Notes under the pieces: generated by a model | Databases searched by the model: none | The model's input: the letters and a program-made list of their open reading frames with translations, nothing else | Told to the model about the DNA's origin: nothing | Origin: Escherichia phage Ec_Makalu_002 | Sequence record: MN709127.1 | Length of the DNA: 64,000 nt | Strand: one strand, 5' to 3' | Shown here: positions 1-64,000 of the stretch, in pieces | Layout of the letters: each line of letters opens with the position of its first letter | How positions within the stretch are numbered: position 1 is the first letter of the stretch | Program-made: the position numbers and the translations under genes

Positions 1-1
1 T

Positions 2-1405
2 ATCGCAGAAGCCGAAGTTGCTGGCGACCACGGTTATGACGCATCTCAGATCGCGGCTGGTCAGACTACTGGTGCAATCACTAACGTAGGTCCGGCTGTT
101 ATCGGTATGGTTCGCCGTGCTATTCCTAACCTGATCGCATTTGATATTTGTGGCGTTCAGCCGATGAGCACCCCGACTAGCCAGATCTTTGCAATCCGTT
201 CTGTATACGGTCCTAACCCGCTGGCGGCTCAGGCTAAAGAAGCATTCCATCCGATGTATGCGCCTGATGCGTTCCATAGCTCTCTTGCTGCTAAAGGTGC
301 AATTGTCGGTTCTCCGACCGGGACTCCGTTTGCTAAACTGGCAATCGGTACTCAGATTGAAGCAGGTGATATTGTACACCACACCTTCGCAGAAACTGGC
401 ATTGCATATCTGCAAAACGTTACCGCAGAACAAGTAACCCCGACCAAAGCTGGCAGCGAGTCCGAAGATGAAGTTGTCATGAAGCTGATGGAAGAAGGTA
501 AACTGGCTGAAATCGCTTTCGGTATGGCGACTTCCATTGCCGAAATTCAGGAAGGCTTTAACGGTTCCAGCAATAACCCGTGGGCTGAAATGTCAATGCG
601 TATTGACAAACAGGTTGTTGAAGCGAAATCTCGCCAACTGAAAGCCCGTTACTCTATCGAAGTTGCGCAGGATCTGCGTGCTGTACACGGTATGGATGCT
701 GACGCTGAACTGAATGCTATCCTGGCTAACGAAGTTCTGCTGGAAATCAACCGTGAAATCGTTGACGTCATCAACTTTACCGCTCAGGTTGGTAAGACTG
801 GTATGACTCAGACCGTTGGTTCTAAAGCTGGTGTATTTGACCTGCAAGACCCGATCGATACTCGCGGTGCTCGTTGGGCTGGTGAATCCTTCAAATCTCT
901 GATCTACCAGATCGACAAAGAAGCTGCTGAAATCGCTCGTCAGACTGGTCGCGGTGCGGGTAACTTTGTTATCGCTTCCCGTAACGTTGTAAACATTCTG
1001 GCTTCTGCTGATCAGGGTATCAGTCTTGCTATGCAGGGTGCTGCAAAAGGTCTGAATACCGACACCACTAAAGCTGTTTTCGCTGGTGTTCTGGCTGGTA
1101 AGTACAAAGTGTTCATCGACCAGTATGCTCGTCAAGACTACTTCACCGTAGGTTACAAAGGCGACAACGAAATGGATGCTGGTATCTACTATGCTCCGTA
1201 TGTTGCTCTGACTCCGCTGCGTGCAACTGACCCGCAGTCTTTCCACCCGGTTCTGGGCTTCAAGACTCGCTATGGCATCGGTATTAACCCGTTTGCAGAC
1301 AGCAAATCCCAGGCACCGTCCGCTCGCATCACCTCCGGTATGTTGAGCAAAGACAGCGTAGGTAAAAACGCATACTTCCGCCGTGTATGGGTTAAAGGTT
1401 GCTAA
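2..1405 (+). CDS. 23: major capsid protein gp23, 3' part (5' end upstream of window)
   Basis: Frame is open from base 2 into track ORF 107..1405; translation resembles T4 gp23; strong terminator follows. Confidence 0.93.
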   Translation: MAEAEVAGDHGYDASQIAAGQTTGAITNVGPAVIGMVRRAIPNLIAFDICGVQPMSTPTSQIFAIRSVYGPNPLAAQAKEAFHPMYAPDAFHSSLAAKGAIVGSPTGTPFAKLAIGTQIEAGDIVHHTFAETGIAYLQNVTAEQVTPTKAGSESEDEVVMKLMEEGKLAEIAFGMATSIAEIQEGFNGSSNNPWAEMSMRIDKQVVEAKSRQLKARYSIEVAQDLRAVHGMDADAELNAILANEVLLEINREIVDVINFTAQVGKTGMTQTVGSKAGVFDLQDPIDTRGARWAGESFKSLIYQIDKEAAEIARQTGRGAGNFVIASRNVVNILASADQGISLAMQGAAKGLNTDTTKAVFAGVLAGKYKVFIDQYARQDYFTVGYKGDNEMDAGIYYAPYVALTPLRATDPQSFHPVLGFKTRYGIGINPFADSKSQAPSARITSGMLSKDSVGKNAYFRRVWVKGC

Positions 1406-1488
1406 TATAAGCCATTCCTGAAAAACTCCGGTCGGGTGCAATACCCGACTTATCATAAACCTTATGACAGTGTAAAGTGTTAATTCCA

Positions 1489-1520
1489 AAGGGAAGACTC
1501 GAAAGGGTCTTCCCTTTTTG
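1489..1520 (+). terminator. rho-independent terminator after gene 23
   Basis: Hairpin gggaagac-N8-gtcttccc followed by TTTTT. Confidence 0.7.
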
Positions 1521-1535
1521 CGTATTATATCCCAT

Positions 1536-1543
1536 TATAAATA
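1536..1543 (+). promoter_or_regulatory. T4-type late promoter motif TATAAATA
   Basis: Exact TATAAATA in the 23-24 intergenic region. Confidence 0.45.
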
Positions 1544-1891
1544 AGGTTGCAAGCCTATATTCTATTTGGAGCGAAAATAGATACACACAACAAAGACAGG
1601 AAGATGCAGAACATCGGCGGGTTGCGATCCTAAATCCGGTGGCTATGATATGTGATTTCTTTTGATGCTGGATTTATTAAATTCCACCAATTTTCGTAGT
1701 AACTGCATGGCAAAGGGACCAATGAATGAAATGAGCGTTCATGTTGATATTGTGTTGGATAGATTTGGTAGATATACAGTTCTGGTGTATGCCGACCTTG
1801 TTATGACATTCCAGCGTGACGCTAGCGGTAATTTTTGGTTTTGGTACGCTGTTCCCTGAATTAACCCAAAATTCTCCATAAGGAGGAATGC

Positions 1892-2044
1892 ATGAGTAAG
1901 AAAGAAAACAGCTATGTTATGACTCGTAAGGAATACAACGAATTGATGTTAGCATTAGCTTATGCAATTATTCGTTCTGATCATGCAATTAATCTGGTAA
2001 ACAAAGTTAACCGTAGCGTTGATAATGTTTCTAGGAAGAAGTAA
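1892..2044 (+). CDS. hypothetical 50-aa protein
   Basis: ATG preceded by AAGGAGG at 1878-1884; MSKKENSYVMTRKEYNELMLALAYAIIRSDHAINLVNKVNRSVDNVSRKK; below the track size cut-off. Confidence 0.45.
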   Translation: MSKKENSYVMTRKEYNELMLALAYAIIRSDHAINLVNKVNRSVDNVSRKK

Positions 2045-2082
2045 GTTTATTTTGGAATCCTTCGGATTCCTTTTTCTTTTTG

Positions 2083-2090
2083 TATAAATA
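2083..2090 (+). promoter_or_regulatory. late promoter TATAAATA for gene 24
   Basis: TATAAATA about 40 nt upstream of the ATG at 2128. Confidence 0.6.
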
Positions 2091-2127
2091 TGATATATCC
2101 ATTAAGGCAAATACAGGATTCATAAAC

Positions 2128-3369
2128 ATGACTCATATTTTTACTGAACTGTTGCGGGAATCTACTTCCTCAGTAGCTAACCAGACAGCGCGACCGCAAC
2201 TATTATCATTAACTCGCGCGGTAAACAACCTGATTTTCTCTGATCTGGTAGCAATCCAGCCAACGGATCAACCAGTATCTGCATTGTACGGCCTACGTTA
2301 TCTTAATCGTGATGGTCAGATGACTTTCCGAACTGCTGCAACCTACGGTGGTGCGGTTGGTGATCGCACAGAGATTGAAGAGTTTTCAAAAGAAAAATCT
2401 TATGACGAAGGCGCACTATTCAAATCAGGCGATGTTGTATACGAAGTTGTGACCGCTGGTACAGTCGGTGAAGATGCCGCAACTCCAGAAGCTGCGATCT
2501 TTAAAGGCGTAATGACAAACAAAATTCGTTTCTATAGCGATTGTGCATCGGTAGAATACTTTGAAGATAAAAACACCGAAATTGCGTCTACCTCTATGCA
2601 GTTTGACAAGTGGCAAGTTAATGTAGGTTCTCGTAAACTGAAAACCTCGTTCACCACTGAATTAATGCAGGATCTTGAGGCAAGCCAAATCAACTCTGAA
2701 AACTCTGTAATTGATCTTCTGGCTACTGTTGCTTCCGAAGAGATCAACAAAGATATTATTCAGAAGTTGATCACTGTATCATCTCGCTATAAAATTAAAG
2801 GGATCACCCCTGATGGCGTACTTTCTCTCGTTAGCGTTCAGGATGCACCAACACAAGCGCGTGAACTTTACCGCTATGCTTGCGAGATGAGCAATCAAAT
2901 GTTGCGGACTTCCTCCTTTGCTGGTACATACGTTTTGGCGTCTTCTCGCGTGGTTGGCCTCCTGCAATCTTCCGGTTGGATGGAAGAAACCGACAATGCT
3001 CTAAGCGAAGGTCGTCTACGTTGCGGTCTGGAAGTTTACGCAGACACGACAACACCTTTCGATTATATGCTCGTTGGTTGCAAGCACATGATCGGTGATA
3101 TGGAGAGTGTCGGTTCTCTGTTCTACTCCCCATATACAGAAGCTGACGGCGCTGGCGCGTATAAGAGCGTAATTGACCCTAATAGCTTCCAGCATCATGT
3201 AGCTATTATGAATCGTTATTCACTCTCTGTCAACCCATACACATCAAAAGTTGATCAGGAAGAACACCAGGTCATCAAGGGTGACGATTGGGGTAAAATG
3301 GCTGGACGTTCAGAAATGTCCTACATTTTAGGAATCGAACTGCCACCACTTGAGATTGACAACGCTTAA
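2128..3369 (+). CDS. 24: capsid vertex protein gp24
   Basis: Track ORF 2080..3369 starts at a TTG inside the late promoter; ATG at 2128 gives MTHIFTELLRES..., which aligns with the T4 gp24 N-terminus and capsid fold motifs. Confidence 0.9.
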   Translation: MTHIFTELLRESTSSVANQTARPQLLSLTRAVNNLIFSDLVAIQPTDQPVSALYGLRYLNRDGQMTFRTAATYGGAVGDRTEIEEFSKEKSYDEGALFKSGDVVYEVVTAGTVGEDAATPEAAIFKGVMTNKIRFYSDCASVEYFEDKNTEIASTSMQFDKWQVNVGSRKLKTSFTTELMQDLEASQINSENSVIDLLATVASEEINKDIIQKLITVSSRYKIKGITPDGVLSLVSVQDAPTQARELYRYACEMSNQMLRTSSFAGTYVLASSRVVGLLQSSGWMEETDNALSEGRLRCGLEVYADTTTPFDYMLVGCKHMIGDMESVGSLFYSPYTEADGAGAYKSVIDPNSFQHHVAIMNRYSLSVNPYTSKVDQEEHQVIKGDDWGKMAGRSEMSYILGIELPPLEIDNA

Positions 3370-3957
3370 CTAAATATCTAACCAAGACAAGTCAGATCCG
3401 CCCAAGATTTTTTCGACGGCGGATCTATTTTCTTGATGATATAAGTTAAAACATGGTATCCCATGTCTACGGGCAACATAAACAGCAATTCGAGTTCCTC
3501 CCGAAACGATTCCATTAACTTCTTTCGCCCAGAATATCACACAATCTACAGGATCATCAAGTGTCTCACCTAAGACTTGAGCAACATTTCTAGAAAACAG
3601 ATTTTGCATGTATAACGGTATAGAACGAGGATTATCATAAACGTGTTCTAATTCATCCATCGCCAGATTTTTTTGTTCTAAGGTTTGCCATGCAATCACA
3701 TCATGACCGTTATGCTTGTGATCATAAAACTTCCAATTTGGAATGAAAATTTTTCTATAATCTGGATCGTAATACTTCATGAAAGCATTGTCCATACCGT
3801 AAGCCCCTCCAGAATGCGCTACAACGCGATTTTCTGACAATACCCTCCCAATGGTACTAGCCATTATCAAAATGTCGCTAGGCGCTTTTCTAGAGCCTAT
3901 TAAAGCACATCTACGAAGTGGTTTTACTCCAAATAGATCTTGTAACTGGTCAAACAT
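3370..3957 (-). CDS. DprA/Smf-like (SLOG-type Rossmann) protein
   Basis: GGAGGA RBS; motifs ALIGSRKAP...VAHSGGAYGMDNAF...GGTRIAVYVARRHGIPCF resemble the DprA Rossmann domain (GSR / SG-A-G-D / GT...A...G-P). Confidence 0.5.
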   Translation of the reverse strand: MFDQLQDLFGVKPLRRCALIGSRKAPSDILIMASTIGRVLSENRVVAHSGGAYGMDNAFMKYYDPDYRKIFIPNWKFYDHKHNGHDVIAWQTLEQKNLAMDELEHVYDNPRSIPLYMQNLFSRNVAQVLGETLDDPVDCVIFWAKEVNGIVSGGTRIAVYVARRHGIPCFNLYHQENRSAVEKILGGSDLSWLDI

Positions 3958-4108
3958 AATATTTCCTCCATAGAAAGCAATATCATACTACAAGTTAATA
4001 ACAAATACAAGTATCCGCGTAGCGGAAGCGAGCACAGCGAGCAATAAAACACTTCCAGTAATTGATTAATAAATGTTCGAAACAAATTTTTATTATTCTA
4101 TAAGATAA

Positions 4109-4282
4109 GTCTTCGTTTTGATCATAATTTAATCATACATGTAAAAACGACACAAAAGGATATCGCTTCGCGAACTCCTACGGAGTATAACATTTGTGTT
4201 ACATTATGTGGTGATTAATAATTAATCAAAGATACATTTTCTATGTTCTAAAGATCTTTCTTCGTTTTGATCATAATTTAAT
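4109..4282. repeat. direct repeat of about 25 bp, two copies about 150 bp apart, in a 400-bp non-coding region
   Basis: cttcgttttgatcataatttaatca at 4109-4133 and again at 4258-4282. Confidence 0.6.
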
Positions 4283-4335
4283 CAAACAGTATTAATATTG
4301 TCCATATGTAAACTAAAATTATGTCAGTAATAGAT

Positions 4336-4362
4336 ACAAAAAAGCCGCCCCGAAGGACGGCT
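4336..4362 (-). terminator. rho-independent terminator after ORF 4371..4808
   Basis: Minus-strand hairpin AGCCGUCC-UUCG-GGGCGGCU followed by U-run. Confidence 0.65.
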
Positions 4363-4370
4363 AATGTTAA

Positions 4371-4808
4371 TTATTTGTTGATAACGATCTGATTTCGGCG
4401 AATGGTAACATTACTCTTAGAGATGATCAGATCATCCGGCACTACGTTAGTTTTGTATGGTTGGAAGCGAACAAGCATCTGATTGCGTTTAGACCCTTCC
4501 TTAATCTTGATTTCCATCTGGATATTGTTGCCTACGTGAGCAACCGCAATTTCACCTTTATTCTCATAGACCCACTTGCTGGTAACGTCTCCCGCAAAAG
4601 CCTTAATAACTTGCAATGCTTCGTCGTATGCGGTAGAGCTGTGAACTTTCAGAAGGCCAGCCGTAGCAAGACGGGAGCAGGTGATCGCCGGAGATTGCCA
4701 AACATCAACATTAATTTGCTCAATCAGAGTAACACCGCCCTGATCAACTGCTTTGAATGCTTCGAACATTGCCTTTTTCATTGCTACGTGGTTTTTACGG
4801 AATTTCAT
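4371..4808 (-). CDS. hypothetical protein (145 aa)
   Basis: Track ORF with GAGGTG RBS. Confidence 0.7.
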   Translation of the reverse strand: MKFRKNHVAMKKAMFEAFKAVDQGGVTLIEQINVDVWQSPAITCSRLATAGLLKVHSSTAYDEALQVIKAFAGDVTSKWVYENKGEIAVAHVGNNIQMEIKIKEGSKRNQMLVRFQPYKTNVVPDDLIISKSNVTIRRNQIVINK

Positions 4809-4854
4809 AATTAGTCACCTCTATTGATTAGTTATTCAGAATATTAATTACAAA

Positions 4855-5130
4855 TCAGGACATTGCCCGTTTGAATGCGTCCATTATAACAGTGTTATTT
4901 GGCTTGTCAACACGTTTTTGAACTTTATTTTTAAATTTTTTGTTTATGTGGTGTTTACGATAAACAACCTTTTCACGGCTGGCGTAAGCCTCGCGTGCAT
5001 CTTTTACCATCAACCATGCCTTAGCCGCATCTTGTCCGCTGATCCCGCCAATCTTCTTAGCAATATCAACAAAATTAAGACCGTGATCTTCGCGTAGCAT
5101 GTAAACCATTAACGCTGTTTTCTTGTCCAT
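4855..5130 (-). CDS. hypothetical protein (91 aa), possibly DNA-binding
   Basis: Track ORF with RBS; basic C-terminus. Confidence 0.6.
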   Translation of the reverse strand: MDKKTALMVYMLREDHGLNFVDIAKKIGGISGQDAAKAWLMVKDAREAYASREKVVYRKHHINKKFKNKVQKRVDKPNNTVIMDAFKRAMS

Positions 5131-5327
5131 TACTTCGCCTCATTGACGATTAACAGGATAGTGATCAGTACCGGAAACTGGATCATGACAGTACCAATAA
5201 ACCGGATAAACGCATTTTCTGACTTCCACACATGACATGCGACTAGCTGATAGACCATTGTTGCAACCAAAGCCAGAAAATACATCTCGATTGGCGTTTC
5301 TTTGATCAATCGTACAATCTCATTCAT
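5130..5327 (-). CDS. small membrane protein (65 aa)
   Basis: Track ORF with RBS; one long hydrophobic segment. Confidence 0.6.
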   Translation of the reverse strand: MNEIVRLIKETPIEMYFLALVATMVYQLVACHVWKSENAFIRFIGTVMIQFPVLITILLIVNEAK

Positions 5328-5453
5328 ACTTCACCTCATACATTCATAAACACAACAACGAATAGGACAGTAACAGTTATTAAAGCCATTTTCAACCCCA
5401 TATTCATAATATTTTCTTCGCCTCACGATGACAGTAGCATGTCGATGCGTGCC

Positions 5454-5481
5454 ATTATAGGCATCTAAATCGCTCTGTCAA
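5454..5481 (-). promoter_or_regulatory. sigma70-like early promoter
   Basis: Minus strand TTGACA-16 bp-TATAAT upstream of the 5327 start. Confidence 0.6.
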
Positions 5482-5489
5482 GCACAAAA

Positions 5490-5518
5490 ACAAAAAAGCC
5501 ACCCCGAAGGATGGCTGA
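5490..5518 (-). terminator. rho-independent terminator after hoc
   Basis: Minus-strand hairpin GCCAUCC-UUCG-GGGUGGC followed by U-run. Confidence 0.65.
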
Positions 5519-5527
5519 TAGATTTCA

Positions 5528-6730
5528 TTAATCACGAATGCGTAGAACTCGCTCTAACGTCTCTCGGTCCAGTTTATGTAACTCTTTGGAATGATACATG
5601 AAACCATTGCGAGATTCCATGCAAGTGCAATCACTATATTTTTCTTCCGCTGCCGCGATTGTCTCCAGATCTTTGGCGTACTTGCTGGTTGAATAAACTT
5701 CTCGGTTACGCCACTCTAACCCAGCCTCATTGAATTTAACAATCTCGTCAAATACCCACCATCCAATGTAGATAAATGAAGTTTTGCGCCACGGGATCGG
5801 GTGTACGTAACGAAACATTTTAACAACTTCCATTGAACATTTTCTACTTGTACTTGTTGCAACTTCTACTGTTTCATCTTCGATCTGTTGATATAGTTTA
5901 GCAACACACCAGAATTTGGCTGTGTCATCGTAAGTAGCACTCTCTTTGAACAGATGACCGTCTGGCATGATAGAAAATCCTTCCAGTGCTTCGCCGACCT
6001 CACTACCGATTAGAGTCGGTGACAGTTGTCCTTCGCGCTGCAAATACCAGTTATGTTTGATCGTCAATGTAGGCATACCGCTAGAATCGCCTACAATGTC
6101 CTCTGACACAACATAATTAAGTGAGATCTCATTACCTAGTGCCACGGTCTTTGATTCCACCACATCCTGTTCTACGTTCATTGTTGCCAGCATGATTTTA
6201 GTCGATGCGCTATCGGCTGAATCTTCCGACTCACCCCACACTTTTACAGTATACACGCCGTTTTTATCTGCTGTAAATTTTTGGATCGTAATATCCTGTG
6301 TTGTGTCTATAACTTCTTCGCCCTTACTCCAACTATAATGTAGTTCATAGTTGTCTGCTGGAGTCTTCCCACCCGAAAATTTTACTGTTGCATGTAATTC
6401 TACGTTTGTTTGTGATGATACGTAGAATTGCTGCGGTTCGGTGATATTTACGATTAATTCAGCTTCTTCCATGAGGAAAACTTCAGATTCTACTGATTCC
6501 ATCGTATCGGTATCTTGTACCGTTACTTTATAGCTACCCGCATTTTCACTTGTTGCGTCTGCTACAGTTAGCGTAGCTGTGCTATTTTCATGCGGTTGGT
6601 CGTCTTTTGTCCATGTATATGTCAAATTGCTGGGTAATGGTTCGTCACCCGCTACAGTCGCCGTTAAGGTGAAACCATCTCCAGCAAGAAAACATCTTTT
6701 GTTGGATTGTATTGATACTGTGAAAGCCAT
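5528..6730 (-). CDS. hoc: Hoc, outer capsid protein with Ig-like domains
   Basis: 400 aa; repeated Ig-like segments and a conserved C-terminal capsid-binding region; T4-like position. Confidence 0.85.
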   Translation of the reverse strand: MAFTVSIQSNKRCFLAGDGFTLTATVAGDEPLPSNLTYTWTKDDQPHENSTATLTVADATSENAGSYKVTVQDTDTMESVESEVFLMEEAELIVNITEPQQFYVSSQTNVELHATVKFSGGKTPADNYELHYSWSKGEEVIDTTQDITIQKFTADKNGVYTVKVWGESEDSADSASTKIMLATMNVEQDVVESKTVALGNEISLNYVVSEDIVGDSSGMPTLTIKHNWYLQREGQLSPTLIGSEVGEALEGFSIMPDGHLFKESATYDDTAKFWCVAKLYQQIEDETVEVATSTSRKCSMEVVKMFRYVHPIPWRKTSFIYIGWWVFDEIVKFNEAGLEWRNREVYSTSKYAKDLETIAAAEEKYSDCTCMESRNGFMYHSKELHKLDRETLERVLRIRD

Positions 6731-6825
6731 ATAAAGCCACTCCCATAGAAAATCCGAATTTAATTAATTGAAATAGTTGATTGCCATCAACCAGATAACC
6801 ATTGCGAGATTCCAATACATGAGTA

Positions 6826-6990
6826 TTAGAATAGTGATGTAACGAGGCCGAAATAGTATCGATCTCGTCTTGGTATTTGTTCTGTTATAAAGTCTGCTGT
6901 ACTAACAACAATCTTTAACAGAAGTGGATGACCAACGGAGCCATAAACCGGACCTTCTGTTTGATGTAATACATTGATTTTGTTAGACAT
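6826..6990 (-). CDS. hypothetical 54-aa protein
   Basis: ATG with GAGGA-like RBS; MSNKINVLHQTEGPVYGSVGHPLLLKIVVSTADFITEQIPRRDRYYFGLVTSLF. Confidence 0.35.
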   Translation of the reverse strand: MSNKINVLHQTEGPVYGSVGHPLLLKIVVSTADFITEQIPRRDRYYFGLVTSLF

Positions 6991-7068
6991 GTAGTATCCT
7001 CTTTTAATTGCATAACGGAACTACAATTAAAATTATAACAAATATTTCACAACTTTTATCACCCAAAA

Positions 7069-7794
7069 TTACTTGAGTGTGTGGAATTGGCTATGTTTAG
7101 TCTCTCGCACCTTGACAGACCCATCGCGTTTGATATAATAGATCAGTGACTTGAGGGTGTCGTGTACATACGCGTGCGGGAAACGCTCTGGATACTTCTT
7201 CCAATCTGGAGTATTAACGATCCAGTCGAAAATCCACCACGGGCAGGAGTAGTAACCACGACCGCCACCGATCAAGCAAATGGTCGGACGGAAACCAGTA
7301 AGATCACAAAATGAATCAGTGTCATGTGCAGGAGAACGATGCTCTGCTTCGTCAGAGAAAATGTTTGCTACCGGAGATTCCACTTTAACTTCCGGTGCTT
7401 CTTCAACATCTGACTTAACTTCTTCGACCACTGGTTCAACTGCTGGAGATTCTTCTTTTGTTTCTTCAATGACGATCTCAGGTTCTTTCATTGCTTCAAC
7501 CAGAGACGGATCAACTTCGTCGAATACCACTTTATCATCTGCGGTATCTGCTGCCAGAATAAGGTCGTTAATACTGGTTCCTTCTGCCGGAGTTTCTTCT
7601 TCCATTTCGGAAGCCAGTTTAGTTAATTCGGTTTCTACGAACTCGATCATGTTCTCTAGTGATAAAGTCTTTTTGACCTTGATATCAAATTGTTTTGCAT
7701 AGTCTGCTAATTCTGTTTTAGCTGTTTTCTGTGCTTCTTTGTCGTCGGACGCCGCAATAGCGCGGAGTTCTTCGAAATATTCTTTATCAAACAT
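7069..7794 (-). CDS. inh: acidic protein in the position of T4 inh (prohead protease inhibitor); assignment by synteny only
   Basis: 241 aa, Glu-rich central region and Cys/Trp-rich C-terminal domain; lies between hoc and uvsW. Confidence 0.4.
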   Translation of the reverse strand: MFDKEYFEELRAIAASDDKEAQKTAKTELADYAKQFDIKVKKTLSLENMIEFVETELTKLASEMEEETPAEGTSINDLILAADTADDKVVFDEVDPSLVEAMKEPEIVIEETKEESPAVEPVVEEVKSDVEEAPEVKVESPVANIFSDEAEHRSPAHDTDSFCDLTGFRPTICLIGGGRGYYSCPWWIFDWIVNTPDWKKYPERFPHAYVHDTLKSLIYYIKRDGSVKVRETKHSQFHTLK

Positions 7795-7820
7795 GCTATT
7801 CTCCTGATTGGGGGTGTTTG

Positions 7821-7828
7821 TATAAATA
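7821..7828 (+). promoter_or_regulatory. late promoter TATAAATA for uvsW
   Basis: Exact TATAAATA about 37 nt upstream of the ATG at 7865. Confidence 0.55.
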
Positions 7829-7864
7829 TTTGTATACTGTATTTATTGAGTGAGGCTATTCGCT

Positions 7865-9367
7865 ATGCAAGATATTAAAATTCACTTTCTGAACTACTCC
7901 CACGTTCAAATTGAATGTAGCGATTCAATTTTATTAGAAATGCGAGATTATTTTAGTTTTGAAGTCGAGGGAGCGCGGTTTCAAAAAAGATTTAAGTATG
8001 GCGGATGGGATGGGCGTATTCGTCTTTTAGATTACAATGGAAAGTTGCCAATCGGACTAACTAAAACCGTTGGTATCTTCGCTAAAAATATGGGTTATTC
8101 TGTTTGGGTAGACCCTCGCTTATTCGAGAAAGAACAGGTTACAGAAGAAGAGATCACAAAATGGTGTAACGACTTAGAATTATATTCCGGTGCTAACAGG
8201 ATCACCCCGCATTGGTATCAATCAAAGGCTGTCTTTGAAGGTATTCATCATAAACGCCGTATGTTAGTTTTGCCTACGTCCGCTGGTAAATCTGCGATTG
8301 CTTGTATGTTGTCTCGCTGGTACTTAGAGAACTACGAAGGGAAAGTGCTGATCATCGTTCCTACCACGTCTCTAGTGCTGCAAATGCGAGATGACTTTGT
8401 TGATTATCGCCAGTTTCCTTATGAAGCAATTCATACTATCATGAGCGGTACTAGTAAACACGTAGGTGATCGCCTGATCGTTGTTAGTACGTGGCAATCT
8501 GCATGTAAACAACCTCGTGAGTGGTTCCAACAATTCGGGATGGTTATTGTTGACGAATGTCACAAGGCCACGGCTAAAAACCTGCTAAACATCGTTACTG
8601 ATATGGATCATTGCCAATTTAAGATCGGTATGACTGGTTCCCCTCGTGACGGGAAAGCTAACATGATGCAGTATGTCGGGCTTTTCGGTGATATTTCTAA
8701 GATCGTGAGTATTGACCGCCTGATGGAAGAAGGTCAAGTGACAAAACTGAAAATTAACTGTCTTTTTCTTCGTTATACCGATGAGGAATGTAGCGCGGTT
8801 AAGGGGAGAGAATATGCGGAAGAGATCAAGTATATTACATCTAACCCACGACGTAATAAGTTTGCTTGCAATTTGGCGCTAAAACTCGCTAAGAAGGGCG
8901 AAAACGTATTCCTGATGTTCCGCAACACTAAGCACGGAAAACTTATGTATGATGCGTTACAGAAGGTACATGACAAGGTTTATTATATTGACGGTGGAGT
9001 TAAGACAGAAGAACGTGATGAATTTAAGAAAATGGCGGAAGGTGACACCGGGATCATTTGTGTTGCGTCTTATGGTGTGTTCTCTACTGGTGTTTCCATC
9101 AAGAACTTGCATCATGTTATTTTCGGTCATCCAGTGAAGGAATCAACCATCGTTCGTCAGAGTATCGGTCGTGCATTGCGTAAACATGGTTCTAAGGATA
9201 TTGCTACCGTTTGGGATCTTATCGATCATTTGGCGGTGAAGACAAAGAGCAAGAATGCTAAGAAACAGTTTAGTCACCTTAATTATGCTCTTAAACACGC
9301 GCTTTTGAGGATACAGCTTTACAATACCGATAAATTTGAGTATGCCACGAAAACCATCGAGATTTAA
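7865..9367 (+). CDS. uvsW: UvsW RNA-DNA/DNA helicase (SF2)
   Basis: Track ORF starts at GTG 7850; ATG 7865 with GAGG RBS gives MQDIKIHF..., like T4 UvsW; helicase motifs PTSAGKS, DECH, SAT-like. Confidence 0.92.
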   Translation: MQDIKIHFLNYSHVQIECSDSILLEMRDYFSFEVEGARFQKRFKYGGWDGRIRLLDYNGKLPIGLTKTVGIFAKNMGYSVWVDPRLFEKEQVTEEEITKWCNDLELYSGANRITPHWYQSKAVFEGIHHKRRMLVLPTSAGKSAIACMLSRWYLENYEGKVLIIVPTTSLVLQMRDDFVDYRQFPYEAIHTIMSGTSKHVGDRLIVVSTWQSACKQPREWFQQFGMVIVDECHKATAKNLLNIVTDMDHCQFKIGMTGSPRDGKANMMQYVGLFGDISKIVSIDRLMEEGQVTKLKINCLFLRYTDEECSAVKGREYAEEIKYITSNPRRNKFACNLALKLAKKGENVFLMFRNTKHGKLMYDALQKVHDKVYYIDGGVKTEERDEFKKMAEGDTGIICVASYGVFSTGVSIKNLHHVIFGHPVKESTIVRQSIGRALRKHGSKDIATVWDLIDHLAVKTKSKNAKKQFSHLNYALKHALLRIQLYNTDKFEYATKTIEI

Positions 9368-9410
9368 TAAATAGGGGCTTTAATGCCCCTTTATTCTACG
9401 GAGATTAAAA

Positions 9411-9647
9411 ATGATTAGCTTTAAACGTTTTTTGGTTGAGGCCGCTATTGACGGTTTCATGAGTAAGATTTATTCTTGTAATACTATCGAGGGATTGAAT
9501 GAACTTGAGGCATATTATGAGAAGCGCAAGAAAGAAACAGAATTGAAACCTGCTGATGATATTTCGATCCGTGATGCCATCGCCGGACGCCGTAAGCAAC
9601 TGGAGGCCGACAACGAGCCAGAAGAGGAGCCGGAAGAGGATTTTTAA
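9411..9647 (+). CDS. uvsW.1: UvsW.1-like small protein
   Basis: 78 aa directly downstream of uvsW, as in T4. Confidence 0.7.
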   Translation: MISFKRFLVEAAIDGFMSKIYSCNTIEGLNELEAYYEKRKKETELKPADDISIRDAIAGRRKQLEADNEPEEEPEEDF

Positions 9648-9651
9648 GATA

Positions 9652-9677
9652 TAAAAAAGCCCCATCAATGATGGGGC
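9652..9677 (-). terminator. rho-independent terminator (minus strand)
   Basis: Hairpin gccccatcaatgatggggc followed by U-run on the minus strand. Confidence 0.6.
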
Positions 9678-9710
9678 AAAATAAACCAATTAAAATCGGT
9701 TATCAACAAA

Positions 9711-9887
9711 TTACATTAACAGCATTGTTTGCTCTACGAGTTGTTCTTGTTCTTCGCCGTTCGCATCTTCACTAATCGAACGTTCTGTTACTAGCTGTAA
9801 GCAGTAGCCAGTGTGAACAACGCCGTTTTCTGTCTGGACGGCTAACGCATCCTCGACAGGTTGTTTACAACAAATACAGATTTTCAT
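9711..9887 (-). CDS. UvsY.-2-like small Cys-containing protein (58 aa)
   Basis: ATG with AGGAGG RBS; MKICICCKQP...; position upstream of uvsY; below track cut-off. Confidence 0.5.
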   Translation of the reverse strand: MKICICCKQPVEDALAVQTENGVVHTGYCLQLVTERSISEDANGEEQEQLVEQTMLLM

Positions 9888-9907
9888 AAAATTCCTCCTG
9901 CATGTAT

Positions 9908-10315
9908 TTAGCGACCAGATTCCAGCATACGCAATTCTATTGCATTCTTGATCGCAAAGCCACGAGATTTAACGATATCAAGTGCGCGACCAGCGAAATC
10001 CATTACCATCTGGTAATATGCAATTTTCGTATCAAGTGGTAAGATCTCGTCATCTGCTGCCATGACAACTTTCAATTCTGATTTCTCATACTCAGCGCGA
10101 CACCAGTCATCACTACGGTTAGTGTAAAAGTCAAGACGATTTTTCATAGCCTTTTTCTTTTTAGCCTCAAGAGCAATCGTCTCTCGCTTCGCCTCGCTGT
10201 AAATCCTTAACCACTTTGAGTATACTACCGGATTATTCAGCGCCTCCCATTGCAACTTAGTCGCATCGATCTTCATGTCAGCTTCTAATTGTTCTTTCAA
10301 ATCGTTTAGGTCCAT
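9908..10315 (-). CDS. uvsY: UvsY recombination mediator
   Basis: 135 aa; aligns with T4 UvsY (LQWEA.NN...YSKWL, KSRGFAIK). Confidence 0.9.
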   Translation of the reverse strand: MDLNDLKEQLEADMKIDATKLQWEALNNPVVYSKWLRIYSEAKRETIALEAKKKKAMKNRLDFYTNRSDDWCRAEYEKSELKVVMAADDEILPLDTKIAYYQMVMDFAGRALDIVKSRGFAIKNAIELRMLESGR

Positions 10316-10362
10316 AATATCCCCTTATTCACACTAAGACCTATATCATATCACACGCAAAA

Positions 10363-10761
10363 TCATTTTGCAAGTCTTATGCGTAGTTGTTCAAGATCAT
10401 CTGGGTTATCTATTACTGAAAAGTAGATTGATACTATGATTGAATTATCGTCGTACTGCGGAGTTACTTCTACTGTCAGGTTTCGGACCCGTGGTTCATA
10501 GTTTCGGATTGCCTCATTAATGTTTTTTGATAAGGTATCCACTGTCAGTGGGTTCATGTTCTCAAACAGTGATTTATTGAGGTCACATCCAAACAGTGGA
10601 TCAAATGGACGAGATCCCTTGCGAGTAGTCACGATCAGTAGAATAGAATCCTTAACCGCTTTAATTCCTATGTTCTTTTTAACGTCGTTATTCCACGATC
10701 TGGATATATTGAGATCCAAATCAGTATACATCTGATTAATTGTTGCCATGTTATACCTCAA
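10363..10761 (-). CDS. 25: baseplate wedge protein gp25
   Basis: 132 aa; TTRKGSRPFDP.FGCDL and IYFSVIDNPDD closely match T4 gp25. Confidence 0.93.
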   Translation of the reverse strand: MRYNMATINQMYTDLDLNISRSWNNDVKKNIGIKAVKDSILLIVTTRKGSRPFDPLFGCDLNKSLFENMNPLTVDTLSKNINEAIRNYEPRVRNLTVEVTPQYDDNSIIVSIYFSVIDNPDDLEQLRIRLAK

Positions 10762-11387
10762 AGAATTTTAAGGAAACTGGATAGACCTGATAATGAATAT
10801 ACACCAGATTCCCCGCATTCGCATTTGATCGGTACTGCCAGCGTGATTTGATTTCTTGTTAGCTCGTCGATCACTTCTTCCACTTTATCCGTGGTAAGCA
10901 TATCCAACACGCGGTCAAAGTCCTGCGCGTTCAGGTCGTCTATATTGAATTGCTGATCGCCGATCACGATATATTCGATACATGCAATTACCATCTGCAT
11001 AATATCAACATCTTCTGTAAACTTAGGTTGACGAAACTTGATTTTTACTTGTCCTAAGTCTAGAATATACGGTTCGACTTCTGGTATCTGTGTGCGTGAA
11101 ACATCAAGAGAATATACTTTCTCTTTATTGCATACACCACACACCCAAGTAGCATCAATTTTCATCTTATTGAGGCTGTGACACCATAAGAGAAGAAAAA
11201 TATATTCTGCTTCGCATTTCTCTAGCTCTAATGCATTGATCCCCGTACATTCGTATATAATCTCTATAACAACATCTGACAGCTTGCCAGTCTCTTTTGC
11301 TGCTACCAGTTTTTGAAATTCGCCGAAGGTGAAAGCACGGGCGTGTATCAACTTTTCGCCTATTTGGATCTTGAAAAAGTATTGCAT
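10758..11387 (-). CDS. 26: baseplate hub protein gp26
   Basis: 209 aa; synteny between 25 and 51. Confidence 0.75.
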   Translation of the reverse strand: MQYFFKIQIGEKLIHARAFTFGEFQKLVAAKETGKLSDVVIEIIYECTGINALELEKCEAEYIFLLLWCHSLNKMKIDATWVCGVCNKEKVYSLDVSRTQIPEVEPYILDLGQVKIKFRQPKFTEDVDIMQMVIACIEYIVIGDQQFNIDDLNAQDFDRVLDMLTTDKVEEVIDELTRNQITLAVPIKCECGESGVYSLSGLSSFLKIL

Positions 11388-11429
11388 AATAAAACACCCT
11401 TTATAAACACATAGAATTATTTAGTATTT

Positions 11430-11437
11430 TATAAATA
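11430..11437 (+). promoter_or_regulatory. late promoter TATAAATA for gene 51
   Basis: TATAAATA about 20 nt upstream of the ATG at 11458, in a divergent intergenic region. Confidence 0.6.
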
Positions 11438-11457
11438 CCCGAAAGGGGGATTATACC

Positions 11458-12228
11458 ATGAATATTATCCGAATAAAACTACCGGAAGGTGTACAGCGAT
11501 TTAAACCATTCACGGTAAAAGATTATAGAGATTTCCTTCTGGTGTCAACTGAAATTAAGATGAATCCAGAAGAAGAACAAACTATACTGGATGAGCTACT
11601 AGAAGAAATATATCCAGACGTAGACCCTGCATTTCGTGAATATATTTTCCTGAACGTTTTTACTAGCTCAATAGGTAAAACAAAGATACCGCTTTGCTTT
11701 ACTTGCCCGACTTGCAACAAAGAAAGAAAAATGTTGCTCAACTTACAGGTCGAAGCACTAAAACCAATCGTTCTGGAGGCCGCAGGGCTTAAAATAACTT
11801 TCCGGTATGTGAAACCATCAACCGACTATGCAAAAACGTTTCTAGATGCGATAGAGCGTGTCTCTGATGGTGTTAATGATTATCTATGGACTGAATTACC
11901 GGAAGAAGTTAGAGATCAGGTTATCGATTCAATCTCATTTGCTGAATTTGAAGAAGTTGTTAAGCAGATGCACACGATCAAGATCGAACAAAAGATATCT
12001 TGCTGTGAAAGTCATGACCTGAAATACATAGGTCTTCTTCCATTATTCAAATTGTTGTTGAATCCAGATGAGTTATTCATCTTTTATCGAATAAACCATC
12101 TATTGGCAAAATCAAATTATTCTATCAGTGATCTTATGGACATGTTACCCGTCGAGAGAAACATTGCACTGACACTGGTCGAGAAAGACGTAAAAGAGGC
12201 AAACAATGCAAAGAACGGGGTTTCCTAA
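11458..12228 (+). CDS. 51: baseplate hub assembly protein gp51
   Basis: 256 aa; synteny. Confidence 0.75.
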   Translation: MNIIRIKLPEGVQRFKPFTVKDYRDFLLVSTEIKMNPEEEQTILDELLEEIYPDVDPAFREYIFLNVFTSSIGKTKIPLCFTCPTCNKERKMLLNLQVEALKPIVLEAAGLKITFRYVKPSTDYAKTFLDAIERVSDGVNDYLWTELPEEVRDQVIDSISFAEFEEVVKQMHTIKIEQKISCCESHDLKYIGLLPLFKLLLNPDELFIFYRINHLLAKSNYSISDLMDMLPVERNIALTLVEKDVKEANNAKNGVS

Positions 12229-13315
12229 TGTCTCAATAAAACTTTATCAGGATTATGAGGCATTTCTAAATCATCGCTTTATAGAATTGGGTGCTACCTT
12301 TGTTACAATGACTCTGCGTGATTCGATTCGTGGGGTGAACGAAGGATTGTTGCAATTCTATGATAATAAAGCGATGCATACAAAATTAAACGGGCGGGAG
12401 ATCATTCAGATTTCGTTATCTACTGCCAACACAGATGAAGTGTTCAACCGAATCTATGGGATCTCTCATAGTAATGTAACGATTGACCAAAAATCCGACA
12501 ACATTTTAACATTCCAGTTAAAGAGCTATCACGAAACACTAAACCTTAAATTTTCTCGCGCATTGACAAATAACGCTGTTAATAACGTAACCAGTATGAT
12601 TGATGCCATCTATAAGGAAGTCCCTTTATGGAAACCAGCTATAAAAGGTGATAACGTTGTTATTCCTCGTTGTCCGTGGGTTAGTACCATAAATGACTAT
12701 ATGGATTTTGTGAGGGCATACGGGCAAAGCGTAGAAACCGAGTCTTTCGTGTATTGTTGGGAAGATTTTGATGGTATAACTATAGCCGGACACGATACAA
12801 TATTAAAAAATGAGCCAATACCAGCTATAATCTGTGAGCCTAGACTCATGGGGCAATTTATTGATATGTCACCTAATCTGATGGTTTTTAATTTCGAGTG
12901 GCAGACTAAGAGCAATGCTAAAGTTAAAAATTCATTTAACAATGTGACATACACGACTATTGATTTTGTTACTAAGCAGTATAATAAAATTGTTGTTGGT
13001 AACGGGGATAACATTGCTCATTTTGCACATGGTGGCGCTTATGGGGAGTTGACTTATAAGAATGCATTTTTGGAAGGTTCTAAACTTGCCACAATAGAAC
13101 AGTATGATTCATATGCTACCGCCGTGTGTCATGGTAATTTTTCATTGCGTCCTGGTATGGTAATTCGATTCTTTGACGAGAAGCAACAAGCACGCAATGA
13201 TTTTATTGTTGACGAAGTGGTGCATGAAATTAGCCGAGAACAATCATTAACTCACCTGTATATGATCGGTAACAGCGAAGAATTACAGGAAGTCAAATTT
13301 GAAGGTAAGATATAA
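12206..13315 (+). CDS. 27: baseplate hub protein gp27
   Basis: 369 aa; aligns with T4 gp27 (MTLRDS..G.NEGLLQFYD). Confidence 0.9.
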   Translation: MQRTGFPNVSIKLYQDYEAFLNHRFIELGATFVTMTLRDSIRGVNEGLLQFYDNKAMHTKLNGREIIQISLSTANTDEVFNRIYGISHSNVTIDQKSDNILTFQLKSYHETLNLKFSRALTNNAVNNVTSMIDAIYKEVPLWKPAIKGDNVVIPRCPWVSTINDYMDFVRAYGQSVETESFVYCWEDFDGITIAGHDTILKNEPIPAIICEPRLMGQFIDMSPNLMVFNFEWQTKSNAKVKNSFNNVTYTTIDFVTKQYNKIVVGNGDNIAHFAHGGAYGELTYKNAFLEGSKLATIEQYDSYATAVCHGNFSLRPGMVIRFFDEKQQARNDFIVDEVVHEISREQSLTHLYMIGNSEELQEVKFEGKI

Positions 13316-13833
13316 TGACAGAAACTAAACCTATGTTAAAATTTGTTGTTCCTGTAAAAACTTTAGAGATAAACGGGAAACATATCAAGATCCCAAAAAT
13401 GGGTATTAAGCAACATCGATTATTAAAAGATGTTCGTAGCTGCGATGAAACATTAAAGATTCTTCTTGATTCAATCTGCCCTGGGTTAAACGCTGCTGAG
13501 TCTGAATTGGTTATGCTTAATCTTTGTGCGTTTAATGGTAAATGTCTGGAAGAAAAAGACGGTCTTAAACTATCTGATGTGTATATTTGTACAGAAACTG
13601 AATTTGATTTAAATGGCAAAACATTTAAATTTAAAAATCCGATGTATACTTCTGACCCCATTATCGATGACGCTGATTTCTTGAGTCATCATTATCACGA
13701 TCCTAGTGTAGACTTCCATGACTTCCCAGCTTTTATTATGGATTGGGCTACAGGATTAAGAAAAACTATTGCACTGGATACGCCGGAAGGTACTATCTAT
13801 GGTGGAATTAACATATTGGATCGCCTATCATGA
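13315..13833 (+). CDS. 28: baseplate hub distal subunit gp28
   Basis: 172 aa; synteny and overlapping start/stop. Confidence 0.75.
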   Translation: MTETKPMLKFVVPVKTLEINGKHIKIPKMGIKQHRLLKDVRSCDETLKILLDSICPGLNAAESELVMLNLCAFNGKCLEEKDGLKLSDVYICTETEFDLNGKTFKFKNPMYTSDPIIDDADFLSHHYHDPSVDFHDFPAFIMDWATGLRKTIALDTPEGTIYGGINILDRLS

Positions 13834-15563
13834 ATGACGCATTAACATCATTTCGCGGGATGCGCAAGGAAGCGGAAGAAAATCCGATTGATAAACTTAA
13901 CAAATTAGATAAACTTGATTCTATTGATAATTTGCAAGCCGCTACCGAATTGGTGGCGGAGACAGTAGAACAAAAATCTAATGAAGTTGTTGGTGCGGTA
14001 GAGGATAACACCGCAGCCAATGAATTAACGGCAGAGAATACACAATCTACCGCTGGCAATACCCAAAAAACTTATGAAGAATTGCAAAAACTCAATAATT
14101 TCTCTTCTCAGATGAATGAGAAATTACGTGGTTTTGGCGTTATGATGGAACGTAGATTTGGTGTTGTCAGTAAAATGGCGAGCGGTATTGGTGCGATTGA
14201 AGAAGCACTGAAAAAACCGGAACAACCGCAAACAATGCCATCACCTCAGCCAGTTTTGCCTACTGTACCGGAACAGCCTAATAATGACAACTATCAAGGT
14301 CTTCCAAAGAAAAAACCAGATGTTGATGACCGAAAGAAAAAGAACGCCACAGATAAGCGTAATGCGGATTCTATGGAGAATCTTATTAAAGTTGTTCGTG
14401 GTGGATTTAAAGAAACCATAGGAATCTCTAATAAGGTCTTAGGGATGTTATTTAAGATCACCTTAACCGCAATGGCAGAAGCCGCAAAATGGGGTGCTAT
14501 TTTGATGGGTATTGTTTTCGTCATTGATACCCTGATGGTTCATTTCAGATATTGGAGCGATTTATTCGAAACAAAATTCGATGATTTTATGGATAAGGCC
14601 GGAGAATGGGCTGGACCAATTAGTGATATTCTAACAACTATTCGTCAAGTTCGAGATTATTGGTCTAAAGGCGAATATGGAGAATTAATTAAATCTCTTG
14701 TTATGGGTATTGGTGATGCATTCTATAAAACCTTTATCCAACTTGATCGAATTATCACTACTGGTATTGCTAAAATTCTTCGCATGATTCCTGGTATGGG
14801 TGATTATGCCGATAAGTTAGAATATGGTGCTTTAAAATCTGCTGTCGCTCAAGGATATACGCCAAATGAAAGAGAACTCGAATTAATGGATAAGGTCGAG
14901 TCTGAACACGAAAAAGACAAGTATGGAGAGCGCACAGGGTGGACCGGAAAAGCCCGTGATATTGGCGAAGCTATCGGGGATTCTATTAAGGATAAAGTTA
15001 ACGAAGGTCTTGTTAGTCTGGGTTGGCGAGATCAAAAGGATGTTGACGCAGAGAAGCGACAAGAAGAATTAAAGCGCGGAGAATATGAGTCTGTTTCTGC
15101 TGAACAACGATCTGCTAGTCGTAAACTTAGAATTAAAAGTGAGGGCGCGATCAACAATATTAATGAAGTTATGGAGAATTTGAGCGGTGACTATGACAAA
15201 GAAAGAATGGGAGAGTTGAAAAAGGATATTGATGTTTACCGTGAGAAAGTTCAAGATCCTACATTAGTTGAAAGTGATCGTTCTCAGTTAGAGCGTCTTA
15301 TTGAAAAATTTGATGAGATGTATGCTGATAAAACTAAGGGTGTTGTGCAAACACAGCCAGTTCCTGCAACTGAAACGGAAACAGCAAAACAAGCGGAACG
15401 TACTGAACAAATGCAGAAACAAGCTGCAATCCAGCAACAAACGACAAATCAGACCTCAAACGTAAATAATACACAAATTGTAACAAACAATAGAACTATT
15501 AAACAGGGTGCACCAACAACTAGAATTGATGCCCCAGGTACAATTAATATGGGGAACTTTTAA
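13830..15563 (+). CDS. 29: baseplate hub / tail-length determinant gp29
   Basis: 577 aa; coiled-coil rich; synteny. Confidence 0.8.
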   Translation: MNDALTSFRGMRKEAEENPIDKLNKLDKLDSIDNLQAATELVAETVEQKSNEVVGAVEDNTAANELTAENTQSTAGNTQKTYEELQKLNNFSSQMNEKLRGFGVMMERRFGVVSKMASGIGAIEEALKKPEQPQTMPSPQPVLPTVPEQPNNDNYQGLPKKKPDVDDRKKKNATDKRNADSMENLIKVVRGGFKETIGISNKVLGMLFKITLTAMAEAAKWGAILMGIVFVIDTLMVHFRYWSDLFETKFDDFMDKAGEWAGPISDILTTIRQVRDYWSKGEYGELIKSLVMGIGDAFYKTFIQLDRIITTGIAKILRMIPGMGDYADKLEYGALKSAVAQGYTPNERELELMDKVESEHEKDKYGERTGWTGKARDIGEAIGDSIKDKVNEGLVSLGWRDQKDVDAEKRQEELKRGEYESVSAEQRSASRKLRIKSEGAINNINEVMENLSGDYDKERMGELKKDIDVYREKVQDPTLVESDRSQLERLIEKFDEMYADKTKGVVQTQPVPATETETAKQAERTEQMQKQAAIQQQTTNQTSNVNNTQIVTNNRTIKQGAPTTRIDAPGTINMGNF

Positions 15564-16621
15564 TGAAAATTAGTGTTATCAATGATGCCGTTGATAGCTT
15601 TAAAGCGGGGGTTAAAACCTCCGCTGGTTTTACCTCAAAAAATAAAGGGAAAACATTAACCGCTCAATTCCCCGCTGAACGTGCTAGCGGTAATGATGCT
15701 AGCGGTTATTATATCAACGACTTATATAATAATGGTCTGTTATTCACTGCATACGATTATACATCTCGTACTACCGGATCGTTGCGTGATTTCAGGAAAA
15801 AGAAAAATGTTGCTAGTGGTTTTGGTGGTAGCGTTAATATCGCTGGTTTTGATTTAAATTTGGGTGGGAGAAATGCTGCATTTGACCGAGAGGCAATTGC
15901 TAATATTCTTCTTCCTCGTAGTCAATCTGACGTTGACGCTGCTAGCCATAAGTTTAATGATGTTGGTGAATCTGTTATTTCTCGCGGTGGTGGTACTTTA
16001 GGAGGTGCTCTTTCTAATATGGCATCTACTGCCGTTTTTGGTGGTATCGAAAGTATTACTGGTGGATATCTTGCCGATCACGGTGAACAGATTTATAATA
16101 CTGCTCGAAGCATGTATGCTGGTGCTGACGCACGAACTAAAAACTACGTATGGCATCTAACCCCACGTAGTATTGAAGACCTTCGCAATATTCTAATCAT
16201 ATACGAAACGTTTTTAGAATTGTCTTATGGTTCTAGTGGTATTTCCAGCACCGCAAAAGAATTAAAAGCGGAAGTTGATGCGTGGTATAAAAATACACTA
16301 TTGAGAAAATCCACCCCAGAGGAAGCGAAGAGAAACGATACTCTGTTTGAAGGGATCACCGATTTTCTATCAAACGTAATTACTGTATCTAACCCGACAA
16401 TATGGATGATCTCTAACTTCGGCAAGCGTACATCGTTTGAAGGGCGTAGCGATGCATTTGGTCCCGCTCAGATCTCAAGTGTACGTCTGGACAAGTCGCC
16501 TGATGGTAAGTTTAATGGCCTTGCTATTTCTCCTAACTTGCCGAGTACCTTTGTTCTGGAAGTATCATTTAGAGAGATCTTGACACTTTCCCGTGGTACT
16601 ATATTTGGGAGTGCGGCATAA
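15563..16621 (+). CDS. 48: baseplate tail-tube junction protein gp48
   Basis: 352 aa; synteny. Confidence 0.8.
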   Translation: MKISVINDAVDSFKAGVKTSAGFTSKNKGKTLTAQFPAERASGNDASGYYINDLYNNGLLFTAYDYTSRTTGSLRDFRKKKNVASGFGGSVNIAGFDLNLGGRNAAFDREAIANILLPRSQSDVDAASHKFNDVGESVISRGGGTLGGALSNMASTAVFGGIESITGGYLADHGEQIYNTARSMYAGADARTKNYVWHLTPRSIEDLRNILIIYETFLELSYGSSGISSTAKELKAEVDAWYKNTLLRKSTPEEAKRNDTLFEGITDFLSNVITVSNPTIWMISNFGKRTSFEGRSDAFGPAQISSVRLDKSPDGKFNGLAISPNLPSTFVLEVSFREILTLSRGTIFGSAA

Positions 16622-17553
16622 TGTTTGATTTAAATGACTTTAACGAACAAGCCGCTAACCTTGACTTTCAGCGATCTAACTTATTCAGCGTGGCATTTGC
16701 CACCACTCCAAGTAATAAGACACAAGCGATCCTAGAAAGTATGGGCGGTGCGGTATATGATATTATACCAAATGCATTAAATGACTATTTCGGGATTACT
16801 CGTGGTGATTATACTGACGCATTAACAAATCTTGCTGTACAGGGTGTTAGGCGTGCTGTTGATTCATCCGGTGTCAAAAAGTATCTTTTAGGTGCAATGT
16901 CATCCCGCGTAGTTCAATCTCTTCTGGGGCAATTTGATGTTGGTACATATGCGCTTGACTGGTTCAATATGGCATATAAGACAAGCGGTCTTCTGGTGTA
17001 TGCTGTTAAGGTTCCAGAAAACAGATTGAATTATGAAATAGACCGCAACCACAATGCGCCAAACATTCGAATTACGGGACGTGATTTTGATCCGCTTGTA
17101 TTGAGCTTTAGAATGGACTCTAGCGCATCAAACTATAGAGCAATGCAGGATTGGGTTAACTCAGTAGAAGACCCCGTTACAGGGCTTCGTGCGCTTCCTG
17201 TTGACGTTGAAGCAGATATTCAGGTTAACTTACATAACCGAATGGGAGTTCCTCACACGATCATGATGTTTAATGGTTGTGTTCCTGTTGGTGTGAGTGC
17301 ACCGGAATTAACCTATGAAAATAACAACGAAATTACAACATTCGATGTTACTTTTGCGTATAGGACTATGCAAACTGGTGCTGTAGGAGAGCAAGCCGCG
17401 CGAGAATGGATTGAGGATAAGGCAATAAACGCAATAACAAACACTTTCGGCAACAATTTACTTGATAGTGGGTTATCTGCTGCTGGTAATGCTTTATCGC
17501 GTCTAAATGGCGTCGGTGGGCGTGTGGTGAATACTGTCACTAACTGGTTCTGA
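16621..17553 (+). CDS. 54: baseplate tail-tube initiator gp54
   Basis: 310 aa; synteny. Confidence 0.8.
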   Translation: MFDLNDFNEQAANLDFQRSNLFSVAFATTPSNKTQAILESMGGAVYDIIPNALNDYFGITRGDYTDALTNLAVQGVRRAVDSSGVKKYLLGAMSSRVVQSLLGQFDVGTYALDWFNMAYKTSGLLVYAVKVPENRLNYEIDRNHNAPNIRITGRDFDPLVLSFRMDSSASNYRAMQDWVNSVEDPVTGLRALPVDVEADIQVNLHNRMGVPHTIMMFNGCVPVGVSAPELTYENNNEITTFDVTFAYRTMQTGAVGEQAAREWIEDKAINAITNTFGNNLLDSGLSAAGNALSRLNGVGGRVVNTVTNWF

Positions 17554-17559
17554 TAAGCG

Positions 17560-17592
17560 AAAGGCGGGGGACAATCCCCCGCCTTTTTATTT
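17560..17592. terminator. rho-independent terminator between convergent units
   Basis: Hairpin ggcgggggacaatcccccgcc followed by TTTTTATTTT. Confidence 0.7.
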
Positions 17593-18072
17593 TGCTAAAT
17601 CATTGCAATATTTTAGTGCCTTAGTTTGAAACTCTGCGCTGTTAAGTTCTTCATAACGGTCATAATCACCGTTTAATGCTGCCTTTCTTGCTTCTTGTTC
17701 TATCTGCATGTCAGACATGATAATACAACGATCCCGCGCTTTCATCTTCTCAAGTTGTATAGACTCTTCTTGTTGCTTGCGCAATTCTTCTTGATGCTTC
17801 TTTTCTTCTCGTGCTTTCTCTTCCCGCGCTTCTTTGATTGCATCTTTGAACATCTGCGTTTGTGGTGCTAAACCAACTTTAACGCGATCCACGTCTCGAC
17901 GTTCCATTTTAGAAATAAAACATGATTCGATCTGGTCATCGCTTGCATATGCTGCTTTACATTCACGAAGCAAGAAAACCGGATCTGATTTAGCATTCAT
18001 CATAGCTTCCATGTTAGTACAACCAGTAAGCATGAATGCAGCCGCAAGACCAATCAGTTTAATCATTTTCAT
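17587..18072 (-). CDS. predicted lipoprotein (161 aa)
   Basis: N-terminal signal peptide with lipobox LTGC; charged coiled-coil-like remainder. Confidence 0.6.
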   Translation of the reverse strand: MKMIKLIGLAAAFMLTGCTNMEAMMNAKSDPVFLLRECKAAYASDDQIESCFISKMERRDVDRVKVGLAPQTQMFKDAIKEAREEKAREEKKHQEELRKQQEESIQLEKMKARDRCIIMSDMQIEQEARKAALNGDYDRYEELNSAEFQTKALKYCNDLAK

Positions 18073-18893
18073 TTAGTCACCTCACCGAAAATTGTAAATT
18101 GTCTACGATTCTCATCGCCGAAAGATTCTACTACGTCGTTTACCTTGATGCAAGTCCCGCGCGGTAAAATTACTTCACATTCGCAAGGATTCCATGCAAT
18201 AGACCCAACAACAAAACCTTTATGATCTTTTACGTCAATTACCCATGATACATTACAAGAATGTTGCATCTTTCCGGTCATTGATTCATATCGATTCTCA
18301 CAATAAAGGCTAGTGCTGTTTGAAAGCCATCCTCCAAAGATGATCGGTGTCATGCTGGTCGATACAAAGTTTTTAAAGGTAAATTCCTTATCTTCAATAA
18401 TACGCTCTATTGTCTGAATGTCAAGATGTTGACCGCGATAAAGAGTACCGTTTAACTTTTCGGTTTTATCCATGACACAATCCATCAAATCGACAATCTC
18501 TGATATCTCATCGGTCATGTCTTCTTCCCCTAAGAGAGCACCATTTACCCATTCGTATTGTTCAGACACATAATCGCAGATTGCATTATATTCTGCTGGG
18601 GTTATGTTGTTATGTTTGTAATGTTTGAATACATTATCTCCAAAATCTTCGGAATGTACTTCATACATCACATTAATGATTTTCTTGACAAATCCATAAT
18701 CTTGCGTTTCTTGCTCAAGGAAACGGATAACTTTCACGTAATCATCAAAGTTAATATGATCGCTGATCATTTCAGTGATCATGTAACCATTAATCCCCTC
18801 AATGCCATATGTTTCGATGTAATTATCCATACGTTCCATCATTGATTCGCGTGATTCTTCGGAAAGGCGAAAATCCTGTAATTTCTTGAACAT
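18069..18893 (-). CDS. Alt-like ADP-ribosyltransferase (second, shorter paralog)
   Basis: R-S-E signature: LYRGQ, FVSTS, CECEVILPRG; 274 aa. Confidence 0.65.
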   Translation of the reverse strand: MFKKLQDFRLSEESRESMMERMDNYIETYGIEGINGYMITEMISDHINFDDYVKVIRFLEQETQDYGFVKKIINVMYEVHSEDFGDNVFKHYKHNNITPAEYNAICDYVSEQYEWVNGALLGEEDMTDEISEIVDLMDCVMDKTEKLNGTLYRGQHLDIQTIERIIEDKEFTFKNFVSTSMTPIIFGGWLSNSTSLYCENRYESMTGKMQHSCNVSWVIDVKDHKGFVVGSIAWNPCECEVILPRGTCIKVNDVVESFGDENRRQFTIFGEVTK

Positions 18894-18972
18894 TTTAAAC
18901 CTCCCATATAACAGAAAACGGGGCTAGTATAAAACTAGTCCCCGTTTGAGTCAACCATTATTTCTTAAAAAA

Positions 18973-21024
18973 TTACATTTTAAATTTATCCGGCATAGCG
19001 TCTACAGACACAAGATCAGCGATAAGCTGACGTAGAGTTGCCTTATCTGCTTTCTTACGTTCGGTTTTAGCTTCGGTAATGAAGCTGGAGAAAGACAGGT
19101 CAGAAGCAGGTTTAACAACACCTTCACGGATGAATGCATCACCGTCCGCGATCATCTCACCAGATTCTTGTAATGCTGCCAGTTCATTTTTGTTCATAAT
19201 ATGTGCCTCGATGTAATAAGTTTCTTGTGAATCCGTCGATGCCGTAGCACGAGTTACCGTATCAAAGGATAACACAACACCGCGAGGAAGTAAAATCTCG
19301 CATTCTTTGTAAGCAAATGCTTTGTTACCTACTGGCAATACAGGGATGTTTTCCGCGCCAGCAATGGAGAAAGCAACATTAGCGCCACCTTCACCGCGAG
19401 ATCCCGCCATAGAATCAACACCAGCAACGGCACTAGCCACGTTTGCATTCCAGCCACCAAAAATATTAGGTGCAAGGGAAGTGCTCACATAGTTTTTAAA
19501 GTAAAACGCTTTTTGCTTACGTGCAGTTTCCCACATTTGCGACCGGAAGTCCATACCACGATACAAGATAGTACCTGGATCAAGTTTAACACCATAGTTA
19601 GCAAATGCGTTATCCAGTGCATCACACATCTTGACCAATTCTTCTGGGTCTGCGATGCCTTCAAACTCTTCCAGCTTACGGTCGGTTAGGAAGTTGTTCA
19701 TATTGATGTATGCTGCATCCGCATATTCGCTCAACACAAAACCTTCCGCGCCAGGCAGATCAAGATCAATATCTGCCATCATTTCACCCATGTTGCTAGC
19801 AATTGCTTCAAACATACCGGAAGCAACATTACGCAGGGCATCGGTTTTAATCTGCGTGATGTGACTACGCAGCATTTCAGCTTTTACATCTGCTGGCATA
19901 GACTGGTCGACGCGATCCATTGCCAGGGCGGTGATCTTGTTTTCGAATACTTCCTCGCTCATGATTTCTTTTAAGCGTTTGATTGATGCTGCGATGACTT
20001 CCGCAGACAACGGATCATATTGATCCTGAACTTTTACCAGTTCGCTTACTGCATATTTTGCATCGGCTTCGCTTTCAAAAATAGTACGCATGAAACCATA
20101 GCGAGTGATAATATCACTTGTCCAGTCATTCAGAGAACGGGCGGTTGAACGTTCTAAGGCTTGACGGTCAATCAGAGTATTAAACTGTTTCTTAGGTTCT
20201 GCTTCGGTGATATCTTCTTCCGGTTTAAGATTAATTTTTTCTGGATGATTCACATAGTCGCTGTTATAGGTCGCTTGAGTTTTCAGCATTTCTTCTTTAG
20301 TCAAACGAGATTTAGCCGCTACGCGTTGTTCTGCTTCCGCGTTTCGTTCTTCTTCCGACACAAGACTAGCCGCATACGCCTCATCTTTAGTCAGAGATTC
20401 ACCAGTAGCCTTAGATACCCAGCGATCACCTAAATCACTTTCTACTTTAGTGAACAGGGATTCATCGAGTTTAATCCCTTTAATCTTATCAATCGCCATC
20501 CCGCGACGTTTGACAACAACTAAAGCGATCTTTTTGCTGGTCATTACTTCCTGCTGGAATACTTCAAACTTCGGTGTACGACGCACCAAACGCTCTATAA
20601 CGCGCTTAACCAGTTCGGTCTTACCTTTCATGCGGGATACGTTAAAACGGAACATAACAGCGTCTAATTGCGCTTTACGGGCTGTTTCCATGACCACATC
20701 AAAAGCACTTGACATAACTGCAATCGGGTTATCTCCTAGACCATTTTTAAGCTGTACAATACGACCGCTTTTGTTCATTTCGCACAGTACAACATGTGCG
20801 GTCTTGTCACCCATACGAATGATTTTAGGTGTTTTGTTGGTGAAGTTACAAAGACGGACAATCACATCTTTATCGCGTGTCTGTACTGCAAAAAGCTGTT
20901 TAGGATTCTGCTTAGGCTTTAAGCACTGTACCGGAGCAATACTGCCAAAGTTTTCTTCCTCTTCCGTCAACAGCCATTTCTCGAAAGATTCAATCATTAG
21001 ATCGTCGATTTCTAAGTTAAACAT
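18973..21024 (-). CDS. alt: Alt ADP-ribosyltransferase
   Basis: 683 aa; LYRGMD, YVSTSLAPNIFGGW, YKECEILLPRG; T4-like position next to gene 54. Confidence 0.85.
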   Translation of the reverse strand: MFNLEIDDLMIESFEKWLLTEEEENFGSIAPVQCLKPKQNPKQLFAVQTRDKDVIVRLCNFTNKTPKIIRMGDKTAHVVLCEMNKSGRIVQLKNGLGDNPIAVMSSAFDVVMETARKAQLDAVMFRFNVSRMKGKTELVKRVIERLVRRTPKFEVFQQEVMTSKKIALVVVKRRGMAIDKIKGIKLDESLFTKVESDLGDRWVSKATGESLTKDEAYAASLVSEEERNAEAEQRVAAKSRLTKEEMLKTQATYNSDYVNHPEKINLKPEEDITEAEPKKQFNTLIDRQALERSTARSLNDWTSDIITRYGFMRTIFESEADAKYAVSELVKVQDQYDPLSAEVIAASIKRLKEIMSEEVFENKITALAMDRVDQSMPADVKAEMLRSHITQIKTDALRNVASGMFEAIASNMGEMMADIDLDLPGAEGFVLSEYADAAYINMNNFLTDRKLEEFEGIADPEELVKMCDALDNAFANYGVKLDPGTILYRGMDFRSQMWETARKQKAFYFKNYVSTSLAPNIFGGWNANVASAVAGVDSMAGSRGEGGANVAFSIAGAENIPVLPVGNKAFAYKECEILLPRGVVLSFDTVTRATASTDSQETYYIEAHIMNKNELAALQESGEMIADGDAFIREGVVKPASDLSFSSFITEAKTERKKADKATLRQLIADLVSVDAMPDKFKM

Positions 21025-21063
21025 TTTATATCCTCTAGTTGATAACCTATAAACCTATATTTA

Positions 21064-21086
21064 TGAAAAAGGGGCTTAACACCCCC
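21064..21086 (-). terminator. rho-independent terminator ending the early small-gene unit
   Basis: Minus-strand hairpin GGGGUGUUAAGCCCC followed by U-run. Confidence 0.55.
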
Positions 21087-21091
21087 ATTTA

Positions 21092-21304
21092 TTATAATGC
21101 ACCATCGAGCAATTGCTCTAAGGTGTATCCTGAATAGTCTTTTTCAATCAGGATATATTTTCCTACTCGTTTAATACAACCGCGCATTTCAACGTATTCT
21201 GCGTAGTTGATGGTGCGAGTTGTTCCATCTTCTAGTAAAGCAGTACCGATTTCGTTAATGCGGTCATAAGTTACGTCGGTAATGATGATTTCGATGTTAG
21301 CCAT
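21092..21304 (-). CDS. hypothetical protein (70 aa)
   Basis: Track ORF with RBS, preceded by promoter cassette. Confidence 0.55.
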   Translation of the reverse strand: MANIEIIITDVTYDRINEIGTALLEDGTTRTINYAEYVEMRGCIKRVGKYILIEKDYSGYTLEQLLDGAL

Positions 21305-21340
21305 TTGATACTCCTTAGTAGTTCGTTTCGGTATGGGTGT

Positions 21341-21369
21341 ATTATGATATACACCCTCTGTTATGTCAA
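21341..21369 (-). promoter_or_regulatory. PeSL-like early promoter cassette
   Basis: Minus TTGACA-17-CATAAT; stem-loop gggtgtat-N6-atacaccc (21334-21355) covers the -10. Confidence 0.55.
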
Positions 21370-21375
21370 CAACTT

Positions 21376-21556
21376 TTAGAACATTTTTGAAATTAATTCT
21401 GCTTTGATTTCGCAGAGAACATCTAAAGATTTCTCGTCACCCGCTTTTGCTGCTTCTGCTTGCATTTTTGAAATGGCTTCAATGTCAGTGCAATTATAAG
21501 CCGCTTGAACTTTAGCGATTGCGATGATTGCCGATTCGATGGTTAAGTGTTTCATG
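21376..21556 (-). CDS. hypothetical 59-aa protein
   Basis: ATG with GGAGAA RBS; MKHLTIESAIIAIAK... Confidence 0.45.
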
Positions 21557-21587
21557 TTTGATTCTCCTTTCGTTTCGGTATGTGTGC

Positions 21588-21616
21588 AGTATAGGGGATC
21601 GCCGATCCCCTGTCAA
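21588..21616 (-). promoter_or_regulatory. PeSL-like early promoter cassette
   Basis: Minus TTGACA-17-TATACT; spacer is the palindrome aggggatcgccgatcccct (two GATC). Confidence 0.55.
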
Positions 21617-21623
21617 CAACTTT

Positions 21624-22142
21624 TTAGTTATTTTTTAATTGCTCATCTTGCAATAATGCAATCACATGCTGGCGATGTTCTTCCGATTGAGGAACACCGA
21701 AAAAGTTTGTTTTGTAGAAATACTCTAATCGGTCTTCTCGTGTGCTCTCTTCCATCATGATCGCGGGTAGTCCAAGATTTCGGAAACGTCGCTTTTCTGC
21801 TGGCGTAAAATCACTGTAATACAACATAGAATCATCATTACCAGCAATGCTAAACTCATCCTTCATAAAGGAGAATATTGCGTTTAAACGCTGTTTACCG
21901 TCCACGATTTCGATCTCATAGCGAGAGCCATCATCAATCTTAGCCATTGCGATAGCACCAACCGGAAAATCATTAATCAGGTTTTCGATAAACATACGTT
22001 TGTTTTCGGTGTCCCATACCAAAGGACGCTGATAATCTGGGTTCATGTTGATATAGCCATCTTCTAACCACGCCTCATAAACAGAGATGACAAAGTTTTT
22101 AGTATTGGTATAGTAACGGCGTTTAGGCGTTAAACGGTTCAT
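21624..22142 (-). CDS. DUF262 / ParB-like (GmrS N-terminal type) domain protein
   Basis: ATG 22142 with AGGAG RBS; DYQRPLVWD...FPVGAI...IVDGKQRLNAI matches the DUF262 signature; no C-terminal nuclease domain. Confidence 0.6.
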   Translation of the reverse strand: MNRLTPKRRYYTNTKNFVISVYEAWLEDGYINMNPDYQRPLVWDTENKRMFIENLINDFPVGAIAMAKIDDGSRYEIEIVDGKQRLNAIFSFMKDEFSIAGNDDSMLYYSDFTPAEKRRFRNLGLPAIMMEESTREDRLEYFYKTNFFGVPQSEEHRQHVIALLQDEQLKNN

Positions 22143-22143
22143 G

Positions 22144-22476
22144 TTATAGTCTCCTGAATGGATCATCACGTAAATCAATATCTTTTAAGAACTCATCCCA
22201 TGAATGGCGGATAATGTTCTTAATTCTCCAGATAAGCGCAGGGATTGAACGCTCTCCCATCTGGAAGTAAGGATCATATGATCCATATGCCCAATATGCT
22301 ACTACAATTCCACAATCGGCGCAATAATATTCTATTTCACTTGCTGGCGACCAAAGTCCATCAATATGATCACGGATCTTGCTTTCGATGTTATGGCTAT
22401 GGCAATCAGGGCAACGGATGCAATGACCTTGTTTATCGTAATTTGACGTTAGCGAATACTTAAACAATCTCATCAT
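22144..22476 (-). CDS. Zn-ribbon protein (110 aa)
   Basis: CIRCPDC ... CADCG (two CxxC pairs); stop is 1 nt before the next start. Confidence 0.55.
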   Translation of the reverse strand: MMRLFKYSLTSNYDKQGHCIRCPDCHSHNIESKIRDHIDGLWSPASEIEYYCADCGIVVAYWAYGSYDPYFQMGERSIPALIWRIKNIIRHSWDEFLKDIDLRDDPFRRL

Positions 22477-23189
22477 AGATCCTTATTGGCTTCAAATACT
22501 GCCTTTGCGAATCCTCGCGGGGTAAGTGACCTGATAGTCTTTGTTCTGGTTCCTTTCCCGCCTAGCTTAGAATGCTGTTTACTGTACCCTTTATTAATCT
22601 GCAACGGTTTCTTTTCTGGCATTATAAAGCCTTGTCCGGTCCATAAGCAAGTCTTTTTCGGGTACATATCACGGGCGGCAATATACTCAGGAAACGTAGG
22701 ATGCTTATCATCTTCCGGCAAATAACCGCCATATTCCCACGGATGGAACATGTAATCAGGCTTACGCCACATGCTAGAGATAACGCTTACAGGATTCTCT
22801 ATCATGTAGGGAACTCCTAGCCATTCACCCAAATAAGCGGTTATTTTAGCTGCCCTTACATCATGAACTTGAATTAATGGTCCTTGTTCTCGTTTCTTTC
22901 GTTCAAAGTGCGCAGCGCCACTAACAGCTAAATTGGTGCATGGTGGGAATGCAAAGATAATATCCGGTTTCCCCCATTCAAGGTCCATTGCTCTTTCCAG
23001 CCAATTTAAATCAATCCATGTGTTTACATATGTAATGTTTGGATGTTCAAATCGGGTATTATATTTTTTGTATGTACCGTGGTCGCCATCGTCAGCATTA
23101 AAGCAGATCACCTTATGACCTGCTTTAGCCCATTCTAACCCCATTATCCCCGATCCGTCAAAGTTGCAGAATATTAATTTTTGTTTCAT
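22473..23189 (-). CDS. compact C5-cytosine methyltransferase-like protein
   Basis: Motif I-like NFDGSGIMG, motif IV-like FAFPPCTNLAVSGA (PC with catalytic Cys), motif VI-like MIENPV, C-terminal RSLTPRGFAKA; only 238 aa. Confidence 0.5.
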   Translation of the reverse strand: MKQKLIFCNFDGSGIMGLEWAKAGHKVICFNADDGDHGTYKKYNTRFEHPNITYVNTWIDLNWLERAMDLEWGKPDIIFAFPPCTNLAVSGAAHFERKKREQGPLIQVHDVRAAKITAYLGEWLGVPYMIENPVSVISSMWRKPDYMFHPWEYGGYLPEDDKHPTFPEYIAARDMYPKKTCLWTGQGFIMPEKKPLQINKGYSKQHSKLGGKGTRTKTIRSLTPRGFAKAVFEANKDL

Positions 23190-23431
23190 ATACGCCCCTT
23201 TAACCCAACACAGATTTTAGAAGGTTCTTTGCCGTGCCACATTAAGTAAATTCCGTTAATGCGTCCTTGTTTTGTATATGATTCTTTTCTGATCTTCTTA
23301 TAGTGTCGTGCTTCCTCAGCCGATTGTTTAGAATGTCGATCATAAAGGAAGAGGAACAAAGGCCAACCATTAGCGGCCTTAATGCAGTTATTCAAAAATT
23401 CCTTATTTCGTTTAATTAATTTTCTTTTCAC
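23186..23431 (-). CDS. hypothetical basic protein (81 aa)
   Basis: Track ORF with overlapping stop/start in the operon. Confidence 0.5.
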   Translation of the reverse strand: MKRKLIKRNKEFLNNCIKAANGWPLFLFLYDRHSKQSAEEARHYKKIRKESYTKQGRINGIYLMWHGKEPSKICVGLKGRI

Positions 23432-23679
23432 GCTGCCCCCATTGGTTTGATAGTAACAGAATCTAAAAGACCTTTGTTAGCCAGTTCGCGGCAAGTTTTC
23501 AGATCCGCAACTTCCCAGCCAGCCGCAATAAGGTTATCAATGAGGCTGTTAGCAACTTCTTCGCTCATGAAAGAGCACTGTTTGCCGATGGTGTAGCGTA
23601 CACGCTGTAATTTCAGTTTACGGAAGCCTTTAACGTTCAGGTCTTTAGCGATTTTCTTTGCGGTTTCGATGTTAGCCAT
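23428..23679 (-). CDS. hypothetical protein (83 aa), first gene of the operon
   Basis: Track ORF; promoter cassette immediately upstream. Confidence 0.55.
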   Translation of the reverse strand: MANIETAKKIAKDLNVKGFRKLKLQRVRYTIGKQCSFMSEEVANSLIDNLIAAGWEVADLKTCRELANKGLLDSVTIKPMGAA

Positions 23680-23719
23680 TGTTTGATTCTCCTAAGTGGT
23701 ATCTCGTCTTGATGGTTGT

Positions 23720-23748
23720 ATTGTAGGGGAGTTATCCTCCCCTGTCAA
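23720..23748 (-). promoter_or_regulatory. PeSL-like early promoter for operon 23679..21624
   Basis: Minus TTGACA-17-TACAAT; palindrome aggggagttatcctcccct in the spacer. Confidence 0.5.
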
Positions 23749-23762
23749 CACTTTTTATAAAA

Positions 23763-23930
23763 TTATTTGTTAATTTCTGGTGCGTTGCTAGGATAGTAAC
23801 CTTCTTTAACTCCGAGGTATTTCGCAACCATCCCTACAATCTTCTGTGCTACTACAATGTCAAATTTCAGATAATCTTCGCCGTGGGTTTCAATGATATA
23901 TGCTTCACATGCTGCTTTAGTCTCGAACAT
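23763..23930 (-). CDS. small protein (55 aa), copy 1 of a duplicated gene
   Basis: MFETKAACEAYIIETHGEDYLKFDIVVAQKIVGMVAKYLGVKEGYYPSNAPEINK; near-identical to 27046..27213. Confidence 0.55.
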   Translation of the reverse strand: MFETKAACEAYIIETHGEDYLKFDIVVAQKIVGMVAKYLGVKEGYYPSNAPEINK

Positions 23931-23963
23931 TTTGATTCTCCTATTTCGTTTCGGTATGTGTGT

Positions 23964-23992
23964 ATTATAGGGGATCTCCCGATCCCCGTCAA
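23964..23992 (-). promoter_or_regulatory. PeSL-like early promoter cassette
   Basis: Minus TTGACG-17-TATAAT; palindrome ggggatctcccgatcccc. Confidence 0.55.
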
Positions 23993-24006
23993 CAACTTTT
24001 TTAAAA

Positions 24007-24288
24007 TTATTCGTGATTAGTTTCGATATTGTGCATTTTGCACCAGTTCAGCCAATCGCCAAGATCTTGATAGTTGATGCTTTTATCTGCTGCCATCGTT
24101 TTTGTCTTGATACCCATATGTGCGTTATGAGTAAGCATTTTTACAGTGAACTCAATTTTATCGCCTTTAGCTTTAACATCAACCAGTTTGGTCCACTGGC
24201 TACCAGCACCGCGAATGTTCATACCAACGATGTTTCCGATGTATGCTTCTTTGTTGTTCAGGATTTCGGTTGCTTTGATGAATTTCAT
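24007..24288 (-). CDS. hypothetical protein (93 aa)
   Basis: Track ORF with RBS and promoter cassette. Confidence 0.55.
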   Translation of the reverse strand: MKFIKATEILNNKEAYIGNIVGMNIRGAGSQWTKLVDVKAKGDKIEFTVKMLTHNAHMGIKTKTMAADKSINYQDLGDWLNWCKMHNIETNHE

Positions 24289-24321
24289 TTTTGATTCTCC
24301 AGTTCGTTTCGGTATGGGTGT

Positions 24322-24350
24322 ATTATGCTATGTTCTTACTTTGGTGTCAA
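24322..24350 (-). promoter_or_regulatory. PeSL-like early promoter cassette
   Basis: Minus TTGACA-17-CATAAT. Confidence 0.5.
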
Positions 24351-24358
24351 CAACTTTT

Positions 24359-24628
24359 TTAGATATTTTCAGAAATAAATTTTAAAACTTGACGTAAATG
24401 TTTCTCATCTTTGATAGTCGCCGGAAGTTCTTCTTTTACTTCCTGTGCAAGATAGATATTTCCGTTCCAAGTGAAAGACCCGTCTTCGTTTACGCGATAG
24501 CTGAACATCCATTCGCAATCATTTTCGATTTCATATACACACAGAAGGGTGTAATCTTCAAAGCTATTGATTTCAAGGTCGAAGCCGTGGCGTTTTGCAA
24601 AGTTGGTAGTGGTTTTAGTCAGTGCCAT
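24359..24628 (-). CDS. hypothetical protein (89 aa)
   Basis: Track ORF with RBS. Confidence 0.55.
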   Translation of the reverse strand: MALTKTTTNFAKRHGFDLEINSFEDYTLLCVYEIENDCEWMFSYRVNEDGSFTWNGNIYLAQEVKEELPATIKDEKHLRQVLKFISENI

Positions 24629-24668
24629 TGTTTGATTCTCCTAAGTGGTATCTCGTTTCGATGGGTGT

Positions 24669-24697
24669 ATTATGCTATAGGCGTGATCAGGTGTCAA
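24669..24697 (-). promoter_or_regulatory. PeSL-like early promoter cassette
   Basis: Minus TTGACA-17-CATAAT. Confidence 0.5.
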
Positions 24698-24721
24698 TGC
24701 CTTTTTTAAAATTTTATGCAA

Positions 24722-24747
24722 TAAAAAAGCCGACACTAAGGTCGGCT
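24722..24747 (-). terminator. rho-independent terminator
   Basis: Minus-strand hairpin gccgac-N6-gtcggc followed by U-run. Confidence 0.55.
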
Positions 24748-24754
24748 AATAAAA

Positions 24755-25063
24755 TCATTTAGACAAATAATCATTCAGTGCAATCCGGTCGGCATGTTCC
24801 GGCGTTACATCAATCGCAATCACTTTAACGCGTGCTTTCTTGCGACCTGGGTTTTCTCGTAACCAGTGCTCATGACCGTGAACATTTTTATACTGCGATG
24901 CTTCTTCGAAGGTACGGATCGGACCAGGGTAATCAGCGTAAAGGATCTCTAGGTCATCGGTGATGTAAAAATATACGTTGTAATTACTGTTCTCTAGCTT
25001 AAGCAGAGACTTTCGGAACATTGGGAGATTTTCGCGGGTAAATTCAAAAGTAATATCTTTCAT
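24755..25063 (-). CDS. HxHW family paralog A (about 102 aa)
   Basis: Internal ATG 25063 with GAGGA RBS; motifs YFYITDDL ... HGHEHWL ... VIAIDV. Confidence 0.6.
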   Translation of the reverse strand: MKDITFEFTRENLPMFRKSLLKLENSNYNVYFYITDDLEILYADYPGPIRTFEEASQYKNVHGHEHWLRENPGRKKARVKVIAIDVTPEHADRIALNDYLSK

Positions 25064-25085
25064 AGTATTATCCTCAATAGTTGGA

Positions 25086-25108
25086 TGAAAAGGGGGCTTA
25101 ACGCCCCA
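25086..25108 (-). terminator. short hairpin terminator
   Basis: Hairpin GGGGC-UUAAC-GCCCC followed by U-run on the minus strand; same type as 21064..21086. Confidence 0.45.
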
Positions 25109-25112
25109 TATA

Positions 25113-25400
25113 TTAAAACAGTCCTTCCTGTACACCGTAGTAGAGTTCGTCGCTGATAATTTCATTAATGCGACGGTGTGCATATTCCTGATTTGCGAAG
25201 TTGTCAGCAAGTTCTACTTTAGTTTCACCGTCATGAGTCCATTTAGTGATAACTTTACCATCTGCAAATTTGAAGTTGAACTCTTTAGCTACTGCATCGC
25301 GTACCAGACGTGCGAACTTGTTGTTACGGATTGCATTATCGGTTTCGTGTGCAGCGTGAGCAAATTTGTTAACTTTCAGAGTGATAGTGATGTATGCCAT
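25113..25400 (-). CDS. hypothetical protein (95 aa)
   Basis: Track ORF with RBS. Confidence 0.55.
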   Translation of the reverse strand: MAYITITLKVNKFAHAAHETDNAIRNNKFARLVRDAVAKEFNFKFADGKVITKWTHDGETKVELADNFANQEYAHRRINEIISDELYYGVQEGLF

Positions 25401-25446
25401 AATTTGATTCTCCTAGTTAGAAAGTGTATCTCGTTTCGATGGGTGT

Positions 25447-25475
25447 ATTATGCTATACACCCGATCTTATGTCAA
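25447..25475 (-). promoter_or_regulatory. PeSL-like early promoter cassette
   Basis: Minus TTGACA-17-CATAAT; stem-loop gggtgtat-N6-atacaccc (25441-25462). Confidence 0.55.
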
Positions 25476-25483
25476 CACTTTTT

Positions 25484-25762
25484 TTATAAAATAATTTTTT
25501 GATATTTTTCTATGATGTTTGTGTAATCCACATCAACCGCTATCACCGTTGCTTCGAATCCACCGTTTAGCCAATGGCTATGGTCATGATCGTGAAAGAA
25601 ACCAAGACCAGTACGAAGACCTTCTTTATATTCGGCGCGTACATTTAGATCATCATCGATAAACAGATAAAACCATGAATTTTTACTAGGATTGATGATA
25701 CAACCTTTCAGATTAGGGAGAATATCACGACTAAGAATAAACTTATCACCTACTTTGAACAT
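25484..25762 (-). CDS. HxHW family paralog B (about 92 aa)
   Basis: ATG 25762 with GAGGA RBS; FYLFIDDDL ... HDHDHSHWL ... VIAVDV. Confidence 0.6.
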   Translation of the reverse strand: MFKVGDKFILSRDILPNLKGCIINPSKNSWFYLFIDDDLNVRAEYKEGLRTGLGFFHDHDHSHWLNGGFEATVIAVDVDYTNIIEKYQKIIL

Positions 25763-25766
25763 AATA

Positions 25767-26087
25767 TTAGTCCTCACTTATAAGGTCAAACCAATTGTTT
25801 TTCGCATAATGCTTAATGCGTGCTTGATCTGCTTCCGCTGGTGATAGATTCCATGCAACCACTACAACTTCTGACGCGTCGTCATCCGTTTCTGATACCC
25901 AATGATTGTGATTCATACAGTTATTTGCGATCGAGTGAGCAAATGATTTCATCACTGGAGACGTATAATCATAGTAACGGATTTTCAGATTTTCATCAAC
26001 ATACAAGTAGATCGTATAAGGTTTATATTCAGTAACCAGTAACAGACAGTTACGCAATTCTGGGAAAATCTTTTTAGTTAATTTCAT
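25767..26087 (-). CDS. HxHW family paralog C (about 106 aa)
   Basis: ATG 26087 with GAGGA RBS; YLYVDENL ... HNHW ... VVVVAW. Confidence 0.55.
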   Translation of the reverse strand: MKLTKKIFPELRNCLLLVTEYKPYTIYLYVDENLKIRYYDYTSPVMKSFAHSIANNCMNHNHWVSETDDDASEVVVVAWNLSPAEADQARIKHYAKNNWFDLISED

Positions 26088-26088
26088 T

Positions 26089-26307
26089 TTATAATCCTCG
26101 GTCGCGGCTATAGTACACGGTACGCCATACAATTTCATGTTTCGTGTCGCTCCAGCACACGATCTCATTTACTCTTAAATCTTTGTTATCAACAAAAGAT
26201 GAACATTGTGACGCTTCTTTCATCATTTTATCTGCTGTTTTCTCATCAAATACAGCACAGATTTCTTTATACACTCGATAATCTTTGAATTGACTCTGGA
26301 TACCCAT
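26089..26307 (-). CDS. small protein, member 1 of a tandem paralog pair
   Basis: QFKDYRVYKEICAVFDEKTADKMMKEASQCSSF, homologous to the next ORF; start codon uncertain. Confidence 0.45.
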   Translation of the reverse strand: MGIQSQFKDYRVYKEICAVFDEKTADKMMKEASQCSSFVDNKDLRVNEIVCWSDTKHEIVWRTVYYSRDRGL

Positions 26308-26524
26308 AATTAACACCATTCCAACCAATTGTTTTTGAGAAAACGTTTATCCACTGTTGAGTGTAGCATGTTTCTTTCCATGATACAATACGAGTAGAAT
26401 AATGGTTTTTGTTTCCAGAAAAGGACGGGCATTTTGATGCATCTTCCATCATCTTTTCGGCGAACTCCGCGTCATATACCCGCAGGATCTGTTGATATGC
26501 TTTATAATCTTTAAATTTGCTCAT
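26267..26524 (-). CDS. small protein, member 2 of a tandem paralog pair
   Basis: MSKFKDYKAYQQILRVYDAEFAEKMMEDASKCPSF; 3' end overlaps the previous ORF. Confidence 0.5.
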   Translation of the reverse strand: MSKFKDYKAYQQILRVYDAEFAEKMMEDASKCPSFSGNKNHYSTRIVSWKETCYTQQWINVFSKTIGWNGVNYGYPESIQRLSSV

Positions 26525-26789
26525 AATTGTTAACTACCTTATCAGCTTCTTTTATTGTTTTTACATCAACTGCGATAATCCGTAAAGGTTCGTCGAAGGT
26601 CCACCAGTGGTCATGAATATCAGCTTGTGATTTATCACCAAAGGAATCACGAATATCATTTTTACATTTATAGCTAATATGGCCTTCATAGTCAACATAA
26701 AGGTAATTATCGAAAATCGGCGTTTTTAAGATCATACCGAAAAATCTTTCTTTGTGTGTCTTATCAAGTGTTGCAGTAATTCGCATCAT
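26511..26789 (-). CDS. HxHW family paralog D (92 aa)
   Basis: AGAGGAA RBS; YLYVDYEG ... HDHWW ... IIAVDV. Confidence 0.6.
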   Translation of the reverse strand: MMRITATLDKTHKERFFGMILKTPIFDNYLYVDYEGHISYKCKNDIRDSFGDKSQADIHDHWWTFDEPLRIIAVDVKTIKEADKVVNNYEQI

Positions 26790-26801
26790 AATATATTCCT
26801 C

Positions 26802-26981
26802 TTAGAAAGGGATGGTCATTTCTTGAGCTTGTACATTCTCGTTAGGATTAAACTTCATCCAACCGATATTGTCTACCAGCATATGTACATTTTTATCATA
26901 TCCTACGTGAGTAGTCAACACTAAATGTGCTTTACCTTCAACGATGATTTCCATGTACTTCTGAACTTCGATAGCTTTCAT
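26802..26981 (-). CDS. hypothetical 59-aa protein
   Basis: ATG behind a promoter cassette; below track cut-off. Confidence 0.4.
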   Translation of the reverse strand: MKAIEVQKYMEIIVEGKAHLVLTTHVGYDKNVHMLVDNIGWMKFNPNENVQAQEMTIPF

Positions 26982-27013
26982 TTTGATTCTCCGTTTGTTG
27001 TCTTGATGGGAGT

Positions 27014-27042
27014 ATCTTACTACTCCCTTTAATCATTGTCAA
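27014..27042 (-). promoter_or_regulatory. PeSL-like early promoter cassette
   Basis: Minus TTGACA-17-TAAGAT; stem-loop gggagtatcttactactccc. Confidence 0.5.
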
Positions 27043-27045
27043 CTA

Positions 27046-27213
27046 TTATTTGTTAATTTCCGGTGCGTTGCTCGGATAGTAACCTTCTTTAACACCCAGA
27101 TATTTTGCAACCATTCCGGTGATCTTCTGTGCTACTACGATATCGAATTTCAGGTAGTCTTCACCGTGGTTTGCTACAATGTATGCTTCGCATTCTGCTT
27201 TAGTCTGGAACAT
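27046..27213 (-). CDS. small protein (55 aa), copy 2 of the duplicated gene
   Basis: MFQTKAECEAYIVANHGEDYLKFDIVVAQKITGMVAKYLGVKEGYYPSNAPEINK; ATG 27213. Confidence 0.55.
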   Translation of the reverse strand: MFQTKAECEAYIVANHGEDYLKFDIVVAQKITGMVAKYLGVKEGYYPSNAPEINK

Positions 27214-27247
27214 TTTTGATTCTCCTATATCTCGTTGGTATGTGTGC

Positions 27248-27276
27248 ATTATAGGGGATCGGTGATCCCCTGTCAA
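27248..27276 (-). promoter_or_regulatory. PeSL-like early promoter cassette
   Basis: Minus TTGACA-17-TATAAT; palindrome ggggatcggtgatcccc. Confidence 0.55.
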
Positions 27277-27283
27277 CAACTTT

Positions 27284-27580
27284 TTATGATTTTTCTTTAT
27301 ATGCGTATTGAATAAATTGGTCCGCCACTTCGTCGGCTTTTTCGGGTTTGACTTCTGACGCCAGGACAATAGCTAGATCGGTTTCGTCGTTCCCGTCATA
27401 CCAATGATTATGAGTGTCTTTTTCTTTGATATAGAATGAGTCATTTGGAGTTGGACGACAATATACGTCTAAATTCTCGTCGATGTAAAAGATCCAATCT
27501 TCATAAAGAATAACCGTATTAGCAAGGTTCTTATTACCTTCAACGAAAGGTTCGGTTACAAACAAATCAGTACGTTCCAT
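27284..27580 (-). CDS. HxHW family paralog E (98 aa)
   Basis: GAGGA RBS; IFYIDENL ... HNHWY ... AIVLA. Confidence 0.55.
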   Translation of the reverse strand: MERTDLFVTEPFVEGNKNLANTVILYEDWIFYIDENLDVYCRPTPNDSFYIKEKDTHNHWYDGNDETDLAIVLASEVKPEKADEVADQFIQYAYKEKS

Positions 27581-27595
27581 AGTATTTTCCTCAAA

Positions 27596-27757
27596 TTAAG
27601 AAAAAGCGTTGAAAACAACCGCCAACACAACTACGTTAGCGATAAGGCTTAAAAAGCATTTCTTGAAACTTTCAGTGCAGATACCAATACTGGCAGGAAT
27701 TACACCGATCACGATAGCATAAAGAATAACTGCGATTTCTTGAAATACACCGTTCAT
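27596..27757 (-). CDS. small two-helix membrane protein (53 aa)
   Basis: ATG with GAGGA RBS; MNGVFQEIAVILYAIVIGVIPASIGICTESFKKCFLSLIANVVVLAVVFNAFS. Confidence 0.45.
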   Translation of the reverse strand: MNGVFQEIAVILYAIVIGVIPASIGICTESFKKCFLSLIANVVVLAVVFNAFS

Positions 27758-27814
27758 AATATTATCCTCAAAGTATGGGAGAGTGTTACCCCTCCCGATG
27801 ATTGTTATATTGCA

Positions 27815-28147
27815 TCACACAAAATGGCGTGTCAATGCTTCTTTTGCGGTTCCGCTAAGATTCTCGATCTCTCCTGGCATAACATCAACCGCCAGAACTT
27901 CTACAACATCCTCTGTTCCTAACCAGTGAGTATGACCTTTGTAGAACTTGATGCCCATATTGCCTTCTTCGTCCCATTTAACGCCCCATTTAACGTTATC
28001 ACTAGCCCACCACACATCACCGTCGATAAAGTTGATGTAAAGCACACTACGCCACATTGAATTAGTTACTTTCAATACCGCGCCTTTCATCTCTTCCACG
28101 GTGTGGTCTTCCATTTTGAAGACCTCGCCTACCTGAACTTTTGCCAT
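27815..28147 (-). CDS. HxHW family paralog F (110 aa)
   Basis: RBS GAGAGGTG; VLYINFIDGDV ... KGHTHWL ... VLAVDV. Confidence 0.6.
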   Translation of the reverse strand: MAKVQVGEVFKMEDHTVEEMKGAVLKVTNSMWRSVLYINFIDGDVWWASDNVKWGVKWDEEGNMGIKFYKGHTHWLGTEDVVEVLAVDVMPGEIENLSGTAKEALTRHFV

Positions 28148-28164
28148 TTAGTCACCTCTCTTTA

Positions 28165-28380
28165 TTACATAACAATCACGCCAGCCGTTGAAAGTTGATG
28201 TTTCAACTGAGCATTTTCTGCTACTGTCAAATCAATGATTTCTTGTGACGCTGCAATCATATAGCCATTGGTGATATTGTTTTGCATCAGTTCAATGGTT
28301 TCTTCGTTGTAGCGGATTTTAGCGATGATTTCGTTGAAGTTCATGTTTGATTCTCCTAGTTCGTTTCGGTATGTGTGCAT
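28165..28380 (-). CDS. hypothetical protein (71 aa)
   Basis: Track ORF with AGGAGAA RBS. Confidence 0.55.
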   Translation of the reverse strand: MHTYRNELGESNMNFNEIIAKIRYNEETIELMQNNITNGYMIAASQEIIDLTVAENAQLKHQLSTAGVIVM

Positions 28381-28408
28381 TATAGGGGATCTCCCGACCC
28401 CCTGTCAA
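28379..28408 (-). promoter_or_regulatory. PeSL-like early promoter cassette
   Basis: Minus TTGACA-18-TATAAT; near-palindrome ggggatctcccgaccccc. Confidence 0.55.
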
Positions 28409-28421
28409 CAACTTTTTTGAA

Positions 28422-28898
28422 TTATTTTTCTTGATGCTCGCGCTCGTACTTTTCGAAATAAAATTCTACTGGCTGATCGTGGATTGAAAGCAAGCCAAAG
28501 CGTTTAGCCGCACGTAATCCCATGTTACGTTGAATGTACTTCTGGAAGTTCTCGCGTATACACTTACGCCAGTATTCTAAGCCCATACAGCTTTTGTAAA
28601 GATTGCATTGCACACAAGCCGGATTCATGTTGTCAAGTATATCGTGCTCCGGTTTATGCATTCCTACAACCTTATACTTCCACGACCCATCATCATTACG
28701 GGCAATTCGTCCATTTTCATCATAGACTACTTTTGAGCGTCGCAATACTGGTTTGATGTGGTCTGCGTGCCAGCGATCCCCTAGTTCCTCGCCACAATAG
28801 GCACAACGTCCACCGTATTTCATTTTCAGGATCTGGCGTTGCTCTTTCTTTGACAATTTTTTAGGTTTAGGGGCTTTCGCCCCTTCATTATCACACAT
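28422..28898 (-). CDS. HNH endonuclease
   Basis: CAYCGEEL...WHADHIKP...CVQCN (His-Me finger with flanking Cys pairs). Confidence 0.7.
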   Translation of the reverse strand: MCDNEGAKAPKPKKLSKKEQRQILKMKYGGRCAYCGEELGDRWHADHIKPVLRRSKVVYDENGRIARNDDGSWKYKVVGMHKPEHDILDNMNPACVQCNLYKSCMGLEYWRKCIRENFQKYIQRNMGLRAAKRFGLLSIHDQPVEFYFEKYEREHQEK

Positions 28899-30393
28899 CG
28901 AATACCTCTTTTACTGTATTTGCAGTGGTCTTGTCGTAGCGAATACGTTTGATGATTGGGAGAAATAAAGAGAACTCCGGTTCATCTTCTTTACGTGATT
29001 TGCTGCGGATATATCCGTTGCATGTCATCTCAATGACTTTTCCAATCAGGTTATGACGGTCAGCCCATAACATTTCTCGGTCAAGTTCATTTCGACGATC
29101 GAACGGAATTACACGTTCAATACCATCATCACCTTTTTCGGTTGTGGTGTCTGTCAATCCCGATCCGGTGTTAGTCATCATTCGTCCGCACGCACTACGG
29201 ACAGTAAAACCGCCTACCTTGTTAGGTTCTTTACTGTGCGGATATACATCAACAATTTCCGCGTCGAAGTCAATCACTTCTTTAAATTTAACCTGGTCTT
29301 TACTGCGACGATCTTCAAATACACCATGTAAATTTTTAAGGATAATACCTTCTAATCCCATGTTGACATAACGATGATATACTTCGCGAGCTTCATCGAT
29401 ATTGTTAACTACAGTATTTTCGATTATCTGAACACGAGGATCGTTAAGTTCTTCAACAATCTGTTTTAGTTCTTCGAATCGATCTTTATATTGCTTCGTT
29501 GCTTTCTCGTTTCCGTAATACACATCACGGTCGATAACATCCCAGACAGTGTAAACAATACATTGGGCTTCTTCTTTTGGAATAGTTCCTTTCAGTGATT
29601 TGTTGAGGATACCATTTCCGGTCTGACGGTCTGCAACAACGGATTCTTTCACTGCTTCCGCTACTGGCGTTAATGGCATTTCCTCTTCTTCAAATATCCA
29701 TGATAGAGTACCATCATAAACGCTCTCAACGAAGTTCTGCGCTGGTGTTTGAGAAAGGGTAGGCATATATACCAACTCACCATCTAAAACAATTCCACGG
29801 CCTCGTAGACGCTCTAAAACAGCAAACAAATCATCCAGCCCCTGATAGGTATTACCTGAACGGGTATAGATTGCTAATGTTTCTCCGTCAATATCAGCCA
29901 TACCACGAGCGCCATCGCTTTTAAGTTGTGCATACGCCGGATATTTGATATTGGCAATAGTCTTATCAGAACATGACGATGCAAGGTGGCACGGCTGCTG
30001 AGGAATCAGCTTCTTCCATACCTTGTTTGCGGTGGTAGCGGAACAACCGCATTCCAGATCACGATTCAGGACCATCATTGCAACTTTAGCATCATCTTCT
30101 GACAAGCAAGTCAGAGTATCGGTAACTAGCTGTAATGCAGCATTACCAGTTACTTGACGCGTGGCAAGTTTATTTTTAAAGACCTGTAATGCACCGGATA
30201 AAGACAATACAGACGAATAGCGAGACGGTTTATCGTATTTCTTTACGCCAAACGTAACCTGCTTGCAATATGCCAGATAAAAGCATTCTTTCAGCGTTTC
30301 ATTGCTTGCAGATTCTTTCAGGATCTTTTCTTTCAGCGATGTTTTGTCAGTAGCTGCAAGCTGATTAATGATATTAAGAATTGACATTTTCAC
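28891..30393 (-). CDS. 30: ATP-dependent DNA ligase gp30
   Basis: 500 aa; adenylation motif AQLKSDGARG; overall resemblance to T4 DNA ligase. Confidence 0.9.
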   Translation of the reverse strand: MKMSILNIINQLAATDKTSLKEKILKESASNETLKECFYLAYCKQVTFGVKKYDKPSRYSSVLSLSGALQVFKNKLATRQVTGNAALQLVTDTLTCLSEDDAKVAMMVLNRDLECGCSATTANKVWKKLIPQQPCHLASSCSDKTIANIKYPAYAQLKSDGARGMADIDGETLAIYTRSGNTYQGLDDLFAVLERLRGRGIVLDGELVYMPTLSQTPAQNFVESVYDGTLSWIFEEEEMPLTPVAEAVKESVVADRQTGNGILNKSLKGTIPKEEAQCIVYTVWDVIDRDVYYGNEKATKQYKDRFEELKQIVEELNDPRVQIIENTVVNNIDEAREVYHRYVNMGLEGIILKNLHGVFEDRRSKDQVKFKEVIDFDAEIVDVYPHSKEPNKVGGFTVRSACGRMMTNTGSGLTDTTTEKGDDGIERVIPFDRRNELDREMLWADRHNLIGKVIEMTCNGYIRSKSRKEDEPEFSLFLPIIKRIRYDKTTANTVKEVFDV

Positions 30394-30853
30394 CTCGTTT
30401 TGTTAAACGTTCACGAATATCGTTTAGGATACTACAAAATTCCGATTCGGTCAATATGGTCTTTAACGGATCAGTTCCACCTATGCTATGACGCAATTTC
30501 TTATTTCCGGTAGCGAGCAATGCTTTACAAAAATCTGGGTTATTTCGTGCCATCGTAACAAATGCCAGATGTACCAGTCTGTAATAATGCTCACTCATTC
30601 GATGAATCGGGCGACCCTGAAAATATAGCATGTGATTCTCTATCTTTTCAGTCCTTCCGGTTCTTTTTGCTTTGCAGCCGTGCATCAAAAAGATTTCTCT
30701 TTGTCTCTGAGGGTTCTTAAATCTTAGCCCCTGTAAAAATCCTTCTGTGCTGTTAATATCGCAACCAAATAGACGGAATGGCCTTTTATTGAAATTACTC
30801 AACTCGCCAGATGGATAAGGTCCACCCGCATAGATATCAATTTCAGAAGTCAT
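30374..30853 (-). CDS. NADAR (YbiA-like) domain protein
   Basis: GELSNFN, STEGFLQGLRF and LLATGNKKL correspond to the YbiA motifs G.FSNF, T.EH.FQA.KF and LLAT...KL. Confidence 0.55.
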   Translation of the reverse strand: MTSEIDIYAGGPYPSGELSNFNKRPFRLFGCDINSTEGFLQGLRFKNPQRQREIFLMHGCKAKRTGRTEKIENHMLYFQGRPIHRMSEHYYRLVHLAFVTMARNNPDFCKALLATGNKKLRHSIGGTDPLKTILTESEFCSILNDIRERLTKRGENVNS

Positions 30854-31008
30854 TGAAACTAATCTCGCTAATCAGAGAGAACGGATCATAATCGTCATGA
30901 GGAATATCGATAGTAATCGAGTGAGGATTTACCCATACACCAAACTGGTCTTCTTCGGTGAATACTTCGGTATGGATTTCGTGGATGTTTACATTCATAG
31001 TTTTCATA
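30853..31008 (-). CDS. hypothetical 51-aa protein
   Basis: ATG 31008, ATGA overlap with the next gene; below track cut-off. Confidence 0.3.
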
Positions 31009-31047
31009 ATAAAAATTCCTTAATAATCAATAACTTACAAAATCATA

Positions 31048-31078
31048 TAGCCAAAATATAGGCGGGATTATTTCCCGC
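31048..31078 (-). terminator. hairpin terminator after gene 31
   Basis: Hairpin ggcgggattatttcccgcc. Confidence 0.45.
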
Positions 31079-31090
31079 CGTTTAAACTCA

Positions 31091-31414
31091 TTAACCGTAA
31101 ACTACCACAATATTCTGTTTGTGTGTTACAGTCCATTTCAGGTCGATCTCTTCTTCCTTCTTAACGCCGTTAATAACGTCTGGATGAGGAACTTTATTCA
31201 TCTTGCCGTGTGGCAGTAGAACAGTTTTACCCAGCAATTCTTTATCTACAGTTTCACCAATATCAATAATCTTACCTACCAGCGGAATCTCGCCCATAGT
31301 GCGCTTTTGCTCAATAATGATCCCCATAGAGCTTTTTACTTCGGTTCCTGCGCTTTCTGCTTTAGCTTCGATAATTACATAATCACCAAGTGCTTTAGGA
31401 GTTTTAACGGTCAT
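31091..31414 (-). CDS. 31: GroES-like co-chaperonin gp31
   Basis: 107 aa; GroES-like fold pattern (GDYVII ... mobile-loop segment ... VLLP); T4 position. Confidence 0.8.
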   Translation of the reverse strand: MTVKTPKALGDYVIIEAKAESAGTEVKSSMGIIIEQKRTMGEIPLVGKIIDIGETVDKELLGKTVLLPHGKMNKVPHPDVINGVKKEEEIDLKWTVTHKQNIVVVYG

Positions 31415-31454
31415 AATTTCTTACCTCTTCAAATCAATACAGTTTAATGATGAA

Positions 31455-31775
31455 TTATTTATAAATTTCGACGATCTGCGCTGGAGTCAGCCCGTCTACA
31501 TTAATCAGACTATCAAGCCCAAAACTACGGAAACCTTCAACTGCAATTTCATATACTGGCAAAGATGTTTCTGATTCTTTACGCGGTTTTTCTACATTAG
31601 GAACTAACCACTTTTCGTATGTTTCAAAAGGCATCAGTGCCGGATCTCGCGTGGCGATCATCTCGCGGACAGTACCATCTTTCTTAGTAAACTGCAAAGA
31701 GTGAGTACCGACCGAAAACATTTTCTTTAGTGCTTCACGAAGTGCGATAATATCAATTTGTTCAGTCATTATCAA
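31455..31775 (-). CDS. hypothetical protein (106 aa)
   Basis: Track ORF; position between cd and 31. Confidence 0.55.
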   Translation of the reverse strand: MIMTEQIDIIALREALKKMFSVGTHSLQFTKKDGTVREMIATRDPALMPFETYEKWLVPNVEKPRKESETSLPVYEIAVEGFRSFGLDSLINVDGLTPAQIVEIYK

Positions 31776-32289
31776 TACCCTTCAAATCAGTCAGTAATGC
31801 TTTTGGAATACGCGTAACCGTAATGTCGGCTTTATCCAAAATATCAGCCCAATCACGCCCACCATTTCGATCATATGTGTCGCAATAGTATAGATGTTTA
31901 ATTCCACTGTTTGCAATTGCTTTAGCGCAATCTGGACACGGTGAAGCCGTACACCACATACTAGCTCCTTCAATCGATACACCGCTACGGGCAGCAAACA
32001 AAATAGCATTTAATTCAGCATGGATCTCGTTTTTCTGTGACCATGCACTATGCTCTGGTCGTTTTTCTGGGATCATTTTACCTTCATCATCCAGCCAACC
32101 GCTTTTATGTGCATGACAGCTACAGTTTTCTTGTCCTGCTGGAGTACCATTAAATCCAGTAGAAATGATTCGCCCGTCTTTTTCAATTAGTGCGCCTACC
32201 TTCCACGAAACACATTTAGAGTTCTTTGCGATCAGGTAGGCGATCTGCATGTAAGTTTGTGATAACATAATATAATCCTCACATATCAA
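31762..32289 (-). CDS. cd: dCMP deaminase
   Basis: Zn-binding CDA motifs HAELNAI and PCPDC. Confidence 0.9.
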   Translation of the reverse strand: MICEDYIMLSQTYMQIAYLIAKNSKCVSWKVGALIEKDGRIISTGFNGTPAGQENCSCHAHKSGWLDDEGKMIPEKRPEHSAWSQKNEIHAELNAILFAARSGVSIEGASMWCTASPCPDCAKAIANSGIKHLYYCDTYDRNGGRDWADILDKADITVTRIPKALLTDLKGIDND

Positions 32290-32493
32290 TTAACCGTATA
32301 CGCGAAAGTATTCTACTGACCCGTCGCTATACTGTTTTACATTGAATGTATTCACACCATGATTATTTCTCATGATGACATATAAACTACGACGTTCATC
32401 GCTAAACGGCATAACTGGTGCTGGTTCAATGTCAACATTAAAACCACGTTTAGCAAGTGCGTCGCCTAATTTCTTGATTTTATCGGTAAACAT
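32290..32493 (-). CDS. hypothetical protein (67 aa)
   Basis: Track ORF tightly packed between cd and pseT. Confidence 0.5.
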   Translation of the reverse strand: MFTDKIKKLGDALAKRGFNVDIEPAPVMPFSDERRSLYVIMRNNHGVNTFNVKQYSDGSVEYFRVYG

Positions 32494-33371
32494 TAAAAGT
32501 CTCCGTAGTTAACCTGAAAACATTCTACACCGATTGTGCGGTACATGTCAACCACTTGGTCACGGTCATCCACTGCCAAAACAACATGATAACGTGGTGC
32601 AATTTCCGAGAAAAAGATCTCTTTCTTCACTTCATGATCTGGACGTCGATCATTAGTTTCACGTTGAAAGTGATCGCTAGGTTCAATACCCTGTTCACGC
32701 AACCATTGCAGAGTATCTTCTTCGCAAACATCCTCACGCCCTGAGCATGTAATGATACGATAACCATTATCACGATACAGTTTAAGCATTTCGATCACTT
32801 GCGGACGCGGTTTATCTTCTTTGACCTTTGTCCAGTCAAACGGATGACGACCGCCCTTATCCGCTAATGTTCCATCAATATCAAAGATCACTGCCTTTGG
32901 CAGCATGGTATTCGGTTTGTATACTTCTTGACCCATATATTCCTGCATCAGATAAAATTGGTTACGTAAATGAGATAGCGGAATTGCTTTCTCGCCGCGA
33001 TAGAAATTACGTTTCTTTAGTGTCTCAAACGGTTCATTGAACACTTGTTCAGTATACACCGCGTTAAATTCTTTTGCAAGTTCTTTGTAGAATACACGAT
33101 GTTTTTCTTTCAGGTTGGTATCAGAGATAATTATACTCAATCCGCGCGATAGAGTCTCGCGAGCAATCATTCTCTGAACAGACTCTACCAGCTTTTCCTT
33201 TTCCTTAGTATATTTGTATTTCAAAGGTGAGTCAACACCAAACAACATAAGACGAAGATCATCACGATTCACATTACGATAATTACTAAACCGTTTACAC
33301 GTTTCCATAGCCCATGTAGTTTTACCGGACCCAGAACAACCAACGGTTAAAATCACTTCACATTTCGGCAT
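32493..33371 (-). CDS. pseT: polynucleotide 5'-kinase / 3'-phosphatase
   Basis: P-loop GCSGSGKTT, HAD motif VIFDIDGTL, C-terminal GVECFQV; close match to T4 Pnk. Confidence 0.93.
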   Translation of the reverse strand: MPKCEVILTVGCSGSGKTTWAMETCKRFSNYRNVNRDDLRLMLFGVDSPLKYKYTKEKEKLVESVQRMIARETLSRGLSIIISDTNLKEKHRVFYKELAKEFNAVYTEQVFNEPFETLKKRNFYRGEKAIPLSHLRNQFYLMQEYMGQEVYKPNTMLPKAVIFDIDGTLADKGGRHPFDWTKVKEDKPRPQVIEMLKLYRDNGYRIITCSGREDVCEEDTLQWLREQGIEPSDHFQRETNDRRPDHEVKKEIFFSEIAPRYHVVLAVDDRDQVVDMYRTIGVECFQVNYGDF

Positions 33372-33823
33372 TATTTCTCCTTCGGTTTACACCGTTCCTC
33401 ATTGAGTTCTTTGCGATAATAACACATGATCAACTTACTTTCAAGTGTATATCTCTTAATATCAGCCAACCAGACTCTAAATTTTTGGGAGTCCTCCCAT
33501 GACATAGAAACTCTAGGCTTACCGTCTATTGTATCCACATTCAGGTCAATGTCAACTTTTTCTATTGGTGCTGGTAGTGGTGGATGTAATTTCGGTTCCT
33601 GTGAATAATGGTCCAGTGTACACGAAGAAAGCGCAAATACAATAGGCACAGCGAAGACATGGATTATGGCGGTCTGAAAATTCTTATGTGCTTTCTTAAA
33701 TATCCAGTGTATCACGAAAATTGAAAACACCATCAGGATAATAATGCTTGCACCTATCCACAGATAATCAACCAGATTAAAATTGCTTATCTGCTCTTGC
33801 GTAGGCAATATTTCTATGCTCAT
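33371..33823 (-). CDS. probable o-spanin (lipoprotein); true start likely internal
   Basis: Lipobox ALSSC followed by a Pro-rich region; position equals T4 pseT.2. Confidence 0.45.
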   Translation of the reverse strand: MSIEILPTQEQISNFNLVDYLWIGASIIILMVFSIFVIHWIFKKAHKNFQTAIIHVFAVPIVFALSSCTLDHYSQEPKLHPPLPAPIEKVDIDLNVDTIDGKPRVSMSWEDSQKFRVWLADIKRYTLESKLIMCYYRKELNEERCKPKEK

Positions 33824-34194
33824 TTAGTAGCCTCCTTTAATTCTTCGGTAAACTCCTTAAATGAGTCATTAAGCTGTTTCTCTACCAACTTGGGTTTTTG
33901 TGCTACTACATAGCCTCGTGTAGCGTCTTTCATTGCTTTGTTTTGTTCTTCTGCAAACTTAGTTCTTATTCCGTACATATCCTTTTGTAGTGAGTCTACG
34001 ACCTTCATCTTTTCATCTGTCTTTTTCTTATACTCTGTAAATTCCTGATTCAGTCGATCTACCTCCTTTTTATTTTCCCACCACATATTGCCACCTACCC
34101 CCAGCAACACAGATATGATAACAATGTATATCAGCTTTGACATATTACCCCCAACGACAAAAGGCGGGGAACTAGCCCCGCTTATTATTACCAA
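33820..34194 (-). CDS. probable i-spanin (N-terminal TM plus coiled coil)
   Basis: TM segment LIYIVIISVLLGV then charged helical region; position equals T4 pseT.3. Confidence 0.45.
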   Translation of the reverse strand: MVIISGASSPPFVVGGNMSKLIYIVIISVLLGVGGNMWWENKKEVDRLNQEFTEYKKKTDEKMKVVDSLQKDMYGIRTKFAEEQNKAMKDATRGYVVAQKPKLVEKQLNDSFKEFTEELKEATK

Positions 34195-35357
34195 TCAATC
34201 TTATCAGCCGGAATAAGTTTCTTATAATTCCGTAGATAGTAAGTTTTCATTGAATCCAGAATACGGTCATAATCAAGACCATCAAATGCAATCATCAGAC
34301 ACATGAAAATATATGCTTGTGCATCACCATGTTTACGTGATTCGATAGTCGCATTGGATGCATATGTCTTTCTGTCTTCTCCCGCGTGTGCGTTATAAAA
34401 TTCTGTTGCTGTCGTGAATGCATTGCGAAGAATAGACCTGAATGCTTCCTCGAATAGCTCGATTCGTTCCAGTGCTTCCGGTTCACCTTCATATGCAGCA
34501 CGCAAATCATCGGTTTCGCTTTCTACGACATAGTAGATCAGGTTATTAGGAAACATCGATGTGTTTTTAATGTTATGCACACCAATATACCATTCACTTT
34601 TCACCTTGAACATCTGACCGTCTTTGGTTCGTGCAACAATTCCCTCGATACCTTCCGCTACCCGAACTTCATCAAGAATATTGCTAAAACGCGCTGAATC
34701 AACCTGTAACGCATTTACCAGATGAGGACGCAGGATTGCATCAGCGAATAGTATTTGATGCGGTACATACTCTCCTGTGACGTTATGGCGTACATTCAGA
34801 AGTGTTAGCGACGGTTCAGAATATTCTACAACAATTCGGTTGCTGGGTGCTGTATATTCAAAGTTGAAAGTATAATCAGATCCAATATCGGCGATCTTAG
34901 CACGTAGTTCCGCATACTTCTCTGAATACAGAAGACCGTTTGCTCTCTCTGCCTGGCTTGAGTACAAGGCCGCTTTAGACTTCAACTGAACATAGCCGTT
35001 ATCAATGTATGTGCTTACTAGACTACCGTCCATTTTGTCCATGACCATTTCCACATCTTCCGGCTTAAAGCGAGCGCGATCATTCTCGCCTAAATTAAAA
35101 AACTTCTCCATAGGACGAGATGCAATGCGGACCGGACGACCTTTATCGTCAATTTCAAACATGATCCCGCGACACTCTAACGCATCTGGTTTATTCCACA
35201 TTTCCGGTTTGCTCAAGTACAGATAGCTAAAAATGCGCATATGGGTTTGCATCGCCGTAATTTCATCTTTGTAATAGAACGTATCAGATCCGTCACATAG
35301 TGCCATCAGATTTTTGAACAATGCTAAAACTTTTTTGTTGTTTTCTTTTGTTGACAT
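34188..35357 (-). CDS. rnlA: RNA ligase 1
   Basis: 389 aa; aligns with T4 Rnl1 (DALECRGIMFE, DGSLVSTY, NFEFTAP). Confidence 0.9.
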   Translation of the reverse strand: MSTKENNKKVLALFKNLMALCDGSDTFYYKDEITAMQTHMRIFSYLYLSKPEMWNKPDALECRGIMFEIDDKGRPVRIASRPMEKFFNLGENDRARFKPEDVEMVMDKMDGSLVSTYIDNGYVQLKSKAALYSSQAERANGLLYSEKYAELRAKIADIGSDYTFNFEYTAPSNRIVVEYSEPSLTLLNVRHNVTGEYVPHQILFADAILRPHLVNALQVDSARFSNILDEVRVAEGIEGIVARTKDGQMFKVKSEWYIGVHNIKNTSMFPNNLIYYVVESETDDLRAAYEGEPEALERIELFEEAFRSILRNAFTTATEFYNAHAGEDRKTYASNATIESRKHGDAQAYIFMCLMIAFDGLDYDRILDSMKTYYLRNYKKLIPADKIDW

Positions 35358-35754
35358 AATTTGTGTTCCATTCTGGTTTAAATTTGGTGATCAAAACAGG
35401 TTCTTCGATATCGGCAGTGCTTATAATATCCTTACCCGTTGGATTCTCAATATATAACTCAAAGCACTGGCGGTAATAGAATGTTACTGTCTTACCTTCC
35501 TCTAGCGCCTTATGAATATTCTTACTCTTGCGAGTATCCGCTGTTGGTGTTTGTCTGTTAATGCTAGTCCGATAATAATTGATCCTCTTTCTGAGATTGA
35601 CAGTCTGACCAATGTATACCAGTTCATCATCAACCGCAATAGCGTAAAGAACGTTTAAACGGTTCTTCTGAGGAGGCAGAATCACATCACCATCTTTACA
35701 CTCTAAACATGAATATTTAACGAATCCATAGTTTTCTATTAGCTCATTAACCAT
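35293..35754 (-). CDS. denA: endonuclease II (GIY-YIG)
   Basis: NVLYAIAVDDELVYIGQTVNLRKRINYYRT is nearly identical to the T4 DenA core. Confidence 0.9.
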   Translation of the reverse strand: MVNELIENYGFVKYSCLECKDGDVILPPQKNRLNVLYAIAVDDELVYIGQTVNLRKRINYYRTSINRQTPTADTRKSKNIHKALEEGKTVTFYYRQCFELYIENPTGKDIISTADIEEPVLITKFKPEWNTNYVNKRKQQKSFSIVQKSDGTM

Positions 35755-35804
35755 TATCCTTTCCTCACGTCACAACAAAGGCGGGATTTCTCCCGCCCAC
35801 CTTA

Positions 35805-36203
35805 TTAACTTTCCAGAATATCGCGAGCTTCGTTACGCTCCTTGATGATTTTCAGGACAAATTCCAGTTTTTCTTTGTTTAGTGTTCCGTTTTCCATTGC
35901 TTCTTTGACGGTAAACACTCCGCCACCTTGCCCGTATACAGTGACAGTGATTTCACCTAACATCGTGGTATGAAAACCTCCAATTTTCGGTGATTCGAAA
36001 GAAACAATTACCTCGCGGACAGTATTACCGTCGTTGATTTCTGAGAGGGTAATGTCGTTTTTGTAGGCGGTTGCTTTAACCATACGGATCAACATAGTCT
36101 GATCTGGGGAGATGGTCATTTTGTCCATTGCATGTTGCAATGCAGCGTAACCGAAAACTTTAACGAAGTCCAGAACGTCTTTGCGAGTTTGAAATTTAAT
36201 CAT
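35805..36203 (-). CDS. hypothetical protein (132 aa)
   Basis: Track ORF with RBS. Confidence 0.55.
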   Translation of the reverse strand: MIKFQTRKDVLDFVKVFGYAALQHAMDKMTISPDQTMLIRMVKATAYKNDITLSEINDGNTVREVIVSFESPKIGGFHTTMLGEITVTVYGQGGGVFTVKEAMENGTLNKEKLEFVLKIIKERNEARDILES

Positions 36204-36236
36204 CTTGATACTCCTTAGTTGTTTTGGGATGGGAGT

Positions 36237-36265
36237 ATCTTACTACTCCCGTGATATGCTGTCAA
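36237..36265 (-). promoter_or_regulatory. PeSL-like early promoter cassette
   Basis: Minus TTGACA-17-TAAGAT; stem-loop gggagtatcttactactccc. Confidence 0.5.
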
Positions 36266-36273
36266 CTGCTTTT

Positions 36274-36423
36274 TTATGCAACCGCAAACATCAACATTTG
36301 AACATTCTTGGCTGTCTGGCTTTCAAAGTTCTGACATTCTTTGATAATGTCCTCTACTTTCTCGCCGGAGATCTCCGCGTAAGTTTCGATTGCCATTTTC
36401 AGTACCGCGTCAAAGTTGTTCAT
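36274..36423 (-). CDS. hypothetical 49-aa protein
   Basis: ATG with RBS; MNNFDAVLKMAIETYAEISGEKVEDIIKECQNFESQTAKNVQMLMFAVA. Confidence 0.4.
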   Translation of the reverse strand: MNNFDAVLKMAIETYAEISGEKVEDIIKECQNFESQTAKNVQMLMFAVA

Positions 36424-36461
36424 TTGATTCTCCTTAAAGTGTATTTCGTTTCGATGGGGGT

Positions 36462-36490
36462 ATATTAATACCCCCGTTTCATGCTGTCAA
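36462..36490 (-). promoter_or_regulatory. PeSL-like early promoter cassette
   Basis: Minus TTGACA-17-TAATAT; stem-loop gggggtatattaataccccc. Confidence 0.5.
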
Positions 36491-36709
36491 CTACTTTTTA
36501 ATGACAAGTTCGAATTTTGCTACCTTGCGTCCTCGTTTATTGAAAGCAACCCACGGACGGTTTTCAATGTAGAACAATTCTTCGCCAATAATGAATACTG
36601 GCTGATTGTAAAGGCGACCCATCAGGTCACGCTGGCGAATGGTATTAGATTCGTATACTTCGCCTACTACAAAGTGCTTGCTGATAGAGTCGGTGCAAGT
36701 AAATTTCAT
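36491..36709 (-). CDS. hypothetical protein (72 aa)
   Basis: Track ORF with RBS. Confidence 0.5.
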   Translation of the reverse strand: MKFTCTDSISKHFVVGEVYESNTIRQRDLMGRLYNQPVFIIGEELFYIENRPWVAFNKRGRKVAKFELVIKK

Positions 36710-36742
36710 TTTGATTCTCCTTTGTTTCGTTTCGATGGGAGT

Positions 36743-36771
36743 ATCTTACAACTCCCAATATTCAGTGTCAA
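36743..36771 (-). promoter_or_regulatory. PeSL-like early promoter cassette
   Basis: Minus TTGACA-17-TAAGAT; stem-loop gggagtatcttacaactccc. Confidence 0.5.
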
Positions 36772-36778
36772 CTGCTTT

Positions 36779-36997
36779 TTACTTGTTGTATTCATTCCAC
36801 CAACGAGTAAGTTTATCGATTATTTTTGTGTTTCTATCCAATTTCTCCCACCGTTTACGCGGGTTTATAAGCCGGAATAGGTAGGGTGTACTTGTTAAGT
36901 GAACTCGGTCAAAATAATGGTTGATAAGCTGGCATTCAATTCTCAATTTCATCTTTTTACGATGAAAATATGCAATTACTTGTTCTTCTGTTTCCAT
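36779..36997 (-). CDS. hypothetical protein (72 aa)
   Basis: Track ORF with RBS. Confidence 0.5.
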   Translation of the reverse strand: METEEQVIAYFHRKKMKLRIECQLINHYFDRVHLTSTPYLFRLINPRKRWEKLDRNTKIIDKLTRWWNEYNK

Positions 36998-37021
36998 ATG
37001 TTCCTCCGTTTCGATGCGTGC

Positions 37022-37050
37022 ATTATGCTATGGCAAGATCCGATTGTCAA
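37022..37050 (-). promoter_or_regulatory. early promoter
   Basis: Minus TTGACA-17-CATAAT. Confidence 0.45.
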
Positions 37051-37097
37051 CACCCAATAACAAAAAAGTCGCCACTATGGGCGACTTAGGTTAAACA

Positions 37098-37574
37098 TTA
37101 ATCATGACCGTGGTTGGCAAGATCCGCTCGTGTCTTATCTTTGTGATTTCCTACGTCAAAGACACGATAGCCGTTTTCTCGGAGAACTTTAATCACTTCT
37201 GGGTTATCCTCAAAGACTCCCACCACTTCATCTTTATCAAATGATTTAATTACCTCTAATTTGATGTGATAGTCTTTACGGGAATCGGTACGGCCTCTCA
37301 TAAAGATTTTATCAAAACACACCCCGTTAGAAATTAACCAATCAATTGTTTCCATGTAAGCATGTGAACTTCGTCCGGTGAGGATGTAAATCAAATGACC
37401 GTTGTCCGAAAGAGCATTGATAACACGAATTACATCGTAAATGGGGGAATCTCCCCCACATGCCTTGTTATATTCGATCCATGACTCGACTTTATCAAGA
37501 TTTTCGGTTGGCATCTTTGCTAGTCGATGCGTTGGATCTGTGATCGTAAAATCTAAATCGACAAAATATATCAT
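37098..37574 (-). CDS. HAD-superfamily phosphatase-like protein
   Basis: N-terminal motif FVDLDFTIT (DxDxT), TGR and a downstream acidic motif. Confidence 0.5.
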   Translation of the reverse strand: MIYFVDLDFTITDPTHRLAKMPTENLDKVESWIEYNKACGGDSPIYDVIRVINALSDNGHLIYILTGRSSHAYMETIDWLISNGVCFDKIFMRGRTDSRKDYHIKLEVIKSFDKDEVVGVFEDNPEVIKVLRENGYRVFDVGNHKDKTRADLANHGHD

Positions 37575-38731
37575 AGATATTTCCCGAATCGGTTGTAGTC
37601 GTCGTCTGTTAAATCGGTATTAACCTGAGATACCAGATACATAATCTCTACTTCTTGCGCCGCGTTTTGAACTTCGTCAGAGTTTAACCACTTACGCATC
37701 CACGGTAAAGGATGACGACGAACACTAAACGGGCTTTTCAGTCCGGCAGCACGCATACGGGAATCTGCCAGGTATTCTACATAGGTTTTCAGAATTTCCG
37801 GTGACAGGTTAGGAATTGCCCCCATTGCGAATAAGTGATCTACCCATTCTTTTTCTTGCTCGACAACATCCAGAAAGATTTTCGTTGCTTCGTCTTCAAG
37901 TTCTTCCGCAATCTGTTTCCACTCATCACCATCAGCCCCCGTTTGCCATTGACGAATAATGTATTGTGTTCCTTTTAAGTGAAGTTGTTCATCACGCGCA
38001 ATAAATTTCATGATCTTCGCGTTACCTTCCAGTAAACCACGTTCGGCAAAGCTGAAAGTACATGCAAAGGACACATAAAAACGGATTGCTTCCAAAGCAT
38101 TAACGCAGTGTGCACACAGATAAATCGACGCCATCAGATCTCGTTTTGTATCTTCAAAAACTCTTCTTGCATCATCTAATGCTGTCTGGTCGTCTCGTTC
38201 TTCCCAATAGCGGAGATCTTCTTTTGCGTTCTCATACTTACGAATCCAATAAAGAACATCATCATAATATTGCCCGATAGATTCCGCTCGCTTCATGATC
38301 GCAGGGTTATCGATGATCTGGTCAAACTCACTAGCCGGATCAATGAAACAGTTACGCATGATGTGAGTATAACTGCGGCTATGAATTGTCTCGCTGAATG
38401 TCCAGGTTTGTAACCATGTATCGAGAGTTGGATCAGATACAATTGGACCAAAGGCTGCGGACGGTGCGCGACCTTGAATAGAATCAAGTAATGTCTGATA
38501 CTTCAAGTTTTCTGTAAAGAAACGTTTTTCAACATCGCCCATATTCAGATATTGAATGCGGTCGGTTGCAAGTGAAATCTCTTCTGGACGCCAGAAAAAT
38601 GACAGAGATTTTTCAATTAATTCTTCAAATACTTGATGACGCTGAATGTCATAGCGAGCAATCCCTAAATCACTACCCAGAAACATTGGTTCGTTCATAA
38701 TATCAACATGTTCGCGGTTAAATACGCTCAT
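37571..38731 (-). CDS. nrdB: ribonucleotide reductase small subunit
   Basis: 386 aa; diiron/tyrosyl motifs typical of class Ia R2; T4 synteny. Confidence 0.92.
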   Translation of the reverse strand: MSVFNREHVDIMNEPMFLGSDLGIARYDIQRHQVFEELIEKSLSFFWRPEEISLATDRIQYLNMGDVEKRFFTENLKYQTLLDSIQGRAPSAAFGPIVSDPTLDTWLQTWTFSETIHSRSYTHIMRNCFIDPASEFDQIIDNPAIMKRAESIGQYYDDVLYWIRKYENAKEDLRYWEERDDQTALDDARRVFEDTKRDLMASIYLCAHCVNALEAIRFYVSFACTFSFAERGLLEGNAKIMKFIARDEQLHLKGTQYIIRQWQTGADGDEWKQIAEELEDEATKIFLDVVEQEKEWVDHLFAMGAIPNLSPEILKTYVEYLADSRMRAAGLKSPFSVRRHPLPWMRKWLNSDEVQNAAQEVEIMYLVSQVNTDLTDDDYNRFGKYL

Positions 38732-38746
38732 TAATTCACCTCACTA

Positions 38747-38914
38747 TCACTTTTTAATACAAAAGAACTTAGTATTTCTGTTTATGTCTCTATCCTGTTG
38801 CAATTCCTGCATGGCTTCAAAACAACTTTGATGTGATGAAAACTCTACGCTGGTAACAGTTCCTTTATTATATACCCCGACACTAACGGACAGCAATAAC
38901 CATAATGTAGCCAT
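38747..38914 (-). CDS. small hydrophobic-N-terminus protein (55 aa), tandem paralog 2
   Basis: MATLWLLLSVSVGVYNKGTVTSVEFSSHQSCFEAMQELQQDRDINRNTKFFCIKK. Confidence 0.45.
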   Translation of the reverse strand: MATLWLLLSVSVGVYNKGTVTSVEFSSHQSCFEAMQELQQDRDINRNTKFFCIKK

Positions 38915-39087
38915 TAGTTCACCTTCTGCTTTTCAATGCAATACAGATTCATAAAGCGTTTATTGTCTTCGCGGATAATCTCGCGAGCTTTAACGCAATC
39001 CTGCTTTGTTGCAAACTCAATGCTTGACATATTTCCGTAATTATACATTGAATTGCTTATTGCAATCAATAACCATACAGTAGCCAT
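38914..39087 (-). CDS. small hydrophobic-N-terminus protein (57 aa), tandem paralog 1
   Basis: MATVWLLIAISNSMYNYGNMSSIEFATKQDCVKAREIIREDNKRFMNLYCIEKQKVN; TAATG overlap with the next ORF. Confidence 0.45.
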   Translation of the reverse strand: MATVWLLIAISNSMYNYGNMSSIEFATKQDCVKAREIIREDNKRFMNLYCIEKQKVN

Positions 39088-39254
39088 TATCCGACAACCT
39101 CAAAACATTTATCATCAGGAAGAATAGCCCATTCTACGCCGTATTCATCCTTAACGTAGTAGCAAGTCCCATCATGTCGAGCATCATATTCATCACCGAC
39201 AACAAAGCTATCAGCTAGCTCAAAATCTACAGCAACACATTTTAATTTTGCCAT
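39087..39254 (-). CDS. hypothetical 55-aa protein
   Basis: ATG 39254 with GAGGA RBS; longer track ORF would run into the promoter. Confidence 0.45.
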   Translation of the reverse strand: MAKLKCVAVDFELADSFVVGDEYDARHDGTCYYVKDEYGVEWAILPDDKCFEVVG

Positions 39255-39285
39255 AATAAAATCCTCATTTGTTTTTGATGGTTGC

Positions 39286-39314
39286 ATTATAGCGGGGATT
39301 TCTCCCCGCGTCAA
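39286..39314 (-). promoter_or_regulatory. PeSL-like early promoter cassette
   Basis: Minus TTGACG-17-TATAAT; palindrome gcggggatttctccccgc. Confidence 0.5.
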
Positions 39315-39322
39315 CACTTATT

Positions 39323-41566
39323 TTACAGTTTGCAAGATGAACATTCGCTAGCGTCTTCCGTACCATCAGCACCATCACGCACGTTAGCGTAATACAGTGT
39401 CTTGAGGCCGTAATATTGAGCAAACAGCATATCATCTAACACATCAGCAATATCGACTTTACCAGTCTTATAAGTGCTTGGATCGTAGGATGTATTGGAA
39501 CTAATCGCCTGATCTACAAACTTCTGCATGATCGCTGCCAGTGTCAGATAAGGTTTGTTACCTTTCTTGATCAGTGTCCAAAGCAGGTCAATAACATCAG
39601 CATTATTCTCTACGTTCGGAATAACCTGATTAAATTGTCCTTCCTTTGATCCTTTAACCGATACAATCCCGCGAGGCGGTTCTATTCCATTGGTGCTATT
39701 AGATACCTGAGAAGACGACTCACAAGGCATCAGCGCCGATAGTGTACTGTTACGAATGCCATATTTTTTCAGGTCTTCGCGCAGTTCTTCCCAATCCATC
39801 TCATACACCGGGTCAACCAGTTCATCTACTGTCTTTTTGTACCAGTCAATAGGAAGTTCACCGCGACCATAACGTGTTTCGTGCATCAGTTCGCAAGCGC
39901 CCTTCTCTTTTGCTAGCTGCACACTAGCTTTAATCAGAGCATATTGCAAGCGTTCAAACGTTTTATGCGTAAACTCGTTAGCGTCTTCATATGTGAAGAA
40001 ATTATCCGCCAGATATGATGCAAAGTTAGTCACACCAACACCCAGAGAGCGACGTTTCTTAGCTGTCAGTGCTTGTTTTACAGGATAATCCTGATAATCT
40101 AACAGGTTATCAAGTGCACGCACCATAACCATAGCGATCCGCTCTACTTCTTCCATGTTTTCGATATCGAAATTACCTAAAACATATGCTGCCAAAGTGC
40201 ATAGGCTGATCTCTGAATCATCACGACCCATCGGTTTTGTCGGCAGAGCGATTTCACAACACAGGTTAGATTGTTTAATCGGTGCTACATTACGAATAAA
40301 CGCCCCGTGATTGTTCATGTTGTCTGTGAACGCTGGATAGATTCGACCAGTGTTAAAACGTTCAATTGCCACCGCTAAAAACAGGTCTTCGGCTTTAACA
40401 CGAGTTTTACGCACACTCGGATCTTTTTCCAGTTTTTCGTAAAGCTGGCGGAAACCTTCCTCATCTCGGAAGTACAGATCCCACAACAAGCCACCCGCAA
40501 CATCTGGACTAAACAGAGTAATGTAATCGCGTTTAAGGAATCGCTCTACCATCAGGTTATTAATCTGTACGCCGTAGTCAAGATGACGAATGCGGTTATC
40601 TTCTACCCCTTTGTTGTTCTTCAACACAATAAGACTTTCAAACTCTAAATGCCACATTGGGTAATAGAGAGTCGCCGCCCCGCCACGAATACCGCCTTGT
40701 GAGCATGACTTAACAGCAGTCTGAAAATGTTTCCAGAATGGGATAACGCCAGTATGACGAACTTCACCATACCCGATCTTAGATCCTTCCGCTCGAATCA
40801 TACCAGCATTGATACCGATACCAGCACGCTTACTAATATACTTGATGATTGCATTTGCTGTTTCGTTGATGCCCTGCAATGAGTCATCACTTTCAATCAC
40901 CACACACGAACTAAATTGTCGTGTTGGAGTACGCACACCAGCCATGATCGGAGTAGGCAGAGAAATTTGCTTATTCGCAACAGCATTATAAAAATCAATC
41001 ACATGTTCAAGTCGATTTTCTGTCTCTTCTTGATGTAAGCACATACCGATCAGCATATAAGCAAATTGCGGTGTTTCAATGATTTTCTTAGTGCTGCGAT
41101 CCTGAACAAGATATTTCTCTTTTAACTGCATTGCACCAGCATAGGTCATTTTAAAATCAAGTTTATGATCGATGAATTTCTCCAGATATTCCACTTCTTC
41201 ACGGGAATACTTTTGCAGAATTTCGCGATCATATTTTCCGGTTGCAATATTACGCTCAATATGGCTATAAAAATCAATCGGTTGGAATTGACCGTATACT
41301 GATTTACGAAGCGCGAACATTGCAAGGTTACTTGCTACATATTGATAATCAGGTGTTTCTACAGTAATGTTATCTGCGGCGACCTTAATCAATACTTTCT
41401 GGATATCGTTAGTAGACATACCTTCTGTCAGAAGTGGTTCAACCATATCAAACAATTCATATGGATCAACGTTATGACCTTCGGCTGCCGCTTCCAGAAT
41501 TTTCATTACTTTTTCTTTTTCAAACGGAACAGTCAGACCGGAAGACTTAACAACATTTTTAATCAT
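39323..41566 (-). CDS. nrdA: ribonucleotide reductase large subunit
   Basis: 747 aa; ATP-cone N-terminus, catalytic NLCCEI-type segment, C-terminal Cys pair. Confidence 0.93.
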   Translation of the reverse strand: MIKNVVKSSGLTVPFEKEKVMKILEAAAEGHNVDPYELFDMVEPLLTEGMSTNDIQKVLIKVAADNITVETPDYQYVASNLAMFALRKSVYGQFQPIDFYSHIERNIATGKYDREILQKYSREEVEYLEKFIDHKLDFKMTYAGAMQLKEKYLVQDRSTKKIIETPQFAYMLIGMCLHQEETENRLEHVIDFYNAVANKQISLPTPIMAGVRTPTRQFSSCVVIESDDSLQGINETANAIIKYISKRAGIGINAGMIRAEGSKIGYGEVRHTGVIPFWKHFQTAVKSCSQGGIRGGAATLYYPMWHLEFESLIVLKNNKGVEDNRIRHLDYGVQINNLMVERFLKRDYITLFSPDVAGGLLWDLYFRDEEGFRQLYEKLEKDPSVRKTRVKAEDLFLAVAIERFNTGRIYPAFTDNMNNHGAFIRNVAPIKQSNLCCEIALPTKPMGRDDSEISLCTLAAYVLGNFDIENMEEVERIAMVMVRALDNLLDYQDYPVKQALTAKKRRSLGVGVTNFASYLADNFFTYEDANEFTHKTFERLQYALIKASVQLAKEKGACELMHETRYGRGELPIDWYKKTVDELVDPVYEMDWEELREDLKKYGIRNSTLSALMPCESSSQVSNSTNGIEPPRGIVSVKGSKEGQFNQVIPNVENNADVIDLLWTLIKKGNKPYLTLAAIMQKFVDQAISSNTSYDPSTYKTGKVDIADVLDDMLFAQYYGLKTLYYANVRDGADGTEDASECSSCKL

Positions 41567-41577
41567 ATTACCTCACT

Positions 41578-41880
41578 TCATATATCAAGCGTATTTTCTG
41601 GAGTATCGCCGAAAACTCTATTAACGAGATCCGCCAATACTTCACCGTGGCATTTCTTAGGGTAGCAAGTACAACCTAAGCGCATATGTCTTAATACTTC
41701 TAAATGCGCCCGTGTTATCTCACCATTTCGAATCTTATTATACAACCACTCTTTGTATAATGCAATAGCTTTCTCTCGTCCGTATTCTTTGGCGGTGTAT
41801 GGATTTCCCCACATAGTACCACGCTGAATATTAACATCAAAATCGCTATTGTATTTGTTTACAACGCGGCATATTTTCAT
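41578..41880 (-). CDS. DUF4326-like protein
   Basis: WGNPY ... LGCTCYPKKCHGEVL pattern; C-terminus ...ENTLDI. Confidence 0.45.
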   Translation of the reverse strand: MKICRVVNKYNSDFDVNIQRGTMWGNPYTAKEYGREKAIALYKEWLYNKIRNGEITRAHLEVLRHMRLGCTCYPKKCHGEVLADLVNRVFGDTPENTLDI

Positions 41881-41916
41881 TTGATACTCCTTGCGGGGAT
41901 TCCTCCCCGCATTTGT

Positions 41917-43149
41917 TTATACTGCCATTTGAGCGGTGATTGCCGGATGGCTTTGATAGTTGTGAATTTTAAAGTCTTTCGGAGTTTTTGTCAATACCTC
42001 ATCTAAAGATTTAAATTCCGGCAACTCAATTGTTGGTTTATCAAACGGAACACGGCTTAACTGTTCCATCACTTGGTCAAAGTGATTTTTGTAAATGTGA
42101 GTATCTCCGCCGGAGAAAATCAGTTCTCCTACTTCGAGATCACACATTTTCGCTATGATGTGAGTTAACAGCGCATAGCTGGCGACGTTAAAGGGCAAGC
42201 CCAAAAAGCTGTCTACGCTTCGCTGAAACCACATACAAGACAGTTTACCCTCATTGACATAGAATTGCACGAACGGATGACATACACCTAATACAGCATT
42301 ATGTGTTCCTTGTACGTTCCATGAGTCAATAATGATCCGGCGATCCGTTGGATTGTTTTTAATTTGTTCAATCACGTTTTGTAACTGGTCTTCCCAAATC
42401 TTCGGGCGATAGACATATTCTTCATCGTCTTTAGTGCTCGATGTGTCTATGTCCATACTAGCAAAGATCGTGGTATCTGGCGCTAAAATATCCCCGCCTA
42501 GATAATCACTATCAAGCAGATAACCGAAATAACCATCATCTACCCATTCCTGGAATCCCCACAAGCAATATGCATCATTAACAAAATTAGATTGAGTCTT
42601 CCAGTGGTCTGCTACTAAGAATTGATTATATTCAGAATCAAACTCTTCATAACGCATACCACGCCAGATAGCACATAAACGGTCTTCTGTGTCGTTGGTT
42701 GGCGTAAAGTCTTCTACCCACGGGTGTTTAAATGTATGTGTATATTTGCTCTTAACGCGCTTAATTTTGATTTCACCGTGTGGATGAATCGGTTTGCGTC
42801 GCCACGCCATACCATACATATTGCCGACATTATAACCATTGAATCGCAAGGGATTCTTTTCTTTCATATCAAGACAGTTGCCGCGCCAAATATCAAATGC
42901 TTCCTCGTCAAACTTTCCGCGTGTAATTTCCTGTAAGCGACGGCGGTCAAGTGATCCCTCCATAAACCATAGCAATTCGCCAATTACAGAGGCTGTAGCC
43001 ATCTTTTTAGTGGTCAGTAATGGGAAACCCTTGCTTAAATCAATTCGCATCTCTGTGCCGAATTTAGAGAGCGTACCTACCCCCGTTCGGTCTTCACGAG
43101 GCCAGCCATTATCAAGAACATCACGCAATAGTTTCAAATATTCTTTCAT
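41917..43149 (-). CDS. td: thymidylate synthase with a large internal insertion
   Basis: ThyA motifs (ELLWF, DRRIIIDSWN, GVCHPFVQFY, SVDSFLGLPFNVASYALL) plus about 110 extra residues after the WRR segment. Confidence 0.8.
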   Translation of the reverse strand: MKEYLKLLRDVLDNGWPREDRTGVGTLSKFGTEMRIDLSKGFPLLTTKKMATASVIGELLWFMEGSLDRRRLQEITRGKFDEEAFDIWRGNCLDMKEKNPLRFNGYNVGNMYGMAWRRKPIHPHGEIKIKRVKSKYTHTFKHPWVEDFTPTNDTEDRLCAIWRGMRYEEFDSEYNQFLVADHWKTQSNFVNDAYCLWGFQEWVDDGYFGYLLDSDYLGGDILAPDTTIFASMDIDTSSTKDDEEYVYRPKIWEDQLQNVIEQIKNNPTDRRIIIDSWNVQGTHNAVLGVCHPFVQFYVNEGKLSCMWFQRSVDSFLGLPFNVASYALLTHIIAKMCDLEVGELIFSGGDTHIYKNHFDQVMEQLSRVPFDKPTIELPEFKSLDEVLTKTPKDFKIHNYQSHPAITAQMAV

Positions 43150-43417
43150 CCCACATCACCTTTTTCTTATTGATTGCTTTCTTACGCAGTTTTGCTACTG
43201 TCTCGTCAATATCGATAAAGACAACGCCACGGTTGAATATAGTAGCAGGTCTTGAGATATCGCTATTTTCTTGCACAGGAAGCCATGATGCGCTCGCTTC
43301 ATCATAGAGATATTGTAAACCGTAATAATCTACGGCTACTGCGTAGTTTTCACTGGTAGCCGTCCATAATTGAATAATACCGACTTTCATTATTGTTCCC
43401 GTCCGCAATGTAAGCAC
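43121..43417 (-). CDS. hypothetical protein (98 aa or shorter)
   Basis: Track ORF between frd and td. Confidence 0.5.
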   Translation of the reverse strand: MLTLRTGTIMKVGIIQLWTATSENYAVAVDYYGLQYLYDEASASWLPVQENSDISRPATIFNRGVVFIDIDETVAKLRKKAINKKKVMWDERIFETIA

Positions 43418-43483
43418 CGACTACCAGCAAACATCAAAGATTCACCACAATGTTTGCACTCATAATCTGTAAGAATTTTCATG

Positions 43484-44053
43484 TTACGCCTTCTTACGTT
43501 CTAAAATTTGTTCGCTGATCAGGTAATTATCAAGGAAGTAATTATGTTCTTCTTTGGTTACAAAGTCAAAATACAATTCCTGAATCATTTCCTTAGAGAT
43601 ACCAACATCATATTCAAATGGATCGTTGATCCCTGAACGCTGAACATACGTTAACACAATACGGTCCGCAAAGTCAACCGCTTTTTCAATCAGGGAAGGT
43701 CCGCCGATAACACTTACCAAACCTTGCGTTTTCTCCAGGACTTTTAACAGATCCTTTAATTCAATTCCAGTATACACATTAGGCTGGTCGCCGTTTTTGG
43801 CTTTCGGTGTCGGCTTGCTGGCATCGGTACTAATAACCACATTAAGACGACCTTCCAGTGCTTTAGGGAGACTTTCAAAGGTATTACGTCCCATTACAAC
43901 CGCCGCAAGATCAACATCTCCCATAGTGCGCATTTTAAAGTTTTCCATGTCCTTTTTGATTGGACGACCCCACGGTAAACCACCTTTAAAACCAAAAGCC
44001 CAATTTTCATCTGACATTTTAGTGTCACCAATCGCAAATACACATTGAATCAT
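43484..44053 (-). CDS. frd: dihydrofolate reductase
   Basis: 189 aa; GGLPW and other DHFR motifs; GGGAGA RBS. Confidence 0.88.
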   Translation of the reverse strand: MIQCVFAIGDTKMSDENWAFGFKGGLPWGRPIKKDMENFKMRTMGDVDLAAVVMGRNTFESLPKALEGRLNVVISTDASKPTPKAKNGDQPNVYTGIELKDLLKVLEKTQGLVSVIGGPSLIEKAVDFADRIVLTYVQRSGINDPFEYDVGISKEMIQELYFDFVTKEEHNYFLDNYLISEQILERKKA

Positions 44054-44068
44054 AATATAAATCTCCCA

Positions 44069-44398
44069 TCAAATCAGTTTGAAATAGTTTTCGTTTACAT
44101 TTTCTTCTGTGATTGCTGTCTTAAATTCAGCTTCATCATCAGGCGAAACATAATAGCGTTCGGAATAATCACGCCACATTTTCAGTAAGCTAACACCAAC
44201 ATTAACACCGTTTTCCCAGAAACGGAATACAATTTTATGTGCGGTGTAACGGTAATCACTTTGAATCAAGCTACCATCCCCGCGACGGGCTTCATAAACC
44301 GTAATACATTCACGATTAGCGGCTTTAAGGCATTCTTCAATAGTTCCGCATGAGACAATTTCGGTTGATTCGTCTACGATTTTTTCTACTGTCCACAT
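44069..44398 (-). CDS. hypothetical protein (109 aa)
   Basis: Track ORF with RBS and promoter. Confidence 0.55.
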   Translation of the reverse strand: MWTVEKIVDESTEIVSCGTIEECLKAANRECITVYEARRGDGSLIQSDYRYTAHKIVFRFWENGVNVGVSLLKMWRDYSERYYVSPDDEAEFKTAITEENVNENYFKLI

Positions 44399-44429
44399 AA
44401 TATAATCCTCTCTTTGTTTCGATGTTTGT

Positions 44430-44457
44430 ATTATACATCATCTGTATTCGGTGTCAA
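44430..44457 (-). promoter_or_regulatory. early promoter
   Basis: Minus TTGACA-16-TATAAT. Confidence 0.5.
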
Positions 44458-44783
44458 CCTTTTTGTTCCATGAAAAGCGGTGCTGTTTCTTCTTTCAGTT
44501 TAATAACTAGCGCGGAAACTTCATCAAGAAAATCTTTTTCCATATGAGCAAGCATTGATTTAGAATCTTTGATGACTTTCAAAGAATATTCACTTAGATT
44601 TCCTTTTCCTAACAATAATGCAGGATACACACTATGTGGGATCTCGATTTCATGATATTCGCTCATAGTATAATATTTGTGAATTTTTAAATCTATATTT
44701 CTTCGTTGTACGTCCACATCAGCAATGACATACAGAAGTTCGATTTTATCACTTTTCTGGGAAAGGGTAGCATTCAAAAACAT
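44454..44783 (-). CDS. hypothetical protein (about 109 aa)
   Basis: ATG 44783 with GGAGGA RBS preferred over the track start, which lies in the promoter. Confidence 0.5.
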   Translation of the reverse strand: MFLNATLSQKSDKIELLYVIADVDVQRRNIDLKIHKYYTMSEYHEIEIPHSVYPALLLGKGNLSEYSLKVIKDSKSMLAHMEKDFLDEVSALVIKLKEETAPLFMEQKG

Positions 44784-44813
44784 TGTTAATCCTCCGTTGT
44801 TTCGATGTGTGGT

Positions 44814-44841
44814 ATTATACATTACCGCGCCAGAATGTCAA
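44814..44841 (-). promoter_or_regulatory. early promoter
   Basis: Minus TTGACA-16-TATAAT. Confidence 0.5.
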
Positions 44842-44865
44842 TACATTTTCATAAAATTTTAGGCA

Positions 44866-44892
44866 ATAAAAAAGCCTCCCCGAAGGGAGGCC
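44866..44892 (-). terminator. rho-independent terminator after gene 32
   Basis: Hairpin gcctccc-cgaa-gggaggc followed by U-run on the minus strand. Confidence 0.65.
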
Positions 44893-44902
44893 ATAAAATT
44901 CA

Positions 44903-45877
44903 TTACATCGCTAACAGAGAATCCAGGTCATCCAGATCAGAAGCGGAGGAAGTACCGCCACCCAGGTCCAGAGATGCCATCAGGTCATCAGCGGAAGAAT
45001 CTAACGCCGTGCTAGCTGCGTTAATACCAACTACAGTGCTAGCTGCGGTAGTACCAGCGTCGAATGCATTCATCTGTGCGTCAAAATCATCAAGCTGGCT
45101 GTTAATCGCTGCCGCAGCACTGGAAGCCGCAGCACCAGCTACCATAGAAACGCCCATAGTTTTCTTAAATTTGGTTTCCAGTTCATCGAACGGTTTAAAC
45201 TGGCTAGGCGCTACAATCTCACTCAGATCAACCATGTTTTCCATCAGATATTTCTGATATGCTTCGTCTTCAATTTTCGGAAGCTGTGATTGCTGCATGA
45301 AACGAGAATCATCATAGTTCTGGTGTTTATCAACCTTCTTAGCTTTCAGGAGGAAGTTAGCACCGGAGAACACACAAGTTACATCTACCGGAACTTCGCC
45401 CATGTCGGTATTCACGTTAACCATCGCAACGATCTTATCATAAATTTTCTGACCGAAGCGGAATTTAAATACCTTACCTTCGTTTTCTGGTGCTTGAGGA
45501 TCTTTCAGTACCAGAATGTTTGCGTAGTAAGACGCTTTACGCTTAATCAGTTGCCATTCGGTTTTATCGGTATTGTACAAATCTTTTTCGTTAATATATT
45601 TGCACACAGGGCAAGAATCAAAATCACCGTGGGTGCTGGAGCAGTTTTCCCAATACCATTTTCCATTAACTTTGAAGGAATGGTTTACCAGTTTCACAAT
45701 CGGCAGACCGTCTTCTGTCTTAGACGGCAGGAAGCGAATCAGGGCTTCACCGTTACCTGCTGCATCAGTCTTAATCTTCCACTCTTTCGGGTCTTCTTTG
45801 GAGAAACCGTTGCCACCTTTCAGTGCGGCCAGTTGAGCTTGCAGTTTGGAAGAATCTTGACGACGGAACATGTTCAT
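44903..45877 (-). CDS. 32: single-stranded DNA-binding protein gp32
   Basis: Strong match to T4 gp32 ([34 protein letters not shown]) with an acidic Ser/Ala-rich tail. Confidence 0.95.
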
Positions 45878-45937
45878 AATTATACCTCTTTATATATTAA
45901 CTATTGATTAATTTACGTTTTATACTATATCAGATAC

Positions 45938-46534
45938 TTAATTGCTTGTCAATATTTTATCAATTATATCTAACAGTTTTGGTTTTCTATTTTCAAATTC
46001 TAACATCTCTTCGGGAGAAATGTCAACTACTTCTGTTTTGTTGAAAAAGTTTGGGTCTATAGCATCAGCAACAAAGTTTCTCGCAAGTGCTGCCGCTTTC
46101 TCATGAACATATATTCCCAAATATATCAACTTCTTTCTTTCGACCTGAATATTGGCAACATATTTACCATCTCGTTTATAAAGACTAACGCCGATATATT
46201 CAGATGATCGACCTTTCTGTTTACCCATATTTCTTGAGTTTTGTTGCTCGTTCGCATCTCTCAAGTTTTCAATCCGATTATCTGTTATAATTCGGTTAAT
46301 ATGGTCAACGTATTTTGGCATGTATCCATGATGCATAAAGAAAATTATTCTATGCTCCTTATGATGTTTACCATCGATACACACCAATCTGTATCCATGA
46401 CTAGGATTAACTCCACCCGCTCTAGATCCGACTTTATGCTTTCTGTTTGTCGATATCTTGCGAATCAGCTTACCGTTATCATATTTAAAGAGTTCATGAC
46501 AACGGGCATACAATTCAGGATCATATGTTTTCAC
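45938..46534 (-). CDS. HNH homing-endonuclease-like protein with AP2-type DNA-binding domain
   Basis: His-Me finger motif YVDHINRIITDNRIENL, then EYIGVS...KLIYLGIY...AAALARNF. Confidence 0.65.
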   Translation of the reverse strand: MKTYDPELYARCHELFKYDNGKLIRKISTNRKHKVGSRAGGVNPSHGYRLVCIDGKHHKEHRIIFFMHHGYMPKYVDHINRIITDNRIENLRDANEQQNSRNMGKQKGRSSEYIGVSLYKRDGKYVANIQVERKKLIYLGIYVHEKAAALARNFVADAIDPNFFNKTEVVDISPEEMLEFENRKPKLLDIIDKILTSN

Positions 46535-47198
46535 CTTTTAACCTCGATATTTCTTTACACTCTTTAACTACTTTAACAAATAATGCTCTTGCTTTTGTGG
46601 CGTCAATAACAAGTAGTTTCTTGTACGCCTTCATTTTAACACTATAAGTTTGCCAAATCAAGTCTTTGGCTACCTTGTCGTGTTCGTCGATTATATTTAG
46701 AAAGCTATCTAACAACATAAACGACTCAAACGATATAATCCGATTTTGCAGTAGTTTAAAGATACCGCTAGTTTCGGTTGCGGGATTGTATGTAATTAGC
46801 TCTTTAAGAGTAACCCCGCGTTTCTCTGAGAAATATACAAGACTTTTAATGTCATCGTCAAATCGTGTTGCCGCATCGGTTATCTTTCCTATGTATTCCA
46901 TATAAAAGCCGTATGCGTCAACATCAGTGATTTCACCTACCCATGCATCGGTATTAGCTACCAGATTGCTTAGGAATAGGAAGTATAATTCTCTTAGATT
47001 GTACTTTTCCGCTAATTTCGCGAAATAATACTTATCTCTGCGTTTATTGAATGCGGCATCAGATAACCGCATCCTCCAATTGTATTTTACGCAATCATAA
47101 CGCCCGTTCATATGAGCTTTCATCATGCAATATAACATATACACAGATTTAGCATTAATTCGCATATCTGGATCTGGAGGAAGACGGTTTCTGATCAT
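46521..47198 (-). CDS. 59: helicase loader gp59
   Basis: 225 aa; aligns with T4 gp59 (GKSVY.LY.M...HMNG.YD..KYNW.MR.SDAA). Confidence 0.92.
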   Translation of the reverse strand: MIRNRLPPDPDMRINAKSVYMLYCMMKAHMNGRYDCVKYNWRMRLSDAAFNKRRDKYYFAKLAEKYNLRELYFLFLSNLVANTDAWVGEITDVDAYGFYMEYIGKITDAATRFDDDIKSLVYFSEKRGVTLKELITYNPATETSGIFKLLQNRIISFESFMLLDSFLNIIDEHDKVAKDLIWQTYSVKMKAYKKLLVIDATKARALFVKVVKECKEISRLKGENI

Positions 47199-47207
47199 AC
47201 ATACCCC

Positions 47208-47477
47208 TTAAATATCGAGAGTGTTGGTCGGTTCGTCGATCACTCCCTTCCTGAGCGTTCTATTTACTATACATTCTTGTGTGATCTTGTCAATAATGGA
47301 CACCGGAATATACTTCTGATAGTGACCATATTCGATAGAGTTTTCCTCTACAAACTGAGTGGTCGCTTCAAGATAAGTCAATCCCTCTTCAACAACCAGT
47401 TTTTCGATTGCAAGACCGTTTGCTGTTTTGTTCGCGGCTTTTACCGCATGTTCATTAAGCATTGAACACCCGATCAT
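47208..47477 (-). CDS. 33: late-transcription accessory protein gp33 (by synteny)
   Basis: 89 aa between 59 and dsbA; C-terminal ...TNTLDI fits a clamp-binding tail. Confidence 0.55.
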   Translation of the reverse strand: MIGCSMLNEHAVKAANKTANGLAIEKLVVEEGLTYLEATTQFVEENSIEYGHYQKYIPVSIIDKITQECIVNRTLRKGVIDEPTNTLDI

Positions 47478-47730
47478 AGAGTTCTACCGCTTCGTCGCGT
47501 TCTGCTTCGAAGGTTTCGCGCTGTTGCTGGTGATATAGTTTAAACAGAATACCCCACATTTTACCATCTACGCCTAATTCTTCTTTAGCACGCTGTTTGA
47601 TCTCTTTGATCTTATCGCCATATGCTTCTTGAATGGTTTTCTGATCGCTGGCTTCTTTAATCAGTTGTGCCAGTGTATTTCCGTGTACTGCTTCATCAAA
47701 TACTACTTTTTCTTTTTTCTGTTCAGTCAT
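47455..47730 (-). CDS. dsbA: DsbA dsDNA-binding protein (by synteny)
   Basis: 91 aa, charged helical; T4 position between 33 and rnh. Confidence 0.55.
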   Translation of the reverse strand: MTEQKKEKVVFDEAVHGNTLAQLIKEASDQKTIQEAYGDKIKEIKQRAKEELGVDGKMWGILFKLYHQQQRETFEAERDEAVELYDRVFNA

Positions 47731-47734
47731 AATA

Positions 47735-48331
47735 TTAACCCTCTTTAGTCATTAATTGAAAACCACGTTCAGCTTTTGAGATTTCGCTAGGACTTAAATC
47801 GTCACCCACATATTCTAGCATCATTTCTCGGATAATGTCAAGTGCTTTTTCATCACCTGATTTTAACTCGAACTCAAGTTCATAGTGAGCCTCTCCCATT
47901 CTTTCGCCGACTTTGCAATAATAGAAAGTGTCTTTGCACATTTCCACTATAGCACCCTCAAGGTCAAGTGTCAATGACTTGCGGTATGTCATTACTTGCA
48001 ATAAAGGAACGATAAGGTCGGAGTTTACGCCTAGACTATCAACATAATGATAGAAATCATCCATTGTTGAAAAAGTGATTTCTTCTCGGTTGAATAGTCC
48101 AGATTCACTATCACCTATTTTGACCATGATCAATGATCTATTAACGTCAAGTCGAGCATAAATTCCTTTTCGACGCAGTGCATGATCTTCGGTATCATAA
48201 TAAAATTCGTGTTTTAGTGTGTTAGCATGATCTACGATATTGTACCCGTCATACATTGCTACCAACAAATCACAGATTGTTTCGACGCCAATTTGTGAGT
48301 GTGCATAGTATTTTAATTCAAGTTCTTTCAT
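47735..48331 (-). CDS. CYTH-like (triphosphate tunnel metalloenzyme) protein
   Basis: N-terminal ELELKY, central R-x-R (ALRRKGIYARLDVNR), C-terminal YELEFELK; 198 aa. Confidence 0.5.
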   Translation of the reverse strand: MKELELKYYAHSQIGVETICDLLVAMYDGYNIVDHANTLKHEFYYDTEDHALRRKGIYARLDVNRSLIMVKIGDSESGLFNREEITFSTMDDFYHYVDSLGVNSDLIVPLLQVMTYRKSLTLDLEGAIVEMCKDTFYYCKVGERMGEAHYELEFELKSGDEKALDIIREMMLEYVGDDLSPSEISKAERGFQLMTKEG

Positions 48332-48341
48332 ATGTCAACCC

Positions 48342-49289
48342 TTAGAACTCACCAATTTTCTGCAACATTTTAACTAACGCATTTGTTACAAAATAGTTAT
48401 AAATTTTACCGCGTGGTGCTGGTTTAGATTTCTCCCATGCTAACAAAATTTCATATTCGATGTTATCAGGAATAAATTCAAAATCAATAAGTTCGCGGTT
48501 TTCGTCAAAGCGTCGTGCTTCTTCCTCTGTCATCAAAGACTTTGGATCTTCGGCATCGAAAATTTGCTCTAACCATTTGGTTGCAATTGGTTTAGCTCGT
48601 TCCCCTTCCAGTCGTGAGATAATGAAATCACTACGGCACTTGATAGAAGCTACACCGTCTTTTGCGTCACCCTTAACACATTTTACCATAAGGTCTTTGT
48701 AAGGACTACCATATTTGCATTTCTTCCATGCTTTCTGTACTGGTGCCCACTGTTTCACATTTTTGTATTTGTGCAACTGTGTGTAGTCACCATCGCCGGA
48801 GTTGATTAGCACTTGGCGACCTTCTACAGAAAACTTTTTAGTTAACACAGCGATTATATCATCCGCTTCAACTTTGTCAACCTTAATAACGTGATAAGGC
48901 ATGTTCTCTTTAAACTCTTCGGTGATCTTATTGATCGCAGCAAAGATCATATCCCAATCACGCGGATCTGCGTCTCGTTTTTCCTTACGGTTGCGTTTAT
49001 AGTAAGGTGCGATATCACGTCGCCAGTAACCTTTGCTTGAATCAAAGGCAAGTACCGTAATTGGGTATTGCTCTTTGAATTTTGTCATATTATAACGCAT
49101 GGTGTCAAGAATAAGATGACGGATCATACCTTCACTAATAGGATCTTCCGGTTTAAAGGTATGCGAGATAGTAGCAATCATAAGCTGCGACATATCAATC
49201 AAATGCACACCTTCCGGTAGTTTATCTTCTGGATCATCGAAGAAATCATTAAGTGTAGCGGTCGTTTTTGTAAACGGGTTATACGTCAT
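48342..49289 (-). CDS. rnh: RNase H / 5'-3' flap exonuclease
   Basis: 315 aa; aligns with T4 RNase H (GYWRRD, KVDKVEADDIIAVL, FTQLHKY.NVKQW). Confidence 0.92.
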   Translation of the reverse strand: MTYNPFTKTTATLNDFFDDPEDKLPEGVHLIDMSQLMIATISHTFKPEDPISEGMIRHLILDTMRYNMTKFKEQYPITVLAFDSSKGYWRRDIAPYYKRNRKEKRDADPRDWDMIFAAINKITEEFKENMPYHVIKVDKVEADDIIAVLTKKFSVEGRQVLINSGDGDYTQLHKYKNVKQWAPVQKAWKKCKYGSPYKDLMVKCVKGDAKDGVASIKCRSDFIISRLEGERAKPIATKWLEQIFDAEDPKSLMTEEEARRFDENRELIDFEFIPDNIEYEILLAWEKSKPAPRGKIYNYFVTNALVKMLQKIGEF

Positions 49290-49291
49290 AA

Positions 49292-49477
49292 TTAAGTTCT
49301 CTCCACTCTCACAACAACAGACTCATCAAACGAGTTAGATACTTCACGGTCATACCCGTATTTCTCCATAACTCGCAGAATTGCATTGTTTAATTCGGCA
49401 CGGAAATAATTATAATCCTTATCAGGGATTCTGTCAACTACCCATTTTGCACCTTCTGACAAATCAACTTTAACCAT
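49292..49477 (-). CDS. hypothetical protein (61 aa)
   Basis: Track ORF directly upstream of rnh. Confidence 0.45.
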   Translation of the reverse strand: MVKVDLSEGAKWVVDRIPDKDYNYFRAELNNAILRVMEKYGYDREVSNSFDESVVVRVERT

Positions 49478-49515
49478 AATATATCATCCTCTTTTGTTTC
49501 TATCAAGCCTCATTT

Positions 49516-49523
49516 TATAAATA
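49516..49523 (+). promoter_or_regulatory. late promoter TATAAATA for gene 34
   Basis: TATAAATA about 28 nt upstream of the ATG at 49552. Confidence 0.6.
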
Positions 49524-49551
49524 TGAACATACTATAAAAGGAGACCCAATA

Positions 49552-52500
49552 ATGGCAGATTTTTCTCAACATTTCAAGGCCACATTTGGCTTTGACGCTG
49601 GTAATGAAAAGGTCGTCAATGTAGCATTGGCTGATAAAAACACATCAACGGATGCGGTCAACGTTGAGTTTTTCAATTACCATAATGGTATTACTCAGTA
49701 TGACACAACTCGCGGTTATGATCAATACGGAACTACAATCTATCAAAACCGTCCGTATTATGCAAAAGAAGATATCACAAAGCCAGCAGGTGATTTTGAC
49801 CCGACTAAATGGCAAGCACTGCGCACGGACCCACGTTGGGATTATATTGCAGCAACTTCCGGTGATACTCCTTTAAAGTCTGGTGATTATATCGCAGCAG
49901 ATGGTCAATTTGCAAACTTGACTTTCTCTATGCCAACTAAACCAGCAGAGGGAGACACTATAACAGTAAAAGATATCGGTGGCAAGTGTGGTGTTAACGA
50001 ATTATCGTTCTTGAGTTCAGGACATGAGTTTTACCATAACGGTAATGTGTATAACCGAAAATGGTATTGCACTACCCCGTATGCAATGAACTATTTCATC
50101 TTTGTTCGTAATCGTTGGCATGTTTATCAGACAGGAACAGAGCCACGCGGTGTGTACGCACAGCCAGCGATTGATGCTATTCAAATGCAGAATGGTGATC
50201 AGGTATTTCGTCGTAGTTCTTTGGGTAATATTACCTTAGTGCTTCCTAAGTTTGCCAACAATGGCGACATGATCCAGACTACAGACCTTGACGGATTAAC
50301 CGTAACCAACCACGTTACGGTTAAAGTTCATGAGCACGCAGAAGAACAATCAATTGGCACGTCCGGTCTAAAAGAGATTATCGGTAAGCGTAGCGGTCAT
50401 GGTGTATTCATCTTTGACAAGACGGAAAACTTATGGCGTTTGTGGGATGGTGATCAGTCTGTTCGTCTTAAACCGATCATCGATGACACTCGCTTGCAAC
50501 CTAATAGCTATGTTGCCGTATTTGGTGATCGTGATGTTACTCTGACGCTGCCGACCAATGTCGAGCCGGGTGATCGTATTCAAGTTTCTATGCAGTATAT
50601 GCACGGAAACCAGAATTGCCGTATTATCACCGCCACAGAGGATACAAAAATCCTCATGTCGAAAAACATGGTTCAGTTTCCGAAGCGTAGCGAGTACCCA
50701 TTCAACGGGACCGACACATGGAAGGAAGTGTCTGAATTGTCGTTCAATGCGGCTAGTGATTATGTACCTTATCTGGAGTTCTCTTATTCAGAAGGTGATG
50801 ATGGTAAGAAACATTGGCTGGTAGCACACTCTCATCCGATCGTCGAACGAGTAGACCCTACTCGTAAAGATCGTGTTGGTGTCATTGCACTGGCTACCCA
50901 GACTGAAACGAATAAAAACCATGAAGAGAATCCTAGCGACGAAGTTGCCGTAACACCAAAAATGCTGGCTAATAAAACAGCCAACGAAACTCGACGCGGT
51001 ATTGCTCGTATTGCTACTCAGGCGGAAACGCATCAAGATACTGGTTCCAGCTTCCTGGATGATGTTATCGTTACACCTAAAAAGTTAAATGACTGTGTTG
51101 CTACCGAAGCCCGTCGTGGTGTGATGGAAATTGCAACCCAGCACGAAACCAATGAAGGTTTAGACGATACACGCGCTATTACTCCTAAGAAATTAGAAGA
51201 ACGTCGCGCTTCCGAAGACCTCGCTGGTATTGCTGAAATTGTTCAGGTAGGCGGTCGTGCTGCCGCTCGACGTGGTGAAGCTGGTACAGGGATCTATAAC
51301 ATCAATGACCATGCTAAAATTGTTACACCACAAAACATCAACGAGGTCAAGGCGACCGAAACTTCCCGTGGTGTTGGCTATCTGGCAACTGACGCGGAAG
51401 TGCAAGGGGCTACAGAATCAACACCGCAAGATGCTTTACTAATCACGACTCGCACGCTAACGAAACGTACTGCTACCGAATCGCGCACTGGTATCGCTGA
51501 AATTGCAACTCAGGAAGAAACAAACTTAGGTCAAAGTGATAACCATATCATCACGCCTAAAAAGCTGCATACTCGCCGTGCGACGGAAACTCTACACGGT
51601 TTAGCAGAAATTGCAACTCAGCCGGAATTTGACGCAGGTCTTGACGATGCTCGCATTTCTACCCCATTGAAGATTAAAACCTTCTTTGAGAATGCACAGC
51701 GTTTGAAAGTAGATCCGACTCAGGGGCTTAACCTTACTGGTGATTTGTGGCAAGGTATCATGATCAGCGGTCTGGACGCAACCGAAGACACAAAAGGTGT
51801 CGCTAAAGTTGCTACTACTCAGCTTACTGACGCTGGTCAAGATGATACTACAATCATCACGCCTAAAAAGCTGCAAGGCAAAAAGGCCACCGAAGGTAAA
51901 GAAGGTATTATCCGAGTTGGTACTCAAGCCGAAACCGTGGCTGGTACACTGGCTAATGTAGCAATTTCTCCGAAGAACTTCAAATATGTTGTTCAGACAG
52001 AGGATACATGGAAAGCAACCGAAGCTCGTCGTGGTTTCTTGAAAGTTGCTACTCAGGAAAACTGTTTTGTTGGTGACAATCTGCAAGGTTCTACTCAAGA
52101 ACTAGGAAACTACCAGCATGACGGAATTGCTGTTACTCCGAAAGGATTAAACTACGCACTTGCTAATTTCTTGCCTAAGATGGCAACCGCTCAGAATAGT
52201 TTGAAATTGGGTAACGTAGAGGCCGCTAAATGGGCGCGTAGAGACATTGACCAGACCATAGAGAGCAATTACACGTTTAATAAAAACGTTAACGTGAAGG
52301 GCGATTTAGAGTGCTTAAAATCAGGTTCCTTTGAAACTCTGTATGTGACTAAGAACTCTACTGATGATCCGAGTAATGGTCATCTGGTGTTGGGTGAGCG
52401 TGGAGTTGACGGTCACACCGGAATTACTCTGCATGGCACAACCGCATCGGAAGGCATGAAAAACTCCTGGTCTATTATCGTTGGTGGTACTGGAACGGCG

Positions 52501-53292
52501 CAAGCAGTTAATAGTGGCGCTATCGCTTTCGGTCAAATCAATGATGGTGGAGTCGTCGAGCATTACGCCTTTGCTATGGAACACAATGGCGACGCGACAG
52601 CATATAGAGACTTTATTGCAGGTCGTAACCTGTATGCGAAACAAGGCGGTTTATACATTGTTGACCAGTCTAATCCGGCAATGACTCGTTCCCCAGATGG
52701 TATGCTGAATATCGGTCACGGTGGAAGTGTTAACATCAAGGCAGGTTCTCAAACGTTAACTACAGAGATCGCCGGACAGAAATATCAGATCGTACACGCA
52801 GGAAACGCCGACGAAGTTCTTAACCGTCGGTTTGTTAAGAATGCTGGCGATACAATGGTCGGTAAGCTGACTATGGATAATGCGCCTATTGTTTCTGTTA
52901 AACATGAAGCTAGCGCGGCAACCGCTCCGGCAATTGGTAACATCGGTTTCTGGAATATGCGAGTTACTACCCAGAACATCAAAGAAACTTATCCAGAGAA
53001 GAAAAACGGTACTCTGATGCAATGGGGTACTGACGCGGACGGGCTTACCCAGCTTTGGTCCCCTGATGGTACTCATAAACATTATATCCGTTCCGGTACT
53101 GGTGGTCAATGGACCGCATGGGGTGAAATTTACACCAAACAGAATAAGCCTACCGCTCAGGAAATCGGGGCGGTAGTTGCAGAAGGTGGTTTAATGAACT
53201 CTATGACGGTTCGTGATTGGATTAAAGTTGGTAATGTTAAAATCATCGCCAATAATCTGACTCGTACCGTAGACTTTATCTGGGAAGACTAA
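49552..53292 (+). CDS. 34: long tail fiber proximal subunit gp34
   Basis: 1246 aa; T4 gp34-like N-terminus and repeated TPKKL..ATE..G.AEIATQ segments. Confidence 0.92.
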   Translation: MADFSQHFKATFGFDAGNEKVVNVALADKNTSTDAVNVEFFNYHNGITQYDTTRGYDQYGTTIYQNRPYYAKEDITKPAGDFDPTKWQALRTDPRWDYIAATSGDTPLKSGDYIAADGQFANLTFSMPTKPAEGDTITVKDIGGKCGVNELSFLSSGHEFYHNGNVYNRKWYCTTPYAMNYFIFVRNRWHVYQTGTEPRGVYAQPAIDAIQMQNGDQVFRRSSLGNITLVLPKFANNGDMIQTTDLDGLTVTNHVTVKVHEHAEEQSIGTSGLKEIIGKRSGHGVFIFDKTENLWRLWDGDQSVRLKPIIDDTRLQPNSYVAVFGDRDVTLTLPTNVEPGDRIQVSMQYMHGNQNCRIITATEDTKILMSKNMVQFPKRSEYPFNGTDTWKEVSELSFNAASDYVPYLEFSYSEGDDGKKHWLVAHSHPIVERVDPTRKDRVGVIALATQTETNKNHEENPSDEVAVTPKMLANKTANETRRGIARIATQAETHQDTGSSFLDDVIVTPKKLNDCVATEARRGVMEIATQHETNEGLDDTRAITPKKLEERRASEDLAGIAEIVQVGGRAAARRGEAGTGIYNINDHAKIVTPQNINEVKATETSRGVGYLATDAEVQGATESTPQDALLITTRTLTKRTATESRTGIAEIATQEETNLGQSDNHIITPKKLHTRRATETLHGLAEIATQPEFDAGLDDARISTPLKIKTFFENAQRLKVDPTQGLNLTGDLWQGIMISGLDATEDTKGVAKVATTQLTDAGQDDTTIITPKKLQGKKATEGKEGIIRVGTQAETVAGTLANVAISPKNFKYVVQTEDTWKATEARRGFLKVATQENCFVGDNLQGSTQELGNYQHDGIAVTPKGLNYALANFLPKMATAQNSLKLGNVEAAKWARRDIDQTIESNYTFNKNVNVKGDLECLKSGSFETLYVTKNSTDDPSNGHLVLGERGVDGHTGITLHGTTASEGMKNSWSIIVGGTGTAQAVNSGAIAFGQINDGGVVEHYAFAMEHNGDATAYRDFIAGRNLYAKQGGLYIVDQSNPAMTRSPDGMLNIGHGGSVNIKAGSQTLTTEIAGQKYQIVHAGNADEVLNRRFVKNAGDTMVGKLTMDNAPIVSVKHEASAATAPAIGNIGFWNMRVTTQNIKETYPEKKNGTLMQWGTDADGLTQLWSPDGTHKHYIRSGTGGQWTAWGEIYTKQNKPTAQEIGAVVAEGGLMNSMTVRDWIKVGNVKIIANNLTRTVDFIWED

Positions 53293-53325
53293 TTAAAGGG
53301 GGCGAAAGCCCCCTATGGGGTTATT

Positions 53326-54465
53326 ATGACACAAGATATAGAATTACGCAACACTGGAATTAGGTTTGCGCATTTCGATGAGGACTCCGCGACATTTACC
53401 AGCATTTCAGAAAACAACTCTGTGATGTATAAGCTGGAAGTGCGCGGATCTAATGCGGATTCTACCAAACCAGCAAGGATTAGATTTAATGGAGTGGAGA
53501 TCGTTGGCACTGGCTATGAAAATGGCCTAAATTTTAAAGTTCTTACTCCAACTGGACAACTACACGAAGAAAAGGTATTCTATGGTCGCGGTGCTGTTTT
53601 GGCAATGCGTGATTATCTTTCTTTGCTGAAAGGCGACTATATCATTGCGATGGCAACGCATGGAGAATTGTTCGCAGATCCGATAAGTGATGTTGTATTT
53701 TCTAAGATGGGATCTGTATCATTCCCGAATCACATTTTGTTACAGCAAATGCCTCGTGTATCATATGCAGCAATTTATTCTACTAAAATGGGTAAAATTG
53801 TTTGTGAGGGTATGCAAGCGACCCACGGGGAAGGACAAGATTCGTCTATACAAATTGAGAAGGTTTATGATACTATAGATGATCTTGCGATCACAGGAAC
53901 ACCGCAGAGATTTTTAGATTATCCGGTTGAGTATGTTAGCGAAGATGCCGAACATTTCGAGCTAATACAATGGCCTCACGATGAGATCAGCGCCCCACTT
54001 GAGGATTTTAACATAAAGGCAGGTGACAAACTATCAATATCCTTTGAATTGTTCCGTGATAGTGCCGCAGCCGCAGCCAACGTAACAGCGCGTTTCTATC
54101 ACAACTACTTCACCGATGGACAATATAAAACTGGTGTTCGATACAATGCCAGCAAAAAAGATCAATGGGAAAAGTTTGAAGCCGTCTATACCGTACCGGA
54201 AGGAGTTGATAGTGTAGTAACTGGTTGTATCAGATATCCAACCAACTCAAATGAAGGTATTGTTAAAATTAGAAACATACTAATAACGCCGATCAGTGGA
54301 GTCGTCAAAACTACTGGTCCTACTTCATTTGGTGTTAATGGTGTTAGAACAACTCATATTCAGGATAACGGTGATTTTACTAACCCTGTAATGAGTCTTC
54401 TTAAGCTGCCTAGAGACAATAAACATATCACATCCAACAACTTTAAAGAGTTCGATGTTGATTAA
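53326..54465 (+). CDS. 35: long tail fiber hinge protein gp35
   Basis: 379 aa; synteny. Confidence 0.8.
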   Translation: MTQDIELRNTGIRFAHFDEDSATFTSISENNSVMYKLEVRGSNADSTKPARIRFNGVEIVGTGYENGLNFKVLTPTGQLHEEKVFYGRGAVLAMRDYLSLLKGDYIIAMATHGELFADPISDVVFSKMGSVSFPNHILLQQMPRVSYAAIYSTKMGKIVCEGMQATHGEGQDSSIQIEKVYDTIDDLAITGTPQRFLDYPVEYVSEDAEHFELIQWPHDEISAPLEDFNIKAGDKLSISFELFRDSAAAAANVTARFYHNYFTDGQYKTGVRYNASKKDQWEKFEAVYTVPEGVDSVVTGCIRYPTNSNEGIVKIRNILITPISGVVKTTGPTSFGVNGVRTTHIQDNGDFTNPVMSLLKLPRDNKHITSNNFKEFDVD

Positions 54466-54476
54466 CATTTTTTACA

Positions 54477-54506
54477 AGCCGATCCATGTGGTCGGCTTTA
54501 TTTTTA
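54477..54506 (+). terminator. rho-independent terminator after gene 35
   Basis: Hairpin agccgatccatgtggtcggct followed by TTATTTTTAT. Confidence 0.6.
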
Positions 54507-54626
54507 TACAGTTGGTTAAAATGTAACCAAAACGAAGAAAGATCTTTAGAATAATAGAAAATTTGTTTCGGTTAAAAATTAGTCAGTGCCTACGGCACGT
54601 CGCGAAGCGATATTTTGTTAACATTC

Positions 54627-54634
54627 TATAAATA
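54627..54634 (+). promoter_or_regulatory. late promoter TATAAATA for gene 36
   Basis: TATAAATA about 33 nt upstream of the ATG at 54668. Confidence 0.6.
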
Positions 54635-54667
54635 CTCGGAACTATAACTAATTTTTGAGGTTACTTT

Positions 54668-56158
54668 ATGGCAGATTTGAAATATGGATCTACTGTAGGT
54701 GGATCTCCCATTTGGACGCAAGGAAACTTGACGATCCAGCCAGCGGGGGACCAGCTTTTCTACAAAGGTCATAAAATATATACCGCTTTTGATAGACCTT
54801 CGGCTACCGATTTTGATGCTGTTAGTGCATCCGAAGGTGGCACATTTCAAAAGCAAGTTCATTTCGAGGAAGGTTTAAGCGTAGGTAGCGCATCGGCTGG
54901 AGAAACCAAAAAGAATGGTATCTTTAAAGGTCAGAGTGACGCTGCTAATTTTGACGGTGTAAGCTGGGGTTTTCATTCATGGAAGTCAATCGGCTTTGTT
55001 AATGCCCGTGATGGCGTTATCATGGCTTATATTGACACCACAACGGGCGAATTTAAGTCTAAAGGGACTATCGAAGGGACAACCATTAAAGACACAGGTC
55101 AACGCGTCTATAGCCCTGTTAATAAACCAACGAATAATGATTTAGATTTGGTGTCTCGTCGCGGTGATACCCTCACAGGAACATATAATTTAAACACTGT
55201 CACTGTTAAACTATCGGTTGATTCGAAATTAATTGCAAGGGAACGTGATTTAATTAATTTTGATGCGACTAAGATCTATTATGGTAACGTTCTTGATACG
55301 TTGGTATTCCGAAGTAAAGATGAGCCTACCATTTTTGTTAATGGCAAAGAAGGTCGTTTTTATCACACCAACAATAAACCAACTAAAGCCGATGTGGGAC
55401 TAGGCAATGTCACCAATGATGCACAGGTTAAACGTGCTGGTGATATTATGGAAGGTAACTTGCAAGCGCCTAGAATGTTGGCGACAAACGATCCTGGTGG
55501 TCCGAATGAATTGGTTCGTTTGAGCTACTTTGAGAGAAAATCAATGGTAGCAAATCCAACCATCATAGGAAACGTTGATTGGAACACTCTTATTAATCGC
55601 GGTATCTATCGTGTGGAAAATGCGGGATCAGGTACTAATAAACCGTCTGATAGCTATTATAACGGCGTTTTGATGGTATACCGCCCAGAAGATGCGGTCG
55701 GTACTCGTCGAATTGTTCAGGTGTATTATCCTGAATCTATTGACCATCCGATGTGCTGGCGTTCTTGTTCTAATGAATCATGGACTGCATGGAACTATGT
55801 AGATCACCGTAAATTAGCCGATATTCGCTATGTTAACGTAACTGGCGATACCATGACAGGACCGTTAACTGTTCCGGCTGCAAACGGTGTTAGAACGGCT
55901 AGAGGTGCATATAATGGTGATAACTATTATGCCGGGTTAAATAGTGCTGATGGTACTGCTATGATTCACCGCATTAGTGATATTAAAGGGACCGAAAAGC
56001 TGGGGATCACCCACGACTCAAAGGTCGTGTTTTTCCGTTCTAGAAACAATACTCAAACCGTGGATCGCTATCAGCTTTATCATGAAGGTAATAAACCTAC
56101 TCCGGCTGATGTTGGTGCGGTTCCACTTAATGCGGTGATTGATTTTGGTACTTTCTAA
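54668..56158 (+). CDS. 36: long tail fiber distal connector gp36
   Basis: N-terminus MADLKYGSTVGGSPIWTQGN matches T4 gp36; longer than I recall for T4. Confidence 0.8.
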   Translation: MADLKYGSTVGGSPIWTQGNLTIQPAGDQLFYKGHKIYTAFDRPSATDFDAVSASEGGTFQKQVHFEEGLSVGSASAGETKKNGIFKGQSDAANFDGVSWGFHSWKSIGFVNARDGVIMAYIDTTTGEFKSKGTIEGTTIKDTGQRVYSPVNKPTNNDLDLVSRRGDTLTGTYNLNTVTVKLSVDSKLIARERDLINFDATKIYYGNVLDTLVFRSKDEPTIFVNGKEGRFYHTNNKPTKADVGLGNVTNDAQVKRAGDIMEGNLQAPRMLATNDPGGPNELVRLSYFERKSMVANPTIIGNVDWNTLINRGIYRVENAGSGTNKPSDSYYNGVLMVYRPEDAVGTRRIVQVYYPESIDHPMCWRSCSNESWTAWNYVDHRKLADIRYVNVTGDTMTGPLTVPAANGVRTARGAYNGDNYYAGLNSADGTAMIHRISDIKGTEKLGITHDSKVVFFRSRNNTQTVDRYQLYHEGNKPTPADVGAVPLNAVIDFGTF

Positions 56159-56162
56159 TTTT

Positions 56163-56188
56163 AGCGGGGATTATCTCCCCGCTTTTCT
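56163..56188 (+). terminator. hairpin / attenuator between 36 and 37
   Basis: Hairpin agcggggattatctccccgct followed by TTTCT. Confidence 0.45.
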
Positions 56189-56228
56189 AAATAATGTTAT
56201 TCTAATAACCGTTTAAGGATTTTATAAA

Positions 56229-58997
56229 ATGGCAGATTTAAGCAGAATCCAATTTAAACGTACTAGCACTAAAGGCCGTCGACCTGATGCTGGTACGATG
56301 AATCCGGGGGAATTGGCAATCAACCTTGCGGATCAATATCTTCTTACTAAAAATGATTCCGGCGCTATTATCAATTTAAGTTGTCCTCCGGTTTATGACC
56401 GTGATGTTACAATGGCGGGTAAGGTTAAAGGAAATAATTATATTTTAAGTAAAACCGCCAATTATCTGGAAGACCAGACAGCGAGAGATCTTAACTACTT
56501 TGGTGCTTTCCGTACCAATAGTCTAGATGGACTCATGGATCTAACCCTTAACGTTCCTCACTCTTCCGGTAAAGCGCATGGTCGAGGATTTACTTTCCGT
56601 TATGGGACTGGCGGATCTCGTGTTGAAACCTATGGTTTTGATGTTCAGGGACAAAAAGCATTTAGTTATAAAATGTATCATGAAGGGGATAAACCGACTC
56701 CCTCAGAATTGAACGTTTATAGCAAACAAGAAGTTGACCGTATGTTTGTTAAAACCGTTAAACTTGCTACAGTTCCTGTTGATATCGTTGACGGTTATTT
56801 TAAATTAGCAACTGCATTGATTCCGCAAAACGGTCGTAGTGTATTTTTCCGTATTCATGGTGGTAACGGATATAACGTTACTGCATACGATCAAGTTGAT
56901 ATTGTAGAAATTGTTATTCGCAGTGGAAATAATCGTCCTAAAGGTGTTAACGTTATTGCATACCGCCGAAATACAAACAAAGCATTTGATGTTTTGGCTG
57001 TTAATACTTCTGGTGATAACTATGATATCTACGTGAAATATCAGCGTTACACTGATAACGTTATTGTTGAATTTGGTAAAAGTGTTGATGTTGATCTGGT
57101 AGTCCATGACGTTCCAGACTTTGTTGTTGATCGTCCTGTTGGCGATAATGTTATTGGCGGTCGCGCGGTAACTCTTTTTAACACCGAAAACAAACGAGGT
57201 GTGTTGAGTTTTGACGATAACACACAAAATAGTTATGATATTGTTCACTTGAGTAATGATAAAGGTACTGGACGGAAATATATTCGTAAATTCCGTAGTA
57301 ACTATAATGAAATGATCTGGCATGAGACTGTTCAAGGTTCTACTTATCGACTCGCCACGGGTAGTACAGATGCTCAGGAAATTATAACTATTGAATCTAG
57401 TAGCTCAATTGCTGGAACTCATAAAGGTAATATTATTTCTGGTCGTATGCTGTTAAATGGCGGATCTAATGCCATTACACTACGCCGACCTGCTGGTCAA
57501 TCTAATCATATTGCGTTTCAAGATAATCGTACTGGAGATATTACCCGTCAAGGTTGGCTGGGCTACGCAAACGCCGATACTGACGTTTTTGAATGGTATA
57601 GTGATGTAGGTGGCAGTTCTATTCGTCAACATATCGACGGACAGATCGAATTTCAGACAGGTAACATGAAGCGAGTCTATACCAACGGTCAATTCATTTC
57701 TTTATATGCTGATGGCTTCCGTACTGTATATGGTAACTATGGTTCATGGTGGCGAAATGACGGCAGCAACGTTTATCTGATGAGCACAAAATCAGGCGAC
57801 ACTATGGGTCCGTGGAATACCTTTAGGCCGTTCATCTATAGCCTAGCCAATGGAAACGTTACACTAGGTGGTAGCGACGCTGGCAACCATTTAATGCGTC
57901 TCAACAATGAAAATCGTCAAGTAGAAATAAATGCAACAACACATTTAGGGTCTCGATTATATTGGGAAGGTAGCGAAGGTTCTGCATCTAGATTTTTTAT
58001 TAAGAATTGGGGTGATGGAACTTCTCGCGCTCAGGTGTGGGAACTTGCAGACGAAACAAGCTATCATCTATATTCTCAGCGTGATTCTAACGGTTCGATT
58101 CAATTCCGAGTTGCTGGTAGTTTAGAAACGGGTGGTCGTGCTCAGATAAATGGTGATTTGGTGGTTACTAATGTTTTGCGTACCAATAACCAAATTCAGA
58201 TTTATCGCGATAACAACAAAGAAATCTGGTTTAAGGATGCTGATGGTACTAACCGTGGTGTTATCTGGGGTGGCGCTGACGGTAAAATGAGACTGCGCAA
58301 TTATTCTAGCGGAGAGTATGACCATGTGTTTGAAGCTGGTATGATTCGCCTTGAGCGTGGTTATGCTAATGGACAAGGTGCTGGCTTGATTCGTGGTGAG
58401 GTTCAAGGTGGAGCGTGGTCCGACTGGAGAACTCGTGCTGCTGGTTTATTAGTTGACTGCCCTAATGCTCAAACTTCCGCATATAACGTATGGAAAGCGA
58501 CCAAATGGGGATTAGACCACATCGCGGCAATGGGCGTTCATATTCCTAGCGGTGTTGTTGGTAACTCTATTGCGCGTTTGCATGTTGGTGGCACTAACTT
58601 TGATTTTAGCGCTACTGGTGACTTTACCGCAGGTCGTAACGGTTCGTTTAACGATGTGTACATTCGTTCTGATGCTCGCCTGAAAATCAATAAGGAAGAG
58701 TATAAAGAGAATGCCACCGATAAAGTTAATCGCTTGACTGTGTACACCTACGATAAGGTTAAGTCTTTGACGGACCGCACTGTTATCGCTCATGAAGTTG
58801 GTATTATTGCTCAGGATCTTGAGAAAGAATTGCCGGAAGCAGTAACAACTTCTAAGGTCGGCGATCCTGATAAGCCAGAAGAGATCTTAACAATTTCTAA
58901 CTCTGCTGTCAACGCTCTTTTAATTAAGGCGTTTCAGGAAATGAGCGAAGAATTGAAAGCCGTTAAAGCTGAACTAGCGGAACTTAAAAAGAATTAA
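56229..58997 (+). CDS. 37: long tail fiber distal subunit gp37 with C-terminal intramolecular chaperone domain
   Basis: N-terminus IQFKRTSTKGRRPDAG..GELAINL matches T4 gp37; C-terminus SDARLKINKEEYKENATDKV... resembles the self-cleaving chaperone of endosialidase-type fibers. Confidence 0.85.
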   Translation: MADLSRIQFKRTSTKGRRPDAGTMNPGELAINLADQYLLTKNDSGAIINLSCPPVYDRDVTMAGKVKGNNYILSKTANYLEDQTARDLNYFGAFRTNSLDGLMDLTLNVPHSSGKAHGRGFTFRYGTGGSRVETYGFDVQGQKAFSYKMYHEGDKPTPSELNVYSKQEVDRMFVKTVKLATVPVDIVDGYFKLATALIPQNGRSVFFRIHGGNGYNVTAYDQVDIVEIVIRSGNNRPKGVNVIAYRRNTNKAFDVLAVNTSGDNYDIYVKYQRYTDNVIVEFGKSVDVDLVVHDVPDFVVDRPVGDNVIGGRAVTLFNTENKRGVLSFDDNTQNSYDIVHLSNDKGTGRKYIRKFRSNYNEMIWHETVQGSTYRLATGSTDAQEIITIESSSSIAGTHKGNIISGRMLLNGGSNAITLRRPAGQSNHIAFQDNRTGDITRQGWLGYANADTDVFEWYSDVGGSSIRQHIDGQIEFQTGNMKRVYTNGQFISLYADGFRTVYGNYGSWWRNDGSNVYLMSTKSGDTMGPWNTFRPFIYSLANGNVTLGGSDAGNHLMRLNNENRQVEINATTHLGSRLYWEGSEGSASRFFIKNWGDGTSRAQVWELADETSYHLYSQRDSNGSIQFRVAGSLETGGRAQINGDLVVTNVLRTNNQIQIYRDNNKEIWFKDADGTNRGVIWGGADGKMRLRNYSSGEYDHVFEAGMIRLERGYANGQGAGLIRGEVQGGAWSDWRTRAAGLLVDCPNAQTSAYNVWKATKWGLDHIAAMGVHIPSGVVGNSIARLHVGGTNFDFSATGDFTAGRNGSFNDVYIRSDARLKINKEEYKENATDKVNRLTVYTYDKVKSLTDRTVIAHEVGIIAQDLEKELPEAVTTSKVGDPDKPEEILTISNSAVNALLIKAFQEMSEELKAVKAELAELKKN

Positions 58998-59037
58998 GGA
59001 AACTCCCAGGGAAGGGAACTACTAAGGAGAAACGGCT

Positions 59038-59277
59038 ATGGTCTATAATATCGTCATTGGTGCTTTGTCTAATTTCGGAATGAAATTATTGTCAAAGTTA
59101 ATTAGTGAAAAGATGCTCACTAAAATTTTCTTCTATTGCGCTCGTCGTCTTGCGGCTTATACCAATACGCCAATTGATGATCGTTTTGTGGAAGAACTTT
59201 ATAAGGAGTTTAATAAAGATCAGTCAGAAGATAGTAACGAGCAAGATAAACCTAGTGATAGTCAACTACCTAAATAA
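59038..59277 (+). CDS. hypothetical protein (79 aa) in the gp38 position
   Basis: Hydrophobic N-terminus, acidic C-terminus; no resemblance to T4 gp38 noticed. Confidence 0.45.
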   Translation: MVYNIVIGALSNFGMKLLSKLISEKMLTKIFFYCARRLAAYTNTPIDDRFVEELYKEFNKDQSEDSNEQDKPSDSQLPK

Positions 59278-59310
59278 GAGTACACTGTCATAGTTATCTT
59301 AGGGCATTAT

Positions 59311-59967
59311 ATGCAAGTTTCTGAAAAAGGGAAAGACTTTGCTATCTCAAATGTCCTGCGCGCTATTTTCACAACTAAAAGCACGGAGTTGCTCGTACTT
59401 CGTGTTTTTGCTGCCGTCGTGTTGTCCATATTAGCATTTGTCGTTTATAGTAAAAACGAGTTATTCGCGCTTTATAAAGAGACTCGTTATGAGACTTATG
59501 CTCACATTCTCCAGGTAGAGAAAGACCGCAATTTTGATAATGCAGCACAGGAGCAGTTACAGATAGTTCATGTATCGGCTGATGCCGATTTTTCTGCTGT
59601 TTTTAGTTTTCGTCCGAAAAACCTAAACTATTTTGTTGATTTGGTGGCATATGAAGGAAAGCTACCGCATACAATCGATGAAAAAAATTTAGGCGGATTC
59701 CCTATCAATAAAACGAGTGAAGAATATCGTAGGCATCTTTTAGGTAAATCATATTTTACCGATAAAGATTTCCAGTATATTCCATCAAGAGAAAAGAAAT
59801 TAGAGAATATCGATATAGGTTTCATGTATTCTTGTCCTATATTCAATCTCGATAATGTCTATTCTGGTAGTATCGCCATTTCATGGAAGAATAAACCGGA
59901 TATTGACATTGAGAATTTAGATACTCTTTGCAATCAATCTGCCAGAATCCTCGGAAGGATTAGATAA
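59311..59967 (+). CDS. t: holin
   Basis: 218 aa; strong match to T4 holin T (QLQIVHVSADADFSAVFSFRPKNLNYFVDLVAYEGKLP, NQSARILGR). Confidence 0.93.
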   Translation: MQVSEKGKDFAISNVLRAIFTTKSTELLVLRVFAAVVLSILAFVVYSKNELFALYKETRYETYAHILQVEKDRNFDNAAQEQLQIVHVSADADFSAVFSFRPKNLNYFVDLVAYEGKLPHTIDEKNLGGFPINKTSEEYRRHLLGKSYFTDKDFQYIPSREKKLENIDIGFMYSCPIFNLDNVYSGSIAISWKNKPDIDIENLDTLCNQSARILGRIR

Positions 59968-59971
59968 ATTA

Positions 59972-60006
59972 AAGGGGAAGCCTTTCGGCCTCCCCTTCTT
60001 TTTTAT
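59972..60006. terminator. rho-independent terminator between convergent units
   Basis: Hairpin ggggaagcc-tttc-ggcctcccc followed by T-run. Confidence 0.65.
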
Positions 60007-60251
60007 TGGCGCATAGAAGCCCCTGAATCGCATTTTGACGCTGTATGATGAAAACAGGTAGCGTACCAGTCATCGGCTTGTTTGTCTTCGTCAGAAAACG
60101 CGTAATTTCGTTGTATGTCGTTTTCTACTTTGACCAGTGCAATAGCTGTTTCTGGAAGATCAATTAATCTGACAAAATCACCATCTTCCCACTCTACACG
60201 AGCAATATCATAGCCCATCTCAAAGTATACAATCGCTTGTTCTAGTTTCAT
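60003..60251 (-). CDS. hypothetical protein (82 aa)
   Basis: Track ORF. Confidence 0.5.
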   Translation of the reverse strand: MKLEQAIVYFEMGYDIARVEWEDGDFVRLIDLPETAIALVKVENDIQRNYAFSDEDKQADDWYATCFHHTASKCDSGASMRQ

Positions 60252-60580
60252 TTTGGAAACTTCCCGTAAATGTTTTCTGCCAGCTTACGTGCATCGATGA
60301 TAATGTCATTCATGCTATGCCCGTAGTGTTCAGCCATTGACATAATACAATCAACAAAGAAATTATATCGGCAACGATTCAAGATTTGCTCTTTGCTGTA
60401 AACTTCATACTTGACGGTCGCGTGTACTTTCTCGATTGCCTTAATCGCTGTATTGACTTCACTGATAATGGTTTTCGCATTGTATGCACCACGACGGATC
60501 AGGATTTGAGTCAATTCTCTTGCAATATCTTGCATTTCTTCATATTCATGTTCAAGCATAATTAACCTCTCAAAATACAA
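60248..60580 (-). CDS. hypothetical protein (110 aa)
   Basis: Track ORF, overlapping start/stop. Confidence 0.55.
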   Translation of the reverse strand: MYFERLIMLEHEYEEMQDIARELTQILIRRGAYNAKTIISEVNTAIKAIEKVHATVKYEVYSKEQILNRCRYNFFVDCIMSMAEHYGHSMNDIIIDARKLAENIYGKFPK

Positions 60581-60583
60581 TAA

Positions 60584-60916
60584 TTACAGATGAAACCCTG
60601 TTACGATCACCGCGTCGATCATACCGCTAGGGATAAACGGTTCACCCTCTTTTATCTCAACTTTGAATTGATGCCATTTCGCTAATACTTCTTCCGGTAC
60701 ACCCAGCGATTCGGCATCTGCTTTAGTTTCATCCATAATCCAGCTAGGATGCATGAGAGCATAGTTTACATAGTCCATTTCTGGGGTCATGTCATCAATG
60801 TTAATATATTTGCAGTTGACGCGTTTCAGAATTTCAAATTCTTTTTCATCAACCTGTACCATGTATAATTCAGTAGTTTCTGGAATCAGTTCCCACACAA
60901 TCAGTACATTTTTCAT
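60584..60916 (-). CDS. hypothetical protein (110 aa)
   Basis: Track ORF. Confidence 0.55.
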   Translation of the reverse strand: MKNVLIVWELIPETTELYMVQVDEKEFEILKRVNCKYINIDDMTPEMDYVNYALMHPSWIMDETKADAESLGVPEEVLAKWHQFKVEIKEGEPFIPSGMIDAVIVTGFHL

Positions 60917-60924
60917 AGTTCACC

Positions 60925-61293
60925 TCACTTAACAAAGATTTTCTTTAATGCTTTCAGGATCGTTGCTTCCGGCGCTTCTTCCGGTGGAGGAAGCAATTCT
61001 ACCACTTCCTCTTCCAACTCGATATAGTCTACCAGATATTCTACATAGAATGCAAGTGCTTCCATGAAATTAGATGCTACATCCGATTCACCACAAGCGC
61101 CTACATGCATTGTATAAACATCACTGCGATCAAGTTTGTGGATGCTTCCCAGATAGTTCCGGTTATACCAGACTTCCCACACTTTCAGTTTTCCGGTTTT
61201 GGTTGCTGTCTTATAATCTGTTTCGTAGTGGTGCAGTTGACGTTGCAGATCATTGATAATAACACATTTTTCGTAATTGTTTTGAATTTCCAT
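60925..61293 (-). CDS. hypothetical protein (122 aa)
   Basis: Track ORF. Confidence 0.55.
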   Translation of the reverse strand: MEIQNNYEKCVIINDLQRQLHHYETDYKTATKTGKLKVWEVWYNRNYLGSIHKLDRSDVYTMHVGACGESDVASNFMEALAFYVEYLVDYIELEEEVVELLPPPEEAPEATILKALKKIFVK

Positions 61294-61303
61294 GATGTAA
61301 TCC

Positions 61304-61495
61304 TCACTTATCGTTAAGAAGTTCTAAAACTTTCTGTCGTACTTTGTCAATATTAGTTGACTCAAATACTGTACGGTATCCCCAACTTTGACCGTATGAT
61401 CGAGAGCAATCCCCGTATCCCCATTGTTCAACCTGATAGTATTCAAGGAATGGGTGTTGCCGAACTATGATACCATCGCGATTAAAAATTACCAT
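61304..61495 (-). CDS. hypothetical protein (63 aa)
   Basis: Track ORF. Confidence 0.45.
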   Translation of the reverse strand: MVIFNRDGIIVRQHPFLEYYQVEQWGYGDCSRSYGQSWGYRTVFESTNIDKVRQKVLELLNDK

Positions 61496-61518
61496 AATAT
61501 AATCCTCACGTCAACAAA

Positions 61519-61797
61519 CTATTTTCGGTTATACTTCTGCCACTTTCGGTAATACTGCTTGTAATGTTGTTTAATGTTTGGCGGTTCGTCACTATACATG
61601 TTATCAACCATCATGTCAATAAGACCCTCCGGTGTTTGATAGCTCCCCGCTCGAATAAGTTCCTTAATTAAAAGATCTTGTGTCGCTTTATACTCTACAA
61701 TAACAACTGTCTTTTCTGCCTTTCCAATTCCGATCCGGTCGTTAGCTCTCATAGCATCCCACCAGTCTTTTTTAAACTTCATGTTATTGAATTGCAT
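61519..61797 (-). CDS. hypothetical protein (92 aa)
   Basis: Track ORF. Confidence 0.5.
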   Translation of the reverse strand: MQFNNMKFKKDWWDAMRANDRIGIGKAEKTVVIVEYKATQDLLIKELIRAGSYQTPEGLIDMMVDNMYSDEPPNIKQHYKQYYRKWQKYNRK

Positions 61798-61808
61798 AAT
61801 TTAACCTC

Positions 61809-62567
61809 TTACTTGCAAACGTATTGATCTACATCAATTGCGCCACCGAATGTAGGATGACGTTTTTCAAATCGAATAGTTCCGTCGTTTGGTTCGAAAA
61901 CGGAGTATTCATATAGATCTTTCTTGCCAACATTCTTATAAAACCCGCCTTTAGTCATAACGGTTTCTTGTACGTTTGCTTTGTGTACATTGTATTCATC
62001 AATGTACACAAAATCAACCATCTTCCCATTTTTAATAGTTACTTTAAGATCCCCTGGCTGGTTTCCATATTTTGCATACAGTGGAGATTCTTTAATTTTG
62101 GTGGAAATTCCATCTTTCATACTCCACTCATAACGAACGGTGCATTGATAGGTAAAAGTTTCGACCTTCGGTTCTTCCACCACTTTTGCTTCCTGTTTCG
62201 GTTGTTCTTCTTCAACCTTCGCAGAAGTCTCTGAATCGCTTTCTGACGCGGTTTCTTCTTTAGGTAATACATTCATCAAGTTTTGGATTTGAGCGTTATA
62301 TACAGCCTCCAGTGGCTGAATCTGCCCGATATTGATCATTGTATCACGAACAGTTTTATTCCAGTTGCGTTGCTCTTGTTTCAGAGACGGATCAATCTTA
62401 ACAGCCTTAACATATACTTCATGAAGTTTAGAATCAAGTGCGGAGATTGACTCGTTAGCACAAATAAACTTCTCTGATTTGGTAGTAGCCTTAGTGCAAT
62501 CAAAGGACGCAGCATTAGCACCGATGGCAGTAGCAGAAAGAAAGATAGCAGCGATAATGTTTTTCAT
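61809..62567 (-). CDS. secreted protein with DUF1311 / LprI-like N-terminal domain
   Basis: Signal peptide MKNIIAAIFLSATAIGANA; FDCTKATTKSEKFICANESISALDSKLHEVY...EQRNWNKTVRD fits the LprI-like pattern. Confidence 0.5.
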   Translation of the reverse strand: MKNIIAAIFLSATAIGANAASFDCTKATTKSEKFICANESISALDSKLHEVYVKAVKIDPSLKQEQRNWNKTVRDTMINIGQIQPLEAVYNAQIQNLMNVLPKEETASESDSETSAKVEEEQPKQEAKVVEEPKVETFTYQCTVRYEWSMKDGISTKIKESPLYAKYGNQPGDLKVTIKNGKMVDFVYIDEYNVHKANVQETVMTKGGFYKNVGKKDLYEYSVFEPNDGTIRFEKRHPTFGGAIDVDQYVCK

Positions 62568-62601
62568 AATATATTCCTCAATGTCTTGTCTTGATGGGAG
62601 T

Positions 62602-62630
62602 ATCTTACTACTCCCTTAATCCGGTGTCAA
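62602..62630 (-). promoter_or_regulatory. PeSL-like early promoter cassette
   Basis: Minus TTGACA-17-TAAGAT; stem-loop gggagtatcttactactccc. Confidence 0.5.
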
Positions 62631-62824
62631 CTACTTTTTAAATTTCTTCTACAGTAAAGTCTTCAATGTTGTTGTGCTCGGAGAACGTTGCCAGACCAGC
62701 ATTCCATGCATCATCCTCAGAGAAGAATACACCGTAACGTTCATATCCTTTAGCGCCTTCAAATTTAATCATTAATTTGTGAGTATGTTTCATTTTGATT
62801 CTCCATCGTTGTCTTGATGAGTTT

Positions 62825-62853
62825 AGTATAGGGGATCACCGATCCCCTGTCAA
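62825..62853 (-). promoter_or_regulatory. PeSL-like early promoter cassette
   Basis: Minus TTGACA-17-TATACT; palindrome ggggatcaccgatcccc. Confidence 0.55.
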
Positions 62854-62862
62854 CAACTATTT

Positions 62863-63075
62863 TTAATTTTTACCCACGCGTAAATTAATGCGCATTTTCT
62901 GCATAGCCATGATCTGGTTTACTGCTTCTTCTTTACGCTCTTTCGTGATAATGTGACCAGATTCCGCAAACGCTCCCGCAACTTCTTCTACGATCTCGCG
63001 AACTTGAGAACGTCCAAAGATGCGATTTCCTTCGTAGCTCATAAACTCGGTTACTACTTGCTCAATAGATTTCAT
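62863..63075 (-). CDS. hypothetical protein (70 aa)
   Basis: Track ORF with RBS. Confidence 0.5.
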   Translation of the reverse strand: MKSIEQVVTEFMSYEGNRIFGRSQVREIVEEVAGAFAESGHIITKERKEEAVNQIMAMQKMRINLRVGKN

Positions 63076-63107
63076 GTGATTCTCCTTCTTTCGTTTCGGT
63101 GTGGGAG

Positions 63108-63138
63108 TATGTTAATACTCCCGTTTCTTTACATCAAC
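63108..63138 (-). promoter_or_regulatory. PeSL-like cassette, weaker hexamers
   Basis: Minus TTGATG; stem-loop gggagtatgttaatactccc. Confidence 0.35.
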
Positions 63139-63144
63139 CAGTTT

Positions 63145-63387
63145 TTAGAAATTTTTCGCTTCTTCTTCGGTCATCATAACCGCGCATTCGTGCATAACTT
63201 TGAAAACCGGATCAATCATGTCGAATGCTTCGCGAGACAGTTTACGAGAAGCGATTTTGATTGCTTCAACGTCTTCTACTACAGGAACAAAAACAGTTTT
63301 CAGTTCATCGAGCACAGCAGCTTCTTTTTCATTCAGGAAGATTCCAGCGTCGTACAGTGCAACTTCGATAACATTAACTTTAACCAT
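63145..63387 (-). CDS. hypothetical protein (about 80 aa)
   Basis: Internal start MVKVNVIE... preferred by position behind the cassette. Confidence 0.45.
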   Translation of the reverse strand: MVKVNVIEVALYDAGIFLNEKEAAVLDELKTVFVPVVEDVEAIKIASRKLSREAFDMIDPVFKVMHECAVMMTEEEAKNF

Positions 63388-63450
63388 TTTTATTTCCTCC
63401 AGTTCGTTTCGGTATGTGAGTATAATACTACCGATGACCTTTGGCGTCAA

Positions 63451-63651
63451 CTAGTTTTTGTTATTTTCGTGAAAATTTTTCGTCGCCTCATGTGCTTTTC
63501 GCTGGGCTTCTTGTTGTGCTTGCTGGCGTGCTGCCTCTTGTGAAGCCATAACGGAAGCATTTGCAGCAGTTACAGCCGCTACCATCGCTGCGGTATTAGC
63601 ATTTACAGTACATGCACTAGCCAGCAAAGCAATTGCAATCATTTTCTTCAT
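63451..63651 (-). CDS. small secreted protein (66 aa)
   Basis: Signal peptide MKKMIAIALLASACTVNA; Ala/Gln-rich remainder. Confidence 0.5.
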   Translation of the reverse strand: MKKMIAIALLASACTVNANTAAMVAAVTAANASVMASQEAARQQAQQEAQRKAHEATKNFHENNKN

Positions 63652-63833
63652 AGTTTCCCCTTTAGGTTATCTTCGACCTTCATCCATTCCGCGTATTCTT
63701 GCGCAGCTACTTTCGGATTTAGTCCGTCTTCGTACATTGCATCGAGTAATTCTTCGTCGGTGGGCTTATACCCTAGATAAGCCTCCACCTGATTTTTCCA
63801 AATTTTATACCAGTTCATATTATCACCAATCAA
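63648..63833 (-). CDS. hypothetical protein (61 aa)
   Basis: Track ORF. Confidence 0.45.
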   Translation of the reverse strand: MIGDNMNWYKIWKNQVEAYLGYKPTDEELLDAMYEDGLNPKVAAQEYAEWMKVEDNLKGKL

Positions 63834-64000
63834 GAGCGCGTGTCTCTGCGTCTTCCCATGCTTGATCCATTACAGCCTTAAAAACATACTCTAAGGTATC
63901 ATCTTTAGAGAATCCGAAGACTTTAGACGGAATATCTTCGATTGCCACTCCCGAAACTTCTGCATTACGCGCTTGGCAATAATGCAACTCTAAGTTATCG

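What the first reader, a model, noticed from the sequence alone, without database searches (positions are those of the whole stretch)
3370..3957. DprA/Smf-like (SLOG) Rossmann protein after gene 24, where T4 has rnlB
GSRKAP ... SGGAYGMD ... GGTR...G.P motifs resemble the DprA/Smf nucleotide or ssDNA-binding domain. The SLOG superfamily also includes LOG-type nucleotide hydrolases and predicted nucleotide sensors in conflict systems. The function in a T4-like phage is unclear: a recombination mediator, or a nucleotide-processing enzyme that could interfere with host signalling.
Basis: partly seen in the sequence, partly recalled or inferred. Interest (0 to 1): 0.55.

Follow-up and report, generated by a model that had tools for sequence, protein, structure and literature searches.

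The report
Stand-alone DprA-like SLOG protein of RB49-type phage
The gene is real and encodes a small, single-domain relative of the bacterial DNA-uptake protein DprA; databases already label this widespread phage family that way, nobody has tested what it does, and it most likely binds single-stranded DNA during phage DNA repair or recombination.

Summary
Window 3370-3957 (minus strand) is a 195-aa gene with a strong ribosome-binding site and is under purifying selection. It lies tail-to-tail against gene 24, where T4 has rnlB. The protein is identical to that of phages RB49 and Phi1, and RefSeq already calls it "DprA-like DNA recombination-mediator protein" (PHROG 768, E 1e-60).

- **DprA signatures:** both published ssDNA-binding motifs are present (G-S-R; L-x-x-R-N).
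- **LOG signature:** the hydrolase motif PGGxGTxxE is absent.
- **Departures from DprA:** the protein scores below the Pfam and TIGRFAM thresholds, has no SAM or DML1 domain, and lacks the third DNA-binding arginine.

Relatives are fused to NADAR, Macro, DUF4326 and RecJ domains. They sit next to RNA ligase 2 in other T4-like phages, and near SSB, Sak and RdgC on plasmids.

Best reading: an accessory protein that binds ssDNA or a nucleotide and serves phage DNA repair or recombination. A role handling ADP-ribose in counter-defence is a serious rival. The family is already catalogued, its function is untested, and interest is modest.

The parts
3370..3957 (-). DprA-like stand-alone SLOG gene (195 aa; equals Phi1 ORF164 and the RB49 orthologue)
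3889..3897 (-). Codons for G21-S22-R23, DprA motif 1 (G-S/T/A-R), equivalent to HpDprA G50-R52
   Evidence: At least 88% conserved in 148 family members. Aligned to DprA GSR/GTR by phmmer and hhalign. Motif defined in PMC3950713.
3790..3813 (-). Codons for S49-G50-G51-A52-Y-G54-M-D56, the glycine-rich SLOG loop (DprA SGxAxGID)
   Evidence: D56 is invariant; S49, G50, A52 and G54 are at least 95% conserved. Aligned to DprA.
3586..3600 (-). Codons for L120-F-S-R123-N124, DprA motif 2 (F/L/Y-x-x-R-N/D), equivalent to HpDprA F140-N144
   Evidence: R123 is 99% and N124 96% conserved. hhalign places it on the DprA FPRRN stretch. Motif definition.
3484..3501 (-). Codons for G153-G154-T155-R-I-A158, aligned to DprA SGSLxTA; not the LOG PGGxGTxxE motif
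   Evidence: G153, G154 and T155 are 99% conserved; alignment. The HpDprA R170 equivalent is V159 and is not conserved.
3964..3968 (-). Shine-Dalgarno GGAGG, 7 nt before the ATG
   Evidence: Read directly from the sequence. Also annotated as a ribosome-binding site in the Makalu_001 record.
3958..4370 (-). 413-bp non-coding leader upstream of the gene. It holds the terminator of the upstream gene (4343-4362) and two copies of a 77-nt repeat. No promoter was securely identified.
   Evidence: No Rfam family matches and there is no rnlB remnant.

Best explanation
The gene encodes a minimal, single-domain member of the DprA branch of the SLOG Rossmannoid superfamily. One pocket is lined by four conserved elements: the loop after strand 1 (G21-S22-R23), the glycine-rich loop S49-G-G-A-x-G-x-D56, the helix L120-x-x-R123-N124-x-x-Q127 and the loop G153-G154-T155. 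In Helicobacter DprA the equivalent pocket holds one nucleotide of single-stranded DNA, with the GSR arginine acting as a gate.

By homology, the phage protein binds a nucleotide unit, most likely as part of ssDNA. I propose it serves as a dispensable accessory factor of phage DNA metabolism. It would coat or mark ssDNA made during replication, recombination or damage, and help bring other enzymes to it. Candidates are a recombinase (UvsX or RecA), nick-sealing or end-processing enzymes, or DNA de-ADP-ribosylating hydrolases.

Shown here: the fold, motif conservation, purifying selection, family breadth, domain fusions and gene neighbourhoods. Inferred only: ssDNA binding itself, any dimerisation, the partner proteins and the timing of expression.
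For: - **Profile evidence:** the family profile finds only DprA chains in the PDB at E below 1e-2. hhalign against a DprA alignment gives probability 86%, E 5e-6 and 149 columns covering the whole Rossmann domain. 99 of 148 members hit Pfam DNA_processg_A; none hit the LOG, YpsA or YAcAr models.
- **Motifs:** both motifs that Wang et al. proposed as signatures of ssDNA-binding DprA domains are present and nearly invariant. R23 and R123 correspond to HpDprA R52 and R143, whose mutation cut ssDNA affinity roughly 170- to 300-fold.
- **Charge:** the family's median pI is 8.6.
- **Phage contexts:** neighbours are DNA ligases, helicases, RecJ, RNase T-like exonuclease, PhoH and nucleotide-metabolism genes. 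One relative is a RecJ fusion.
- **Plasmid contexts:** the family lies near SSB and an SRAP peptidase on one plasmid, and near a Sak annealing protein and RdgC on another.
- **Fusion partners:** NADAR and Macro domains are enzymes known to remove ADP-ribose from bases of ssDNA (PMC11543638 and PMC11257639, listed). This fits an ssDNA-targeting module.
- **Literature:** Iyer et al. 2021 proposed phage DprA/Smf as an extra ssDNA-binding protein.
Against: - **No experiment:** I found no experiment on any phage member.
- **Weak sequence similarity:** similarity to DprA is significant only over the first roughly 55 residues. Scores fall below the Pfam (22.3 against 29.6) and TIGR00732 (14.4 against 191) cut-offs.
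- **Missing DprA features:** the third DNA-binding arginine (HpDprA R170, ShosA R261) and the invariant DprA glutamate (E196 in E. coli Smf numbering, alignment A4) are absent. The SAM and DML1 domains are also absent. The SAM domain is needed for ShosA stability.
- **Possible small-molecule site:** the family has its own invariant polar residues (D56, Q127, T155, N171), which could equally form a small-molecule site.
- **Charge of this protein:** the RB49 protein itself is not basic, with pI 6.4.
- **Redundancy:** RB49 already has UvsY, the T4-type recombination mediator.
- **Ambiguous fusions:** the fusions to NADAR, Macro and DUF4326 are what Iyer et al. 2022 used to predict that viral SLOG domains process ADP-ribose derivatives.
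Confidence: 0.45

Rival explanations
1. ADP-ribose or NAD-derivative handler in counter-defence. The pocket binds, and perhaps cleaves the N-glycosidic bond of, a free ADP-ribose-derived molecule such as a cADPR isomer or another host immune signal or toxic metabolite. The protein would act as a sponge or enzyme alongside phage NADAR, Macro or Nudix proteins.
Against: The LOG catalytic motif PGGxGTxxE is absent. No member hits the LOG, YpsA or YAcAr Pfam models. The viral YAcAr-type SLOGs form a separate structural group, at TM about 0.45 against 0.6-0.8 within this family. ThsA-type SLOG is a weaker structural match than DprA. NADAR and Macro are now known to act on ADP-ribosylated ssDNA, so the fusions do not require a free-ligand role. 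Identified fusions are a small minority: about 7 of the 150 best-scoring representatives, with 4 longer proteins left unassigned. Most neighbourhoods are DNA-metabolism genes.
Confidence: 0.27
2. Partner of RNA ligase 2 in nucleic-acid repair. The protein binds the single-stranded or nicked substrate and hands it to Rnl2, or processes the ends first, as part of a two-gene repair cassette. RB49 would retain only half of that cassette.
For: rnlB is immediately upstream, co-directional and abutting or overlapping the DprA-like gene in Mexia and Moonvirus CF1 (the 24-hoc locus). The same holds at a different locus in Slopekvirus KP1 and Pseudotevenvirus IME-CF2. These ligases are T4 RnlB orthologues at 45-57% identity. 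RnlB is the -1 neighbour in 10 of 75 IMG/VR loci, with one more at position -3.
Against: RB49 has the gene but no RnlB anywhere, and T4 has RnlB without this gene in that region. Most family members, in Pseudomonas, Vibrio, Acinetobacter and jumbo phages and on plasmids, have no RNA ligase nearby. The adjacency is confined to T4-like phages and may reflect shared descent of a cassette rather than shared function.
Confidence: 0.1
3. Antitoxin mimic. The phage supplies a DprA-like protein that stands in for the unstable DprA-like antitoxins ShosA or PsyrA after host shut-off. This would neutralise ShosTA or PsyrTA abortive infection.
Against: The PADLOC hits cover only residues 15-61, the generic SLOG core, and are no better than the hit to ordinary DprA. 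The protein lacks the SAM domain that ShosA needs for stability, and lacks the R261 equivalent. ShosA ranks below canonical DprA in both structure searches. The family is present in about 3% of phage records across many hosts, far broader than I would expect for those two systems (my own expectation, not measured here).
Confidence: 0.06

Closest known systems
Bacterial DprA/Smf (Pfam PF02481; structures 4LJK/4LJR from H. pylori, 3UQZ from S. pneumoniae, 3MAJ from R. palustris)
   Same: SLOG Rossmann fold, and the best structural match. Homology runs across the whole Rossmann domain. The G-S-R and L-x-x-R-N ssDNA-binding motifs, the SGxAxGxD loop and the (I/Y)P strand are all kept.
   Different: Scores fall below the family thresholds. 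The protein is a single 195-aa domain without SAM or DML1 domains. It lacks the HpDprA R170 equivalent and the DprA-invariant Glu and third Arg of RNR. It has its own invariant Q127, T155 and N171. The family is phage- and plasmid-borne and fused to NADAR, Macro or DUF4326. Dimerisation and RecA loading are untested.
PHROG 768 / RefSeq 'DprA-like DNA recombination-mediator protein' of phages (e.g. Phi1 ORF164, YP_001469510.1)
   Same: It is this family, and for Phi1 it is the identical protein.
   Different: Nothing differs. The name is a homology label only, and I found no functional test.
ShosA and PsyrA, the DprA-like antitoxins of the ShosTA and PsyrTA defence systems (PDB 8ZVA, 9VZO)
   Different: No SAM domain, no C-terminal degron region, no neighbouring PRTase toxin, and no R261 equivalent. 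Only weak partial HMM hits.
Viral SLOG domains surveyed by Iyer, Burroughs, Anantharaman and Aravind 2022 (YpsA-like/YAcAr clade) and the ThsA SLOG sensor of Thoeris
   Same: The same superfamily, and the same fusion partners (NADAR, Macro, DUF4326) as those authors describe.
LOG / 'lysine decarboxylase-like' nucleotide phosphoribohydrolases (PF03641)
   Different: The PGGxGTxxE motif is absent and there is no Pfam hit.

Membership tests
DprA/Smf (PF02481, TIGR00732) | Scores above the curated family thresholds | tested here: not met
   PF02481 scores 22.3 bits against a cut-off of 29.6, and the match covers only residues 15-60. TIGR00732 scores 14.4 against 191.
DprA/Smf (PF02481, TIGR00732) | DprA-type Rossmann (SLOG) fold | tested here: met
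DprA/Smf (PF02481, TIGR00732) | ssDNA-binding motif 1, G-S/T/A-R (Wang et al. 2014) | tested here: met
   G21-S22-R23 are 98%, 88% and 97% conserved in 148 members.
DprA/Smf (PF02481, TIGR00732) | ssDNA-binding motif 2, F/L/Y-x-x-R-N/D (Wang et al. 2014) | tested here: met
   L120-F-S-R123-N124. L is 82%, R 99% and N 96% conserved.
DprA/Smf (PF02481, TIGR00732) | Third DNA-binding arginine (HpDprA R170, ShosA R261) | tested here: not met
   The aligned position is V159, and V is the family consensus.
DprA/Smf (PF02481, TIGR00732) | Accessory SAM and/or DML1 (winged-helix) domain | tested here: not met
   The 195-aa protein is a single domain. The model shows no extra domain, and Pfam finds none.
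DprA/Smf (PF02481, TIGR00732) | Homodimer that binds ssDNA and loads RecA | not testable with these tools
   This needs biochemistry or multimer modelling. No multimer prediction was available.
PHROG 768 (phage DprA-like) | Full-length HMM match | tested here: met
   E 1.2e-60, covering residues 15-187 of the protein and positions 4-181 of the 191-position profile.
LOG phosphoribohydrolases (PF03641) | PGGxGTxxE catalytic motif and a family HMM match | tested here: not met
   The sequence has SGGTRIAVY with no second G-T and no Glu. There is no Pfam hit in this protein or in any of the 148 relatives.
YpsA / YAcAr SLOG clades | Family HMM match (DUF1273, PF10686) | tested here: not met
   No hit in 148 members. 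In the polyvalent proteins YAcAr occurs as a separate domain next to this one. In BFVD the YAcAr proteins match at TM about 0.45.
ShosA/PsyrA antitoxins | Full-length match plus a neighbouring PRTase-type toxin gene | tested here: not met
   The PADLOC hits cover only residues 15-61. The neighbours are gene 24 and a 145-aa ORF with no Pfam family.
ThsA-type SLOG signal sensors | Binds cADPR isomers and is fused to an effector domain | not testable with these tools

The most novel reading that the evidence does not exclude
The DprA-like SLOG domain is an ssDNA-directed module of a phage system that reverses ADP-ribosylation of DNA. It would recognise ssDNA, or the ADP-ribosylated base flipped into its pocket, and recruit or complement a glycohydrolase. 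The glycohydrolase would be NADAR (gp30.3/AdfN, encoded at 30374-30853 in this phage) or Macro, which are fused to this domain in other elements. The system would undo DarT-type toxins. In the boldest version, the SLOG domain itself cleaves a base-ADP-ribose N-glycosidic bond.
Probability: 0.12. Interest if true: 0.75.

Novelty: already known. Interest (0 to 1): 0.3.

Why it matters
As a discovery it matters little. The identical protein already carries this annotation, and viral SLOG and DprA-like proteins have been surveyed computationally.

As an open problem it has some value. The family is in about 3% of sequenced phage genomes and in thousands of metagenomic clusters, it is under purifying selection, and it has never been tested. 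Whether a DprA-type pocket in phages binds ssDNA or an ADP-ribose-derived molecule is a cheap experiment. The answer would assign a function to a large block of phage genes. It could also connect DprA-like proteins to DNA ADP-ribosylation defence (DarTG) or to the still unexplained role of T4 RNA ligase 2.

Tried and rejected
- **rnlB remnant in the gap:** I asked whether the 413-bp gap upstream (3958-4370) is a decayed rnlB. tblastn with three RnlB proteins finds nothing significant in the window or in the whole RB49 genome. Rejected.
- **Structured RNA in the gap:** only two sub-threshold Rfam matches, at 21-24 bits against gathering scores of 80-95. Rejected.
- **Promoter class:** sigma-70-like sites are no more frequent than in shuffled sequence. 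I saw no T4 late TATAAATA box and no clean PeSL when reading against the PeSL description. Expression timing is left open.
- **LOG-type hydrolase:** the motif is absent and there are no HMM hits. Rejected as a family assignment.
- **Unavailable or failed tools:** the afdb50 fold library was not available. The genome-contig scan failed three times for lack of a conserved peptide stretch.
- **Literature gaps:** Burroughs et al. 2015, which defines the SLOG clades, is not held, so clade names rest on later papers by the same group. The supplements of PMC9503650 are not held. No mention of DprA or SLOG appears in the HIDEN-SEQ preprint (phage gene essentiality) or the NADAR specificity paper.
- **Coordinates and multimers:** model coordinates cannot be read by scripts, so I could not do pocket electrostatics, a superposition on the DprA-dT complex, or a homodimer test.

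Full report
**What is there.** Window 3370-3957 holds one ORF on the minus strand. It runs from the ATG at 3957 to the TAA at 3370-3372 and encodes 195 aa. A GGAGG lies 7 nt before the start codon. The stop codon abuts the stop codon of gene 24, which is on the plus strand.

The window is a Krischvirus (RB49/Phi1/GEC-3S group). Its first 9 kb are 99.3% identical to phage Ec_Makalu_001 and 97.4% identical to Phi1. The protein is identical in Phi1, Makalu_001 and RB49. Against two more distant orthologues the substitutions are mostly synonymous. One comparison gives 13 synonymous to 1 non-synonymous changes (dN/dS 0.02), and the other gives dN/dS 0.115. This is a real gene under selection.

**It is already annotated.** The Phi1 RefSeq record calls the identical protein (ORF164, YP_001469510.1) "DprA-like DNA recombination-mediator protein". 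The name comes from PHROG 768, which the protein matches over its full length at E 1.2e-60.

The curated bacterial models do not accept it. Pfam DNA_processg_A scores 22.3 bits against a cut-off of 29.6 and matches only residues 15-60. TIGR00732 scores 14.4 against 191.

The family is large:
- tblastn finds it in 1434 of 50,697 phage records, spanning Klebsiella, Pseudomonas, Escherichia, Vibrio, Aeromonas and Acinetobacter phages and jumbo phages.
- A profile search of 1.84 billion representative proteins finds 4319 clusters at E up to 1e-3 and 2731 at E up to 1e-10. Among the 150 best-scoring representatives, nearly all are stand-alone proteins of 170-200 aa.
- It also occurs on 28 plasmids.

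**Fold and family placement.** With a 32-sequence alignment, AlphaFold2 gives a confident model: pLDDT 93.9 and pTM 0.89, an alternating strand/helix pattern.

A profile built from 148 family members finds only DprA chains in the PDB below E 1e-2, and again only through the N-terminal third. Profile-profile alignment against five DprA sequences extends the match to 149 columns, the whole Rossmann domain, at probability 86% and E 5e-6.

Of the 148 members, 99 give weak hits to DNA_processg_A and 21 to SLOG cluster4. None hit the LOG, YpsA or YAcAr models. In the viral structure library, this family matches at TM 0.6-0.8. The YspA/YAcAr-type viral SLOG proteins form a separate group at TM about 0.45.

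Within SLOG the nearest branch is DprA, though by a modest margin.

**Motif test.** Wang et al. (PMC3950713) proposed two motifs as signatures of ssDNA-binding DprA domains. These are G-S/T/A-R (Hp G50-R52) and F/L/Y-x-x-R-N/D (Hp F140-N144). They contrasted them with the LOG signature PGGxGTxxE. R52E and R143E lowered ssDNA affinity about 300- and 170-fold.

The phage protein has G21-S22-R23 and L120-F-S-R123-N124, and both are nearly invariant in the family (R23 97%, R123 99%, N124 96%). hhalign places them on the DprA motifs. I checked the residue numbering against the 4LJR chain.

Three features are not shared with DprA:
- The LOG motif is absent.
- The third arginine used by HpDprA (R170) and ShosA (R261) aligns with V159 and is not conserved.
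- The DprA-invariant Glu of the SE motif and the last Arg of RNR are missing.

The family has invariant polar residues of its own: D56 100%, Q127 97%, T155 99% and N171 97%. There is no SAM or DML1 domain. The family's median pI is 8.6, but this protein's is 6.4.

**Genomic context.** The DprA-like gene does not replace it, though. In Moonvirus CF1 and phage Mexia the order is hoc ... rnlB, then the DprA-like gene, then gene 24 on the opposite strand.

In Slopekvirus KP1 and Pseudotevenvirus IME-CF2 the same rnlB/DprA-like pair sits at another locus, between srd and a nicotinamide phosphoribosyltransferase. The two genes abut or overlap there. These ligases are RnlB orthologues at 45-57% identity to T4. 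RnlB is the immediate upstream neighbour in 10 of 75 IMG/VR loci, with one more at position -3.

RB49 has no RnlB at all, but it does have UvsY and UvsW. The 413-bp gap upstream of the gene is not an rnlB remnant. So the pair is a cassette of T4-like phages, and RB49 keeps one half of it.

Neighbours elsewhere vary but are mostly DNA and nucleotide metabolism genes:
- ATP- or NAD-dependent DNA ligase, helicases, dCMP and dCTP deaminases, PhoH, RecJ, an RNase T-like exonuclease, dNMP kinase, GMP reductase, a methyltransferase and HslV-like peptidases.
- On plasmid pNL1, an SRAP peptidase and SSB.
- On an Aromatoleum plasmid, a Sak single-strand annealing protein and RdgC.

**Domain fusions.** Identified fusions make up about 7 of the 150 best-scoring representatives; four longer proteins remain unassigned. 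The same domain, with the same motifs, is fused to:
- an N-terminal NADAR domain (three proteins);
- DUF4326 (one protein);
- RecJ (one protein);
- in two 1480-aa polyvalent proteins, YAcAr and cluster4 SLOG domains plus NADAR;
- a C-terminal Macro domain in an Erythrobacter plasmid protein.

The phage in the window encodes its own gp30.3-type NADAR at 30374-30853 (E 5e-39).

NADAR enzymes, including T4 gp30.3 (AdfN), remove ADP-ribose from guanine in DNA and defeat DarTG1 (papers listed). Macro domains of the DarG type do the same for thymidine; this last point rests on established knowledge of DarG.

**Literature.** I found no experiment on any phage member. Iyer et al. 2021 suggested that jumbo-phage DprA/Smf could be an extra ssDNA-binding protein. 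Iyer et al. 2022 surveyed viral SLOG domains and noted their fusions to Macro, NADAR and DUF4326. They predicted that these domains sense or degrade ADP-ribose-derived immune signals.

ShosA, a DprA-like antitoxin, binds ssDNA and RecA and neutralises its toxin indirectly. The PADLOC hits of the phage protein to PsyrA and ShosA are weak and limited to residues 15-61.

**Interpretation.** The conserved residues line the canonical SLOG pocket, which in DprA holds one nucleotide of ssDNA. The solid inference is that the protein binds a nucleotide moiety there.

Several lines point to ssDNA as the ligand: retention of both DprA DNA-binding motifs, the basic character of the family, the DNA-metabolism, SSB, Sak and RdgC contexts, and the RecJ fusion. 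The NADAR and Macro fusions fit this too, because those enzymes work on ADP-ribosylated ssDNA.

Other evidence leaves a free-ligand role open. Sequence identity to DprA is low beyond the N-terminal third. One DNA-binding arginine is lost. The family has its own polar invariants. The published contextual prediction also stands.

My estimates are:
- 0.45 for an accessory factor of phage DNA repair or recombination that binds ssDNA;
- 0.27 for an ADP-ribose-derivative binder or enzyme;
- 0.10 for an Rnl2-coupled repair role;
- 0.06 for an antitoxin mimic.

These are not fully exclusive.

**Verdict.** The observation and fold assignment are confirmed. The finding rediscovers an existing annotation of a catalogued but uncharacterised phage family. 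Interest is modest (0.3).

The most novel reading still open is an ssDNA-directed partner, or enzyme, for reversing DNA ADP-ribosylation. I put it at about 0.12.

Noticed in passing
window 4063-4139 and 4212-4288 (within the non-coding gap 3958-4370): A 77-nt direct repeat with two copies 149 nt apart and 73% alike. It includes an exact 26-mer (TGATTAAATTATGATCAAAACGAAGA on the minus strand, at 4110-4135 and 4259-4284) that occurs nowhere else in the 64 kb. Each copy begins a tiny ORF starting MIKTK. It lies between the terminator at 4343-4362(-) and the DprA-like gene. It may be related to the PeSL-type shuffling elements described for RB49 and Phi1, but it does not look like a clean PeSL.
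   Followed up: partly
window 30374-30853 (-): A 159-aa gp30.3-type NADAR protein (Pfam Phage_30_3, E 5e-39) lies next to the DNA ligase gene (28891-30393). It is a homologue of T4 AdfN, the anti-DarTG1 factor. The same domain type is fused to the DprA-like SLOG family in metagenomic proteins.
   Followed up: partly
L003 3001-4543; L018 1991-3546; L015 1953-3543; L004 2915-4531: In four other T4-like genera, RNA ligase 2 (rnlB) sits immediately upstream of the DprA-like gene and is co-directional with it. The pair occurs at two different genomic loci and often with overlapping stop and start codons. RB49 lacks RnlB entirely.
   Followed up: yes
L006 6727-7155; L007 4902-5813; L009 739-2192: Genes annotated as HslV-family peptidase or ATP-dependent protease lie within about 3 kb of the DprA-like gene in three unrelated phages: Nankokuvirus G1, Mydovirus Ro1 and Plateaulakevirus 2L372D.
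   Followed up: no
L103 6010-6522; L104 5992-6516; L105 4824-6071: The same SLOG family is on 28 plasmids, 12 of them conjugative. On pNL1 it is near an SRAP peptidase and SSB. On an Aromatoleum plasmid it is near a Sak annealing protein and RdgC. On an Erythrobacter plasmid it is fused to a Macro domain, among SocA antitoxin and ImmA/IrrE genes.
   Followed up: partly
L012 11188-12048: A protein matching Pfam Tad6 (PF25188) lies about 5 kb downstream of a DprA-like gene in a metagenomic phage contig that also carries RecJ, PIN-PhoH and an RNase T-like exonuclease.
   Followed up: no
window 4371-4808 (-): The 145-aa ORF upstream (Phi1 ORF165) has no Pfam family. BLASTP found no similarity to any other flanking gene in the small comparison set, which held five genes downstream of the DprA-like gene in other phages, four RnlB ligases and one Aeh1 upstream ORF. 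It is conserved within Krischvirus only.
   Followed up: partly

Follow-up and report, generated by a model that had tools for sequence, protein, structure and literature searches.

The alt locus of Escherichia phage Ec_Makalu_002, a Krischvirus of the RB49/Phi1/GEC-3S group with 99.7% identity with phage Ec_Makalu_003, carries two genes for ADP-ribosyltransferases (ARTs), a full-length alt and a short alt-like gene called here mini-Alt, the latter followed by a lipoprotein gene. Between the two ART genes lies a hairpin which, judged by its sequence, unites the features of a terminator and of an early promoter in the manner of the PeSL architecture. On balance, we lean towards a reading in which Alt is a late, packaged protein and mini-Alt together with the lipoprotein forms a separate early operon.

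Organization of the locus

The locus is situated in a 64,000-nt window of the phage genome (GenBank acc. no. MN709127.1), and its features are collected in Table 1. All three reading frames lie on the minus strand at the positions given in the first-pass annotation, including the lipoprotein gene directly downstream of the short ART gene, and the trio is present in 58 of the 58 sequenced Krischvirus members. The arrangement is real, but already public. The 274-aa gene corresponds to RB49ORF183c (RB49p183), recorded as "similar to C-terminal part of T4 Alt" and listed by Nolan et al. (2006) among paralogous duplications with alt as the parent gene; the RB49 record and the literature have covered the genes and their kinship to alt since 2003–2006, and the promoter/stem-loop class has been known since 2010. 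A search of the literature found no Krischvirus transcriptome or virion proteome data.

Table 1. Features of the alt locus in the window analysed
Feature	Position	Strand	Evidence
Bidirectional terminator, perfect 12–13 bp G+C-rich hairpin with T-runs on both sides	17559..17587		terminator scan
Predicted lipoprotein gene, 161 aa, RB49ORF182c homologue	17587..18072	-	signal peptide and lipobox; PHROG 16112
Lipobox LTGC, residues 15–18	18019-18030	-	MKMIKLIGLAAAFM-LTGC signal peptide and lipobox
mini-Alt gene, short Alt-like ADP-ribosyltransferase, 274 aa, RB49ORF183c homologue	18069..18893	-	PF03496, PHROG 15144
mini-Alt catalytic codons	R153 18435-18437; S178-S180 18354-18362; E238 18180-18182; E240 18174-18176	-	
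mini-Alt SD, GGGAGG	18900-18905	-	
Composite PeSL-type element (putative)	18908..18954	-	promoter/terminator scans, fold, conservation
Parts of the element: -35 TTGACT; -10 TATACT; U-tract	18949-18954; 18926-18931; 18908-18918	-	
Bulged hairpin overlapping the -10 box	18916-18947 (arms 18916-18928 and 18935-18947)	-	
alt gene, full-length Alt-type ADP-ribosyltransferase, 683 aa	18973..21024	-	PHROG 802, T4 Alt match, PF03496
alt catalytic codons	R489 19558-19560; S514-S516 19477-19485; E574 19303-19305; E576 19297-19299	-	
Late-promoter-like octamer CATAAATA, 33 nt upstream of the alt ATG	21058..21065	-	motif search
Terminator-like hairpin GGGGGTGTTAAGCCCCT with TTTTT, just upstream of alt	21070..21086	-	terminator scan

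Full-length alt and its upstream signals

The 683-aa protein is the orthologue of T4 Alt, with the same length, the same slot beside gene 54, end-to-end homology and the R/STS/ExE residues, but the two are only ca. 27% identical (BLAST, 695 columns, E 3e-61). It comprises an N-terminal Tevenvirinae_ADPRT region, an ART domain and a conserved C-terminal tail. Its residues 16–683 match PHROG 802 in a profile search (E 1.3e-179), Pfam PF03496 is matched with 36.0 bits (E 5.6e-9; cut-off 23.4), and near-identical copies of the protein are matched by both PF26846 and PF03496, while no sequence relative was found in the PDB. The gene is under strong purifying selection (dN/dS 0.02–0.04).

As in T4, a terminator followed by a late-promoter-like motif lies upstream of alt. 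The hairpin coincides with the TransTerm site "alt<--RB49ORF185c" of Nolan et al. (2006), and the octamer CATAAATA, conserved in RB49, is the only match to NATAAATA within positions 17400–21500. This putative late promoter departs in its first base from the T4 late promoter consensus, TATAAATA, which in its exact form is absent throughout the same interval. The order of terminator and then late promoter also precedes alt of T4, alt of T6 and alt of a metagenomic lineage (L008), the octamer at the equivalent post-terminator place being TATAAATA in T4 and T6 and AATAAATA in L008. By analogy with these phages, we infer that alt is expressed late from CATAAATA. No late-promoter-like motif (NATAAATA) is found before the mini-Alt gene. 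The top-scoring late promoter of Nolan et al. (2006), Pl:112065, falls inside ORF183c, where TATAAATA occurs on neither strand.

In T4, alt is a late gene, its product is present in 40 copies per head, and gp21 cuts it at both termini. The search for prohead-protease sites proposed in the first-pass annotation yielded candidate (L/I)-x-E sites in both Krischvirus ARTs, LTE21 and LQE620/IRE634 in Alt and LSE12 in mini-Alt; those of Alt are conserved and, as in T4 Alt, lie near both termini.

The mini-Alt protein

mini-Alt matches PF03496 with 58.1 bits (E 9.9e-16; cut-off 23.4) and PHROG 15144 with E 1e-195 in a profile search; the PF03496 matches of both ARTs lie well outside what chance would produce. 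When the two proteins are aligned by MAFFT to T4 Alt and the two Alts of T6, the R / S-T-S / E-x-E signature previously noticed in them occupies the same columns, formed by R489, S514-T515-S516 and E574-C-E576 in Alt, R153, S178-T179-S180 and E238-C-E240 in mini-Alt, and R478, S503-505 and E574/E576 in T4 Alt. The catalytic arginine and glutamates have thus not been lost from the short copy. The first-pass annotation described this copy as devoid of most of the long N-terminal region, and the N-terminal ca. 420 residues of Alt are indeed missing, but the truncation is not confined to that end, as the C-terminal tail of ca. 75 residues, which in Alt holds the conserved LQE/IRE-type sites, is gone too. 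Residues 95–273 of mini-Alt align with residues 421–610 of Alt (hhalign, E 2e-41) and no other part of Alt is matched, which leaves the 274-aa protein without the full-length Alt architecture. A correspondence of residues 1–94 to Alt 331–420, hinted at by the PHROG 802 range and by MAFFT, was not confirmed by hhalign. mini-Alt shares 37% identity over 109 aa with the adjacent Alt and 31% over 181 aa with T4 Alt. It is thus no nearer to its neighbour than to the T4 protein; a recent duplication of alt was therefore rejected, and mini-Alt represents an old lineage.

The AF2 model of mini-Alt has a pLDDT of 92.9, and Foldseek matched it to Vis, C3bot, CDTa and Ia with E values from 1e-11 to 1e-9. 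The protein is confidently predicted to have a C3/Vis/iota-type ADP-ribosyltransferase fold. It shares this fold and the motif layout with C3 exoenzyme, Vis, iota-toxin Ia and CDTa (the R-S-E clade), but is only 15–20% identical to them and has an extra N-terminal helical region of ca. 90 residues; moreover, its ExE motif is of the arginine type, in contrast to QxE of C3. The mini-Alt gene is under strong purifying selection (dN/dS 0.04–0.09), and the protein is at least 97.4% identical across all 58 genomes.

As a small R-S-ExE ART proposed to be synthesized de novo from an early promoter, mini-Alt resembles T4 ModA and ModB, which are early, non-packaged proteins. However, no homology to either was detectable (BLASTP E 0.43 and 5.0, i.e. 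E > 0.4), and the likeness is one of functional analogy only. The true Mod homologue of RB49, RB49p014, is intact and located elsewhere in the genome.

The element between alt and mini-Alt

The inverted repeat between the ART genes, proposed earlier as an RNA stability or attenuation element, exists, but it is imperfect, with one bulged base and a loop of 5–7 nt. On the transcribed (minus) strand it folds with -20.9 kcal/mol (z = -2.6), and UUUUCUGUU comes after it. Its form is that of an intrinsic terminator of alt transcripts, and to this extent the proposal stands; what it had missed is that the hairpin is at the same time joined to a conserved, predicted early promoter, a sigma-70-type TTGACT-17-TATACT overlapping the repeat, whose hexamers agree with the consensus at 10–11 of 12 positions.

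The succession ttttttaagaaataatgg-TTGACT-17-TATACT ... GGGAGG ... ATG, with an A/T-rich lead, an intergenic spacer before the SD and a stable GGGG/CCCC stem overlapping the -10 box, resembles that of the PeSLs of the same phage group. In these (Arbiol et al. 2010; Comeau et al. 2014), an A/T-rich stretch, the sigma-70 -35 and -10 boxes at 17-bp spacing and a GGGG...CCCC stem-loop are followed by the SD and ATG of the next gene. The element differs from them in that it has no canonical leader gcacacataccgaaacga and possesses a clear U-tract. Arbiol et al. (2010) described a subclass of PeSLs, matched by the layout here, in which the stem-loop overlaps the -10 box, and promoter and terminator activity was shown experimentally for other Phi1/RB49 PeSLs; the alt/mini-Alt element does not appear by name in the searchable part of the PeSL paper. 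At its exact site Nolan et al. (2006) predicted the early promoter Pe:112388, with an HMM score of 9.3 versus 33–39 for the canonical PeSLs nearby; canonical PeSLs are present just upstream within the window. The element is labelled a promoter in the GEC-3S record and a terminator in the Ec_Makalu_003 record. Rfam gave no match at the inverted repeat, only sub-threshold terminator-like ones at 17546–17595.

In the alt/mini-Alt spacers of six lineages, TTGAC(A/T)-17-TATACT is invariant, and a GGGG...CCCC hairpin with a U-tract is retained (6/6). Both variable stem pairs (2/2) change compensatorily, and 98.6% of cells are paired.

The lipoprotein gene and possible exchange of the downstream genes

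The start codon of the lipoprotein gene overlaps the mini-Alt stop codon by 4 nt (ATGA). The earlier designation of its product as a lipoprotein holds, as it has a signal peptide and the lipobox MKMIKLIGLAAAFM-LTGC; LTGC, which conforms to [LVI][ASTVI][GAS]C, is invariant across the family, and SignalP 1-20 had already been reported for RB49ORF182c. The protein has four further conserved cysteines, is predicted to be all-helical and is under purifying selection (dN/dS 0.10–0.14). PHROG 16112, to which it belongs by profile, is annotated as "function unknown", and Pfam, NCBIfam, PDB and BFVD yielded no neighbour outside its own family. A match to PHROG 1119 (Cor; E 0.0084) covers residues 1–45 only; no o-spanin or Cor-Llp family profile matches past the signal peptide, nor is there an adjacent i-spanin partner. 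A spanin role was rejected, as RB49, Phi1 and JSE carry T4-type spanins elsewhere. By sequence comparison, the lipoprotein makes up an orphan family, of which the genus holds two widely divergent alleles (ca. 30% identity); matching to the receptor was rejected, both alleles occurring with both types of the gp38 adhesin. The terminator between the lipoprotein gene and the convergent gene 54 is also given by Nolan et al. (2006), and a both-strand terminator is annotated in the GEC-3S and Makalu_003 records.

The order alt, mini-Alt, a lipoprotein gene of ca. 160 aa and convergent gene 54 recurs in metagenomic lineages with a mini-Alt of only 45–62% identity, and the start/stop overlap of the last two minus-strand genes is conserved in every lineage. 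In one metagenomic lineage (L016) the identities are 96% for alt, 66% for mini-Alt, 44% for the lipoprotein and 90% for gp54, and in phage Whisky 98% for mini-Alt and 32% for the lipoprotein. These two cases suggest cassette-like exchange at the flanks of the element.

Proposed expression of the locus

In the scheme that we infer for timing, packaging, enzyme activity and targets, the alt locus would consist of two transcription units. The upstream terminator would shield alt from early transcription coming from upstream, late transcription would start from CATAAATA, and Alt would, like its T4 counterpart, enter the prohead and be injected together with the DNA. The hairpin after alt would halt the late transcript, and with the overlapping sigma-70 promoter it would make a terminator/early-promoter cassette of the PeSL type. 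Right after infection, host RNA polymerase may initiate at ca. 18919, downstream of the 5' arm, and the early mRNA would therefore be free of the hairpin. This mRNA would code for mini-Alt and a translationally coupled lipoprotein of the outer-membrane type, and end at the bidirectional terminator beside gene 54. mini-Alt would be active as an arginine-specific (ExE-type) mono-ADP-ribosyltransferase; being synthesized de novo in the cytoplasm, it would have ModA/ModB-like timing, though of the Alt lineage. It speaks against this reading that RB49 already has an intact Mod homologue, so that there need be no ModA-like gap to fill. That the lipoprotein has an early periplasmic or outer-membrane role, e.g. 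in superinfection exclusion, is a guess.

A broader claim is put forward tentatively, as a possibility that we doubt rather than favour: that mini-Alt and the lipoprotein form a self-contained, exchangeable early cassette reaching from the PeSL to the bidirectional terminator, which supplies a second Alt-lineage ART differing in timing or delivery, with the two diverged lipoprotein alleles reflecting a specificity in exclusion or in interaction with the envelope.

Alternative readings

It is unlikely that mini-Alt is also packaged into the head and injected, its first ca. 12 residues acting like a capsid-targeting sequence (CTS) removed by the prohead protease after L-S-E12. The N-terminus MFKKLQDFRLSE resembles the CTS of T4 IPIII, MKTYQEFIAE, in that hydrophobic residues and Phe occupy the positions used for targeting and (L/I)-x-E those used for processing, and the first 11 residues form a lower-confidence appendage ahead of the first long helix in the AF2 model. 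Of 7 non-redundant mini-Alts, 5 have an (L/I)-x-E site that is complete by residue 13, versus 130 of 20000 shuffles, with a threshold chosen post hoc; Krischvirus gp24 retains its L-R-E propeptide site, which points to a conserved specificity of the prohead protease, and a protein made early could still enter heads later. Nevertheless, the sequence of the first dozen residues is not conserved across the family, no other CTS-like N-termini occur in 114 kb of Krischvirus DNA, the RB49 annotation contains no internal-protein genes, and what precedes the gene is a terminator with a conserved sigma-70 promoter, not a late one. If mini-Alt were packaged, two distinct ARTs would be injected by the phage, as is probably so for T6-type phages that carry two full-length Alts. 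We regard as distinctly improbable that the inverted repeat is only a terminator or 3'-end stabiliser of the alt mRNA, the hexamers being incidental and mini-Alt and the lipoprotein expressed late by partial read-through that starts at the alt promoter. This would agree with the terminator-only label in Ec_Makalu_003, the low HMM score, and T4 and T6, in which a second alt copy directly follows alt with no promoter between. It does not account for the -35 TTGAC, which lies outside the hairpin and yet is invariant, at a fixed 17-bp spacing to an invariant TATACT, in six lineages with 45–62% protein identity; the fit of the hexamers to the consensus, the promoter label in GEC-3S and a layout equal to that of experimentally active PeSLs also speak against it.

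Two further readings have little standing. That the ART and the lipoprotein are a toxin/immunity or secretion pair, in which the lipoprotein neutralises or exports the ART, is very improbable, despite their tight coupling by the start/stop overlap and the precedent of ART toxins such as Tre1, to which there is a weak sequence match and which adjoin immunity genes. mini-Alt lacks a signal peptide and depends on cytoplasmic NAD; the lipoprotein, in contrast, is exported and has no fold or family match among known immunity proteins. Within the genus the lipoprotein is replaced by an allele of 30% identity in phages whose ART remains 98% identical, which makes a co-evolving binding pair unlikely. 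The idea that the short gene is a decaying, functionless remnant of an alt duplication could invoke the T4 remnants alt.-1/alt.-2 in the same slot and a Tequatrovirus metagenome contig with the second alt split into 273-aa and 415-aa ORFs. It is effectively refuted by the data on selection and conservation, as all catalytic residues are intact, dN/dS is low, identity is high among the 58 genomes, the fold model is confident, and in other lineages the short form, together with a conserved regulatory element of its own, persists at 45–62% identity.

Relation to other phages and significance

A second alt-derived gene between alt and gene 54 is also found in T-even phages, as a second full-length Alt in T6 and RB32, alt.-1/alt.-2 in T4 and ORF187c/188c in 44RR. 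The Krischvirus arrangement differs from these in that mini-Alt is the catalytic half, without the N-terminal domain and the C-terminal tail, in that it is split from alt by a terminator and a promoter instead of being co-transcribed, and in that a coupled lipoprotein gene always follows it.

As found, the locus has little significance, the genes, the alt kinship and the PeSL class having already been published. Should the cassette reading be true, the second ART would act either as a "Mod-like" early enzyme made de novo or, with its capsid-targeting-like N-terminus, as an injected effector in the style of internal proteins. One locus apparently offers two formats of a single ART lineage, one full-length, late and packaged, the other a catalytic half with an early promoter and a coupled lipoprotein, a testable contrast that might show what head packaging and ejection require of Alt and which of its parts set the choice of target. 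The dimorphic orphan lipoprotein is a candidate for superinfection exclusion or an envelope function in therapeutic RB49-like coliphages.

The alt locus in Krischvirus

A megablast search with 17400-21200 returned 58 phage records, each matching over the whole query at 97-99.7% identity, with Ec_Makalu_003 as the top match (99.7%); all 58, with RB49, Phi1, JSE, and GEC-3S among them, belong to the RB49-type coliphages (genus Krischvirus). The locus comprises alt, a gene for a short ADP-ribosyltransferase (ART), here called mini-Alt, and a lipoprotein gene, and the coordinates of the three ORFs in the first-pass annotation were exact. As in T4, alt lies on the minus strand; the plus-strand neighbours of the locus are the T4 tail-tube/hub genes 29, 48, and 54.

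Features of the alt region and related elements in the window
Feature	Position	Strand	Product
Gene 24, start of gp24	~2128-2160	+	
Sub-threshold Rfam matches	17546-17595	+	
Putative bidirectional terminator	17559-17587		
Lipoprotein gene	17587-18072	-	161 aa
Mini-Alt gene	18069-18893	-	274 aa
Predicted late promoter Pl:112065	~18603-18645		
Hairpin and predicted promoter in the alt/mini-Alt spacer	18908-18954	-	
alt	18973-21024	-	683 aa
Canonical PeSL repeat	21321-21378	-	
Canonical PeSL repeat	21568-21625	-	
ORF of the PeSL-rich region	21624-22178	-	184 aa
ORF of the PeSL-rich region	22473-23189	-	238 aa
Canonical PeSL repeat	23700-23757	-	
Canonical PeSL repeat	23944-24001	-	
Canonical PeSL repeat	24302-24359	-	
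Further canonical PeSL repeat	near 27248-27276	-	
Further canonical PeSL repeat	near 28379-28408	-	
Further canonical PeSL repeat	near 62825-62853	-	

ADP-ribosyltransferases

Both Alt and mini-Alt pass the Pfam profile PF03496. Among the PHROGs, the alt product matches the Alt family over its whole length (E 1e-179), and mini-Alt an ART family of its own, which is 274 positions long (E 1e-195). When the two were aligned by MAFFT with ModA/ModB and the Alts of T4 (one) and T6 (two), the motifs Arg, S-T-S, and E-x-E came out in register (R489, S514-516, E574, and E576 in Alt; R153, S178-180, E238, and E240 in mini-Alt), and the signature ascribed to both proteins from the sequence is thereby borne out by Pfam and alignment alike. 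Across 27 aligned family sequences Y108, R153, and S178 (mini-Alt numbering) do not vary, and E238 and E240 hardly do. Since the motifs are both aligned and conserved, the objection that the short copy might have lost its catalytic residues fails. In the C3/iota families the ExE form goes with arginine as the acceptor, and its occurrence in mini-Alt points to arginine as the predicted acceptor here. The AF2 model of mini-Alt is confident (pLDDT 92.9), the closest solved folds being Vis, C3bot, CDTa, iota Ia, and Certhrax.

In a profile-profile comparison Alt 421-610 aligns with residues 95-273 of the short family (E 2e-41), and the end of mini-Alt is the end of the ART domain; mini-Alt is therefore without the N-terminal ~420 residues and without a ~75-residue C-terminal tail, which carries a conserved ...MPxKF end. 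The N-terminal loss had been recognized from the sequence, that of the tail had been missed. A recent duplication was ruled out, mini-Alt matching the neighbouring Alt at 37% over 109 aa vs T4 Alt at 31% over 181 aa. Metagenomes yielded short-form relatives of 271-288 aa at 82, 62, 48, and 45% identity; among 1.84 billion representative proteins there were only 88 matches at E<=1e-3, mostly Alts of 600-712 aa.

RB49 has a single Mod homologue of 167 aa, adjoining srd (8917-9420 of the RB49 sequence L006, outside the window), with intact motifs (R44, S70, E132-x-E134), and the RB49 genome parts examined have no annotated modA/modB pair. The genus therefore has as many ARTs as T4, three, but in a different mix: Alt, mini-Alt, and one Mod.

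Upstream regions of alt and mini-Alt

Upstream of alt a terminator hairpin is followed by CATAAATA. At the equivalent site T4 and T6 have a terminator and then TATAAATA, with a leader, ACTAGAG(A)GGATAT, similar to the alt leader of the window, and the divergent lineage L008 has a terminator and then AATAAATA. In T4, alt was found by experiment to be late and ModA/ModB early; T4 Alt is present in 40 copies per head and trimmed at both ends by gp21. Krischvirus Alt has candidate (L/I)-x-E sites, LTE21 and LQE620/IRE634, at positions matching T4. The gp24 start, MTHIFTELLRE/S (cf. T4 MAKINELLRE/S), keeps an LRE propeptide site, which indicates a prohead protease with conserved (L/I)-x-E specificity in this phage.

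The spacer between alt and mini-Alt reads, on the transcribed strand, TAA-ttttttaagaaataatgg-TTGACT-caaACGGGGaCTAGttttaTACTAGCCCCGTtttctgttatatGGGAGGtttaaaATG. It holds a bulged hairpin of 12 pairs, followed by a U-tract, and a predicted sigma-70 promoter with 10 of 12 consensus matches, the -10 of which lies within the loop and 3' arm of the hairpin. The inverted repeat had been proposed as an RNA element, and the hairpin with its U-tract is indeed present; the overlapping promoter had escaped notice. Rfam gave no match at the repeat. Judged by sequence, the architecture is that of the promoter-early stem-loops (PeSLs) of Phi1/RB49, in which a stem-loop over the -10 is one of the two commonest placements, and representatives of which were shown to be strong promoters and terminators (Arbiol et al. 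2010). Four further lineages, whose flanking proteins are 45-62% identical, yielded the equivalent spacer, and TTGAC(A/T), TATACT at a 17-bp spacing, GGGG/CCCC, and the T-tract are unchanged in it. Variation in the stem is confined to two pairs, both of which co-change (98.6% of cells paired, 5 compensatory changes; 2 of 500 shuffles as high; n = 6 sequences only).

Five canonical PeSLs, with repeats aaaaagttgTTGACAggggatc..gatccccTATAaTgcacacataccgaaacga..aggagaatcaaaATG, lie within 5.5 kb upstream. Such repeats precede small ORFs and mark a hyperplastic region upstream of alt. Homologues of the 184-aa ORF in this region carry Pfam GmrSD_N (PF03235), and the 238-aa ORF is elsewhere annotated as a C-5 cytosine DNA methyltransferase; the two could be DNA-modification or anti-restriction genes. 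The top-scoring predicted RB49 late promoter of Nolan et al. (2006), Pl:112065 (score 15.9; RB49 112023-112065), falls within the mini-Alt gene, and no TATAAATA-like octamer occurs there on either strand.

Expression and packaging

On the reading that is somewhat favoured, alt would be late, packaged, and injected, and mini-Alt and the lipoprotein gene would be transcribed early as one operon, from the PeSL promoter to the bidirectional terminator. Transcription would start ~7 nt past the -10, inside the 3' arm of the hairpin, and the early mRNA would therefore be without the hairpin; transcripts coming from alt would meet it.

The main rival, that mini-Alt is packaged too, is rather unlikely. 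Its N-terminus, MFKKLQDFRLSE, resembles the capsid-targeting sequence (CTS) of T4 IPIII, MKTYQEFIAE, and 5 of 7 non-redundant members have an (L/I)-x-E site that is complete by residue 13 (130 of 20000 local shuffles, the threshold being post hoc); however, the N-terminal residues themselves show no conservation across the family, and no further CTS-like protein was found in 114 kb of Krischvirus DNA. That the inverted repeat is a terminator only is quite improbable. The spacer is annotated as a terminator in one genome and as a promoter in another, and an early promoter predicted at RB49 112338-112388, with flanking terminators, coincides exactly with it (Nolan et al. 2006, supplement). To judge from a dN/dS of 0.04-0.09 and an identity of at least 97.4% across all 58 genomes, mini-Alt is a working gene, a pseudogene being essentially excluded; so is a toxin-immunity pair of mini-Alt and the lipoprotein. 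The two genes are tightly coupled in every case.

Lipoprotein gene and possible cassette exchange

The lipoprotein was called correctly, its lipobox (LTGC) being of textbook form, and its signal peptide had been predicted already in 2006. It belongs to an unnamed PHROG family, with no relatives detectable outside the clade, and is predicted to be all-helical, with one helix of ~60 residues; four cysteines besides the lipid Cys are conserved. Allele A is found in 50 of the 58 genomes (93-100% identity), and allele B, 169 aa long and 29-32% identical, takes the same slot in eight (Whisky, PHB13, E26, 011D4, G37-3, AV108, JK32, and PTE-Eco09). Both have an identical signal peptide and an adjacent ART about 98% (at least 97.4%) identical; a third group, at 83%, comes from metagenomes. 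Alleles showed no correlation with gp38 adhesin type. In Whisky the divergence runs on, milder, through genes 54, 48, and 29 (88, 76, and 67%), and in the metagenome lineage L016 the flanks are 90-96% identical vs 66% for mini-Alt and 44% for the lipoprotein; the pair, or the lipoprotein gene alone, therefore appears to have been exchanged as a block. Exchange by PeSL-mediated shuffling would fit this pattern, which is no proof of it. At the bidirectional terminator, sub-threshold Rfam matches to the Salmonella sRNA STnc390 (32.6 bits vs a gathering score of 50) and to the terminator end of CsrC most likely reflect mere terminator resemblance.

Second alt-derived genes in T4-like phages

The first-pass observation is a correct reading of a locus already known: RefSeq annotates RB49p183 as related to the C-terminal part of T4 Alt, and Nolan et al. 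(2006) regarded RB49ORF183c, 44RRORF188c, and T4 alt.-1/alt.-2 as paralogous duplications of alt. Beyond this, the analysis adds only the conservation evidence for a combined terminator and promoter, the model of an early cassette, the question of mini-Alt packaging, and the two divergent forms of the lipoprotein. In T4 the second-copy slot is occupied by alt.-1/alt.-2, which derive from a copy of the alt 5' part and have decayed; T6 has two tandem Alts, both full-length; and in Tequatrovirus-like metagenome contigs (L011/L012, 5183-7248) the second alt is split into two overlapping ORFs, one of 273 aa for the N-terminal domain and one of 415 aa for the ART, a form that could be an intermediate between the tandem Alts of T6 and catalytic-only forms. 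A second alt-derived gene in this slot has therefore been documented repeatedly among T4-like phages.

What the first reader, a model, noticed from the sequence alone, without database searches (positions are those of the whole stretch)
21300..28410. Hyperplastic region between alt and gene 30: about 25 small minus-strand ORFs behind repeated promoter-stem-loop cassettes
At least ten near-identical cassettes occur here, all on the minus strand, each directly upstream of a small ORF. Each is TTGACA, a 16-18 bp spacer and a TATAAT-like hexamer, with a G-rich inverted repeat in the spacer or over the -10, then a Shine-Dalgarno and ATG. The same cassette recurs at 36.2-37.05 kb, 39.29 kb and 62.6-63.45 kb. 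This matches what I recall as PeSL elements (promoter-early stem-loop) proposed to drive modular gene shuffling in RB49-like phages; that attribution is from memory. It marks the region as the likely home of novel accessory or anti-defence genes.
Basis: partly seen in the sequence, partly recalled or inferred. Interest (0 to 1): 0.6.

Follow-up and report, generated by a model that had tools for sequence, protein, structure and literature searches.

The report
Known phage promoter/stem-loop cassettes (PeSLs)
The repeated promoter-plus-hairpin cassettes are real, but they are the already published "PeSL" elements of RB49-like coliphages, lying in the same variable region where those elements were first described, so the finding is correct but not new.

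Summary
Between alt (18973-21024) and DNA ligase gene 30 (28891-30393) lie 24 small minus-strand genes. Ten cassettes of about 80-90 bp precede ten of them, and there is one atypical cassette. Each cassette has an A-rich tract, TTGACA, a 17-18 bp spacer, a TATAAT-like hexamer, a conserved leader and GGAGAATCAAA-ATG. Eight of the ten carry a 7-8 bp G-rich hairpin (-12 to -14 kcal/mol), placed in the spacer or over the -10.

The window is a Krischvirus (RB49-like) genome. This interval is orthologous to RB49 ORF185-212, the region in which Arbiol et al. 2010 defined PeSLs and tested promoter activity, terminator activity and mini-circle formation.

Comparison with 16 relatives adds natural chimeric cassettes at deletion junctions. 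Ten of about 15 gene gain or loss events have a cassette at the junction. However, junctions with cassettes are not used significantly more often than those without (7/10 vs 6/15, p=0.14), and the hairpins lack U-tracts. Twenty-one of the 24 genes have no assignable function, and none shows anti-defence evidence.

The parts
28336..28421 (-). PeSL upstream of ORF209 (28165-28344), class A. Hairpin GGGGGTC-ggga-GATCCCC lies in the 18-bp spacer and contains one G.T pair. Hexamers are TTGACA and TATAAT.
   Evidence: E 1.8e-20; -14.3 kcal/mol; 12 of 12
27755..27835 (-). Atypical element. TTGACA lies inside the end of ORF208, the -10 is poor, the hairpin GGGAG..CTCCC lies downstream, then comes the ribosome-binding repeat TTGAGGATAATATTATG of the 53-aa ORF.
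   Evidence: Not found by the cassette profile.
27210..27287 (-). PeSL upstream of ORF205 (27046-27213), class A. Hairpin GGGGATC-acc-GATCCCC lies in the spacer.
   Evidence: 3.5e-18; -12.8; 12 of 12. It is a deletion junction in FL04 and phiS.
26975..27053 (-). PeSL upstream of ORF204 (26802-26981), class B. Hairpin GGGAGTA-gtaaga-TACTCCC lies over the -10 hexamer TAAGAT.
   Evidence: 1.1e-11; -12.2
25396..25487 (-). PeSL upstream of ORF198 (25113-25400), class B. Hairpin GGGTGTAT-agcata-ATACACCC lies over the -10 hexamer CATAAT.
   Evidence: 9.2e-17; -13.8. RB49, Phi1, GEC-3S and SFHK24 carry the compensated stem GGGGATAT/ATATCCCC at this site.
24625..24710 (-). Promoter cassette upstream of ORF194 (24359-24628) with no stem; only the 3' arm ATACACCC remains. 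It is the insertion point of ORF195/196 in seven relatives.
   Evidence: 4.7e-16; no fold
24280..24363 (-). Promoter cassette upstream of ORF193 (24007-24288) with no stem, in this window and in all 12 relatives that carry ORF193.
   Evidence: (1.8e-16)
23927..24005 (-). PeSL upstream of ORF191 (23763-23930), class A. Hairpin GGGGATC-ggga-GATCCCC. It marks the slot where RB49, MIZ6 and G2494 carry ORF192 and where JSE carries an unrelated gene.
   Evidence: 1e-19; -13.9
23675..23761 (-). PeSL upstream of the ORF190-189.1-189-188-187 run, class A variant. Hairpin GGGGAG-gataa-CTCCCC.
   Evidence: 1.5e-15; -13.6
21550..21626 (-). PeSL upstream of ORF186 (21376-21555), class A. Hairpin GGGGATC-ggc-GATCCCC.
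   Evidence: 2.6e-19; -12.8. It is a junction of the ORF186 deletion in JK32, phiS and Sf20.
21300..21381 (-). PeSL upstream of ORF185 (21092-21304), class B. Hairpin GGGTGTAT-atcata-ATACACCC.
   Evidence: 6.9e-18; -12.1. Chimeric versions occur in JK32 and MIZ4.
21092..28898 (-). 24 small genes (53-238 aa), orthologous to RB49 ORF185-212. Relative to RB49 the window lacks ORF192, 195/196, 210 and 211, and ORF207 is replaced by an unrelated 53-aa ORF.
21070..21086 (-). Canonical intrinsic terminator (hairpin followed by a T-run) after ORF185. Two others lie at 24728-24747 and 25093-25107. None of the three is a PeSL hairpin.
36204..37054 (-). Four further cassettes between nrdB and nrdA, at 36265, 36490, 36771 and 37050.
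39263..39325 (-). Further class A cassette. Hairpin CGGGGA-gaaa-TCCCCG.
   Evidence: -15.1
62576..63460 (-). Four further cassettes, at 62630, 62853, 63137 and 63450.

Best explanation
These are PeSL cassettes, the composite early-promoter/stem-loop elements of RB49-type (Krischvirus) phages, in the hyperplastic region between alt and gene 30.

Proposed mechanism:
1. Immediately after infection, host sigma-70 RNA polymerase starts at each near-consensus promoter, helped by the A-rich upstream tract. It transcribes one to six small genes through a conserved leader and a strong Shine-Dalgarno sequence.
2. Each hairpin lies upstream of its own transcription start. It therefore appears only in read-through RNA from the unit upstream, where it attenuates or terminates that transcript and insulates the units from one another.
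3. The 80-90 bp cassettes are direct repeats. The phage's own homologous recombination machinery can cross over between two of them. This deletes the genes in between (possibly as a mini-circle) or inserts a cassette-plus-gene module, always at a gene boundary and with expression signals intact.

Status of each step:
- Shown here: the anatomy, the orthology to published PeSLs, conservation of pairing across different stem sequences, and chimeric cassettes at natural deletion junctions.
- Shown by others in RB49/phi1: promoter activity, terminator activity of one hairpin, and mini-circles.
- Inferred for this genome: steps 1 to 3 themselves.
For: Identity and orthology. Sixty-four Krischvirus records match at 93-99% identity. 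Gene order equals RB49 ORF185-212 and phi1 ORF185-212. The published definition and experiments concern this same region.

Promoter. Nine cassettes match the sigma-70 hexamers at 11-12 of 12 positions and one at 10 of 12, with 17-18 bp spacing. GEC-3S annotators marked the orthologous sites as promoters. The RB49 early-promoter consensus agrees with 5'-end mapping of early transcripts, according to Nolan et al. 2006 (PMC1524935).

Structure.
- Eight of the ten cassettes fold at -12 to -14 kcal/mol, with z of -2.2 to -4.3.
- Across 14 genomes, 54 of 71 distinct cassette cores have a perfect stem of at least 6 bp. The stems use about eight different arm sequences, always with G-run polarity.
- At the ORF198 site, GGGTGTAT/ATACACCC and GGGGATAT/ATATCCCC differ by two compensated pairs. 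98% of cells pair, against 28-63% when the 3' partner is slid.
- The only internal non-Watson-Crick pairs found are G.T (2 cases) and never A.C.

Recombination.
- The JK32 cassette before ORF185 combines the 5' half of the ORF186 cassette with the ORF185 leader, and ORF186 is gone.
- The MIZ4 cassette combines the 5' part of the ORF191 cassette with the ORF185 leader, and ORF186-191 are gone.
- The JK32 cassette before ORF190 combines the ORF191 cassette with the ORF190 leader, and ORF191 is gone.
- FL04 joins the cassette after ORF206 to ORF191, and ORF205-193 are gone.
- phiS joins an ORF210-type cassette to ORF205, and ORF206-209 are gone.
- Insertions of ORF192, ORF195/196, ORF210 and ORF210+211 sit at cassettes, and the inserted modules carry a cassette of their own.
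- Eight or nine of 16-17 distinct breakpoints fall in the 10.6% of the region that is cassette (binomial p of 2e-5 to 9e-5).
- Cassettes are present at the equivalent position in every relative that has the gene.
Against: - Measured per gene junction rather than per base, the enrichment is not significant. Seven of 10 cassette junctions against 6 of 15 plain junctions were used by indels (Fisher p=0.14).
- Five events lie at junctions without a cassette: 22140, 23188-23415, 25520-26305, 27595-27755 and 28146.
- The nrdB-nrdA stretch (35800-39600) holds five cassettes, yet all 58 matching relatives cover at least 80% of it. Cassettes alone therefore do not make a region plastic.
- No PeSL hairpin is followed by a U-run (1-3 T in the next 8 nt). 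The terminator scan picks none of them on the minus strand. Termination thus rests on one published lacZ assay of a different PeSL.
- Two cassettes work without any stem in all relatives.
- Cassettes are no more diverged between genomes than the flanking genes (ratio 0.4-1.3), which gives no sign of unusually frequent conversion.
- No transcript or circle data exist for this genome.
Confidence: 0.85

Rival explanations
1. The cassettes are ordinary strong early promoters that look alike only because promoter, UP element and ribosome-binding site are each near their optimum. They are passengers, not drivers. Gene gain and loss is seen at gene boundaries simply because other recombinants die.
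For: Junction usage is not significantly biased towards cassettes (7/10 vs 6/15, p=0.14). Five events lie at cassette-free junctions, some using only a 16-20 nt ribosome-binding repeat. The nrdB-nrdA cluster has five cassettes but constant gene content in 58 of 58 relatives.
Against: Similarity extends through the leader CATACCGAAACGAA, which has no known promoter role. Five natural deletions have junctions that are clean chimeras of two cassettes. Inverse-PCR circles with crossovers inside PeSLs were sequenced in RB49 and phi1.
Confidence: 0.1
2. The inverted repeat acts as double-stranded DNA, as an operator for a dimeric phage or host protein or as a methylation-sensitive switch that shuts early promoters off. 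It does not act as an RNA hairpin.
For: It sits in the spacer or over the -10, the classical operator position. Class A arms each contain GATC, a Dam site (seen directly in the sequence). The hairpins lack U-tracts. The 2010 authors themselves speculate about a protein that binds GGGG...CCCC.
Against: About eight unrelated arm sequences and three different positions keep the pairing but not the sequence. Compensated changes occur at one orthologous site. Wobbles are G.T only. Classes B and GGGGAG lack GATC. One PeSL hairpin cut lacZ expression as strongly as rrnB T1.
Confidence: 0.04
3. The hairpins are recombination signals in their own right. Extruded cruciforms or hairpins would be cut or bound by a structure-specific nuclease, for example an endonuclease VII type or the HNH protein next to gene 30. 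The system would then work like an integron rather than by plain homology.
For: An HNH gene (ORF212, 28422-28898) borders the region. The G-run polarity of all stems is conserved. Mosig's GGGC/GCCC-associated T4 deletions are cited by the 2010 paper.
Against: The crossover points seen here lie in the A-rich tract, or in the leader or ribosome-binding part between the -10 and the ATG. They do not lie at the stem. The stemless cassette 24697 is also an insertion point. No integrase-like gene was found in the region.
Confidence: 0.03

Closest known systems
PeSLs of coliphages RB49 and phi1 (Arbiol, Comeau, Kutateladze, Adamia, Krisch 2010, PMC2839356)
   Same: Same elements at orthologous positions, covering the cassettes before ORF185, 186, 190, 191, 193, 194, 198, 204, 205 and 209. 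They share the same composition: AT-rich tract holding the upstream stop codon, sigma-70 hexamers, polyG/polyC stem in the spacer or over the -10, Shine-Dalgarno and ATG. They lie in the same region, HPR3 between alt and gene 30.
   Different: Only allelic detail differs. The window lacks ORF192 (as phi1 does), and also ORF195/196, 210 and 211. Its cassette before ORF209 therefore directly follows ORF212. Loop and -10 variants also differ.
PeSL-like elements of other T4-type phages (PST/T4, nt-1/KVP40; Comeau et al. 2014, PMC4122927)
   Same: The same concept: a composite promoter-terminator motif flanking variable genes in hyperplastic regions.
   Different: Those are analogues built on other promoter consensus sequences and weaker stems. 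In IMG/VR, the exact class A core of this window occurs only on two Krischvirus-sized contigs of 150-165 kb.
Morons of lambdoid phages (Hendrix et al. 2000, as discussed in PMC2839356)
   Same: Single accessory genes that carry their own promoter and terminator.
   Different: Moron signals are not repeated sequences and are not thought to mediate the insertion. Here the signals are a repeat family, and the junctions are chimeras of two repeats.
Integron gene cassettes (attC hairpins)
   Same: Small promoter-served gene modules, a circular intermediate has been proposed, and a hairpin-forming repeat sits at each boundary.
   Different: No integrase is present. Crossovers map outside the stem. 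The cassette carries the promoter itself.

Membership tests
PeSL (promoter-early stem-loop) cassettes | Sigma-70-like -35 and -10 hexamers at consensus spacing | tested here: met
   Ten sites score 10-12 of 12 with 17-18 bp spacers. They are the top ten minus-strand hits of the scan.
PeSL (promoter-early stem-loop) cassettes | AT-rich tract upstream of the -35 that contains the stop codon of the upstream gene | tested here: met
   The tract TAAAAAAGTTG / TAAAAAGTG directly precedes TTGACA in all ten. The stop codons of ORF186, 187, 191, 193, 194, 199, 205, 206 and 212 lie within it.
PeSL (promoter-early stem-loop) cassettes | Stable stem-loop, typically polyG...polyC, in the spacer, over a hexamer, or just up- or downstream | tested here: met
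   Eight of ten fold at -12 to -14 kcal/mol. Five have the stem in the spacer and three over the -10. Two cassettes (24697, 24350) do not meet this feature.
PeSL (promoter-early stem-loop) cassettes | Shine-Dalgarno and start codon of a downstream small ORF at the 3' end | tested here: met
   GGAG(A/T)ATCAA followed by ATG occurs in all ten, 30-40 nt (up to 47 nt at 25475) after the -10.
PeSL (promoter-early stem-loop) cassettes | Concentrated in hyperplastic regions, upstream of genes of unknown function | tested here: met
   Ten cassettes lie in 7.9 kb. Coverage of this interval in relatives ranges from 38% to 99%. Twenty-one of 24 genes have no assignable function. Caveat: the cluster at 36-39 kb lies in a stretch of constant gene content.
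PeSL (promoter-early stem-loop) cassettes | Insertions, deletions and replacements between close relatives have PeSLs at their borders | tested here: met
   Ten of about 15 events in 16 relatives have a cassette at the border. Five deletions have chimeric cassettes at the junction. The per-junction enrichment is not significant.
PeSL (promoter-early stem-loop) cassettes | Orthology to the named PeSLs of RB49 and phi1 | tested here: met
   The cassettes are collinear with RB49 ORF185c-212c at 91.6-98.0% identity. Cassette sequences are nearly identical to those of RB49 and Phi1 at each position.
PeSL (promoter-early stem-loop) cassettes | Promoter activity, terminator activity of the stem-loop, and formation of mini-circles | not testable with these tools
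   These were shown experimentally only for RB49/phi1 PeSL206/205, 193/192 and 211/210 and for ORFan192/210. The window's hairpins lack U-tracts.
Canonical intrinsic (Rho-independent) terminators | GC-rich hairpin followed directly by a U-run | tested here: not met
   Only 1-3 T occur in the 8 nt after each PeSL stem. The scan reports three other minus-strand terminators and no PeSL hairpin.
Rfam RNA families | Match to a curated covariance model | tested here: not met
   The only hit is a chance sub-threshold one, snoU54, at E 0.27 and 23.5 bits against a gathering score of 35.

The most novel reading that the evidence does not exclude
The most novel reading not excluded is that gene exchange in this region is not passive homology. 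It could instead be a two-tier, partly active system:
1. The G-run hairpins would be recognised by a structure-specific phage protein, for example the neighbouring HNH protein or an endonuclease VII type enzyme, that starts the exchange of cassette-plus-gene modules.
2. A second, shorter repeat, the ribosome-binding motif TGAGGAWAATAYTATG, would mediate swaps exact to the ORF. This motif has 10 copies against 0.27 expected, all on the minus strand. An example of such a swap is the replacement of ORF207 by an unrelated 53-aa hydrophobic ORF at 27596-27757.
Probability: 0.1. Interest if true: 0.55.

Novelty: already known. Interest (0 to 1): 0.2.

Why it matters
PeSLs are one of the few concrete mechanisms proposed for how large lytic phages shuffle their many small genes of unknown function. 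Recognising them correctly tells an annotator three things: where early transcription units begin, which genes are likely to come and go between isolates, and where to look for host-takeover or counter-defence genes.

Nothing here changes that picture. The comparison with 16 genomes adds natural chimeric junctions that fit the published model. It also adds two cautions. Cassettes are not sufficient for plasticity, and a third of the events use junctions that have no cassette.

Tried and rejected
1. Are cassettes hot spots of divergence or conversion between otherwise near-identical genomes? No. Mismatch density in cassettes is 0.4-1.3 times that of the rest of the region in all 16 relatives.

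2. Does a G.T versus A.C wobble asymmetry show RNA-level selection? Only 2 G.T and 0 A.C were found, too few to carry weight.

3. Formal covariation. It was possible only for the 14 sequences that share one register. Two compensated pairs appear, probably from a single event or a cassette swap. The class with GGGAGTA stems pairs in a register shifted by 2, so the classes cannot be pooled.

4. Rfam search of the region found nothing.

5. The FL04 difference was first read as replacement by a new 519-bp gene. That was wrong. The annotated gene is an ORF207+ORF206 fusion, and the event is a cassette-to-cassette deletion of ORF205-193.

6. Function of the six-member paralog family. It has no Pfam match and no PDB sequence match. 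An AlphaFold model (pLDDT 79) gave no meaningful PDB fold match (best E 0.49). In BFVD it matched only uncharacterised Krischvirus proteins.

7. Literature on transcription-start mapping in Krischvirus. Nothing was found in the searchable library. Only the statement in Nolan et al. 2006 about RB49 5'-end mapping was available.

8. Spread of the exact class A core outside Krischvirus. Only two IMG/VR contigs carry it, both of 150-165 kb.

Full report
WHAT IS THERE

Read on the minus strand, the interval between a 683-aa gene (18973-21024) and a 500-aa gene (28891-30393) holds 24 short genes of 53-238 aa. The two flanking genes are annotated in relatives as the Alt ADP-ribosyltransferase and DNA ligase gp30.

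Ten of the 24 genes are preceded by a cassette of about 80-90 bp. Each cassette has an A-rich tract that contains the stop codon of the upstream gene (TAAAAAAGTTG). This is followed by TTGACA, a 17-bp spacer (18 bp at 28408), and TATAAT, TATACT, TACAAT, CATAAT or TAAGAT. Then comes a conserved leader (ACACACATACCGAAACGAA or ACACCCATCGAAACGAGATA...), then GGAGAATCAAA and ATG. The first T of the -35 hexamer lies at 28408, 27276, 27042, 25475, 24697, 24350, 23992, 23748, 21616 and 21369.

IS IT MORE THAN CHANCE?

These ten are the ten best minus-strand promoter-like sites of the region. Nine match 11-12 of 12 hexamer positions and one matches 10 of 12. The loose pattern TTGAC-N18-TANNAT occurs 17 times in the window against 0.98 expected.

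A profile HMM built from the ten finds ten further copies with E of 3.5e-4 to 1e-13. All are on the minus strand, at 36265, 36490, 36771, 37050, 39314, 44841, 62630, 62853, 63137 and 63450.

Eight of the ten cassettes in the region fold into a 7-8 bp G-rich hairpin of -12.1 to -14.3 kcal/mol. At most 3% of dinucleotide shuffles reach the observed energy.
- In five cassettes the stem GGGGATC..GATCCCC or GGGGAG..CTCCCC fills the spacer.
- In three cassettes the stem GGGTGTAT..ATACACCC or GGGAGTA..TACTCCC lies over the -10.
- Cassettes 24697 and 24350 have no stem and keep only the 3' arm.

An eleventh element (27835-27755) has a poor -10 and a hairpin downstream of it. The copies are 56-85% identical to each other rather than near-identical. 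Only 10-11 of the 24 genes have their own cassette.

WHAT THE WINDOW IS

The interval matches 64 phage records at 93-99% identity. All that are classified are Krischvirus (RB49-like T4-type coliphages), and the closest is Ec_Makalu_003 at 99%.

Gene order maps one to one onto RB49 ORF185c-ORF212c and phi1 ORF185-212. Relative to RB49 the window lacks ORF192, ORF195/196, ORF210 and ORF211, and ORF207 is replaced by an unrelated 53-aa ORF.

Arbiol et al. 2010 (PMC2839356) defined PeSLs, 'promoter-early stem-loops', in these two phages. They describe the same composition, five positional subclasses of the stem-loop, and about 50 copies per genome, mostly in hyperplastic regions upstream of ORFans.

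Their experiments used elements of this same region:
- PeSL206/205 gave about 13,000 Miller units in a lacZ fusion.
- The stem-loop of PeSL211/210 reduced lacZ as strongly as rrnB T1.
- Inverse PCR recovered circles containing ORF191-194, ORF192-193 and ORF210, with crossovers between the -10 and the ATG of two PeSLs.

Nolan et al. 2006 (PMC1524935) state that the RB49 early-promoter consensus agrees with 5'-end mapping of early transcripts. The annotators of GEC-3S marked the orthologous sites as promoters.

STRUCTURE IS CONSERVED, SEQUENCE IS NOT

I extracted the cassettes of the window and 13 relatives with the profile and grouped them by downstream gene. A cassette is present at the equivalent position in every genome that has the gene. 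Fifty-four of 71 distinct cores have a perfect stem of at least 6 bp. About eight different arm sequences are used, always with the G-run on the 5' arm.

Before ORF198, the window and most relatives have GGGTGTAT/ATACACCC, while RB49, Phi1, GEC-3S and SFHK24 have GGGGATAT/ATATCCCC. That is two adjacent pairs changed on both sides. 98% of cells pair, against 28-63% when the 3' partner is slid. This is probably a single event or a cassette swap, so it is modest evidence.

Before ORF209 the stem is GGGGATC/GATCCCC in most genomes and GGGGAG/CTCCCC in FL04, JSE and G2494. The only internal non-Watson-Crick pairs are two G.T. Conserved pairing across different sequences and positions argues for a folded single strand rather than a sequence-specific duplex operator.

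DO THE HAIRPINS TERMINATE?

Each hairpin lies upstream of its own transcription start, so it can act only on read-through RNA from upstream. None is followed by a U-run; there are 1-3 T in the next 8 nt.

The terminator scan instead finds three canonical terminators at 21070-21086, 24728-24747 and 25093-25107. Attenuation by the PeSL hairpins is thus taken from the published assay of one related element. It is not predicted from the sequence. I rate this step at roughly 0.5-0.6.

DO CASSETTE BOUNDARIES COINCIDE WITH GENE GAIN AND LOSS?

I chained blastn alignments of window 20000-30500 against 16 relatives and read the junctions.

Events with a cassette at the junction:
1. ORF186 deleted in JK32, phiS and Sf20. 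The breakpoints 21345 and 21557 lie in the leaders of two cassettes.
2. ORF186-191 deleted in MIZ4 (21345 and 23931).
3. ORF191 deleted in JK32 and UPWr_E1 (23770 and 23931).
4. ORF192 inserted at 24007-24011 in RB49, MIZ6 and G2494.
5. An unrelated 312-bp gene inserted in the same slot in JSE.
6. ORF205-193 deleted in FL04 by a crossover in the A-rich/-35 part of the cassettes at 27276 and 23992.
7. ORF195/196 inserted at the cassette 24625-24710 in seven relatives.
8. ORF210 inserted at 28329-28435 in Phi1, GEC-3S, FL04 and MIZ4.
9. ORF210+211 inserted there in RB49, FL37, JSE and G2494.
10. ORF206-209 deleted in phiS (27300 and 28360).

In events 1, 2, 3, 6 and 10 the surviving cassette is a clean chimera: the 5' part of one cassette joined to the leader of the other. 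This is what the published excision model predicts.

Events at junctions without a cassette:
- A 180-bp gene inserted at 22140 in FL04.
- Loss or replacement of ORF189.1 (23188-23415).
- A replacement at 25520-26305 in JSE.
- The ORF207 swap or deletion (27595-27755).
- A 267-bp gene inserted at 28146.

STATISTICS AND CAVEATS

Eight or nine of 16-17 distinct breakpoints fall in the 10.6% of the region that is cassette (p of 2e-5 to 9e-5). All breakpoints, however, lie at gene boundaries.

Among the 25 gene junctions, 7 of the 10 with a cassette and 6 of the 15 without one are used (Fisher p=0.14). The data therefore fit 'cassettes are good recombination substrates' but do not exclude 'any gene boundary will do'.

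The stretch 35800-39600 holds five cassettes. Yet all 58 matching relatives cover at least 80% of it, against 5 of 64 for the alt-gene 30 interval. Cassettes are thus not sufficient for plasticity.

Cassettes are as conserved between genomes as the genes around them.

GENE CONTENT

- ORF187 (21624-22142) has only the N-terminal GmrSD/DUF262 domain.
- ORF188 has a weak zinc-ribbon match.
- ORF189 (22473-23189) falls in a PHROG of DNA methyltransferases.
- ORF212 (28422-28898) is an HNH endonuclease.
- The rest have no annotated family function.

Twenty-three of the 24 genes belong to PHROG families. The exception is the 53-aa hydrophobic ORF at 27596-27757.

Six genes (RB49 ORF197, 199, 200, 203, 206 and 208) form one paralog family with an invariant H-x-H-W motif. 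An AlphaFold model of this family (pLDDT 79) matches nothing informative.

Nothing supports or excludes an anti-defence role for any of these genes.

VERDICT

The elements are the published PeSLs at their type locus, so novelty is 'already known' and interest is low.

The most novel reading left open has a probability of about 0.1. It is that exchange is partly active, with hairpins recognised by a nuclease. It also supposes that a second, shorter repeat at ribosome-binding sites (TGAGGAWAATAYTATG; 10 copies against 0.27 expected) mediates swaps exact to the ORF.

Noticed in passing
window 24755-25063, 25484-25762, 25767-26087, 26511-26789, 27284-27580, 27815-28147 (all minus strand): Six of the 24 genes are paralogs (20-30% identity) with an invariant H-x-H-W motif and a following IAVDV-like strand. 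They have no Pfam match and no PDB sequence match. The AlphaFold model (pLDDT 79) has no informative fold match, and the only relatives found are uncharacterised Krischvirus proteins.
   Followed up: partly
window 27596-27757 (-): A 53-aa hydrophobic ORF replaces ORF207 (63 aa, soluble) exactly from start codon to stop codon. Only two of 50,697 phage records (FL15, G37-3) encode it, and it has no PHROG family. UPWr_E1 has ORF207 deleted just as precisely.
   Followed up: partly
window 25061-25076, 27578-27593, 27755-27770 and seven other sites (all minus strand): A second repeat, the ribosome-binding motif TGAGGAWAATAYTATG, occurs 10 times with at most 2 mismatches against 0.27 expected. It precedes genes that have no PeSL, and it flanks the ORF207 swap and deletion.
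   Followed up: partly
window 23763-23930 and 27046-27213 (-): ORF191 and ORF205 are 89% identical 55-aa paralogs, each directly behind a class A cassette. They form a repeat of about 250 bp placed 3.3 kb apart. FL04 has lost everything between them.
   Followed up: yes
window 24625-24710 and 24280-24363 (-): Two cassettes keep the 3' arm ATACACCC but have no 5' arm. The cassette before ORF193 is stemless in all 12 relatives that have the gene. JSE, MIZ6 and MIZ4 keep a partial 6-bp stem before ORF194.
   Followed up: partly
window 35800-39600: Five cassettes lie between nrdB and nrdA. Yet all 58 matching relatives cover at least 80% of this stretch, so gene content there is essentially constant. 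This contrasts with the alt-gene 30 region.
   Followed up: partly
window 21624-23679 (-): One cassette (23748) serves a five-gene run: ORF190, ORF189.1, a DNA methyltransferase (ORF189), a zinc-ribbon protein (ORF188) and a protein with only the DUF262/GmrSD N-terminal domain (ORF187). MIZ4 lacks this whole block together with ORF186 and ORF191.
   Followed up: no
class A hairpins, e.g. window 27248-27276, 21588-21616, 23964-23992: Each arm of the GGGGATC...GATCCCC stems contains GATC, a Dam or MboI site. That puts two such sites inside the promoter spacer. The other stem classes lack it.
   Followed up: no
window 21335-21356 and 25440-25463 (+ strand): Read on the plus strand, the two class B hairpins are followed by T-rich sequence and are flagged as terminator-like. 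They might also stop antisense transcription, or the flag may be a chance result of loose criteria.
   Followed up: no
L011 (phage G2494) about 10540-10629; L007 (phage FL04) 4481-4999: In G2494 the ORF186 start codon reads ATA behind an intact cassette, so the gene is probably dead. In FL04 the annotated 519-bp gene is an in-frame fusion of ORF207 and ORF206.
   Followed up: partly
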